DNA from: Candidatus Brocadia sp.
Lineage (GTDB): Bacteria; Planctomycetota; Brocadiia; Brocadiales; Brocadiaceae
Direction of reading: 5' to 3'
DNA length: 32,000 bases
NCBI GenBank assembly: GCA_021650915.1
Contig: CP091279.1
Span: 2,130,001 to 2,162,000, forward strand
Part shown: positions 1 to 32,000 of the stretch, in pieces
Numbering within the stretch: position 1 is the stretch's first letter
How the letters are laid out: every line of letters begins with the position of its first letter
The notes under the pieces: model-generated
The model's input: only the letters and a program-made list of their open reading frames with translations
The model's database searches: none
What the model was told of the DNA's origin: nothing
Made by a program: the position numbers and the translations under genes

Positions 1-275
1 AACAGACTTAAAAACGCTAACTTATTTTGTAATAATGAGTTCCATGATAAAAAACTGAAATTAAGATATTGGAGGTTCAGGATTATACTTTGCAATATTT
101 GATTATGGCAATTGCCTTTTGCGGTTTTTTACTGTCTGTAATCTAACAGTAAAATGGCTGATATGGTACACTTGTTGGTCTAAACTCTGCTTAAGCATTT
201 TATATTTATAAAAGTTCATGTCAATAAAAAATTTAAATATATTTATGAAAATCATGGCATTTTGAATCATTTTTC

Positions 276-303
276 TTGATCTTGTAAGTTTTACCAGTAT
301 AAT
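276..303 (+). promoter_or_regulatory. candidate sigma70-type promoter for fhs
   Basis: TTGATC (276-281), 16-bp spacer, perfect TATAAT (298-303), about 115 nt upstream of the fhs ATG in an ORF-free AT-rich leader. Motif match only; chance hits are likely in AT-rich DNA. Confidence 0.35.
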
Positions 304-417
304 TGCGAAATTCTACAATTGCGTTTTGATAAAATATATGCTTTTTAGCGTCTTGACAACCATAAATTTAGTGAAATTTGGTTTTTACTTAAAGGATATT
401 TTACGGAGGTAAAACGA

Positions 418-2181
418 ATGGCATTGGATCCCACCAAGCATGCAGATTGGGAAATAGCAGAAGATGCTGAAACGAAAATGAAGACGGTTCATCATCTGGC
501 TGAACAATTAGGACTCCAGAACGAAGAACTCCTCCCCCATGGACACTATGTGGCAAAGGTTGATTTCAATAGGGTTTTAAAAAGGGTAGAGAAGAAGCCG
601 GATGGAAAGTTTATTGATGTGACCGCGATAACTCCAACTCCCCTTGGTGAGGGAAAATCGACGACAACCATAGGATTGGTCCAGGGATTAGGGAAACGCG
701 GGAAAAAAGTTATCGGTACGATCCGACAGCCATCAGGCGGGCCAACGATGAACATTAAAGGGTCTGCGGCAGGCGGAGGGCTTTCCCAGTGTATCCCCTT
801 AACACCCTTTTCTCTTGGGCTAACAGGGGACATCAATGCCATTATGAATGCCCATAATCTGGCCATGGTTGCACTTACCTCCAGAATCCAGCATGAATTT
901 AATTATAATGACGAAGAGCTTGCAAAAAAGAATCTGAAACGGCTTGATATAGATATCGACCGGATAGAAATTAAGTGGATTATCGACTTTTGTGCCCAGG
1001 CCCTGAGAAAGATTGTTATCGGCATTGGTGGCAGGATGGATGGTTTTATGATGGAGTCCGGCTTTGCCATAGCCGTATCTTCCGAGATTATGGCAATTCT
1101 CTCCGTAGCGAAGGATTTAAAAGATATGAGGGAGCGGATTGGCAGGATGGTTGTTGCTTACGATAAGAAAGGCAAACCAGTGACAACGACCGACCTCGAA
1201 GTTGCCGGTGCGATGACCGCCTGGATGGTGGAAGCGCTGAATCCGAACCTGATGCAAACCATCGAAGGGCAGCCGGTATTCGTTCATGCGGGACCTTTTG
1301 CCAACATTGCCATTGGACAGTCATCAATTATTGCAGACAGAATTGCCTTAAAACTAGGTGATTATGTTGTTACTGAATCGGGATTCGGGGCAGATATCGG
1401 ATTTGAAAAGTTCTGGAACTTAAAGTGTCGTTACTCAGGACATCGCGCCAATGCAGCCGTAATTGTTGCCACGATCCGGGCGCTGAAGTGCCATGGCGGC
1501 GCTCCCATCCCGGTACCTGGGCGTCCCTTGGATCCATGCTATAAAGAAGAAAACGTCGGATGGGTGGAAAAGGGTGTGGAAAATCTTGTCCACCATATTA
1601 ACACGGTAAAGAAGGCCGGTATTAATCCGGTTGTTTGTATTAATCACTTCTATACGGATACCGATGCAGAGGTAAAGGCAGTCCGCAAGCTGGCTGAAAA
1701 AGCGGGCGCCCGCGTCGCCCTGTCTCAGCACTGGCTTAAAGGCGGCGATGGCGCCTTAGAATTGGCTGATGCGGTAGTTGATGCATGCAATCAACCCAAT
1801 AATTTCAAATTCCTCTATGAATTAAACGTTCCGTTGAGGACGCGTATTGAGATGATTGCAGAACAGGTTTATGGTGCGGACGGTGTAGATTTTACCCCCG
1901 AAGCATTGACAAAGGTTAAGGCATTGGAAAACGATCCGGACATTTCAAAGCTGGGAACGTGCATGGTAAAAACCCATCTTTCCATTACGGATAATCCGCA
2001 ATTAAAAGGTGCGCCCAAGGGTTGGAGATTACGTATCCGAGACATCCTGATTTTCAAAGGGGCCGGATTTGTTGTCCCCATGGCGGGAGATATTAAACTT
2101 ATGCCGGGAACAAGCTCTGATCCTGCATTCCGACGTGTGGACGTTGATGTAAATACCGGAAAGGTAAAAGGAGTTTTCTAA
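418..2181 (+). CDS. fhs: formate--tetrahydrofolate ligase (formyl-THF synthetase)
   Basis: 587-aa ORF with GGAGG (405-409) 8 nt before the ATG. Family motifs are recognisable along the full length ([16 protein letters not shown] nucleotide-binding loop, [19 protein letters not shown]). Followed by a strong terminator. Confidence 0.95.
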
Positions 2182-2231
2182 TCCCGGTTCGAAACGCAGG
2201 TAATCTGCACACAGAAAAACTGCTGGTCGTG

Positions 2232-2275
2232 GAAGGCTGTTGAACAAAAACGGTTCAACAGCCTTCTTTTTTCTT
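2232..2275 (+). terminator. rho-independent terminator after fhs
   Basis: Perfect 14-bp stem GAAGGCTGTTGAAC (2232-2245) / GTTCAACAGCCTTC (2253-2266), 7-nt loop, then TTTTTTCTT (2267-2275). Confidence 0.85.
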
Positions 2276-2294
2276 GCGATTCCCAAACATTACC

Positions 2295-2324
2295 TTGACA
2301 TAGCTGTTGATATTTGCTTAAAAT
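2295..2324 (+). promoter_or_regulatory. candidate sigma70-type promoter for secA
   Basis: TTGACA (2295-2300), 18-bp spacer, TAAAAT (2319-2324). It lies just downstream of the fhs terminator and about 145 nt upstream of the secA ATG. Same hexamer pair as the acpS promoter candidate. Confidence 0.4.
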
Positions 2325-2469
2325 ATCCGAATATTTTTGGTATTTTCGACAGCGAAATTCCTGAATCCTGACTATTGAAAAGGCCTGTGAATCACTTCAA
2401 TTCATTGCAAGGGGTAGAAAAGATACCCTTGGTTTTTCTCAGAATAACACACAAAAGGCATAATTACCT

Positions 2470-5088
2470 ATGAGCTTTCTAACAAAAATATTTGGAACGT
2501 CCAATGAGAGGATAATCAAAAAGATAATCCCTATCGTAGAGTATATCAGTTCTCTCGAACCTACAATGATGTCGTTAACGGACTCAGAACTCCGCCAGAT
2601 GACCGACAAATTTAAAGAGCGCTTGCGCGTTGGAGAGGAATTGGACAGTCTCTTGCCAGAGGCGTTCGCTACGGTGCGGGAGGCAAGCCGTCGGGTGCTG
2701 GTTGCCCCCAATCCTGATAGCCCCAATCGTACAATGCGGCACTTTGATGTTCAGCTCATTGGTGGTATTGTCTTGCACCAGGGAAAGATTGCTGAAATGG
2801 CAACCGGCGAGGGTAAGACCCTCGTAGCTACCTTGCCTGCTTATTTGAATGCACTTTCAGGCAAAGGCGTTCACGTGGTTACCGTTAATGATTATTTGGC
2901 AAAGCGCGACAGAGATTGGATGAGTCCCTTATATGAATTTTTGGGACTCAAAGCCGGAGCAATCCAATCAAACCAGGCATACGACGATAAGCAGACTGCG
3001 TATTCATGTGACATTACCTATGGGACAAATAATGAATTCGGTTTTGATTATCTCCGTGATAATATGCGGGTAAGGACAGAAGAGCAGGTACAGCTTAGCC
3101 GGGGCCTGAATTATGCCATTGTCGATGAAGTTGACAGTATCCTTATCGATGAGGCGCGCACCCCTTTAATTATCTCTGGTCCCGCAGAGGAATCTACGGA
3201 AAAATATTATTTAGCCGATAAGGCCGCCAGACGTCTAAAAGCCGGAAAACACTTTGAGATAAAAGAAAAGGAACGGATGGCGCATCTTACCGAAGAGGGC
3301 ATTGAAGAAGTCGAAAAATTGCTGAATGTGGACAGTATCTACACCGACAGAAACATGGAGTGGCCTCATCACATAGAACAGGCGCTGCGCGCCCACCACC
3401 TGTTTAAAAATGACCGGGATTACATTGTCAAGGGTGGCGAAGTAGTTATTGTTGATGAATTTACCGGGCGCCTGATGGAAGGCCGTGTCTGGAGTGATGG
3501 TCTGCATCAGGCCGTTCAGGCAAAGGAGCATCAGCGCATCAAGGAGGAAAACCAGACGCTTGCAACGATTACGCTCCAGAATTTCTTTCGGTTATACAAA
3601 AAACTTGCCGGAATGACGGGAACGGCGATGACGGAGGCAGCAGAGTTTGACAAAATCTATAAACTGGAAGTGGTGATGATCCCCACAAACAAGCCCATGA
3701 GCCGCACCAATTTCCCGGACCGGGTGTATCGGACGGAAAAGGAAAAGTTTGATGCCATTATTCAAGAGATTGTAGAAGTTCATAAAACCGGCAGGCCAAC
3801 ACTCGTTGGAACGGTTTCCATTGAAAAGTCGGAATTGCTGAGTGAAAAACTCATGAGAGAAGGGATTGAACATGAGGTATTGAATGCCAAGCAGCATGAA
3901 CGTGAGGCGCACATTGTCGCAAAAGCCGGGCAGCGCGGGAATGTTACCATTGCCACGAATATGGCCGGAAGAGGCACCGATATTGTGCTCGGTGAGGGCA
4001 TTGCCGCCCTCGGCGGCCTTCATATTATCGGTTCTGAGCGGCATGAGGCGCGGCGCATCGACAACCAGCTTCGTGGTCGTTCCGGTCGCCAGGGAGATCC
4101 GGGTTCATCCCGTTTCTATGTCTCGCTTCAGGACGATTTGATGCGCATTTTTGCCTCTGAACGAGTGAGTTCACTCTTGAAATCCTTCGGAATGGAAGAA
4201 GGGATGGCAATTGAACACTCGATGGTCACCCGATCGATCGAGAGGGCACAGAAAAAGGTTGAAGAACATAATTTCGAAATACGGAAACATCTGCTCGAAT
4301 ATGATGAAGTCATGGATCAGCAGAGAAAAACGATTTATTCGTTGAGGCAAGACGTACTGGAAGGCAGGAATATCCGCGATTACCTTTTCCGAATGATGGA
4401 GGATAGCGTTAAGGAGGTAACTGCTTTTGCTTACGATACGAAGAGCGGAAGGGGCGAGGAAGAACCCTTTGATCTTGCCGGTTGGTTTAAGCAAAAATTT
4501 GGCTTGTCTGTTGATTTAGACGAAGTTGAAGAAAAGACGCGTGAAAAGGTAGAAGATTTTTTCATAAAGAAGGCCGAAGAGGCATACAAAACGAAGGAAG
4601 ACACCCTTGGCAAAGAGGAGATGGAAAAGATTGCCCAGATCCTCCTGCTGGAAAAGATCGACACAAAGTGGAAAGATCATCTCTATGCTATGGATCATCT
4701 GCGGTCTGGCATTGGGCTTCGCGGATATGCCCAGATTGATCCGAGAATAGAATATAAAAGAGAGGCCTTGGCTATGTTTGAGGGAATGAATCTGTCAATC
4801 CGGGATGAAGTGACGGATCTTATCTTCAAATTGCAATTGGGCAAGGAAGCGGAACGGAAGGAGGTATGGCACCCCGATCAGTATGTCCATCAGGAAGTTT
4901 CCGGGCTGAAAACGATGCAAGAATCTCCAGTCCCTGCCGGTGTCCCGCAGAATACTGCGGCAGACGCAGAAGAACAGGCTGAGCGTAAGATAGAACCGCT
5001 CAAAGTCGGTATCAAGATAGGGAGGAATCAGCCTTGTCCATGTGGCAGTGGCAAAAAGTTTAAGCAGTGTTGTGGCAGGGTAAATTAG
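2470..5088 (+). CDS. secA: preprotein translocase ATPase SecA
   Basis: 872-aa ORF with Walker [21 protein letters not shown], the [19 protein letters not shown] motor motif and [11 protein letters not shown]-terminal zinc-binding SEC-C motif [14 protein letters not shown]. Confidence 0.97.
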
Positions 5089-5158
5089 TTTTTATCGTGT
5101 AACGCACGGAATCCAGTTAACGCAAACAGATAGCAACCTGAAAGTCCATTCTCTCCGC

Positions 5159-6475
5159 ATGTCGATACTTTTTGATGCTACATATGTGGCTGCGCTTACC
5201 GTGGGATCGCCCTATTTTTTGTTGAAATTCGCAGGGAGCAAACGTTATCGGTCCGGTCTTACGCAACGTTTGGGTTGGATTGACAAAAGGAAGGGAGAAA
5301 AGTCCTGTATCTGGATTCATTGCGCCTCTGTTGGGGAGGTTTTGATGGTAAAAACCCTTGTAAAAGCCCTTGAAAAAGAGTTTAATGATCTGGATATTGT
5401 CGTTTCCACCAACACCAACACGGGACTATCAGTCGCGAAAAGATGTTTTGATGACAGGAAGGTCTTTTATTTCCCGCTCGATTTGAGCTGGGTGGTCAAT
5501 AAGGCGCTGAATGCCATACAACCTTGTTGTGTGATCCTGGTGGAACTCGAGATATGGCCTAATTTCCTGATAAGCGCGGCAAAGAGGAGTATTCCGGTCG
5601 TGTTACTGAATGCCAGAATATCTGAAAGGTCGCTCAAATGGTATCGTGTCCTCAGAAAGATTTCGAAAGAGTTTTTTGCGAGTTTGACAAAAAAGGAGAA
5701 CTTTTTTTGTGCAAGGACTGAGGCTGACGCATCCCGTCTTATGAATTTGGGCATTCCGGAGGCACAGATAGGTATTACCGGGAACATGAAATTCGATAAT
5801 GTTGTGACGGATATTCCCAAAGATACCAGAAAATCGTTGTCATCCCTCTTTGAAATTGACAAGGAGGAGAAGGTGATTGTTTGTGGCAGCACTCACGAGG
5901 GTGAAGAAATAGTTCTCCTGAACGTTTTTCAACGTCTGAGGGAAAAGGGTAAGAATGTTAGACTTATCGTCGCGCCCCGTCATATTGAAAGAGTAAATGA
6001 GATCGTGAAACTCATTGAGTCTTTCCAATTCCGGTGTATCAGAAAAACTTCCCTTGATAACGGGGAAAAAGTAGATAGACCAAAAGGCGAAACGGTTATC
6101 CTTGTCGATACCGTTGGGGATTTACAAGCTACCTATAGCATTGCTGATTGTGTTTTTGTTGGAAAGAGCCTTGTTCCGCATGGCGGGCAGAATATGATGG
6201 AACCGGCAGGGCTGGCTAAACCAGTCATTGTTGGGCCACATACGTTTAATTTTTGCGAGGAGGTTCAGTTATTAAAAAAAGCCAATGCCATAGAGGTTGT
6301 CCGGGATGAATCGGAGCTCTTACAGAAAATGATGTATTTCTTGGAGCATCCCGATGTTGCCCATGCAATAGGAGAGAGGGCACAATCGGTTGCAATGAAA
6401 CAAAAGGGTGCTACCGATCGTAATGTACAGATGCTAAGAAAAATTTTATCGAAGGAGAGGACAGTATCAGTATGA
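5159..6475 (+). CDS. waaA: 3-deoxy-D-manno-octulosonic acid (Kdo) transferase
   Basis: 438-aa ORF collinear by eye with E. coli WaaA/KdtA: [61 protein letters not shown]. Confidence 0.85.
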
Positions 6476-7641
6476 AGAAAGGAAGGCATTTATTTACCTC
6501 AGAATCAGTATCCATGGGGCACCCGGATAAGGTTGCCGACCAGATATCTGATGCCGTGTTAGATGCAATGCTTGAACAAGACCCAATGAGCCGGGTGGCA
6601 TGCGAAACACTGGTAACAACCGGGGTTGCCTTTGTTGCTGGGGAATTTACGACAAAGGCCAATGTGAATATTCCCGATATCGTAAGACACACCATAAAAG
6701 AAATTGGTTATGGTGATGCATCGATAGGATTCGATTATAACACGTGCGCTGTTATCACCAGTATTGGTAAGCAGTCCCCGGATATCTCGCAGGGCGTGTC
6801 TGAAGGTGAGGGACTTCATAAGGACCAGGGCGCCGGTGATCAGGGCATGATGTTTGGTTATGCCTGCAATGATACGCCAGAACTGATGCCGCTTCCTATT
6901 ATGCTGGCTCACAGGATTATCATAAAACACGCCGAGCTGAGACAGAGCGGGGAATTGAAGTATCTCCGTCCCGATGCGAAATCCCAGGTAACGGTAGAAT
7001 ATGAAGACCATAAACCCATCCGGGTACACACGGTGGTTGTTTCAACCCAGCATGCGCCGGATGTAAAATATGAAACAATTAAAGAGGATATGATTGAAAA
7101 AGTGGTGAAGCAGGTGATCCCGGCAAATCTTCTGGACAATAAAACCATTTATCATATAAACCCAACGGGACGTTTTGTCGTGGGTGGTCCTCAGGGGGAT
7201 TGTGGCCTGACCGGGCGGAAAATTATCGTGGACACATACGGTGGCTGGGGGCGTCACGGTGGTGGCGCTTTTTCGGGAAAAGATCCGACGAAGGTTGATC
7301 GAAGCGCCTGCTATGCTGCCCGACATATCGCGAAAAACGTCGTGGCTTCCGGTCTTGCTGACCGATGCGAAGCGCAGGTAGCTTACGCGATTGGTGTGGC
7401 AAAACCGCTTGCCGTCCATATCACTACGGAAGGTACCGGCAAGGTTCCCGATGAAAAACTTACGCAAATCTGTGAAAAGGTTTTTGATATGACACCTAAG
7501 GGTATTATTGACCGGCTAAAACTGAGAAGGCCGATATACAAGATTACCGCCAGGCACGGCCATTTCGGACGTTCGGAAGATTCCTTTACATGGGAAAAGA
7601 CCGACATGGTGGATGCCCTGCGAAAGGCTGCGGGTGTTTAA
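6472..7641 (+). CDS. metK: S-adenosylmethionine synthetase
   Basis: 389-aa ORF with [29 protein letters not shown] and [16 protein letters not shown]. The ATG overlaps the waaA stop (ATGA at 6472-6475). Confidence 0.97.
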
Positions 7642-7655
7642 ATCGGCTTAATACA

Positions 7656-7679
7656 GGGGGCGCATTCCAATGCGCCCCC
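7656..7679 (+). terminator. GC-rich stem-loop after metK (probable terminator)
   Basis: GGGGGCGCA (7656-7664) / TGCGCCCCC (7671-7679) with a 6-nt loop, 15 nt after the metK stop. The downstream T-tract is weak (GCTATTTG). Confidence 0.55.
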
Positions 7680-7753
7680 GCTATTTGATATGCCCTTACG
7701 AATTCAGAGTTGTAAGGTGGACCATTAGAGGATGTATCGATAAATTCAACTAG

Positions 7754-9043
<1,290 letters not shown>

Positions 9044-9134
9044 GGTAAATTAGGGCAAAATGAAATTACTGCAGCGGTACGCTTTGGGATTTAGAATCTA
9101 ATCGCACATCGTAAATCATAAATCATAATTTCCT

Positions 9135-10445
9135 ATGGCTATTATAAAACCGTTTCGTGGATTACGTTACAATCAAGACGTCATTACCGACCTGTCATCC
9201 GTTATGACGCCGCCGTATGATGTTATTTCTCCGCAGGAGCAGGAGAGGTATTATCAAACTCATCCGAATAACATCATTCGTTTGGATTTCGGAAAGGACT
9301 TTCCCAATGATACGGAAAAGGCCAATAAATATACTCGTGCCGCTGAATTTCTCGGTGCGTGGAGGAAAAATGGCATCATCAAACGAGAGGATACCCCTGC
9401 GATTTATATTTACGATCAGGAATTTTTGTCGGGTACGGAATGGCTTGTCCGGCGTGGTTTTATTGCCTTAGTAAAACTGGAACCCTTCGATAAAGGGTCT
9501 ATCTACCCGCATGAACAAACACTCCCCGGCCCAAAGGTGGATCGATTAAAACTCACCCAGGCGTGCCAGGCTAATCTCAGCTCTATATTTGCCCTGTTCC
9601 CTGATGAGCATAATGCGATTGATGCTGATTTGTTAACCATGACAGACACACGGCCCGCGATAGATTTTGTAGACGATACCAGGGTCAAGAATAGGCTTTG
9701 GGTAATCAAGGATGAACAGAAGATCAATAGTCTGGTTGCAAGGATGAAGGAAAAACCCCTTTTTATCGCAGATGGGCATCATCGGTATGAAACTGCCCTG
9801 GTTTATAAGGAGCAGATGCAGAAGGAAAACGGCAATCCTCGGAATGATTTACCTTCCGATTATGTAATGATGGTATGTGTATCGATGAACAATAACGGTT
9901 TAAAGATACTACCAGCCCATCGGCTGGTGCGCAATATAAAAAATTATCGGTTCGATCAGATTCTCCCATTGTTGCAAGAGTCTTTTAAGGTTGAACTGCT
10001 CGGTAAGGGATGCACGGTAAAAGATTTTATGTCACACCTTAATAATGGGTCTGAAGCACATGCCTTTATTATGTATGAGGGACAGGAAGATGCCTATTAC
10101 AAACTGCAGCTCAGCAATGAAAAGGTACTCGATGTGGTTTTTGCTGCCGATCATCCTGAATGGAGGCGTCTGGATGCAGGTATCCTCCATGGCGTGATTA
10201 TAGACAAAATATTAGGTATTGCGGCTAGTGACGTAACGGCGAAAGACTATGTGAAATATGTAAAAGATGAAGCAGATGCCATCTCTTTCGTGCAATCAGG
10301 ACAATATCAGTTGGCATTCTTTCTTAAGCCTACGCGTATTGAGCAGGTAAGGGAAATTGCCTCGGCGCGCAAGGTCATGCCGCCAAAATCGACGTACTTT
10401 TATCCGAAGTTGGTTACGGGCATTGTCATCAACAGCCTTACGTGA
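9135..10445 (+). CDS. DUF1015 family protein (function unknown)
   Basis: 436-aa ORF. The N-terminus IKPFRGLRYN...VMTPPYDVIS, the internal FIADGHHRYETAL and the C-terminal MPPKSTYFYPKL fit the DUF1015 pattern as I remember it. Confidence 0.8.
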   Translation: MAIIKPFRGLRYNQDVITDLSSVMTPPYDVISPQEQERYYQTHPNNIIRLDFGKDFPNDTEKANKYTRAAEFLGAWRKNGIIKREDTPAIYIYDQEFLSGTEWLVRRGFIALVKLEPFDKGSIYPHEQTLPGPKVDRLKLTQACQANLSSIFALFPDEHNAIDADLLTMTDTRPAIDFVDDTRVKNRLWVIKDEQKINSLVARMKEKPLFIADGHHRYETALVYKEQMQKENGNPRNDLPSDYVMMVCVSMNNNGLKILPAHRLVRNIKNYRFDQILPLLQESFKVELLGKGCTVKDFMSHLNNGSEAHAFIMYEGQEDAYYKLQLSNEKVLDVVFAADHPEWRRLDAGILHGVIIDKILGIAASDVTAKDYVKYVKDEADAISFVQSGQYQLAFFLKPTRIEQVREIASARKVMPPKSTYFYPKLVTGIVINSLT

Positions 10446-10533
10446 TTATCGGGGTTGAGTGCTCTCTTTGATGAATTTGTAAAGAATATGGCATTGAGGC
10501 TATGTGCCCTGGAAAGCGCCTGAAATTCTTCCT

Positions 10534-12318
10534 TTAAGCTACTTTTACCTCAGCACACTTCTTTATCGCATTATTCAATTCTTTCAGCAGGTCTTCAAGG
10601 TTAACGGGATTGATCTGCACCGCTTGTCCCAGACTAATCGTCCGGGCAAGGGTATTTCTCAGAATGGGATTTTTCAGTTGTTTGAATCCGAATCCTATCA
10701 GGATATCCAGGGTTTGCGGATACTGCTTGATGAGTTGATAAACATTGGTATTGGCAGTTGCAATTTTGATTTGTTCCGTGGGTTCTTCTTCCACATGGAG
10801 TTGCATAGTCTTCCAGGTGTTTATGCCAAAGAAAAACATAGCTGCGTATTCGAGAAAACCGCTGATTCCCATCACTGAATACAAATGAGGATAAAAGTGT
10901 GCAGAAAGGGGCTGTGCTACAACCCTGAACATGCACCCGATGTTGATAAATACGAAGGTCAAGTTGAGAAGTCTTGTGCTGCATAATTTTACCCCTTTGC
11001 TTAAAGGGATCATCTTAGATGCACATCCAAGAATCATCATACTAATAAACCCGACAAAAATAGCGTGCCGGTATGCGCCAAACAAGGCGTGAGAAACCCG
11101 GTGGCCGGAGAGGGTTTCATAAATCGTAAAGGTTAAGAGCGCACTTTCTGAAACAAACAGCCAGACAATGGCCGCCCTGATATATTTTCTAAACCCGGTA
11201 GGTAAGTTGGTGGGGTTTTTGACCGTTTTTTTTCTGTTAAATAAATTCAGGTTGTAAATAAATAAAAACACCCCAAACGTCTCAAGGATGCCTGCAATGC
11301 AAAATATCGTGGCGAAAAGACCAGATAAGTTGTTAGTGTATTCTTTATAAAACTCAGAGACGGTTCGCAATGCAATTGAGATATTTAAAATATACAGGAC
11401 GTAACGGCTGACTTTTTGATTGGGCTCCTGAATTCCCAGGAAAATTGGCAGGGTTTTGGTGAATATTCCAATGATAACCATACAGGCAAATCCCATAATC
11501 TGGATATGCCGGATGGGGCTTTTGAAAACGTCAGGGATATCGCTATTAAATACAATATTAAAATGAAAGTATAAAGCAATAAAGGCAATAGCCTGGAAGA
11601 TAAACCAGAGATAGCTGGACAGAAAAAACCATTCATAGGGATCGTATTTCTGTTTTTCTGATGAGAAAAACGTCCGGCACATGACATAGATAAAAATTGC
11701 TATTGATGCAGCCTGGAGGATGCATCCGAACAAGACGGGTATCTTGAAGAAGAAAAACCCGGAATAGTAAGAAAGCGTTTTAAAAACAAAGGAGAGAAAT
11801 ATTCCGACGATCATCAGAAAAAAAGATTTGTAAGCCAATGGTGTGCTATATAAAATGGAGTTCCAGAATTTCGGTAAGGCAAAATACGAAATCCCCATGA
11901 TGAACAGGCCAACCCATCCGTAGACCTGGGTATCGCCATGGGTTTCAAGCAGTATCCACGAGACAGAAGTCATTGAGTTCCGGAATGCCATATAGGCTAA
12001 TAATGATGCCCCGTACAGACATCCTGTGGAAAGCACAATAAGGATTGCGGTCTTTACAAAAATTTCATAAACATGCTCGGTTTGCGGTTTTGTAATTGCC
12101 ATGTCGACATTTGAATCGACGGCTCCATCGATAAGTTTTTGAAGGTCATCAATCAATTTGACGGGACTAATATTGTGCATCTTGGCGAAGAATGACAGGG
12201 GCTTATCGGGGAGGATGTTGCCACCGCACATAATCCCATAGGTCTCAAAGACGCGGCGGGTTACCGGAAAGGCCTCGATAATTTCCTTGACCGTATTTTC
12301 TTGTCGTATCCTTTCCAT
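10534..12318 (-). CDS. 12-TM membrane protein with DUF1858-like domains at both termini (NnrS-like core suspected)
   Basis: 594-aa ORF. Residues ~8-65 (TVKEIIEAFPVTRRVFETYGIMCGG...LIDDLQKL) and ~525-590 (VYQLIKQYPQTLDILIGFGFKQLKNPILRNTLARTISLGQA...LLKELN) fit the DUF1858 pattern. About 12 hydrophobic helices lie between them. Three helices carry a repeated His motif: ETHGDTQVYGWVGLFIMG, RHIQIMGFACMVIIG and YRHAIFVGFISMMILG. Confidence 0.8.
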   Translation of the reverse strand: MERIRQENTVKEIIEAFPVTRRVFETYGIMCGGNILPDKPLSFFAKMHNISPVKLIDDLQKLIDGAVDSNVDMAITKPQTEHVYEIFVKTAILIVLSTGCLYGASLLAYMAFRNSMTSVSWILLETHGDTQVYGWVGLFIMGISYFALPKFWNSILYSTPLAYKSFFLMIVGIFLSFVFKTLSYYSGFFFFKIPVLFGCILQAASIAIFIYVMCRTFFSSEKQKYDPYEWFFLSSYLWFIFQAIAFIALYFHFNIVFNSDIPDVFKSPIRHIQIMGFACMVIIGIFTKTLPIFLGIQEPNQKVSRYVLYILNISIALRTVSEFYKEYTNNLSGLFATIFCIAGILETFGVFLFIYNLNLFNRKKTVKNPTNLPTGFRKYIRAAIVWLFVSESALLTFTIYETLSGHRVSHALFGAYRHAIFVGFISMMILGCASKMIPLSKGVKLCSTRLLNLTFVFINIGCMFRVVAQPLSAHFYPHLYSVMGISGFLEYAAMFFFGINTWKTMQLHVEEEPTEQIKIATANTNVYQLIKQYPQTLDILIGFGFKQLKNPILRNTLARTISLGQAVQINPVNLEDLLKELNNAIKKCAEVKVA

Positions 12319-12464
12319 AGCCGTGGTTCCTTACGTTTCTTGCAAAACCTTCTTGCGCTGTGTAAAACAGGAGCACAGGAAATAGCTTGTAATTTATTCA
12401 GCACCGTATGATAATAAGAAGCAATTTTAACAAGTAACATGTAATATATCAGACAGGGAAATGG

Positions 12465-13871
12465 GTGTCAATGACTTTCTGCCATCGGGTGTTTGCGGAT
12501 TGGCTCTCGAAAACTCTTCCCGGAAAAAGTATGTTTTATTATATCCTTTCCCCTCATCGGCTCCTGCTGATTGGTTTTATTACAATCATCCTCGCAGGTT
12601 CTCTTCTCCTGACCCTGCCTGTAGCTTTGGCAAGGGGTACGGGTGAGTCACAGCCATTCATTGATGCCTTGTTTACCGCGACCTCTGCTGTCTCCACGAC
12701 GGGGTTAACCCTGGTTGATGTAGGCAGTTTTTATTCCCTCTTTGGACAGATCGTTATTCTCACTCTCGTCCAAATAGGAGGATTAGGATACATGATCTTT
12801 ATCGTTCTGGTCATGTCGGGGCTTGGCATCCGTCTGTCCCTGAGCGGAAAATTAATCCTGCAGGAATCGCTGACCAGTCCACCGTATGAAGAAGTGCTCC
12901 GGTTTAGCAAGATGGTCGTCTTTGTCACGTTTGCGTTCGAGTTTTTAGGTGCTGCCGTTTTAAGTCTGTATTGGATGAAAGACTTTTCTGTACAACATGC
13001 CATCTATCTGGGGATATTTCATTCCGTTTCTGCCTTTTGTACTGCCGGTTTCAGCCTGTTTCCCGACAATCTCTGCTCGTGCCGTGACAGTATGGTGATA
13101 AACATAACCATTGACGCCCTTTGTATCAGTGGTAGTATCGGATTCGTGGTATTGTATGATATCTATTATGCGATCTTTGGGAAACTGAAGGAGGATGAGC
13201 CGCCGAAGCGACTCCTGGTTCATACAAAACTGGTGTTGCTTATGCTTCCAGCGCTTTTCATGATAGGCTTCCTGATGGTATTCATTTCTGAATGGTCAAC
13301 TCCATTATCATGGAAAGACAGGCTTTTGACCTGTGCATTCCAGGTCATATCCGCTTCAACCACTACGGGCTTCAATACCGTGGAAACGGGGGCAATGAAA
13401 ACGCTGGGGTTAGCTTCGGTGATTTTCCTTATGTACATTGGCGCTTCTCCTGGTGGTACTGGCGGCGGTGTGAAAACCACAACCTTCGGGTTGTCGATTT
13501 CATCAGTTATCTCCGTTATATCTCAGCACGACGAATTAATCGTATTCGGCAGGCACATCTCTTCCAGGGTAAAGGACAAGGCTCTTGCCATCTGTGCCAT
13601 TGCCCTGTTGCTTATCATGCTGGACGTCTTCATTTTGTCCGTAACAGAAAAGGCGTCTTTCATGGAAATAGTCTTCGAAACGGTCTCCGCATTTGGGACG
13701 GTAGGGCTCTCGGCAGGTATTACCGCCTCGTTAAGTGTAACGGGGAAGGCAGTTCTTTTAACGACCATGCTTATAGGCAGAGTTGGTCCGCTTGCAGTCG
13801 GGTATTCCATCAGGGGTAAATGCAGGATTGTCCCGGTTAAGTACCCTGAAGGTGTGATGTTGGTTGGGTAA
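12465..13871 (+). CDS. ktrB: K+ uptake system membrane subunit, TrkH/KtrB family
   Basis: 468-aa polytopic ORF. N-terminus SPHRLLLIGFITIILAGSLLLTLP and DALFTATSAVSTTGL, with repeated selectivity-filter-like segments (ASTTTGFNTV, GASPGGTGGGVKTTTF, AFGTVGLS). Confidence 0.9.
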   Translation: MSMTFCHRVFADWLSKTLPGKSMFYYILSPHRLLLIGFITIILAGSLLLTLPVALARGTGESQPFIDALFTATSAVSTTGLTLVDVGSFYSLFGQIVILTLVQIGGLGYMIFIVLVMSGLGIRLSLSGKLILQESLTSPPYEEVLRFSKMVVFVTFAFEFLGAAVLSLYWMKDFSVQHAIYLGIFHSVSAFCTAGFSLFPDNLCSCRDSMVINITIDALCISGSIGFVVLYDIYYAIFGKLKEDEPPKRLLVHTKLVLLMLPALFMIGFLMVFISEWSTPLSWKDRLLTCAFQVISASTTTGFNTVETGAMKTLGLASVIFLMYIGASPGGTGGGVKTTTFGLSISSVISVISQHDELIVFGRHISSRVKDKALAICAIALLLIMLDVFILSVTEKASFMEIVFETVSAFGTVGLSAGITASLSVTGKAVLLTTMLIGRVGPLAVGYSIRGKCRIVPVKYPEGVMLVG

Positions 13872-14049
13872 TGGCCGTTTCTCCCTTTTTGTTTTGCTTA
13901 GTTAAGGCTATTGTGTTATTTTTATTTTTGCAGTTGTCCATGTTTCTGATTTTGTTATGGCGCTTTCATGGTTTTCCATAAACCAGCGTGGGTAAAAAAG
14001 AAAATTTTTTGCGAAGGCAGAGGGCACGGATAAAGTTGCGTACTGAGAT

Positions 14050-14742
14050 ATGAGACAGTTTGCGGTAATTGGATTAGGAAGATTTGGCCGCAAGGTCGCG
14101 GAAACCCTGGCAAAAAAAGGCGCTCCCGTTATTGCGATTGACCGCGAGCCGGAATTGGTTGGGAAGGTGAGTGATTTTGTAACCAAAGCGGTGCAAATCG
14201 ACAGTACCGACGAGAAAGCGCTCATTGCCAGTGGCGTCAAAGACGTTGATGTGGCGGCGGTGTGTATGGGCGAAGACGTTGAGTCAAGCGTCCTCACGAC
14301 GGCCCTTCTGAAAAACCTGAGTATTAACGAAATCGTTGCGCGGGCATCCACCCTCCTTCACGCCCAGATATTAAAGATGGTCGGAGCAACCCGCGTGGTA
14401 TTCCCGGAAGAAGACATGGGTATTCGTGTGGCCAATAGTATCCTTTCGCCGGGTGTGCTGGAGTATATTGAATTGGGGGGCGATTATACCCTTGCAGAAG
14501 TTGAGGCTGAAAGTGAGAGTGTCGGGCGCACCATGAACGAATTGAATCTGAAGACAAAGTATGGGATTAATACCCTGATCGTAAAAAGAAAGGTTTTTGA
14601 GACGGGTGAAAAGACGGAGGAAGTCGTCGGGAAGGAAATGAAGGTGTTGCCCACGTCTGACTATAAGATTCAGGCGGGTGACATCCTCGTGGTTGTTGGC
14701 AACAGCAGGGACATTGAAGCCTTTGAGAAACACATGAAATAA
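14050..14742 (+). CDS. ktrA: K+ uptake system NAD-binding peripheral subunit, TrkA/KtrA family
   Basis: 230-aa ORF. N-terminal Rossmann motif FAVIGLGRFGRKVA (TrkA-N), and a C-terminal TrkA-C-like segment ending GDILVVVG. Size and pairing with the upstream 468-aa subunit fit KtrAB. Confidence 0.9.
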   Translation: MRQFAVIGLGRFGRKVAETLAKKGAPVIAIDREPELVGKVSDFVTKAVQIDSTDEKALIASGVKDVDVAAVCMGEDVESSVLTTALLKNLSINEIVARASTLLHAQILKMVGATRVVFPEEDMGIRVANSILSPGVLEYIELGGDYTLAEVEAESESVGRTMNELNLKTKYGINTLIVKRKVFETGEKTEEVVGKEMKVLPTSDYKIQAGDILVVVGNSRDIEAFEKHMK

Positions 14743-14743
14743 T

Positions 14744-15535
14744 ATGCGAAGTATTGCCCTGACAAACCAAAAAGGGGGAGTGGCAAAGACAACGACCACC
14801 GTGAATCTTGGCGCCTGCCTTGCCCAGATGGGAAAGAGGGTGCTGCTGGTTGATCTGGATCCCCAGGGAAACCTCAGTTCATGGCTTGGGCTGGATATCC
14901 ATAATCTCGAACGGTCCATGTATAATGTATTTTTGGAAGAGGTCTATTTTGAGGAGATTCTTACGAAGACCTGTGTTGAGAACCTGACGCTGGCGCCTTC
15001 CAATGTAGCATTAGCCGGCGTCGAACGGATTCTTGCCCATGAAAAGGGGAGAGACCTTATTTTGCGCAAACGGTTGTCGCCTGTTATCAGTAAGTATGAT
15101 TACATCATGCTGGATTGTCCCCCATCTCTTGGTCTGATAACGATTAATGCGTTGACCTTTGTCAAAGAGGTTTTTATTCCCCTGGAGACAAAAGTACTGG
15201 CCTTAAATGGCCTTGTAACCCTCATGAATACGGTACAAGTGGTCAAAGAGCGGCTGAATCACCACCTGGAGGTGACAGGAATCATTGCCTGTCGCTTTGA
15301 TGGGCGGACAAATCTCAGTAACGAGGTGTATAGCCAGATCAAAGATCGGTTTAAGGAGAAGGTATTTAATACTATCATCAGGGAAAATACCCGCCTGGCA
15401 GAATGTCCCATTTCCGGCAAGCCGATCACCCTGTATGCACCAGACAGCCCCGGCGCAGTCGATTACACGAATTTGGCAAAAGAGGTATTGGAACGGGAAA
15501 AGAATGGAGCCTCACCGGATCGTACCCCTCTTTGA
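14744..15535 (+). CDS. parA: ParA/Soj/MinD-family P-loop ATPase (no ParB partner in window)
   Basis: 263-aa ORF with the deviant Walker A NQKGGVAKTTTTVNLG, LLVDLDPQGN and IMLDCPPSLG. It starts 1 nt after the ktrA stop. Confidence 0.9.
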   Translation: MRSIALTNQKGGVAKTTTTVNLGACLAQMGKRVLLVDLDPQGNLSSWLGLDIHNLERSMYNVFLEEVYFEEILTKTCVENLTLAPSNVALAGVERILAHEKGRDLILRKRLSPVISKYDYIMLDCPPSLGLITINALTFVKEVFIPLETKVLALNGLVTLMNTVQVVKERLNHHLEVTGIIACRFDGRTNLSNEVYSQIKDRFKEKVFNTIIRENTRLAECPISGKPITLYAPDSPGAVDYTNLAKEVLEREKNGASPDRTPL

Positions 15536-15788
15536 TTTGTTATGACTACGGAATGATTCATGCCATATTTTTCATGAGGTATCTCTGAATGTCACGGCTA
15601 TGAGACATCATGCCGCTTCTCACCCTTTTCTGCTGGTAGTAATGTTCCCCTTGTCTCGTAGCGAAGCCACCGGTTACCCTTGATAGCTGCGTCCGATATC
15701 CCACAAGCTTAATGAATAATGGATGGCTTGCAAATGAAGGAAGCATCCTGCGCCGTATCACGATAACGCTCATGATGAAATCTACCGG

Positions 15789-15804
15789 TGGTATCTATTT
15801 TGCT
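15789..15804 (+). promoter_or_regulatory. candidate sigma54 (-24/-12) promoter upstream of the binding-protein/kinase genes
   Basis: TGGTATCTATTTTGCT has GG (15790-15791) and GC (15802-15803) separated by exactly 10 nt. It matches TGG-N9-TTGCT of the consensus TGGCAC-N5-TTGCW. It is correctly oriented, about 215 nt upstream of the 16020 start. Confidence 0.35.
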
Positions 15805-16019
15805 ACTATAGTCTTTTATTGGCAATATCCTGAAGACGCAAATCGTATCTGGTTTTAGCCTCTTATGTTATGCTGATATCGGTATTTTTCTTAAAGACGA
15901 ATGCTCTTTGTGTCATAGACGTTGTCCGTTGTGTATGAGGTTTATACGTCTCTTGAGAATCTGGAAAAAAGAGATCAGGACGTATGGTATTATTTCATAA
16001 AAGGTGCATGTATTAATAC

Positions 16020-17054
16020 ATGGTGAATCAGAGGCGGCAGAGAAAACAAATTTCTGGTCGTTTTTTAGTAAGTCATGGGACTACCAAACTCTTTTGGTAT
16101 ATGCTTTTATTTACAACTTCTTTTTCAATAACCAGCCCCATGGTAACTGCCGGTCAAAAAGGCACACCCCCTTTGCAGACCAAGGTTTACAGCAATGTCG
16201 CCATTGTAATCCGGAGTCAGCAAATCGCTGCTTACAATGAAGTAATCAAAAGTTTTGAAGAAGAATGTAAAGAAAGAAATATCACCGTAAAGGCAATTTA
16301 TGACCTGAAAGGTGATCCGGAAGAGAGTAAAAGGATTGTTTATGCCGTCAGGAATGACAAACAAAAACCTCATCTCGTACTGGCGGTAGGTGTGCTTGCG
16401 GCAACCCTTGCAAAAGATCAATTTGCCGATATTCCGGTTATTTTTTGTATGGTCATCAATCATGACCGTTTTAATTTACAAGGGGCCAATATTACCGGTA
16501 TTTCTGCTGAAGCGCCGTTGGAAGATCAGTTTGCCATTCTGAAAGAGATGCTTGGTTCCCGGAAGCATATCGGAGTTATCTATGATCCAAGAAAGACGGG
16601 GAAAATTATCTCTGATGCATTACAGGCAGCGAAAAAATTTGACATCACTCTCTTAGCGAAAGAGGTGCTGTCGGAGAGAGAAGTTGATTTTGCCCTGAAA
16701 AGCATGATCAGTGACATTGATGCCTTCTGGATAATCCCTGATGGCACGGTAATTACCAAAGAGGCGCTGGATACGATTTTTAAAAGAACCTTAAAAAAGC
16801 GTATTCCTACCTTTTGCACCTCACCCGCAATCGTCAAAGCAGGGGCATTGGTTTCTGTTTCCCCGGATTACATATACACCGGTAAGCAGGCTGCTAATCT
16901 GGCACAAGCATTGTTAAATAACCCGACGATGCTATCGTTAGGGTTGAAACAACCTGACAAACTGAAGATAACTTTCAACACCTCCACAGCGAAGATGATT
17001 GGGGTGAGCCCGACGTTTTTCAAAACCCGTTCTGATGTGGTATTCTATCCCTAA
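16020..17054 (+). CDS. periplasmic ABC-type substrate-binding-like protein (ABC_sub_bind / COG2984 type), probable sensor partner
   Basis: 344-aa ORF with an N-terminal hydrophobic signal/anchor (LFWYMLLFTTSFSITSPMV). The body fits the 'uncharacterised ABC transport system periplasmic component' pattern. No permease or ATPase genes are adjacent; a histidine kinase follows 24 nt downstream. The start codon is uncertain (no clear SD). Confidence 0.75.
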   Translation: MVNQRRQRKQISGRFLVSHGTTKLFWYMLLFTTSFSITSPMVTAGQKGTPPLQTKVYSNVAIVIRSQQIAAYNEVIKSFEEECKERNITVKAIYDLKGDPEESKRIVYAVRNDKQKPHLVLAVGVLAATLAKDQFADIPVIFCMVINHDRFNLQGANITGISAEAPLEDQFAILKEMLGSRKHIGVIYDPRKTGKIISDALQAAKKFDITLLAKEVLSEREVDFALKSMISDIDAFWIIPDGTVITKEALDTIFKRTLKKRIPTFCTSPAIVKAGALVSVSPDYIYTGKQAANLAQALLNNPTMLSLGLKQPDKLKITFNTSTAKMIGVSPTFFKTRSDVVFYP

Positions 17055-17078
17055 AAAATAGCGATTGAGTAATGACCT

Positions 17079-20000
17079 ATGATTGGTATCCGCGCAAAAC
17101 TTATGCTTTTTATGAGCACGTTGGTAATTATCATTAGCACCCTGAGTTGCGTGTTCTTTTTAATTCATGCAAAAAGGCAACAGGAGGAGACGTTGAAAAA
17201 TTTTGGCATGTCCCTTGTCATGCTTCTTGCCCAGGACCACGAAGTGAAATATGCCATGACGTACACCCAGCCGGCATTTCTTGACGCCCCTGTCAAAAGG
17301 ATACGAGCACTTGACCGGGAAGAGGAAATCGGATACTTGCGTATATCAAATGTCCAAACAACCCTGATGGAGGAGAAGACGCCATGGATGGGCATCGATA
17401 TGAAAGAGATTCCTATCCAAAAAGGCAGAGAAAATCAGGAGATACTCTATAGCAATTGCATGCTTGCCTGTTCACAGAAGGCGTTTTACGATTTTTCTCT
17501 GGCAGTGACAGAGGAAAAGACTTTTTCTGAAGAAGCATTTGCCGCACAGGTGCTCGAAGAGATCACGATGAAAGCGGGACAGCATCCCCTGGGTTTTATA
17601 CAAATCGGTTTGTCTTCTCATAAATTGGGCAAGAGGATTCACAGGATTTTTTGGAAAAGTGTTATTCCGCTGGGATTAATTATTATTTCCGGTGGAATAA
17701 GCACTATTATTTTTCTCACGAAGTACCTGGTCTCACCCTTGCGGCAAATGGCAAACGTCACGCTAGATATCGCCAAGGGCGACCTTACTCGTACCGTGGA
17801 CGTCCAGTCATACGATGAAATTGGGCAATTGTCCGTGAATTTCAACAAGATGACCAGGTCGCTGAAGAAATCATATGATGACCTGAAGCAGGAAATTGTG
17901 GAACGCAGGAGGGCTGAGGGATTACTAGGGTTTCGGGTAAAAATCGAAGAGCTTATTGCCGCCATATCGACAAACTTTATCAATCTTCCGCCATCTGAAG
18001 TGGATGCAGGGATAGATCGCGCCCTGCAGCAGATCGGAGAATTTTCTGATGTTGACCGCAGCTATGTCTTTCTTAACACCCCGGACGGAAAGAAGATAGA
18101 CAATACCCACGAGTGGTGCGCCAAAGGGATTCTGCCACAAAAAGAAAACCTTCAGGGGGTATTCGTTGAGCAGTTTCCCTGGGGTATGGAAAAGCTCAGG
18201 CGATTCGAAACACTTCACATCCCCCGGATCAACGATCTCCCAGAAGATGCAAAAGCCGAGAGGGCGCTGCAGCAATCGCAAGAAGTTCAGTCGTGTGTAA
18301 TCGTTCCAATGATTTATGGCGGGTCACTGATGGGACTTTTAGGATTTGATTCGGTGCGCAGAGAAAAGACCTGGACACAGGAAGACATTGCCATGTTAAA
18401 AATGGTGGCGGAAATCTTTGTGAATGCCTTGGAGCACAAGCGCATGGAAGAGGCGCTGCGAAAGGCCAACAGCGAGTTAGAATTGCGCGTTGAAGAACGT
18501 ACTTTAGAACTCTCAAAAACGAATGCAATTCTCAAAGAAGAGATTGTTGAACATAAAAAGGCGCGGGATGCATTGCGGAAGTACGAAATACTCATTTCTG
18601 AAATGACTGATTTGGCTTATATTTGCGACACAGAAGGAAATATCGTATTTGTAAACCCTACCTTTGAAAAACTTACCTCTCACCCACCCGAAGAATTTAT
18701 AGGAAAATCTTTTGCACCTCTCTTTGACGATGAGAACTATAAAAAAGGAATGAGATTTTACACCAATACCCTTGAAGGGGAAAGTCCAAGATTTGAGATT
18801 TATTTCAAAGATACGGGGGTACTGTGTGAATACAATAATATGCCATTACGGGACGATCAGGGAAACATTATTGGAGTAATTGGTATTGCCAGAGATATAA
18901 CTGAACGAAAACGGATGGAAAATATATTGCGGGAAACAAACCAAACCCTTCAAGCCATTATTCTTGCCTCTCCTCTGGCTATCACTGTGCTTGACTCGCG
19001 CGGGTGCGTTAAGATATGGAATCCGTCTGCTGAGCGAATATTTGGTTGGAAGGAACAGGAGGTACTTGGCCACGGCCTTCCCATTGTGTCAAGCGATAAG
19101 CAGCATGAGTTTATTGGCTTGCGTGATCAGGTGTTGCGGGGGGAATCGTTTATGGTGGAGCTATGGAGGCGGAGGAAAGACGGATCTCTTATTAACATCA
19201 GCTTATCGACGGCTCCGCTCTATGGTCACCATGGCAATGTTGAAGGTATCCTGGGAATCATGTCGGATAACACCGAACGGCAAAAAATGATGAACGACTT
19301 ACAGCAGGCAAAGGATTACGCGGAAAATCTTATTGAGACGGCCAATATTATGGTTGTGGAACTTGATGTCATGGGGAATATTCAAATCTTTAACAAGGTT
19401 GCGGAAGAGATCACAGGTTATAAGAAGGAGGAAATTATCGGCAGAAATTGGTTTGAAGTAATTGTGCCAAGAGAGAGAAATCCTTATGTCTGGGAGGAAT
19501 TTAGTCTATGGCAGTCAGGCGGTCCGCTACCAAAGACCATGGAAGCTCCCGTTTTTACAAAATTGGGGAAAAAGAGGTATGTTTCCTGGCAAAACAGTGA
19601 GGTGCGCGAGCAGGGAAAGACTATCGGGACAATTTCCTTTGGAGTCGATATAACCGAGCAAAAGCGAAATAAAGAATTGGTGGAACGCATTCGTCTGATG
19701 GCATTTCTTAAAGATATTGGTATTGCCCTTACTGCCAGTGAACCTTTGCGTGAAATGTTATCCCAGTGCACAGACGCCGTAGTCAGCAACCTTGACGTGG
19801 CATTTACCCGTATATGGACATTCAACGAAAAAGAAAATATCCTGGAATTGCAGGCCAGCTCAGGCAGGTATACCCATATCGATGGCGCTCATGGCCGAAT
19901 TCCCCTTGGAAAATACAAGATTGGTATCATTGCCCGGGATCGTCAGCCACACCTGATAAATTCCGTCATTAACGATCCGCATATCAGTGACAAGGAATGG

Positions 20001-21266
20001 GTGCAGCGGGAAGGTATTGTCGCATTTGCCGGCTATCCTCTGATTGTCAAAGACCGTTTGGTAGGGGTCATAGCGATGTTTGCCCAAAAAACGATTACCG
20101 AGTTTGCTTACAGGGCATTCGTTTCTGCCGGGGATATCATTGCGCTGGGTATCGACCGCAAACAAGCGGAAGAGGCGCTCCGGGCAAGCGAAAGAAAGTA
20201 CAGAATGCTGCTGGAAAATCTTCCTCAGAGGGTATTTTATAAAGATGAGAATTTACGATATGTGTCGTGTAATGAGAATTATGCCCGAGATTTAAAAATT
20301 TCTCCTGATGAAATAGCCGGAAAGACGGATTATGACTTTTACCCGGAGGCGCTTGCGGAAAAATATCGGTCGGATGACAAACGAATCATGATGTTAGAAA
20401 CAACAGAGGATATCGAAGAAAAATATATCCGGGATGGACAAGAATTCACGATCCATACGGTGAAAACCCCTATAAAAGATGAAAAAGGAAAGGTGATTGG
20501 CGTACTTGGTATTTTTTGGGATATTACTGAAAAAATAGCCTTGCAGATGGAAGCAATACGGAGCCGACATCTGGCATCGATCGGTGAGCTTGCTGCAACG
20601 GTAGCTCATGAAATAAACAATCCCATAACGGGTATTATCAACTGTGCCCAGATATTGGTTAATAAGAGTGAAAAAGGAAGCAAGGGGGAGGATATGGGCA
20701 TTCGCATCGTAAAAGAGGGTAAACGGATAGCTGATATCGTAAAAAGTCTTCTCTCTCTTGCCAGGCCGGGTGACAGAAAAGAGCAAAAGGGAGCAGTCTG
20801 TGTTTCTGACATCGTGTCTGACACCCTTGCTCTGGTAGATTCCCAGTTGAAAAAGGACTGCATTGTCCTGGTTCTCAATCTTCCCCACACCTTACCACGG
20901 ATACGCGCACACCATCAGCAAATTCAACAGGTCTTTTTAAATGTAATCAGCAATGCACGATATGCCTTGAATGCCAAATATCCGGGAAGGCATGAAAATA
21001 AAATGCTCGGGATTCGGGGTGAAGCGGTAACTATGGACCATGGTCGTTGGGTAAAGATTACGTTTCATGATACCGGCGCCGGGATACCTTCTGATATTCT
21101 GGATAAGGTAATGAATCCGTTTTTTTCCACGAAACCACGGGGAAAGGGTACGGGACTTGGTTTGAGCATCAGCCACAGCATTGTAAAGGATCATGGCGGT
21201 AAACTTCTGATAGATTCCGTTGAAGGAGAATTTACGGATATAACGATTGTTTTGCCATCAGTGTAA
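17079..21266 (+). CDS. multi-domain sensor histidine kinase (2 TM, HAMP, GAF, 3 PAS, GAF, PAS, HisKA-like, HATPase)
   Basis: 1395-aa ORF. TM1 (LMLFMSTLVIIISTLSCVFFLI) and TM2 (IPLGLIIISGGISTIIFL) flank a ~165-aa extracytoplasmic region. Next are HAMP (PLRQMANVTLDIAKGDLTR...EIGQLSVNFNKMTRSL), GAF and PAS repeats each ending in G(I/V)xxDITE(R/Q/K). The H-box is ASIGELAATVAHEINNPITGI and the ATPase G-box is GKGTGLGLSISHSIVKDHGG. Confidence 0.92.
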   Translation: MIGIRAKLMLFMSTLVIIISTLSCVFFLIHAKRQQEETLKNFGMSLVMLLAQDHEVKYAMTYTQPAFLDAPVKRIRALDREEEIGYLRISNVQTTLMEEKTPWMGIDMKEIPIQKGRENQEILYSNCMLACSQKAFYDFSLAVTEEKTFSEEAFAAQVLEEITMKAGQHPLGFIQIGLSSHKLGKRIHRIFWKSVIPLGLIIISGGISTIIFLTKYLVSPLRQMANVTLDIAKGDLTRTVDVQSYDEIGQLSVNFNKMTRSLKKSYDDLKQEIVERRRAEGLLGFRVKIEELIAAISTNFINLPPSEVDAGIDRALQQIGEFSDVDRSYVFLNTPDGKKIDNTHEWCAKGILPQKENLQGVFVEQFPWGMEKLRRFETLHIPRINDLPEDAKAERALQQSQEVQSCVIVPMIYGGSLMGLLGFDSVRREKTWTQEDIAMLKMVAEIFVNALEHKRMEEALRKANSELELRVEERTLELSKTNAILKEEIVEHKKARDALRKYEILISEMTDLAYICDTEGNIVFVNPTFEKLTSHPPEEFIGKSFAPLFDDENYKKGMRFYTNTLEGESPRFEIYFKDTGVLCEYNNMPLRDDQGNIIGVIGIARDITERKRMENILRETNQTLQAIILASPLAITVLDSRGCVKIWNPSAERIFGWKEQEVLGHGLPIVSSDKQHEFIGLRDQVLRGESFMVELWRRRKDGSLINISLSTAPLYGHHGNVEGILGIMSDNTERQKMMNDLQQAKDYAENLIETANIMVVELDVMGNIQIFNKVAEEITGYKKEEIIGRNWFEVIVPRERNPYVWEEFSLWQSGGPLPKTMEAPVFTKLGKKRYVSWQNSEVREQGKTIGTISFGVDITEQKRNKELVERIRLMAFLKDIGIALTASEPLREMLSQCTDAVVSNLDVAFTRIWTFNEKENILELQASSGRYTHIDGAHGRIPLGKYKIGIIARDRQPHLINSVINDPHISDKEWVQREGIVAFAGYPLIVKDRLVGVIAMFAQKTITEFAYRAFVSAGDIIALGIDRKQAEEALRASERKYRMLLENLPQRVFYKDENLRYVSCNENYARDLKISPDEIAGKTDYDFYPEALAEKYRSDDKRIMMLETTEDIEEKYIRDGQEFTIHTVKTPIKDEKGKVIGVLGIFWDITEKIALQMEAIRSRHLASIGELAATVAHEINNPITGIINCAQILVNKSEKGSKGEDMGIRIVKEGKRIADIVKSLLSLARPGDRKEQKGAVCVSDIVSDTLALVDSQLKKDCIVLVLNLPHTLPRIRAHHQQIQQVFLNVISNARYALNAKYPGRHENKMLGIRGEAVTMDHGRWVKITFHDTGAGIPSDILDKVMNPFFSTKPRGKGTGLGLSISHSIVKDHGGKLLIDSVEGEFTDITIVLPSV

Positions 21267-21457
21267 GGTTTGGATCGGGGGTAATATTAACTCTGCCAGA
21301 GTTTTAAACCCTGACAAGGTTGACTCATGAATTTTGCGCTTTAGATTTTGTCTTTTCCGGTTTGTTTGAGTTTTTGTTTTGAAGGAGGTGAGAAAATGCT
21401 TTTCCGTTGTGAATTATTATCGTGATATCTTTACCCTGGTTCCTTCCTTAATGATAA

Positions 21458-21473
21458 TGGAATAATAATTGCT
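21458..21473 (+). promoter_or_regulatory. candidate sigma54 (-24/-12) promoter upstream of the sigma54 activator gene
   Basis: TGGAATAATAATTGCT has GG (21459-21460) and GC (21471-21472) separated by exactly 10 nt, with the TTGCT -12 element. It lies about 50 nt upstream of the 21522 ATG. The -24 half is AT-rich (TGGAAT rather than TGGCAC). Confidence 0.3.
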
Positions 21474-21521
21474 TCTAATACGCTAATATCTTTTATCTTT
21501 GAGATAGGAAAAGAGGGAAAT

Positions 21522-23237
21522 ATGAAGAAAAAAATTCTTATAATCGACGATGAAGAGAATATTCGGTACACCTTTGAAAACTTTCTTGTAGACGAGGGAT
21601 ATGAGGTGTTGTCTGCAAAGGATTACCGAGACGCCTTAATTGCGATTGATACGTCAGATTTTGATCTGATATTTTGCGATATTCTCCTGGACGAGAAGAC
21701 GGGTATTGACATCCTGGGGTATGTTAAGGAGAAGAATCTCATTTGCCCCGTTGTTATGATTACCGGCGCCCCTGATATTGGAACCGCCTCAGAAGCCCTC
21801 CGATTGGGCGCTTTCGACTACATTTCCAAGCCGGTGCTGCAAGACACCTTATTGCGTGTCACAAAGGTGGCATTGCAGCATAAGGCACTTGTTGACGAAA
21901 AGGAGAGATACCAGACAAACCTTGATGCTATATTCCGGAGCGTAAGGGATGCAATTATTACCGTAGACAAGGATTTGGCGGTAGTGGAGATGAACGCGGC
22001 GGCAGAACAAATCTGTGGTTTGTCTCGTAATCTTGTTGGGAATCAACTCAACTCTTTTCAGACACATTGCGGAGGAAGGTGTTCTGAAATTCTTCGTACA
22101 ACTATCGTAGAGAAACAACCTCTTGAGGTAGCAAGTCTTGAGTGCAAACATAGCCATCGTCCACATCAGGTTGTCAGCATTTCCACTAGCCCGCTCATAA
22201 ACAAGAAAGGCGCCTTTGCAGGCGCCGTTTTAGTAGTGAGAGATGATACGCATCTTGTCGAGCTAGAAAGGGATATGAAAGAACGGCATAAATTTTGTAA
22301 TATCATAGGAAAGAGTGAAAAGATACAGATGATTTATTCTTTTATCGAAGACTTAGCGGACGTCCAGACGACCGTCCTGGTGCTGGGCGAGAGTGGGACC
22401 GGGAAAGAACTGGTTGCAGAAGCGATCCATTACAGCGGTGCACGCAGTAGCAAATCCCTGGTCAAGGTGAACTGCTCGGCTTTATCTGAGAATCTGCTTG
22501 AAAGTGAACTCTTTGGGCACGTAAAGGGCTCATTTACCGGGGCTCTTCAGGATAGGATTGGCAGATTTCAGAAGGCGGATGGCGGCACCATTTTTCTGGA
22601 TGAGATTGGCGACATCTCTCCACGGATACAACTCCAGCTGCTGAGGGTCCTCCAGGAAAGGGAATTTGAACGAGTGGGAGACTCAAATCCTGTCAGGGTA
22701 GATGTCCGGGTTATTGCAGCGACGAATCAAAACCTCCGCGAAAAAGTCAAACGGGGAGAGTTCCGCGAGGACCTTTATTACCGGCTCAAGGTAGTAGAAA
22801 TGTGCCTGCCGCCCTTAAGAGACAGGAAGGAAGACATACCGTTGCTGGTAAAACACTTTGTGAAAAAATTCAATAAAAAATTAAACAAAGAAATTTCAGC
22901 AATATCTGCGGATGTCCAGAAGATCTTTATGAACTATACCTGGCCGGGAAATATCCGCGAATTGGAACATACCATGGAGCATGCATTTATCCTTTGCCAC
23001 CAAAACATCATTACGATGGATCATCTGCCACTTAATTTTAAAGAGTTACTTGAACCCCACCGGCCTTCCTTTGAAGACGCGCGAGATGGAGAATTGCGGT
23101 CAATCCGCCGGGCGCTTGAACAGGTTGCATGGAATAAGGTAAGGGCTGCACGGTTGTTAGGAATGAGCCGAAGAACGCTCTATCGAAAGATAAAAGACTA
23201 TAAGATAGGAGTGAAGGATGATGATTATAAAATATAA
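21522..23237 (+). CDS. sigma54-dependent response regulator (REC-PAS-AAA+-Fis HTH), NtrC family
   Basis: 571-aa ORF. The receiver has DD (9-10) and phospho-acceptor Asp53 (DLIFCDILL). The central PAS-like segment is LDAIFRSVRDAIITVD. The AAA+ core has GESGTGKE, the sigma54-contact loop GSFTGA (GAFTGA variant) and GGTIFLDEIG. The C-terminal HTH is AARLLGMSRRTLYRKIK. Confidence 0.95.
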   Translation: MKKKILIIDDEENIRYTFENFLVDEGYEVLSAKDYRDALIAIDTSDFDLIFCDILLDEKTGIDILGYVKEKNLICPVVMITGAPDIGTASEALRLGAFDYISKPVLQDTLLRVTKVALQHKALVDEKERYQTNLDAIFRSVRDAIITVDKDLAVVEMNAAAEQICGLSRNLVGNQLNSFQTHCGGRCSEILRTTIVEKQPLEVASLECKHSHRPHQVVSISTSPLINKKGAFAGAVLVVRDDTHLVELERDMKERHKFCNIIGKSEKIQMIYSFIEDLADVQTTVLVLGESGTGKELVAEAIHYSGARSSKSLVKVNCSALSENLLESELFGHVKGSFTGALQDRIGRFQKADGGTIFLDEIGDISPRIQLQLLRVLQEREFERVGDSNPVRVDVRVIAATNQNLREKVKRGEFREDLYYRLKVVEMCLPPLRDRKEDIPLLVKHFVKKFNKKLNKEISAISADVQKIFMNYTWPGNIRELEHTMEHAFILCHQNIITMDHLPLNFKELLEPHRPSFEDARDGELRSIRRALEQVAWNKVRAARLLGMSRRTLYRKIKDYKIGVKDDDYKI

Positions 23238-23277
23238 CCGTCACTCGTGTTTTTATTACAAGGTACTCGTTTTTTAT

Positions 23278-23339
23278 AAAAAAGTGTGTCATGGCACACT
23301 TCTGTGACGTCACAAAAGTGTGCCATGACACACTTTTTT
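23278..23339. terminator. 62-bp near-perfect palindrome flanked by A6/T6: probable bidirectional terminator, possibly also a protein-binding site
   Basis: AAAAAAGTGTGTCATGGCACACTTCTGTGAC | GTCACAAAAGTGTGCCATGACACACTTTTTT. The two 31-nt arms are reverse complements with one mismatch (23302 C vs 23315 A). It sits between the convergent response regulator gene and a minus-strand small ORF. Confidence 0.7.
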
Positions 23340-23345
23340 ATTGTT

Positions 23346-23534
23346 TTAACCCTCCCCACCTCTGTTAATTTCATTCTTTTTGTGCCTTTCGTAATTACCA
23401 ATTCCCCAAAAAAAGTTTATTTCCCACGGTAATCGTTCGTATTTCTCCTTCAAAAAGAGATAAAGGATAAAGGTCTCGCGATTATCGACATAATAAAATT
23501 GTATTTTCAGTTTCTGGTATACCATTTGATTCAC
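23346..23534 (-). pseudogene. possible N-terminally truncated RelE/Gp49 (HigB-like) toxin remnant
   Basis: 62-aa ORF. KLKIQFYYVDNRETFILYLFLKEKYERLPWEI resembles the C-terminal half pattern yRi.Yf....i.lL..F.KK....P..Ei of Gp49/RelE-type toxins. The frame stays open upstream with no ATG, and there is no antitoxin gene. The resemblance is from memory only. Confidence 0.25.
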
Positions 23535-23752
23535 CTTATAAAAAAATTGTGAAAGCGAGAAAAGCAGGTAGAACTTTTTGATGAAGGGAGGGTATAGGGG
23601 ATGAATATATTTATTACCTTTTTGATAATTAGCATTCTAATCACCATCACAGCTCTCGTTTTTTTGTGAGATTTGTGAAAAAATACCGGAGGTTTTTAAG
23701 TCTTGGTCAATGCAGAGGATTTATTTCGTTGGAAGGGAGGGCTTGCGTGGAA

Positions 23753-24295
23753 ATGTCAAAAGTTGTTTATAAATTAATGGAAAACGAACTGATGCGGCTG
23801 TTGTTTTCTGGTGTAACCGATCTTACCTATATTTATGACATGGATGGAAATATTTTGTTTGTTAATAAAGTATTTGAAAAATTTACGGGTCACAGACCGG
23901 AGGAGTTTTACGGGAGGCCATTCGCTGCCCTCTTTGACGAAGAGAACTTAAAAAAAGCAAAGGATGCCTTTGCCGAGACGTTGAAAGGAAAGAGTCCTGA
24001 ATATAAGCTTTCCTTTCAGAATACCAGGATATTGTGCGAGTACAGAAACTTTCCGATAAAGGATCAAAGCGGCAATCTTGTTGGCGTAATGGGTATTGCC
24101 AGGGATGTTACCGCGCGAGGGCGCGAAGAGGAGCAGTTAAAGGCGTTAAACGAATCTCTGGAGAAAAGGGTAATTGAACATACTTCAAGACTCGTGGAAT
24201 TAAATAAAGAATTAATGAGAGAAACCAACGAACGCGAACGACTTGAAAAGGAGTTGAAACACGGTATGGAGAAACAAAAGCAATCCATGTTATGA
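23753..24295 (+). CDS. stand-alone PAS domain protein with C-terminal coiled coil
   Basis: The ORF track starts at 23666, but an ATG at 23753 follows GGAAGGGAGGG (23741-23751), giving 180 aa. The PAS fold ends in GIARDVT, followed by a charged heptad-like tail (EEQLKALNESLEKRVIEHTSRLVELNKELMRETNERERLEKELK). Confidence 0.8.
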   Translation: MSKVVYKLMENELMRLLFSGVTDLTYIYDMDGNILFVNKVFEKFTGHRPEEFYGRPFAALFDEENLKKAKDAFAETLKGKSPEYKLSFQNTRILCEYRNFPIKDQSGNLVGVMGIARDVTARGREEEQLKALNESLEKRVIEHTSRLVELNKELMRETNERERLEKELKHGMEKQKQSML

Positions 24296-24315
24296 AAAAG
24301 GATTGAAATCTGACC

Positions 24316-24618
24316 ATGAAGTATAAAATATCAGTCATCATTGTGGGCGGAGATCATTTAGGAAGCATACCAAGGGAGCTTGATAAAATCGGGATTACGG
24401 AAATTCAACACCTGACCGGCAGGGGTGGGCAAAAGATGCGGGGGAAAATTCCAGAGAACGTTGATTTTATTATTCTCCTTTACGATTTTGTAAATCATAA
24501 CCTGGCATATAAAGTAAAGAGATTAGCCGTGAACCGGAAAATCCCTATTATCTATGCAAAGAGATCATGGTCTTCCATTTATCAAAAAATCAAGGATAGC
24601 CGGATAACGATCCCCTGA
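24316..24618 (+). CDS. DUF2325 family protein
   Basis: 100-aa ORF 20 nt after the PAS gene. VIIVGGD...VDFIILLYDFVNHNLAYKVKRLA...IPIIYAKRSWSSI fits the DUF2325 pattern (vGG...aD.vi..td.vsH.....vk). Confidence 0.75.
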   Translation: MKYKISVIIVGGDHLGSIPRELDKIGITEIQHLTGRGGQKMRGKIPENVDFIILLYDFVNHNLAYKVKRLAVNRKIPIIYAKRSWSSIYQKIKDSRITIP

Positions 24619-24815
24619 TTTCATATGGGTTTTGTGCGATGTCGCACAAAGGTTGTTGCTGAAGTTCATCAACCTGCTGCCATATCCTCGCCGGGTTCTT
24701 TCGATGCCCTTTTTGAAGAACCCAAAACAATTCAGAATTTGTATACACCCGTAAGCAAGTGGCAATCCTTCTTCCCGTGTCCGTTGTATGGCAATTGTGG
24801 AGTGGTAAATTGTCA

Positions 24816-24844
24816 TTGACATTAATTTTGCAACGCTGTAAAAT
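24816..24844 (+). promoter_or_regulatory. near-consensus sigma70-type promoter for the acpS/radical-SAM/KS operon
   Basis: TTGACA (24816-24821), 17-bp spacer, TAAAAT (24839-24844), about 75 nt upstream of the acpS ATG. Confidence 0.55.
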
Positions 24845-24920
24845 GCTTTTTCCCCCTAAATAGATACTTATGCTACAAGCAGTTACAATGACTGAAATTG
24901 CCAGTCAATCGTAATCATTT

Positions 24921-25307
24921 ATGTATGTCGGTATTGATATTGTTGAAATAAGACGTATTGAAAAATTATTCTCAGCCAATGAGGATTTTTTGCGAAGGAT
25001 TTATACCGAAAAAGAGGTGGAATACTGCAACCAAAAGAAGAACAAATATCAGCATTTTGCAGCTCGTTTCGCCTCAAAAGAGGCAATGTTCAAGGCGCTG
25101 GGAACTGGTTGGGCTGACAAAATGAAATGGACGGATATTGAGCTCTTAAATGATAAAAAGGGGAGACCGTATTTAAATCTCTACGGCAGGGTAAAAGAAT
25201 TGGCAGATGAAAAACGGATTGGTGATATTTCGGTGTCATTGTCACACTGTCATGACTATGCCATTGCCCAGGTTTTATTGGTGCCAAAAAAAGAGGATTG
25301 TTCATGA
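24921..25307 (+). CDS. acpS: holo-[acyl-carrier-protein] synthase (AcpS-type 4'-phosphopantetheinyl transferase)
   Basis: 128-aa ORF with YVGIDIVEIRRIE at the N-terminus, FAARFASKEAMFKALG, and ISVSLSHCHDYAIAQVLL at the C-terminus. This is the classic AcpS size and motif set. Confidence 0.9.
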   Translation: MYVGIDIVEIRRIEKLFSANEDFLRRIYTEKEVEYCNQKKNKYQHFAARFASKEAMFKALGTGWADKMKWTDIELLNDKKGRPYLNLYGRVKELADEKRIGDISVSLSHCHDYAIAQVLLVPKKEDCS

Positions 25308-26785
25308 AAAAACTTGTACTTATCAATCCTCACCCGATTGGAAATGTGGGGGAGGAAAATGTCTCCGTATTAAATCAAATGCCGGTGAATCTCGGCTATC
25401 TGAAGACATTAACGCCAAAACACTGGCAGGTTGATATTATTGATGAAACCCAGGAGCCTGCAATTGACGAAAAGACGGGGGATACCACTTTTGGCGGCGC
25501 CGATCTGGTGGGCATTACGTCGGTAAGTTATCAGGCACATCGCGCGTACCAGATAGCTGCCGCCTGTCGGAAGCGGGGGATACCGGTGATCATGGGCGGT
25601 ATCCATGCGACCAGCTACCCGGAGGAGGCGGCACAACATGTGGATTGTGTGGTGACCCGGGAAGCCGTTACCCTCTGGGAAAAGATTATTGGCGACTTTG
25701 AAAAGGGCTGTCTCCAAAAACGATACGACGGTAGTCTTACGCCGATGGAGTTGTATCGTGGATTACGATCCGATAGAAAATACCTGAAGGATAAATATAA
25801 ATACCGCTACTCCGGCATTATCACGACTGCCGGATGTCCCTTTAGCTGTGAGTTTTGCTCTGTGCCGCAGTTTCAGGGCAGGAAATACCGGGAAAGGCCG
25901 ATTGAAGACGTGCTTGATGAATTCGAATCTATCAAGGGCCAATATCGCGGTTTGATCCTGACGGATGAGAATTTCTACGGACACAGCAAAAAATCCAATG
26001 AGCGTGTCCGCGACCTTTTCAAGGGCATGGTGGATCGCGGCATTTACCAGAACTGGTTTGGGTTCACCTCCCTTAATATTTATAAAGACGACGAAACCCT
26101 CGAATATATGAGGAAGAGCGGGTGTGTTGGAGTGCTCATCGGCATAGAATCCATCAATGAAGAAGCCTTGAAGACGATGAACAAGAACGTAAATCTGCGT
26201 ATCTCCATTGAAAATTATTTTGAGGCGATAGCCAATATCCGCAAACACGGCCTTGCCGTGTGGGGAACCATGGTCTTTGGTAACGATGCCGACACCCCTG
26301 AGACCTTCAAACAAGTTGCCGATTTTGTCCTGGATTCCCATGTCGATATCATGACCTGTGGTATTTTATGTCCATTCATCAACACACCGCTGTATCATCG
26401 GCTGAACGGTGAAGGACGGCTTTTCAGGACTAACTTCCCGGAAGACTGGAAGTATTATACATCTCATCATCTCACCTACGTCCTGAAAAATATGTCCCTG
26501 CAGGAACTTATCGATGGATTTCAGTATTTGTATGACAGGATTTATGCCACGGAGGTGCTCCGGCAGAGATTTCAGAATGCAAAAGAGGTGCTGAAAGATA
26601 ATATGAATGCCGCTATGTTTGCCTTCAGGGTCAACCTGGATTGGCAGACCGTATACCAGCACCTGATCCAAAATCTCAAAGAATTGCAGACAACGGGGTT
26701 TTATAATGAGGCATTAAAACAATATAATCAATCGAAAAAAGCCGGGAAAAAGGTGGAATTGACGCCGATTGAGGTTTCGTCCTGA
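25304..26785 (+). CDS. B12-binding-domain radical SAM enzyme (class B)
   Basis: I prefer the ATG at 25304 (AGAGGA at 25292-25297; ATGA overlap with the acpS stop) over the TTG at 25298. The N-terminal cobalamin-binding-like domain has VGITSVSYQAHRAY and VIMGGIHATSYPEE. The radical SAM cluster motif CPFSCEFC (CxxxCxxC) is at 25835-25858. Confidence 0.9.
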   Translation: MKKLVLINPHPIGNVGEENVSVLNQMPVNLGYLKTLTPKHWQVDIIDETQEPAIDEKTGDTTFGGADLVGITSVSYQAHRAYQIAAACRKRGIPVIMGGIHATSYPEEAAQHVDCVVTREAVTLWEKIIGDFEKGCLQKRYDGSLTPMELYRGLRSDRKYLKDKYKYRYSGIITTAGCPFSCEFCSVPQFQGRKYRERPIEDVLDEFESIKGQYRGLILTDENFYGHSKKSNERVRDLFKGMVDRGIYQNWFGFTSLNIYKDDETLEYMRKSGCVGVLIGIESINEEALKTMNKNVNLRISIENYFEAIANIRKHGLAVWGTMVFGNDADTPETFKQVADFVLDSHVDIMTCGILCPFINTPLYHRLNGEGRLFRTNFPEDWKYYTSHHLTYVLKNMSLQELIDGFQYLYDRIYATEVLRQRFQNAKEVLKDNMNAAMFAFRVNLDWQTVYQHLIQNLKELQTTGFYNEALKQYNQSKKAGKKVELTPIEVSS

Positions 26786-26901
26786 CTTAGATTGATTATC
26801 ACATCTGCTCCTTGTACTTGTCCCTATTCGATCATTTGTATAGCCAATAGTTGATTTCCAATTACGCACTCTGAAAACGTTACGCTAAATTACTGAAAAT
26901 T

Positions 26902-28110
26902 ATGCCACAAGTCGTCATAACGGGTTTAGGATTAGTTACACCCATTGGGATTGGCGTCAGACAAAGCTGGGAGGCCTTCCTCCGGGGCGTGAACGGGGCT
27001 AATGAGATGAAGTCCTTCGATACCGCAAAATACAAAGTGCATCGCTCCTGTGAGGTAAAAAATTTCCAATGGGACTTTGAACTAGAAAATCAGATCAAAG
27101 AAAACACGATCCATAAATACGTCTACTACGCAGCCCGGGAGGCATTGCAGGAAAGCGGTTTGTCGGGTGATAAGAAATTCGATCGTGAACGATTTGGCAT
27201 TGCCATCGGGACGTTAGCAGCCGAGCTGACGCCCTTTGAAAGGCTCTTGCGATTAGACACCTCAAAAAAAGACACCGGTTTCGATAACATCGTTGCAGCC
27301 GTTTACCCGCCCAATTCGATCACCAATATTCTGTCCAAAAATTTTGAATTTGAAGGTCCAACCATGATCTCGCTGAACGCCTGCTCGTCGGGCAATCACG
27401 CCATTGCATGGGCGTATGACCACCTTGTGGATAATAAGGTTGATGTGGTAATGGTTGGTGGTGGTGACATGATCCCTCAAACAGAATTTACCCATTTTCA
27501 CAACCTCAAAGCGCTGGCGCCAGAACGTTGTCAGCCATTCGATAAAAACCGCCAGGGACTAATGATCGGCGAAGGGGCAGGGATACTGATCATGGAACGT
27601 TACGAATTTGCCAAAAAACGCGGGGCAACGATTATTGCTGAGATGGCAGGTTATGGGTTAAGTTGCGATGGATTTCACATGACCGCGCCCCATCCTGAGG
27701 GCGATGGCGCTGTGAGATGCATGAGCGATGCGCTAAAAATGGTAAACCTTTCTCCCCAAGAAATTGGTTACATCAATGCCCACGGTACTGGTACGCCCCA
27801 CAACGACAAGACGGAAACCATTGCCATAAAGCGCGTGTTTGGCGATGGTGCGTATAAGGTCCCCAGCAGTTCTACCAAATCGATGATAGGTCACCTCATG
27901 GGTGCAGCCAGCGCTGTGGAATCAGTTGTCTGCTGTCTGGTATTGAGACATGGAGTAGTTCCTCCGACGATTAATTACGAAACCCCTGATCCGGAATGCG
28001 ACCTCGATTACGTGCCCAATACGGCACGCGAGTTAAAAGTGGGTCACGTGTTAAACAACTCCTTTGCCTTTGGCGGTAACAACGCTACAACGATATTCAG
28101 CAAATTATGA
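26902..28110 (+). CDS. fabF: beta-ketoacyl-ACP synthase, FabF/FabB-like, catalytic triad intact
   Basis: 402-aa ORF collinear by eye with E. coli FabF. Active-site Cys161 in ISLNACSSGNH (TGC 27382-27384), His in CDGFHMTAPHP, His in YINAHGTGTPHND, then SSTKSMIGHLMGAASAVE and NSFAFGGNNATTIF. Confidence 0.92.
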   Translation: MPQVVITGLGLVTPIGIGVRQSWEAFLRGVNGANEMKSFDTAKYKVHRSCEVKNFQWDFELENQIKENTIHKYVYYAAREALQESGLSGDKKFDRERFGIAIGTLAAELTPFERLLRLDTSKKDTGFDNIVAAVYPPNSITNILSKNFEFEGPTMISLNACSSGNHAIAWAYDHLVDNKVDVVMVGGGDMIPQTEFTHFHNLKALAPERCQPFDKNRQGLMIGEGAGILIMERYEFAKKRGATIIAEMAGYGLSCDGFHMTAPHPEGDGAVRCMSDALKMVNLSPQEIGYINAHGTGTPHNDKTETIAIKRVFGDGAYKVPSSSTKSMIGHLMGAASAVESVVCCLVLRHGVVPPTINYETPDPECDLDYVPNTARELKVGHVLNNSFAFGGNNATTIFSKL

Positions 28111-29339
28111 AAAAACGAGTCGTTATTACTGGTTTAGGTGTTGTGTCTCCCCTTGGTTGCGGTAAAGAGGCGTTTTGGAATAGCCTCATTGAGGGAAAGT
28201 CAGGTATCACACCCATATCTTCTCTCGACGTATCTCCTTACAAGTGTAAGCTCGGCGGCGAAGTAAGAGACCTCAAACCCGAAGTATACCTTGGCAGTAA
28301 AGGCTTGAAGTACTTGAACAAGGGGACACGTTTCCTGGGGTCTGCCTCTAAGATGGCGCTGGATGATGCAAATCTGCCGCAGGACGGTTCCCTGTCGGAT
28401 CAGATGGGCATTGTCATTGGCTCGTCTCTTGGCAACTTTTCAGAAACTACGGATTATTTTTACGAAATTATCAGGAACAACCCATCCGAATTGTCACCCA
28501 TGCTCAGCTATGACGTTGCCTTGAATTCTTCCATCAATTACGTATCCGTCATCTTTAAAATCAAGGGACTCGCCCGTACCATATCTGCAGGTTTTACGTC
28601 CAGTGCCGATGCCGTCGGAGATGCATTTAAAATGATACGGCGTGGTATGGCAAAGGTGATCGTGGCAGGCGGTGTTGAACAGATATCCATTGATCTGTAC
28701 CTGATATTTTATCTGCGCGGCTTGTTATCGGGTCTTGATGGCACAAGAGAGGCAAGCCTGCCCTTTGATAAAGAGAGAAACGGTTTTGTCATGGCCGAAG
28801 GCAGTTACGTGATTATCCTGGAAGAACTCCAGCATGCCCTTGACAGGGGAGCCCATGTCTATGCGGAGGTAAAGGGATTTGGCAGCACCTTCGTGGGTGG
28901 CAAAAACCATCCGACAGGTATACGAGTGCGTCGTGCCGAAAGGGCCATGCGTGAAGCGTTGGAAGATGCGGGGGTAAAGAAGGAAGATGTTGGCCTGATC
29001 AGTACAAATGCCAATGGATGCAAGGTACAGGATGCCGTTGAGGCAAAGGCGATCCGATCTTTATTTGACACGGGGAGCAGTCAAATACCGATATCTGCAA
29101 TAAAATCAAACATCGGTGAATCGTACGGGACCGCCGGTGCAGCGCAACTCATTTCATCAGTCATGTCGATAAACACAGGCCTGATACCTCCTATTATCAA
29201 TCACCGCGACAAAGATCCGGAAATCAATCTGAATCTCATCCTTGAGAAACCCATTAAAAAAGAAATCAGAAATGCAGCGTTAAACACCAGGGATTATGAG
29301 GGAAATAATTCATGCCTGGTCATAAGTAGGATGGATTGA
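28107..29339 (+). CDS. ketosynthase-like protein lacking catalytic Cys and His (chain-length-factor-like partner)
   Basis: 410-aa ORF whose ATG overlaps the upstream KS stop (ATGA 28107-28110). It keeps the thiolase-fold N-terminus RVVITGLGVVSPLG and DKERNGFVMAEG. It has SAGFTSSADAVG where the Cys loop should be (TTT ACG at 28593-28598), and TNANGC in place of NAHGT. Confidence 0.85.
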   Translation: MKKRVVITGLGVVSPLGCGKEAFWNSLIEGKSGITPISSLDVSPYKCKLGGEVRDLKPEVYLGSKGLKYLNKGTRFLGSASKMALDDANLPQDGSLSDQMGIVIGSSLGNFSETTDYFYEIIRNNPSELSPMLSYDVALNSSINYVSVIFKIKGLARTISAGFTSSADAVGDAFKMIRRGMAKVIVAGGVEQISIDLYLIFYLRGLLSGLDGTREASLPFDKERNGFVMAEGSYVIILEELQHALDRGAHVYAEVKGFGSTFVGGKNHPTGIRVRRAERAMREALEDAGVKKEDVGLISTNANGCKVQDAVEAKAIRSLFDTGSSQIPISAIKSNIGESYGTAGAAQLISSVMSINTGLIPPIINHRDKDPEINLNLILEKPIKKEIRNAALNTRDYEGNNSCLVISRMD

Positions 29340-29380
29340 GGCGTGTGTCTTTTCACGCCGAATCCACCGTTACCCTTGTT

Positions 29381-29419
29381 GAGTGTCTTGCAAGGCTTTT
29401 CATGCTTTGCAAGACACTC
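29381..29419 (+). terminator. stem-loop after the KS-like gene (possible terminator, no T-tract)
   Basis: Perfect 13-bp stem GAGTGTCTTGCAA (29381-29393) / TTGCAAGACACTC (29407-29419) with a 13-nt loop, 42 nt after the stop. A smaller hairpin GGCGTG...CACGCC lies at 29340-29359. No U-run follows. Confidence 0.4.
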
Positions 29420-29437
29420 AAGAAAACTAAAAGGAGG

Positions 29438-29546
29438 CTAGTGTAAAGACATATTAGTAACGAAACATATAAATGCTGTTTCGCAGCGCGATATAGCTAA
29501 AATTGTCCACAATATATAATTTGTAATTAATATGTCTGCACACTAG
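29438..29546 (-). mobile_element. 109-bp MITE-like internal-deletion derivative of an IS630-family element
   Basis: Terminal inverted repeats CTAGTGTAAAGACATATTA (29438-29456) and TAATATGTCTGCACACTAG (29528-29546) match in 17 of 19 positions. Both ends align without gaps to the ends of the full IS630 copy at 30051-31217, in inverted orientation. The right end matches the IS left end at 23/26 positions and the left end matches the IS right end at 25/32 (hand alignment). It is bounded by CTAG on both sides. Confidence 0.55.
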
Positions 29547-29632
29547 AGGCTTAATGGGTGACCCCTTTGCTTTCCCAGCTTCAGTGGCTTGTTGGGCGGC
29601 GCCCAGCGAGCGGTACTCTTGAGCCCGAAAGG

Positions 29633-30050
29633 CTAGGTCGGACTGCCGTGTCTCCGCTCAAGTCTCTGAACGTGTTCTACGTCCGTCTCGCCACTGATGG
29701 CAAGGCGCGCAGTCTCAATCCTGCCCACGCAAAACTGCATTCGATTGAGGGACATGATCTCGACAGTGTGTTCGCGCAGGTAGTCAATAAGCCCGGAGAT
29801 ACAAAACACCCTCTGAGGAACCTCTGTCTTGAATTCCGCTTCACCCGTGAAGACGACAACCGACTTGATGGCGCCGGACGGTAGAAAATCAAGGAGGCCT
29901 TGCACCGCCCGAACGTGTCGATCGTTCTGAAATATTGGGTTCTGGAATTTGAACCTGTGGTTGAACAAGACTTGAGTCCATCTCGCCTGCTTCGCGTTGG
30001 CGAAGATCCAACCCTTGTGGTCCTTAGTCTCAACGACGAACACACCGAAC
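29633..30050 (-). pseudogene. NERD (nuclease-related domain) gene fragment, interrupted by IS630 and N-terminally truncated
   Basis: The 136-aa frame FGVFVVETKDHKGWIFANAKQARWTQVLFNHRFKFQNPIFQNDRHVRAVQ fits the NERD core as I remember it. The frame is cut at 30051 by the IS630 end. The region is 58-63% GC by hand count, against about 35% in the adjacent spacer. Confidence 0.65.
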
Positions 30051-30082
30051 CTAGTGTGTTGACAAATTAATTACAATACATT

Positions 30083-30538
30083 ATGCTGTGCTTCATGAGA
30101 CAAGCAAAAATTCAACTTACCGAGGAAGAACGAGCAACCTTGAAGTCATTTCGCTCCAAGGGGCAGCACATGACAAGAGAAGTCAATCGTGCGCATATAT
30201 TATCGGCTTTAGACCAAAATGTGCCTGAAAAACATATTCTGTCTGTTCTGGGTGTTGGCCGCACTGCCATTTGGCGGACACGCTCTGCATATCTTGAGAA
30301 GGGCTTGGATTATGCACTTCACGATGTTGTCAGACCCGGTCAGCCGGTAAAATACGGAACCAACCAACAAGCCGAAGTCGTAGCTTTGGCATGTAGTGCA
30401 CCACCGAAGGGTGCCAGGCGCTGGACAATCGCCTTGTTGACTGAAGCAATAAGGCAACAGCTAAAACTTAGAAAGATTAGTCGTGAAAGTATCCGTCTCT
30501 TTCTAAAAAAAACGACTGTAAGCCGTGGCGGAAATTGA
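30083..30538 (+). CDS. IS630-family transposase, N-terminal HTH part (orfA frame)
   Basis: 151-aa ORF with a helix-turn-helix-like N-terminus (ERATLKSFRSKGQHMTREVNRAHILSAL) and RWTIALLTEAI. It ends 26 nt after an A8 run. Confidence 0.85.
   Translation: MLCFMRQAKIQLTEEERATLKSFRSKGQHMTREVNRAHILSALDQNVPEKHILSVLGVGRTAIWRTRSAYLEKGLDYALHDVVRPGQPVKYGTNQQAEVVALACSAPPKGARRWTIALLTEAIRQQLKLRKISRESIRLFLKKTTVSRGGN
30505..30512 (+). promoter_or_regulatory. A8 run: candidate -1 frameshift / transcriptional slippage site joining orfA and orfB
   Basis: In the orfA frame the sequence reads CTA AAA AAA ACG (an A AAA AAA heptamer). A -1 shift gives ...LKKNDCKPWRKLMWCIGK..., restoring the KPW...WCI junction typical of uninterrupted IS630 transposases. 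The orfB frame is open from 30487. Confidence 0.5.
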
Positions 30539-31197
30539 TGTGGTGTATTGGTAAATTGACTGAGGAATACCGCCAAAGGATGTATGATTTGCTGGAACTC
30601 TACACGAGGTCTTATTGTGAGGACGAGCCAGTGATTTGCGTAGACGAGAAGAGTAAGCAGCTTTTGGAACAACCGCGCCTCTCAATTCCTGCCAGTCCGG
30701 GCAATCCTGTCAAAGAGGACTGCGAGTATAAACGTGCCGGCACCCGTAATATTTTCATGGCAGTTGAACCTAAGGGTGGTTGTAGACAGGTTGAAGTGAC
30801 AACCCGTCGTACCAAGAGAGATTTTGTCCAGTTCATCGGCCATTTGGTAAAAAAAGTCTATGTAAGGGCGCTCAAGATTCATCTGGTGTTGGACAATCTT
30901 AATACTCATTTTCGCAGTAGTTTTGAAGAAATATTGGGTGTTGAAGAAGCAACCCAGATGTTGGAACGAGTAGAATTTCATTATACTCCCAAGCATGCCA
31001 GTTGGCTTAATATGGCTGAAATTGAAATCGGCATCATGGATCGGCAGTGTACTGGGTGCCGAATACCAAACGAACAAACCCTTCGGTCGGAAGTCGCTGC
31101 GTGGACTGACCGACGCAATCAGGCCAAATCAACAATAGATTGGAAGTTTACACGGCAAGATGCTGATCAAAAGCTGTCAAGGCACTATGTTTCGTAA
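30535..31197 (+). CDS. IS630-family transposase, DDE catalytic part (orfB frame)
   Basis: 220-aa ORF in the -1 frame relative to orfA. Candidate DDE residues lie in VICVDEKS, LVLDNLNTH and ASWLNMAEIEIG. Confidence 0.85.
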   Translation: MMWCIGKLTEEYRQRMYDLLELYTRSYCEDEPVICVDEKSKQLLEQPRLSIPASPGNPVKEDCEYKRAGTRNIFMAVEPKGGCRQVEVTTRRTKRDFVQFIGHLVKKVYVRALKIHLVLDNLNTHFRSSFEEILGVEEATQMLERVEFHYTPKHASWLNMAEIEIGIMDRQCTGCRIPNEQTLRSEVAAWTDRRNQAKSTIDWKFTRQDADQKLSRHYVS

Positions 31198-31302
31198 TTA
31201 ATTTGTTGTAATACTAGAGCGGCTCTGCCGCAACCGAAGCTTTAAAACCGTCCTCCAATAGTGTATATTTAATTTTTTGTAACACTTTAGTTCTTTGAAA
31301 AA

Positions 31303-32000
31303 TTAACAAGCGATTTTGCAAGCAAACCCAGAAGGCGTTTTCACCATAAGGGCATTTTTTGCGCTAGCCAGAAGATTTTCCACTGGATTGATTCTTTGTA
31401 ATTCAGCAGAACGAAGCAGAGACATAAGGATGGCCTGTGTCTTAGCGCCATCCTCAGAGCGGTTCTGCTGTGAGACCTTTCTGGTCAATACTGGCTTTCG
31501 CATCTGTTGCTCAGCATGGTTATTATAGGGACTGACATCCTCATGTTCCAGGAACGTAAAGAGTTCCTGTTTATGGCGGTTCAGGCGTTTGGTCAATCTT
31601 TGTGCATCTTTGTGCATCTTTATCCTGGCAGGGTGTTGCCAAAAACTGTTCAAGCCTGCAATACAGTCTATTTTTGAGCCTGAGAAAGCATGCCGGGTTT
31701 ATCTGGTGCTTTTTCTCGGATAGCCGGATGGCATCCCTGAGTAATCGGGAGAGTTTTCTCCTGAAACTTTTCCATGAGACAGAATGGTTGTAGGTGTCTA
31801 CTTTCACGAGTTCCGTAAAGAGATGATAGAAACACCGCTGCTTTGCCAGTGCGCTTGTCTTGTTATAAGCGCCCCAGAAGTCGCAGATCAGGATGCCCTT
31901 GAAGAGTCTGCCTAAGAACCTTTTTATGACAGGCGACCCCCGATTCCGTGTTATAAGGTAGTAGCAGAGGGTTTTGGTGGTAAAACACCATAACCAATGG
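31303..32000 (-). pseudogene. IS66-family transposase, frameshifted, 5' part beyond the window
   Basis: The minus-strand frame entering at 32000 reads ...LWCFTTKTLCYYLITRNRGSPVIKRFLGRLFKGILICDFWGAYNK...KQRCFYHLFTEL (DDE region pattern). The C-terminal frame reads ELFTFLEHEDVSPYNNHAEQQMRKPVLTRKVSQQNRSEDGAKTQAILMSLLRSAELQRINP, the typical IS66 tail. The two frames are offset by a 10-bp duplication. Confidence 0.8.
31601..31620. repeat. 10-bp perfect tandem duplication (TGTGCATCTT x2) causing the IS66 frameshift
   Basis: TGTGCATCTT at 31601-31610 is repeated at 31611-31620. Deleting one copy fuses the frames to ...PCQDKDAQRLTKRLNRHKQELFTF... (translated by hand). Confidence 0.9.

Follow-up and report, generated by a model that had tools for sequence, protein, structure and literature searches.

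An acpS, B12-radical-SAM and ketosynthase operon of Candidatus Brocadia, ortholog of kuste2802-2805 and probable half of an ancestral lipid gene cluster

What acyl chain might be built by an operon that joins a phosphopantetheinyl transferase (PPTase) to a B12-binding radical SAM enzyme (rSAM), an intact ketosynthase (KS) and a KS-like partner devoid of the catalytic triad? A preliminary description of this DNA reported four such genes on a single strand of the window, the 32,000-nucleotide stretch analyzed here, following one near-consensus promoter; the observation is confirmed, and the promoter is conserved. All four proteins have exact matches among Candidatus Brocadia entries, AcpS being identical to B. 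fulgida KKO20980.1, and the source of the operon is a Candidatus Brocadia near B. fulgida. By gene content and order (acpS, B12-rSAM, active FabF-like KS, non-canonical KS), the operon is, at the sequence level, the ortholog of kuste2802-2805 of Kuenenia stuttgartiensis, and its gene roles agree with Table 2 of Javidpour 2016. That cluster (Strous 2006; Rattray 2009; Javidpour 2016, there "operons 3+4") has been in print as a ladderane candidate since 2009 (PMC2649909, PMC4790861, PMC9204698); the finding is therefore already known, and the preliminary description overestimated the novelty of the gene set while correctly seeing its resemblance to anammox ladderane candidates. When kuste2802-2805 were expressed in E. 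coli in 2016, the protein was insoluble and no new fatty acid appeared (Javidpour 2016). New in this analysis are the paralogy with Cluster I, the pattern of conservation and splitting, the fused clusters outside anammox bacteria, and the substrate-tunnel residues. The features of the operon are as follows.

24807..24823, + strand: imperfect palindrome AAATTGTCAtTGACATT, overlapping the -35 box, a possible operator
24816..24844, + strand: sigma-70-type promoter TTGACA-17-TAAAAT, 11/12 consensus match
24860..24889, + strand: conserved 5'-leader element ATAGATACTTatGCTAcAAGCAGTTACAAT, between the -10 box and the acpS start in Brocadiaceae loci
24921..25307, + strand: acpS, holo-[acyl-carrier-protein] synthase, AcpS-type PPTase, 128 aa, ortholog of kuste2802
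25304..26785, + strand: cobalamin-dependent (class B) radical SAM enzyme, 493 aa, CPFSCEFC motif, ortholog of kuste2803
26786..26901, + strand: rSAM-KS intergenic gap, 116 bp, from the ORF boundaries
26902..28110, + strand: active-type FabF-like KS, 402 aa, predicted triad Cys161/His294/His331, ortholog of kuste2804
28107..29339, + strand: KS-like partner, 410 aa, predicted to be catalytically dead and chain-length-factor-like, ortholog of kuste2805

The promoter is the best promoter-like site within 23200-30200 and one of two sites with at most one mismatch in the entire window, where 0.2 would be expected. Its boxes and spacing are kept in most Brocadiaceae and deep-lineage Brocadiales loci while the flanks diverge; comparison of the regions upstream of acpS revealed no promoter of this type in Scalindua. 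Loci of the Brocadiaceae and of deep Brocadiales lineages keep palindrome arms of the ATTGTCA/TGACAAT type 5' of acpS. The leader element overlaps a weaker promoter-like site (TAGATA-17-TACAAT) and has no match in Rfam.

The genes had been taken for one translationally coupled unit. The shared strand and the ATGA overlaps of acpS with the rSAM gene (25304-25307) and of the two KS genes (28107-28110) are real, but with the 116-bp gap and an internal promoter-like site near the rSAM 3' end (TTTATA-17-TATAAT, 26700-26728) the unit consists of two coupled pairs rather than one continuous string. The gap is only 10 to 17 bp in deep lineages. The rSAM start is the ATG at 25304, with an in-frame TTG at 25298. 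Downstream of the operon, hairpins and mobile elements follow.

29340..29359, + strand: short GC hairpin GGCGTG...CACGCC, directly 3' of the KS-like stop, found by folding
29376..29424, + strand: long perfect hairpin, 18-21 bp stem, z = -7.3
29438..29546, no strand assigned: MITE-like miniature element sharing its terminal inverted repeats with the downstream IS630 copy
29633-30043, - strand: NERD remnant, flanking IS630
30051..31217, + strand: complete IS630-family insertion sequence with 36-nt terminal inverted repeats (HTH_23/HTH_32, DDE_3)
31303-31653, - strand: IS66 fragment, flanking IS630

The claim that a hairpin with a 13-bp stem closes the unit does not hold: the stem measures 18 to 21 bp and, among the loci compared, occurs only in the window and an identical contig (L001). 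This hairpin has no U tract, received no call in a terminator scan, and is strain-specific, probably part of inserted DNA rather than the operon terminator. The conserved hairpin is the smaller one, which also lacks a U tract and again follows the KS-like gene at the close Brocadia loci L008, L009, L014, and L040. The IS630 transposase is encoded in two ORFs (30083-30538 and 30535-31197), and the element occupies the place of the downstream operon genes of other genera.

Profile searches bear out the enzyme assignments made earlier. AcpS belongs to the AcpS-type PPTases (single ACPS domain, about 120 aa), scoring above the curated cut-offs of PF01648 (75 bits versus 25), TIGR00516 (101.5 versus 59.8), and TIGR00556 (105.5 versus 45.35), and its best matches among solved structures are AcpS proteins. 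The rSAM carries PF02310 (B12-binding; 36.5 bits versus 32.1), PF04055 (Radical_SAM; 73.9 bits versus 29.5), and PF13282 (DUF4070), and the CPFSCEFC motif is present in its translation; with an N-terminal B12-binding domain and a CX3CX2C core it falls among the class B radical SAM enzymes and is predicted to bind the corresponding cofactors. Orthologs with 65 to 100% identity occur throughout the Brocadiales. Assignment to TIGR04072 rSAM_ladder_B12 was rejected, the score being 79.4 bits against an equivalog cut-off of 360 bits, which is also missed by the rSAM of Cluster I (88.9) and by a third anammox paralog (91.4). A close solved structure of the rSAM is absent (best match, 48.7 bits).

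Both KS proteins match the N- and C-terminal ketoacyl-synt domains. The Cys-His-His triad of the KS is invariant among 58 orthologs, while alignment places Phe, Asn, and Glu at the corresponding positions of the partner, with the Lys kept; the triad is therefore truly absent from the KS-like protein, as it is in all 58 of its orthologs, and proper alignment restores no catalytic residues, in keeping with the earlier reading. The pattern reported for Kuste2805 (Phe163, Asn298, Asn300, Cys302, Lys328, Glu333, and Gln342; Rattray 2009, Table 2) recurs in the motifs AGFTSS, NANGC, KSNIGE, and ...AAQ of the KS-like protein, with Phe, Asn, Lys, and Glu placed by alignment as well. Neither protein qualifies as a FabF equivalog under TIGR03150 (493.75 bits plus an intact triad), the KS reaching 409.8 bits with its triad intact and the KS-like protein 322 bits without one. 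The best PDB matches are 9s5h_B for the KS (414 bits) and 9s5h_C for the KS-like protein (307 bits); from chain lengths and the preprint description, 9s5h/9s5i are taken to be the B. fulgida amxFabF heterodimer. Adjacent genes, a triad-less partner, and strict co-occurrence conform to a KS/chain-length-factor (CLF) arrangement, and a heterodimer is predicted on these grounds; a crude charge count at the KS/KS-like interface failed to recover even the interface asymmetry already published.

The rSAM, KS, and KS-like proteins are paralogs, at 53, 47, and 39% identity, of those encoded by Cluster I (kuste3603-3608), which comprises amxACP, amxFabZ, amxFabF2, amxFabFmut, a phytoene-desaturase-like PDH, and a B12-rSAM. 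The Cluster I pair amxFabF2/amxFabFmut was described in 2026 as a KS/CLF heterodimer and found by experiment to be active only as such (bioRxiv 10.64898/2026.05.19.726425). With the pair, amxACP, and amxFabZ characterized (bioRxiv 10.64898/2026.05.19.726425; PMC10139942), the statement that enzymology is absent applies to the operon itself but not to Cluster I. Orthology to amxFabF2 and amxFabFmut was considered and rejected: identities of only 47% and 39% accompany no reciprocal closest relationship, and where a cluster carries two pairs, its 3' pair has the operon KS proteins as nearest relatives and its 5' pair those of Cluster I. Where amxFabFmut has Phe135/Thr138/Val139, the operon KS-like protein has Ser/Val/Ala, invariant among 58 orthologs. 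Since Phe135 and Val139 were identified by mutagenesis as chain limiting (bioRxiv 10.64898/2026.05.19.726425), their replacement by Ser and Ala predicts longer or bulkier intermediates than those of the Cluster I pair, although Tyr136, beside Ser135, might refill the tunnel.

Among about 70 GTDB species loci, nearly every Brocadiales locus of sufficient length has the order acpS-rSAM-KS-KSmut, with acpS missing at three. In Jettenia the full operon has eight genes, the KS-like gene being followed by those for a FadH-like reductase, an enoyl-CoA hydratase, FabG, and an MIase-like protein, and BLAST with the Jettenia genes recovered the same eight on Scalindua-type contigs; the short-chain dehydrogenase (SDR) of the extended operon passes the FabG equivalog cut-off. 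In Brocadia these additional genes are dispersed and insertion sequences follow the operon. The preliminary description thus rightly suspected a truncated or split cluster, and, as it reported, the window holds no ACP, KR, DH, or ER gene. At one deep Brocadiales locus (L070), the Cluster I and operon halves are no more than 5 kb apart.

The two halves are fused, with one-to-one orthologs, in rare high-GC genomes labelled Myxococcales, "delta proteobacterium", and Thermodesulfobacteriota, where the genes form one run: ACP-FabZ-FabF2-FabFmut-PDH-rSAM1-rSAM2-rSAM3-KS-KSmut-ECH-KR. The best hit of each gene in these non-anammox clusters is specific to the matching anammox gene. Orthologous clusters also occur under the label Blastocatellia. 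The presence of such clusters in these four groups, none of which is known to have yielded ladderanes, argues that the product need not be anammox specific. In a scan of 185,579 species genomes, non-anammox bacteria contributed about 6 of the 80 loci kept, while the gene set was found in every anammox lineage examined. The possibility, raised beforehand, that these proteins belong to a characterized clade widespread outside anammox bacteria is only weakly touched by these clusters, which do exist there but are rare and uncharacterized.

We consider it probable that the operon is one half of an ancestrally contiguous type II FAS/PKS-style lipid cluster, of which Cluster I is the other half, and that the end product is a ladderane lipid or a committed precursor. 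The four genes retained in Brocadia would then be part of a larger ancestral cluster that survives intact in a few non-anammox bacteria. By family membership, AcpS would convert an apo-carrier protein to its holo form; as the only acpS reported in Kuenenia, however, its gene may be present for housekeeping rather than for this pathway. Paralogy, strict co-occurrence, and the overlap of the genes in some lineages suggest that the KS pairs with the KS-like protein in a heterodimer resembling amxFabFhet. The KS subunit alone would then catalyze the condensation of malonyl-ACP with the acyl chain on ACP, while the dead subunit would shape the tunnel, probably for intermediates longer or bulkier than the C6-C8 chains preferred by the Cluster I pair. 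The B12-rSAM may abstract hydrogen from the carrier-bound chain, leading to C-C ring closure or methyl transfer. The FadH/OYE-like reductase, enoyl-CoA hydratase, FabG, and MIase-like protein, scattered in Brocadia, could supply reductive, dehydrating, and isomerizing steps. These assignments support, as a matter of inference, the proposed dedicated carrier-protein acyl-chain system with radical chemistry. The link to ladderanes is circumstantial, and for no candidate gene is there in vitro or genetic evidence of a requirement in ladderane production (PMC10139942; bioRxiv 10.64898/2026.05.19.726425).

A rather unlikely alternative is that the operon and Cluster I make another specialized lipid common to anammox and some anaerobic or soil bacteria, such as mid-chain methyl-branched or otherwise alkylated fatty acids; the B12-rSAMs would then be class B C-methyltransferases that modify chains bound to the carrier, and the ladderane rings would be made elsewhere. 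Methyl-branched fatty acids are indeed present in anammox bacteria, orthologous clusters occur in non-anammox metagenome-assembled genomes, and the best NCBIfam neighbors of the rSAM, all far under cut-off, include methylases (PhpK family, 98.7 bits; HpnR, 68 bits). A 61%-identical rSAM elsewhere adjoins a folate-binding GcvT-like protein and an acyl-CoA dehydrogenase without a KS pair, and most characterized B12-rSAMs are methylases (PMC9204698; PMC13142503). However, two KS/CLF pairs, a PDH, a FadH-like reductase, and an isomerase-like protein exceed the needs of methyl branching, no methylated product has been tied to the operon or Cluster I genes, and the gene set, found in every anammox lineage examined, is very rare elsewhere.

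Quite improbable is a cluster for a polyene or pigment-type secondary metabolite, akin to highly reducing type II PKS or aryl-polyene systems and unrelated to bulk membrane lipid. The KS/CLF-like architecture, the match of the Cluster I dehydratase to ApeP-like and ApeI-like Pfam families, the ishigamide KS Iga11 as nearest structural homolog of amxFabF2 (bioRxiv 10.64898/2026.05.19.726425), and the frequency of antiSMASH "ladderane" calls outside anammox bacteria (PMC9902471) all fit such a cluster. Yet both KS proteins score FabFs above Iga11 or the actinorhodin KS/CLF, aryl-starter, glycosyl, and export genes are not adjacent in anammox loci, high expression is described for Cluster I, as befits a bulk product, and acpS has no paralog in Kuenenia. 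That acpS is reported as the sole copy there and that the KS passes the cut-off of a generic beta-ketoacyl-ACP synthase II subfamily (NF005589; 406 versus 387) lend little credence to spare FabF paralogs serving ordinary elongation beside an rSAM gene adjacent by chance, a very improbable and already disfavored reading, given order-wide rSAM-KS-KSmut linkage that extends to non-anammox clusters with their own ACP, FabZ, and PDH, a partner KS catalytically dead as judged by its residues in all 58 orthologs, and a canonical Kuenenia FAS cluster elsewhere (around kustd1386-1389, with fabF as kustd1386).

Set beside known systems, the rSAM shares the N-terminal B12-binding domain and CX3CX2C radical SAM core of BchE, HpnJ, PhpK, HpnR, and TIGR04072 rSAM_ladder_B12 but scores only 68 to 99 bits against their cut-offs of 360 to 650; BchE provides a precedent for a B12-rSAM making a ring C-C bond (PMC13598231). 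With canonical FAS II operons (fabH-fabD-fabG-acpP-fabF) the operon has in common an AcpS-type PPTase, a FabF-like condensing enzyme, and, in the extended operon of other genera, FabG. It differs from them in its B12-rSAM and dead KS partner, and in the extended operon a FadH/OYE-like reductase, a crotonase-family hydratase, and the MIase-like protein replace FabZ and FabI.

As in actinorhodin KS-alpha/CLF (1tqy), ishigamide Iga11/Iga12, and aryl-polyene ApeO/ApeC, an active KS gene adjoins that of a triad-less homolog, and by analogy with type II PKS KS-alpha/CLF the dead subunit is expected to set tunnel geometry in heterodimeric chain building. In contrast to those subunits, both proteins are, by sequence comparison, closer to FabF: the KS gives 305 bits with Thermus FabF, 277 with Iga11, and 223 with the Act KS, and the KS-like protein gives 250 with B. 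subtilis FabF and 173 with the Act CLF. Aromatic CLFs have Gln at the Cys position, which the KS-like protein lacks, and it probably arose from a FabF-like ancestor independently of PKS CLFs.

Cluster I likewise has a paralogous B12-rSAM, an active KS, and a dead KS, with the active KS gene 5' of the dead one, and its KS-side tunnel residues and gate Phe are conserved in the operon KS. However, the operon pair is a separate lineage, the Cys replacement in its KS-like protein is Phe rather than Val, Thr, or Ala, and the operon contains acpS but no ACP, FabZ, or PDH gene and has its rSAM gene 5' of the KS pair. Between the operon and kuste2802-2805 no functional difference was detected at the sequence level: acpS, B12-rSAM, FabF, and non-canonical "FabB" have identical roles, and the Kuenenia loci (L035 and L039) show the identical order, with 83 to 84% rSAM identity. 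What differs is the genus and, in Brocadia, the strain-specific hairpin, MITE, NERD remnant, IS630, and IS66 that follow the operon.

Four genes on the forward strand make up the operon, at the positions read in the preliminary description, and their families were borne out by Pfam and NCBIfam:

24921-25307, + strand, acpS
25304-26785, + strand, B12-binding radical SAM gene (rSAM)
26902-28110, + strand, ketosynthase gene (KS)
28107-29339, + strand, KS-like gene

Both ATGA overlaps, acpS/rSAM and KS/KS-like, were read directly in the sequence. Alignment confirmed an intact KS triad (Cys161, His294, and His331) and its loss from the KS-like protein, which has Phe, Asn, and Glu in the same columns, with the Lys kept. 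The proposed promoter (TTGACA-17-TAAAAT, 24816-24844) is the top-ranking promoter-like site of the region. With up to one mismatch, the pattern has two matches window-wide versus 0.2 expected, and its hexamers and spacing are kept upstream of acpS in Brocadiaceae and deep Brocadiales lineages despite diverged flanks. The claim that the four genes form one coupled unit stands in part: the overlaps support it, but the rSAM and KS genes are 116 bp apart, with an internal promoter-like site. The hairpin after the last gene, thought to have a 13-bp stem, in fact has a stem of 18 to 21 bp (29376-29424; z = -7.3). This long hairpin has no U tract, is seen in this strain only and in no other Brocadia locus, and abuts a MITE-like element, so that it was rejected as a conserved operon terminator; the one kept among close Brocadia is a shorter hairpin at 29340-29359.

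Upstream of acpS, a palindrome over the -35 box (24807-24823) and a 30-nt leader element (24860-24889) are common to Brocadiaceae loci and may be operator sites; neither matched a known RNA family. A sigma-54 promoter was looked for because a sigma-54 activator gene sits upstream; the window held 18 matches versus 15.4 expected, which is no signal, and a partial match overlapping the -35 box is without the GG. An Rfam scan of 23000-32000 (E ≤ 1) found no riboswitch or known leader and only sub-threshold miRNA-like matches on palindromes.

Directly upstream of the operon (17079-24618) are genes for a large PAS/GAF/HAMP histidine kinase, a sigma-54-dependent response regulator, a PAS protein, and a DUF2325 protein. 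The order regulator-PAS-DUF2325-acpS is kept in many Brocadia loci, and Jettenia has regulator-PAS without DUF2325. After the response-regulator gene lies a perfect palindrome of 20 bp, flanked by T runs (23285-23332), that looks like a bidirectional terminator. Genes for formate-tetrahydrofolate ligase, SAM synthetase (MetK), and SAH hydrolase (AhcY) lie at 418-2181 and 6472-9043, 16 to 24 kb upstream of the operon; the nearness of these genes to the operon of a SAM-consuming enzyme is probably coincidental.

The operon is already known as an uncharacterized ladderane candidate. Each of the four proteins finds an exact match among Candidatus Brocadia entries; B. fulgida KKO20980 and KKO20977 are among these, as is a 4.05-Mb Brocadia MAG. 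The Kuenenia orthologs are kuste2802-2805. Rattray et al. (2009) listed acpS as Kuste2802 and "FabB" as Kuste2805 (Table 1), described Kuste2803 as a radical SAM enzyme carrying a B12-binding domain, and gave the Kuste2805 substitutions Phe163, Asn298, Asn300, Cys302, Lys328, Glu333, and Gln342 (Table 2), a pattern also shown by the window KS-like protein. Javidpour et al. (2016) called kuste2802-2805 "a complete cluster"; when it was expressed in E. coli, no new fatty acid resulted, and most of the protein was insoluble. A 2022 review named Kuste2803 a potential cyclobutane-forming catalyst. The earlier reading of a lipid operon resembling ladderane candidates is thus a correct rediscovery of the published cluster (PMC2649909, PMC4790861, PMC9204698), and the list of published candidates gains nothing from the operon itself. 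The new leads are fused clusters outside anammox bacteria, the orthology of three rSAMs and two KS pairs, and a contrast in tunnel residues.

One genome per GTDB species was scanned, which gave 80 loci, annotated by script. The order acpS-rSAM-KS-KS-like was seen in almost all Brocadiales loci of sufficient length (Brocadia, Jettenia, Kuenenia, Loosdrechtia, Scalindua, Subterrananammoxibius, and other deep lineages); at three loci, two from Anammoxibacter and one other, rSAM-KS-KS-like was found with no acpS detected. In Jettenia, four more genes lie directly 3' of the KS-like gene:

Tail gene 1, FadH/OYE-type reductase (674 amino acids), with a 4-bp gene overlap in Jettenia
Tail gene 2, enoyl-CoA hydratase/isomerase (ECH)
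Tail gene 3, SDR passing the FabG equivalog cutoff (322 versus 298 bits)
Tail gene 4, muconolactone-isomerase-like (MIase-like) protein

BLAST with the Jettenia genes found this eight-gene unit also in Scalindua genome loci and Scalindua-type metagenome contigs. At the Brocadia locus, the tail is gone: the reductase gene, at 79 to 82% identity, now stands by itself at distances from hundreds of kilobases to over 1 Mb, and in B. pituitae only the hydratase is still nearby. In the window, insertion elements follow the operon instead:

29438-29546, MITE-like element of 109 bp after the strain-specific hairpin, with terminal inverted repeats (CTAGTGT...) shared with the IS630 copy
Between this element and the IS630 copy, truncated NERD-domain gene (remnant)
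30051-31217, complete IS630-family copy, 500 bp downstream of the MITE-like element
31303-31653, IS66 fragment after the IS630 copy

The missing tail and the elements in its place support the suspicion that the cluster is truncated or split. In B. pituitae and Brocadia sp. DTUAMX2 (L089 and L090, 8001-10100), the FadH/OYE-like reductase gene is isolated next to an RNase H-like one, among otherwise unrelated genes. Its NCBI name, mycofactocin-system oxidoreductase, is doubtful because the Jettenia ortholog falls below the family cutoff (507 versus 793 bits).

A paralog of the window rSAM (53% identity) in B. sinica ends the series ACP-FabZ-KS-KS-PDH-rSAM, which is Cluster I (kuste3603-3608; PDH is phytoene-desaturase-like). 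The window KS shares 47% identity with the active Cluster I KS (amxFabF2) and the KS-like protein 39% with the dead one (amxFabFmut), compared with only 32 to 33% for the nonmatching combinations. A deep Brocadiales MAG labeled Planctomycetota (L070, 55% G+C) carries, at 9463-21137, the window-type operon and Cluster I genes no more than 5 kb apart, the latter (rSAM, 71%; PDH, 55%) on the opposite strand, which resembles a halfway stage between the fused and split arrangements.

Outside the ortholog clade of the window rSAM, its nearest matches have 54 to 63% identity, and none is from Planctomycetota; taxon labels outside anammox bacteria follow the sequence records. Cluster I-type and window-type genes are fused in three "delta proteobacterium" loci (L076, 2295-16928; L084, 2152-17147; L085) and a Myxococcales locus (L006/L081, 3954-18974), all on contigs of 0.38 to 1.8 Mb with 65 to 70% G+C, as well as on a 9.9-kb contig labeled Thermodesulfobacteriota (L077, 17-8737; 68% G+C) and a Blastocatellia contig (L078, 7466-13800; 50% G+C). 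High-GC soil metagenome contigs hold pieces of the same arrangement; the metagenome loci of the fused type are L091, L094, L115, L116, L119, and L120. In the "delta" MAGs, the genes form a single uninterrupted run from ACP to a distant B12-rSAM:

ACP, 47 to 48% identity to amxACP
FabZ, 50% to amxFabZ
First active KS, 57 to 58% to amxFabF2
First dead KS, 46 to 48% to amxFabFmut
PDH, 45 to 47% to Cluster I PDH
rSAM1, rSAM2, and rSAM3 in tandem, each paired with one anammox paralog
Second active KS, 51 to 52% to the window KS
Second dead KS (Cys replaced by Phe), 40% to the window KS-like protein
ECH and KR, listed without an anammox comparison
Fourth, distant B12-rSAM, 30% to the window rSAM

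The Myxococcales version has no PDH and carries an extra MIase-like gene, a second ACP, FabH, AcpS (34% identity to that of the window), and a further KS. By pairwise identity, on which these orthology statements rest rather than on maximum-likelihood trees, rSAM1 pairs with the Cluster I rSAM (56 to 62%), rSAM2 with a third anammox paralog (54 to 59%), and rSAM3 with the window rSAM (54 to 59%). Cross-group rSAM identities (44 to 57%) are always below those of the matching pair, and the same holds for each KS, so that best matches are one to one. The third paralog (L007, 3080-4516, P0115; also P0110, P0120, P0121, and P0139) has 52 to 54% identity to the window rSAM and 57 to 60% to that of Cluster I, stands alone beside a TPR protein gene, and matches the middle rSAM of the fused clusters. 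Its source names are only from deep groundwater Brocadiales (e.g., Ca. Avalokitesvara), which may mean that Brocadia, Kuenenia, and Scalindua have lost it.

Other arrangements were also seen. A 52% G+C contig (L118, JGI Ga0209172_10000614) has a Cluster I-type rSAM (63%) directly 5' of window-type KS (61%), KS-like (47%), ECH, FabG, and MIase-like genes with no acpS and is another variant. At L088/L092 (10001-13821, JGI Ga0209172_10001156), the nearest homolog of the window rSAM outside the ortholog clade (61% identity) is followed by genes for a GcvT-like folate-binding protein and an acyl-CoA dehydrogenase, a hint that at least one branch of the rSAM family may carry out C1 or methyl chemistry. 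A 12.8-kb "Thermodesulfobacteriota" contig (L050, CAXMPV010000029.1) has the gene order and identities of Scalindua loci (rSAM, 76%) and is probably misbinned. A uniform non-anammox clade was rejected in view of L088, which has no KS pair, and of L050.

The simplest reading of these gene comparisons is that a single ancestral cluster was broken into separate loci in crown anammox genomes. It is possible, rather than probable, that the window operon and Cluster I are pieces of one ancestral cluster of some 13 genes that persists whole in rare uncultured high-GC non-anammox bacteria (in part in Blastocatellia), with three B12-rSAMs and two KS/chain-length factor (CLF) pairs corresponding one to one to the anammox genes. 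Such an origin would tie the window operon functionally to Cluster I, and ladderane-type lipids or committed precursors might then be made outside anammox bacteria. Cluster I has been described as "encountered exclusively" in ladderane producers (PMC10139942), a statement that the fused clusters qualify; earlier "ladderane" clusters outside anammox bacteria rest on antiSMASH calls (PMC9902471), and no report of fused non-anammox clusters was found in the literature searched. The same occurrence outside anammox bacteria raises the chance that the product is another modified lipid, e.g., a chain methyl branched by B12-rSAM methylases, and not a ladderane. The window rSAM is equidistant from methylases (PhpK and HpnR) and nonmethylating members (BchE and HpnJ), all far below cutoff; it does not belong to the "ladder" rSAM family TIGR04072, and no close solved structure was found for it. 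A polyene-type secondary metabolite is a less likely product, and a housekeeping role is likewise less likely.

How ladderanes are synthesized is a problem of long standing: cyclobutane formation has not been traced to any enzyme, ladderanes have not been seen to form in vitro, and a genetic system for anammox bacteria is lacking. Fused outside anammox bacteria and adjacent in a deep Brocadiales lineage, the operon and Cluster I act like parts of a single pathway, and reconstitution should therefore combine both with the FadH-like reductase, ECH, FabG, and MIase-like genes that are scattered in Brocadia and Kuenenia. With the contiguous non-anammox gene set, one cluster is available for heterologous expression, and whether ladderanes are truly restricted to anammox bacteria can be tested directly.

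The best solved-structure matches of the two window KS proteins are chains B and C of 9s5h/9s5i (KS, 414 bits; KS-like, 307 bits), which from chain lengths and the preprint description are taken to be the B. fulgida amxFabF heterodimer. Below these come canonical FabFs (305 and 250 bits), and lower still, Iga11 (277 and 189 bits) and the actinorhodin KS and CLF (223 and 173 bits). According to a 2026 preprint from the Barends laboratory (bioRxiv 10.64898/2026.05.19.726425), amxFabF2 and amxFabFmut are each inactive alone, copurify, and together decarboxylate malonyl-amxACP and make acetoacetyl-ACP, with C6-C8 probes preferred in cross-linking. Phe135 and Val139 of amxFabFmut line the substrate tunnel; the Val139Gly single and Phe135Gly/Val139Gly double mutants had altered chain-length preference, the double mutant reacting at an equal rate with all probes. 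The published charge asymmetry of amxFabF2 and amxFabFmut was not reproduced by a crude net-charge count (helix-loop-helix 108-140, partner helix 194-206) meant to probe charge-complementary heterodimerization.

The analysis shows the protein families, the loss of the triad from the KS-like protein, the paralogy of the pair to a heterodimer proven by experiment, and the conserved linkage of the genes. By inference, AcpS would prime the carrier protein of the pathway, and the KS and KS-like proteins would pair as a heterodimer with one active site. The KS-side tunnel lining and gate Phe are kept between amxFabF2 and the window KS. In contrast, Phe135/Thr138/Val139 of amxFabFmut are replaced in the window KS-like protein by Ser/Val/Ala, which is invariant in 58 Brocadiales orthologs; the non-anammox type has Gly or Ala at these positions. 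Since the dead partner differs at exactly the chain-length residues mutated in the Cluster I heterodimer, a concrete biochemical prediction follows from sequence: the window pair should accept longer or bulkier acyl intermediates, an opening for which the neighboring Tyr136 may partly compensate. If the common origin is correct, the window KS/CLF pair would be a module for longer or bulkier substrates complementing the C6-C8 Cluster I pair. Such a preference fits a division of labor in which Cluster I would start and build the short chain and the window module would take later or bulkier intermediates, in line with the "two moieties" scheme discussed by Dietl et al.

Follow-up and report, generated by a model that had tools for sequence, protein, structure and literature searches.

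A ketosynthase-like protein with a replaced catalytic triad, the probable partner subunit of the adjacent intact ketosynthase in a Candidatus Brocadia gene cluster

Introduction

The best described relatives of the genes analysed here belong to anammox 'Cluster I', which comprises amxACP, amxFabZ, amxFabF2, a phytoene-desaturase-like gene (PDH) and a radical SAM (rSAM) gene. Structure 9s5h is the Brocadia fulgida amxFabF2/amxFabFmut heterodimer, termed ketosynthase (KS)/chain-length-factor-like; the two proteins co-purify and co-elute, are inactive alone and active together, and their complex decarboxylates malonyl-ACP and yields acetoacetyl-ACP (bioRxiv 10.64898/2026.05.19.726425). According to the same preprint, a helix-loop-helix of amxFabFmut walls the acyl tunnel of the partner and requires the partner to become ordered, residues of amxFabFmut alter which chain lengths the heterodimer prefers, and its own tunnel has no access to a catalytic triad. 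Electrostatic asymmetry was said to drive the heterodimerisation. The amxFabFmut of Scalindua crystallised as a homodimer with a disordered interface motif, and the closest structural relative of amxFabF2 is Iga11, the KS partner of Iga12 (bioRxiv 10.64898/2026.05.19.726425). The preprint deals with Cluster I only.

The cluster kuste2802-2805 of Kuenenia stuttgartiensis encodes, in this order, AcpS, a B12-binding rSAM enzyme, a FabF and a ketosynthase-like protein, Kuste2805, which was named 'putative FabB' (Rattray et al. 2009, PMC2649909) and later 'non-canonical FabB' (Javidpour et al. 2016). Its residues Phe163, Asn298, Asn300, Cys302, Lys328, Glu333 and Gln342 (FabB numbering) were listed in 2009 (Table 2, Rattray et al. 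2009, PMC2649909), when clusters of this kind were also proposed as one of four candidate ladderane clusters. The only experiment on the Kuenenia orthologues of the pair was their expression in E. coli, which gave insoluble protein and no product. No study testing the Brocadia pair was found in the literature searched.

Classic chain-length factors (CLFs) of type II polyketide synthases (PKSs) have Gln where a KS has its catalytic Cys. Here we describe the Brocadia counterpart of Kuste2805, referred to below as the dead KS, in a stretch of 32,000 nucleotides (the window).

Results

The four-gene cluster

The gene order in the window is AcpS, B12-binding rSAM enzyme, intact KS, dead KS. The features of the region are as follows.

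24630-24651: terminator-like hairpin closing the preceding DUF2325 gene (consensus scan; suggestive)
24816-24844, + strand: promoter-like site upstream of the four-gene cluster, TTGACA-17-TAAAAT, 11/12 (consensus scan; suggestive)
24921-25307, + strand: AcpS holo-ACP synthase, 128 aa, Kuste2802 orthologue (Pfam ACPS, E 5.8e-21)
25298-26785, + strand: B12-binding rSAM enzyme of 495 aa ending in a DUF4070 tail, Kuste2803 orthologue (Pfam B12-binding, Radical_SAM and DUF4070)
26902-28110, + strand: intact KS, presumed catalytic subunit, 402 aa, Kuste2804 orthologue (both Pfam ketoacyl-synthase domains)
28107-28110, + strand: ATGA overlap of the dead KS start (ATG, 28107-28109) and the KS stop (TGA, 28108-28110)
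28107-29339, + strand: dead KS, 410 aa, presumed non-catalytic, chain-length-factor-like subunit, Kuste2805 orthologue

The products of the first and the last gene are identical to proteins deposited for B. fulgida (AcpS, exact match, KKO20980.1; dead KS, 100% identity, KKO20977.1). The rSAM enzyme is 74-96% identical among its anammox orthologues and scored below the cut-off of the rSAM_ladder_B12 family TIGR04072 (79 bits vs 360). The intact KS (B. fulgida accession UJS19188.1) has Cys161, His294, Lys326 and His331, with Phe390 at the gate, and its triad is retained in 34 of 34 orthologues.

The catalytic residues of the dead KS

The dead KS is a thiolase-fold protein and contains both the N- and C-terminal ketoacyl-synthase domains (PF00109, 5.4e-34; PF02801, 2.5e-26). 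It fell below every NCBIfam KS cut-off, as illustrated by the fabF family TIGR03150 (322.2 bits, cut-off 493.75) and PRK07314 (318.6 bits, cut-off 387); the intact KS exceeded the latter with a score of 406. To place its residues we aligned it, with MAFFT and HMMER, to the upstream KS and to the FabF proteins of E. coli (NC_000913.3) and B. subtilis, and compared them with those of 42 dead-KS orthologues, each from a separate species-level genome.

28593-28595, + strand: Phe163 where FabF has the nucleophile Cys163 (codon TTT; Phe in 42 of 42 orthologues)
29007-29009, + strand: Asn301, aligned with His303 of E. coli FabF (codon AAT; Asn in 40 of 42 orthologues)
29103-29147, + strand: 'K-E-Q' signature Lys333, Glu338 and Gln347, common to amxFabFmut and a wider dead-KS clade

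Within the signature, Lys333 occupies the Lys335 position and is thus a retained residue, Glu338 stands at His340 and Gln347 at Glu349 (Glu and Gln each in 42 of 42 orthologues). The Cys-His-His triad is therefore absent from the dead KS, replaced by Phe163, Asn301 and Glu338, as it is in 40-42 of the 42 orthologues, and the GFGG gating loop reads D-Y397-E-G. All five residues (Cys, His, Lys, His and Glu) are intact in the 34 partner KSs and in 38 FabFs fetched from other phyla.

An earlier sequence-only reading had reported the open reading frame, the codons TTT ACG at 28593-28598 (Phe163-Thr164) in a loop devoid of Cys, and the overlap of the dead KS start with the stop of the intact KS; all of these details hold, as does its hand alignment of Phe with the catalytic Cys. 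It had labelled the His of the VNAHGT motif as His340, which in the alignment to FabF is His303, and it counted the loss of one catalytic His. The loss is real, and it extends to both histidines, because the change from KSMTGH to KSNIGE removes His340 besides His303. The recurrence of the substitutions in 42 orthologues rules out sequencing error or chance as their cause.

Judged from these residues, the dead KS is a catalytically incompetent protein of the FabF fold and not an elongating ketosynthase: Phe, Asn and Glu have taken the places of Cys, His and His, and the protein should be capable of neither acyl-enzyme formation nor malonyl-ACP decarboxylation.

Predicted structure and the helix-loop-helix

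A monomer AlphaFold2 model of the dead KS, built with an alignment of 110 sequences from four KS families, had a FabF fold with a pLDDT of 91.7. Its nearest folds in a Foldseek PDB set extending to April 2026, which does not contain 9s5h, were FabFs with TM 0.92-0.93. The only lower-confidence run of more than one block (pLDDT 68-75) coincided with the segment corresponding to the tunnel-walling motif of amxFabFmut; isolated blocks of 10 residues around 61-70, 261-270 and 321-330 dipped to 77-80.

28434-28526, + strand: helix-loop-helix, residues 110-140, assigned by homology to the motif that walls the partner tunnel in the paralogue

In this segment Ser134, Val137 and Ala138 occupy the columns of amxFabFmut Phe135, Thr138 and Val139, and by column mapping they are invariant in the 42 orthologues. 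A simple charge count on the helix-loop-helix and the partner helix did not reproduce the asymmetry reported for the paralogue, not even on the paralogue's own published sequences.

Relationship to Cluster I and to other ketosynthases

Among solved structures, the best match of the dead KS was 9s5h chain C (amxFabFmut, E 1.1e-90) and that of the upstream KS was 9s5h chain B (amxFabF2, E 4.5e-123). Compared with the Cluster I counterparts of a Brocadia genome (locus L081), the window proteins were 47% (KS), 39% (dead KS) and 53% (rSAM) identical, so the whole module is paralogous; the window KS/dead-KS pair is, by these comparisons, a paralogue of the 9s5h pair encoded by different genes.

In a neighbour-joining tree all dead KSs formed one clade (100/100 bootstraps), the Kuste2804-type KSs clustered with amxFabF2 (100/100), and the dead-KS and active-KS clades together made one group (70/100). 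The window dead KS was placed within FabF-like sequences, in a clade apart from amxFabFmut, and the core clade of Kuste2805 orthologues had 86/100 bootstraps. The alignments and the tree identify the window protein as a member of the Kuste2805 orthologous group, which itself falls in a wider dead-ketosynthase clade sharing the Lys/Glu/Gln signature.

Conservation, gene order and selection

In a scan of species representatives the dead KS was 56-87% identical to proteins of 41 anammox loci (Kuenenia 72%, as for the Kuenenia hertensis orthologue), and the next matches reached at most 37%. An exhaustive search of representatives added orthologues from deep-branching anammox bacteria (about 45-52% identity) and non-anammox relatives with the same signature (34-44%), which tempers the idea of an anammox-restricted protein.

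The order AcpS, rSAM, KS, dead KS recurs in anammox loci L002-L042 and L091 and is found in Brocadia, Jettenia, Kuenenia, Loosdrechtia, Scalindua and Bathyanammoxibiaceae, with the position of AcpS conserved as well. The ATGA overlap is also present in loci L042 and L091. It is not universal, because the spacing between KS and dead KS ranges from -4 to 4453 nt in 34 anammox loci (longest, about 4.4 kb, in locus L019); in 22 of the 34 no more than 100 nt separate the genes, and wherever both lie on one contig the dead KS follows the KS. No KS was found within 9 kb upstream of the dead KS in locus L018. Deep-branching anammox lineages hold both KS pairs within one array.

The trio of dead KS, KS and rSAM also occurs outside anammox bacteria, in Blastocatellia and other uncultured bacteria. 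In non-anammox loci L086 and L087 all three proteins match those of the window best, and in loci L088-L090 the KS/dead-KS pair matches Cluster I best; such matches indicate that the genes are inherited there as a set of one type. In other organisms we found fusions of an active KS and a dead KS in the same order.

The dead KS is under purifying selection: dN/dS was 0.055-0.11 in 10 of 11 pairs, compared with 0.03-0.10 for the partner KS. The eleventh pair, a very close one (dS 0.07), gave 0.27.

Discussion

We consider it probable that the dead KS serves as the non-catalytic half of a heterodimeric ketosynthase, with the intact KS immediately upstream as the active subunit. Its role would then be structural: it would dimerise with the upstream KS, its helix-loop-helix with Ser134, Val137 and Ala138 would form part of the wall of the acyl-binding tunnel of the KS, and through this wall it would set the chain lengths or shapes that the KS elongates. 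The pair would act on ACP-bound lipid intermediates jointly with the B12 rSAM enzyme co-transcribed with it, and the KS, dead KS and rSAM of the AcpS cluster would be the second copy of a module that also stands among the anammox Cluster I lipid genes. Heterodimer formation, tunnel shaping and a role in the synthesis of ladderanes or other lipids are all suggested here by homology to the Cluster I pair. The sequence-only reading had likewise proposed a non-condensing partner of the upstream KS, a role that homology and gene context, with chains B and C of 9s5h as the best matches, support well. Its implied novelty did not survive: the inactive KS is real and its part as a partner probable, but the losses of catalytic residues had been reported for Kuste2805 in 2009 (PMC2649909) and the partner-subunit idea was established for the paralogue in 2026.

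The dead KS could instead pair with another KS, for example the housekeeping FabF or amxFabF2, or act as a homodimeric scaffold or an ACP-binding protein. In some genomes it lies 0.8-4.5 kb from the Kuste2804-type KS, and in locus L018 the two are non-adjacent; the joint array of both pairs in deep-branching anammox bacteria makes cross-pairing physically conceivable, and the Scalindua amxFabFmut homodimer demonstrates that dead subunits can self-associate. However, the interface motif of that homodimer is disordered, the KS-then-dead-KS order is retained in the 34 loci where both are on one contig, and in the non-anammox loci KS, dead KS and rSAM are inherited jointly as one type. We therefore regard a different partner, or none, as unlikely.

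It is quite improbable that the dead KS catalyses a different reaction by itself at a non-canonical site, for example the joining of a short acyl chain to a preformed ladderane unit. The idea was proposed for the non-canonical FabF paralogues by Rattray et al., who took the deviations as signs of a different substrate and function (PMC2649909), and it would agree with the purifying selection on the gene and with the strong conservation of the replaced residues (Phe, Glu and Gln in all 42 orthologues, Asn in 40). A structural role, however, predicts equal conservation of these residues. No nucleophile is left at the Cys position, both His residues for decarboxylation and enolate stabilisation are missing, the gating loop is DYEG, and the paralogous amxFabFmut is inactive alone, with a tunnel that does not reach any triad.

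A classic type II PKS CLF (KS-beta), priming by decarboxylation of malonyl-ACP at its own pseudo-active site, would also be a Cys-less KS-like protein beside an intact KS, and the paralogous complex does decarboxylate malonyl-ACP. This explanation is very improbable and already contradicted by the alignment, in which the Cys position holds Phe instead of Gln and both His are lost. Among solved structures the dead KS is much closer to FabFs (E 2.5e-73) than to either subunit of the actinorhodin pair (CLF, 7.2e-50; KS, 3.2e-47), and the tree places it with FabF-derived proteins. ApeC of E. coli CFT073, the chain-length factor of the aryl polyene (APE) system, was considered as a relative and rejected (240 aa, E 0.003 over 73 residues, no meaningful similarity). 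The sequence-only reading was thus right that the substitutions are unlike those of the classic CLF. Its argument against decarboxylative priming stands for the dead subunit itself, since a CLF-type, Gln-dependent mechanism is inapplicable without Gln at the Cys position. It does not carry over to the complex: because the paralogous heterodimer decarboxylates malonyl-ACP, a reaction which we assume to take place at the site of the intact KS, the window complex may well prime itself.

Decay of a functionless duplicate, which would fit the faster evolution of the dead KS relative to its neighbours (Brocadia-Scalindua identity 56-58%, vs 64-66% in the KS and 74-77% in the rSAM), is effectively refuted by selection and conservation, with a reading frame that is full length throughout the anammox families (42 species-level genomes), the dN/dS values given above and a confident fold prediction, and we reject a pseudogene.

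Ladderane synthesis in anammox bacteria is a long-standing problem, and we know of no pathway step that has been reconstituted. For the window pair, the 2026 structure of the sister pair offers a concrete model. The smaller tunnel residues of the dead KS (Ser134 and Ala138, vs Phe135 and Val139) suggest that its complex might take longer or bulkier intermediates than the Cluster I complex, which prefers C6-C8. We offer, tentatively and as a possibility we would not favour, that the Kuste2804/2805-type pair with its B12 rSAM enzyme is a second, functionally distinct KS/dead-KS elongation module, and that the trio of KS, 'K-E-Q' dead KS and rSAM is widespread and predates anammox. A further module of this kind, with tunnel residues unlike those of Cluster I, would bear on the stage of chain assembly at which each module acts, as would the non-anammox relatives. 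If the trio is a widespread, uncharacterised lipid-modifying system, neither module would by itself be ladderane-specific.

Comparison with known systems

Housekeeping FabF, represented by B. subtilis FabF (4ls5), shares with the dead KS its fold from end to end (TM 0.92-0.93, 33% identity) as well as the N-terminal RVVITG and the DKxRNGF motifs. It differs in that its triad, gating loop and Glu349 are all replaced in the dead KS, and in being a homodimer.

The actinorhodin CLF (1tqy chain B) resembles the dead KS in having a KS fold, no nucleophilic Cys and a gene adjoining that of its KS, and like this CLF the dead KS is expected to heterodimerise and to shape the product tunnel. Unlike CLFs of the actinorhodin type, it has no Gln at the Cys position. 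Its origin from a FabF-like ancestor appears, from the neighbour-joining tree, to be independent of that of the actinorhodin CLF, and its context is fatty-acid-like whereas that of the actinorhodin CLF is an aromatic polyketide cluster. The aryl polyene protein ApeC and the ishigamide protein Iga12 are chain-length factors of highly reducing type II PKSs, non-Gln partner subunits of a KS that makes reduced, lipid-like chains; the best 60 matches of the dead KS among solved structures included FabFs but not Iga12.

The crystallised amxFabFmut (Kuste3606/Broful02170) comes from the same species as the window, B. fulgida. Both it and the window dead KS have Asn, Lys, Glu and Gln at the positions of His303, Lys335, His340 and Glu349, and both genes directly follow an intact KS. 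It is nevertheless a paralogue and not an orthologue, in a separate clade, with Val or Thr instead of Phe at the Cys position and Phe135, Thr138 and Val139 in place of Ser134, Val137 and Ala138 in the tunnel. The window cluster contains AcpS and rSAM but, unlike Cluster I, no amxACP, amxFabZ or phytoene-desaturase-like gene.

The closest described protein is Kuste2805, the orthologue of the dead KS in the same type of cluster. Residues Phe163, Asn301, Asn303, Cys305, Lys333, Glu338 and Gln347 of the window protein reproduce the pattern published for it. The two differ in source genus (Brocadia fulgida vs Kuenenia) and at the gate, where the window dead KS has Tyr397 and the 2009 table lists Phe for Kuste2805 (PMC2649909).

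Active-site residues of the dead ketosynthase

The product of 28107-29339 (the dead KS) was aligned with the intact ketosynthase encoded just upstream (the KS), with E. coli FabF (NC_000913.3), with orthologues, and with both chains of PDB 9s5h, a Candidatus Brocadia fulgida heterodimer of an active subunit (chain B, amxFabF2) and a dead subunit (chain C, amxFabFmut). The placements against E. coli FabF were unambiguous.

Table. Dead KS residues at E. coli FabF positions
Cys163: Phe163
His303: Asn301
Thr305: Asn303
Thr307: Cys305
Lys335: Lys333 (kept)
His340: Glu338
Glu349: Gln347
GFGG gating loop: D-Y397-E-G

The sequence-only reading had described the loss of the catalytic Cys and of a catalytic His, and the motifs it cited were all right. 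The Cys position is indeed taken by Phe163 (Phe163-Thr164, TTT ACG at 28593-28598). The loss of histidine also stood, but not its number, as both histidines are gone (Asn301 at His303, Glu338 at His340); this stricter alignment placed no Cys and neither His at the catalytic positions. The VNAHGT histidine had been labelled His340 and is actually His303. The upstream KS retained Cys161, His294, His331, Lys326 and Phe390. With His340 and Glu349 lost, the conserved Lys/Glu/Gln trio at FabF Lys335/His340/Glu349 (the K-E-Q signature) may serve to keep a buried ion pair intact.

The substitutions were then checked among orthologues, which carried Phe at the Cys position in 42/42 cases, Asn at His303 in 40/42, and Lys, Glu and Gln at Lys335, His340 and Glu349 in 42/42 each, while the partner KS retained its catalytic residues in 34/34.

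A classic chain-length factor (CLF) was ruled out, since the dead KS has no Gln and resembles FabF more closely than it does the actinorhodin CLF, in line with the earlier remark that it is unlike the classic CLF. A competent FabF was ruled out by the loss of the triad and the gating loop and by scores below all NCBIfam cut-offs, and an ApeC-like protein by the length of ApeC (240 aa) and the absence of real similarity. Judged by its sequence, the dead KS is the Kuste2805 orthologue and a paralogue of amxFabFmut.

Gene cluster and flanks

The features of the window are as follows (cluster genes by Pfam).

418-2181, formate-tetrahydrofolate ligase
6472-7641, SAM synthetase
7784-9043, S-adenosylhomocysteine hydrolase
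17079-21266, multi-PAS sensor histidine kinase-like ORF, 1395 aa (from its translation)
21522-23237, sigma-54 response regulator, upstream of the cluster
23666-24295, PAS-only protein, upstream of the cluster
24316-24618, DUF2325 protein, upstream of the cluster
24921-25307, co-oriented with the dead KS, AcpS
25298-26785, co-oriented with the dead KS, B12-binding radical SAM enzyme (rSAM)
26902-28110, co-oriented with the dead KS, KS, 402 aa
28107-29339, plus strand, dead KS, 410 aa, both ketoacyl-synthase domains
29633-30043, minus strand, truncated NERD-domain ORF, a mobile-element remnant 3' of the dead KS
30083-30538, IS630-like element, HTH ORF, split from the DDE_3 ORF
30535-31197, IS630-like element, DDE_3 ORF, split from the HTH ORF
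31303-31653, minus strand, IS66 transposase fragment

Kuenenia stuttgartiensis has the same set of AcpS, rSAM, KS and dead KS genes in its kuste2802-2805 cluster. The dead KS is 100% identical to KKO20977.1 (Candidatus Brocadia fulgida), which assigns the window to an anammox bacterium. As had been read from the sequence, its ATG (28107-28109) overlaps the TGA of the KS (28108-28110). The window rSAM, the only one scanned, scored 79 bits against NCBIfam TIGR04072 ('rSAM_ladder_B12'), far below the cut-off of 360, so the named family misses this enzyme.

Three mobile-element remnants (29633-31653) come straight after the dead KS, and in this genome the 3' side of the cluster consists of such debris. 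Three upstream proteins were sought in other loci: the regulator and the PAS protein keep their position, as does DUF2325 in Brocadia loci, whereas Jettenia yielded just the regulator and the PAS protein (for example L003, L010, L041 and L020). The formate-tetrahydrofolate ligase, SAM synthetase and S-adenosylhomocysteine hydrolase genes (418-9043) precede the cluster with the radical SAM gene by 16-24 kb and are probably housekeeping.

Conservation and selection

When one genome was scanned for each species, the dead KS turned up in 41 anammox loci (Brocadia, Jettenia, Kuenenia, Loosdrechtia and Scalindua) at 56-87% identity to the window protein, beneath which identity fell sharply to 37% or less, where ordinary FabFs were found. 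The order AcpS-rSAM-KS-dead KS was retained in every anammox locus whose contig suffices. KS and dead KS were spaced by -4 to 0 nt in 5/34 loci, 1-100 nt in 17/34, 101-600 nt in 9/34 and 0.8-4.5 kb in 3/34, so the ATGA overlap is common, not universal. The wide spacings belong to a few Brocadiaceae (L019 5547-10001, L028 8911-10001, L009 9153-10001), and in one locus additional to the 34 (L018, 1-9134) the 9 kb preceding the dead KS contained no KS.

The dN/dS of the dead KS was 0.055-0.11 in 10/11 pairs and 0.27 in the eleventh, a very close pair (dS 0.07); that of the KS was 0.03-0.10. These ratios point to strong purifying selection on the dead KS gene. Across anammox loci it diverges faster than its neighbours.

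Relatives beyond the known anammox clusters

When 1.84 billion cluster representatives were searched exhaustively, the hits went beyond anammox sequences. Full-length KS-like proteins in about two dozen additional clusters bore the dead KS signature: Lys335 retained, His340 always Glu, Glu349 mostly Gln, and Phe frequent at Cys. In a neighbour-joining tree with 100 bootstraps, a single clade held every dead KS, amxFabFmut and the window protein among them (100/100), Kuste2804-type KSs grouped with amxFabF2 (100/100), and the two clades were united in 70/100. On this neighbour-joining topology, one KS/dead-KS pair may have arisen from FabF, with both members then duplicated together. Loci from other genomes are listed below; Cluster I is the anammox lipid gene cluster kuste3603-3608.

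L086 7799-14133, Blastocatellia MAG GCA_035652355.1: KS 50%, dead KS 41% and rSAM 58% identical to the window genes
L087 3840-11024, uncultured bacterium: KS 51%, dead KS 37% and rSAM 56%
L088-L090, non-anammox: Cluster-I-type pairs with ACP, FabZ-like and phytoene-desaturase-like genes
L091 8052-21206, Bathyanammoxibiaceae, deep-branching anammox: 2802-2805 cluster and Cluster I about 6 kb apart
L085 1-12202 (Logan SRR13254584 contig), a related, deep-branching anammox lineage: both clusters as a single array

Outside anammox bacteria, the same three genes recur in L086-L090 (an intact KS, a dead KS with the K-E-Q signature and a B12/DUF4070 radical SAM enzyme); all three best match the window type in L086 and L087 and the Cluster I type in L088-L090. 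As the whole trio matches one type, the modules appear to be passed on whole and not to be specific to ladderane producers. Genome-mining papers already record 'ladderane-like' clusters outside anammox bacteria (PMC9902471).

The two candidate lipid clusters are unlinked in Brocadia and linked in the deep-branching anammox lineages. The L085 array holds FabZ, amxFabF2-like, amxFabFmut-like and phytoene-desaturase-like genes, three B12-rSAMs, a Kuste2804-like KS, a Kuste2805-like dead KS and an enoyl-CoA hydratase; in L091, an OYE-like reductase and an SDR come after AcpS-rSAM-KS-dead KS, with the Cluster-I-like genes about 6 kb off on the opposite strand.

The representative search also gave about 21 distant single-chain fusions (750-880 aa, P0243-P0389, about 30% identity), in which an intact KS with Cys-His-His makes up the N-terminal part and a dead KS-like domain the C-terminal part; the K-E-Q signature is present in some of them (P0263, P0283). 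Their domain order, active before dead, is the gene order of the window.

Structure and proposed role

The best solved-structure matches were 9s5h chain C for the dead KS (E 1.1e-90) and chain B for the upstream KS (E 4.5e-123). According to the May 2026 preprint on this complex (bioRxiv 10.64898/2026.05.19.726425), amxFabF2 and amxFabFmut co-purify, are singly inactive, and jointly decarboxylate malonyl-amxACP and yield acetoacetyl-ACP. The earlier argument against decarboxylative priming holds for the dead subunit alone and may not extend to the complex: the paralogous one decarboxylates malonyl-ACP, at a site that the preprint does not name and that we assume to be the intact KS.

An AF2 monomer model of the dead KS, built from a 110-sequence alignment, was confident (pLDDT 91.7, pTM 0.93). 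Its only multi-block low-confidence run was the helix-loop-helix of residues 110-140 (pLDDT 68-75), with dips to 77-80 in isolated 10-residue blocks near 61-70, 261-270 and 321-330. For the sister proteins, the same motif is reported to be ordered in the heterodimer but disordered in a homodimer of dead subunits (bioRxiv 10.64898/2026.05.19.726425). The closest folds in the available PDB copy were FabFs, with B. subtilis FabF first (TM 0.92-0.93), which is also the closest structural homologue of amxFabFmut (bioRxiv 10.64898/2026.05.19.726425).

In the sister complex, Phe135 and Val139 of amxFabFmut line the amxFabF2 acyl tunnel and influence chain-length preference (bioRxiv 10.64898/2026.05.19.726425). 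In our alignment columns, Ser134/Val137/Ala138 of the dead KS map onto amxFabFmut Phe135/Thr138/Val139 and are invariant in 42 orthologues, and the tunnel residues of the window KS equal those of amxFabF2 save for a conservative change of Ile113 to Leu109. In our proposal the dead KS would pair with the neighbouring KS and supply a wider wall to its acyl tunnel, which would fit acyl chains of greater length or bulk than the C6-C8 that the Cluster I complex prefers.

Comparison with known systems

The earlier observation was thus confirmed with one labelling error, and its interpretation was largely right; the finding itself is not new. Table 2 of Rattray et al. 2009 (PMC2649909) gives Phe163, Asn298, Asn300, Cys302, Lys328, Glu333 and Gln342 for Kuste2805, the same pattern as in the window protein, so the substitutions were already published, and the partner-subunit mechanism was shown in 2026 for the sister pair. 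Javidpour et al. 2016 (PMC4790861) called Kuste2805 a 'non-canonical FabB'; kuste2802-2805 expressed in E. coli were mostly insoluble, with only the kuste2802 product in the soluble lysate, and gave no new fatty acids (PMC4790861). Liao et al. is a further paper that bears on this cluster.

The preprint, whose scope is Cluster I only (kuste3603-3608), makes no mention of the 2804/2805 pair. With the Brocadia locus L081 as the Cluster I reference, the window genes were 53% (rSAM), 47% (KS/amxFabF2) and 39% (dead KS/amxFabFmut) identical, which makes the window a paralogous copy of the three-gene module and not the published genes. The preprint places amxFabFmut 'just upstream' of amxFabF2 (bioRxiv 10.64898/2026.05.19.726425), whereas the intact KS came first in 3/3 Cluster I loci fetched (L081 8723-11242, L083, L084), an order that agrees with the locus tags (3605, 3606) and with the window pair.
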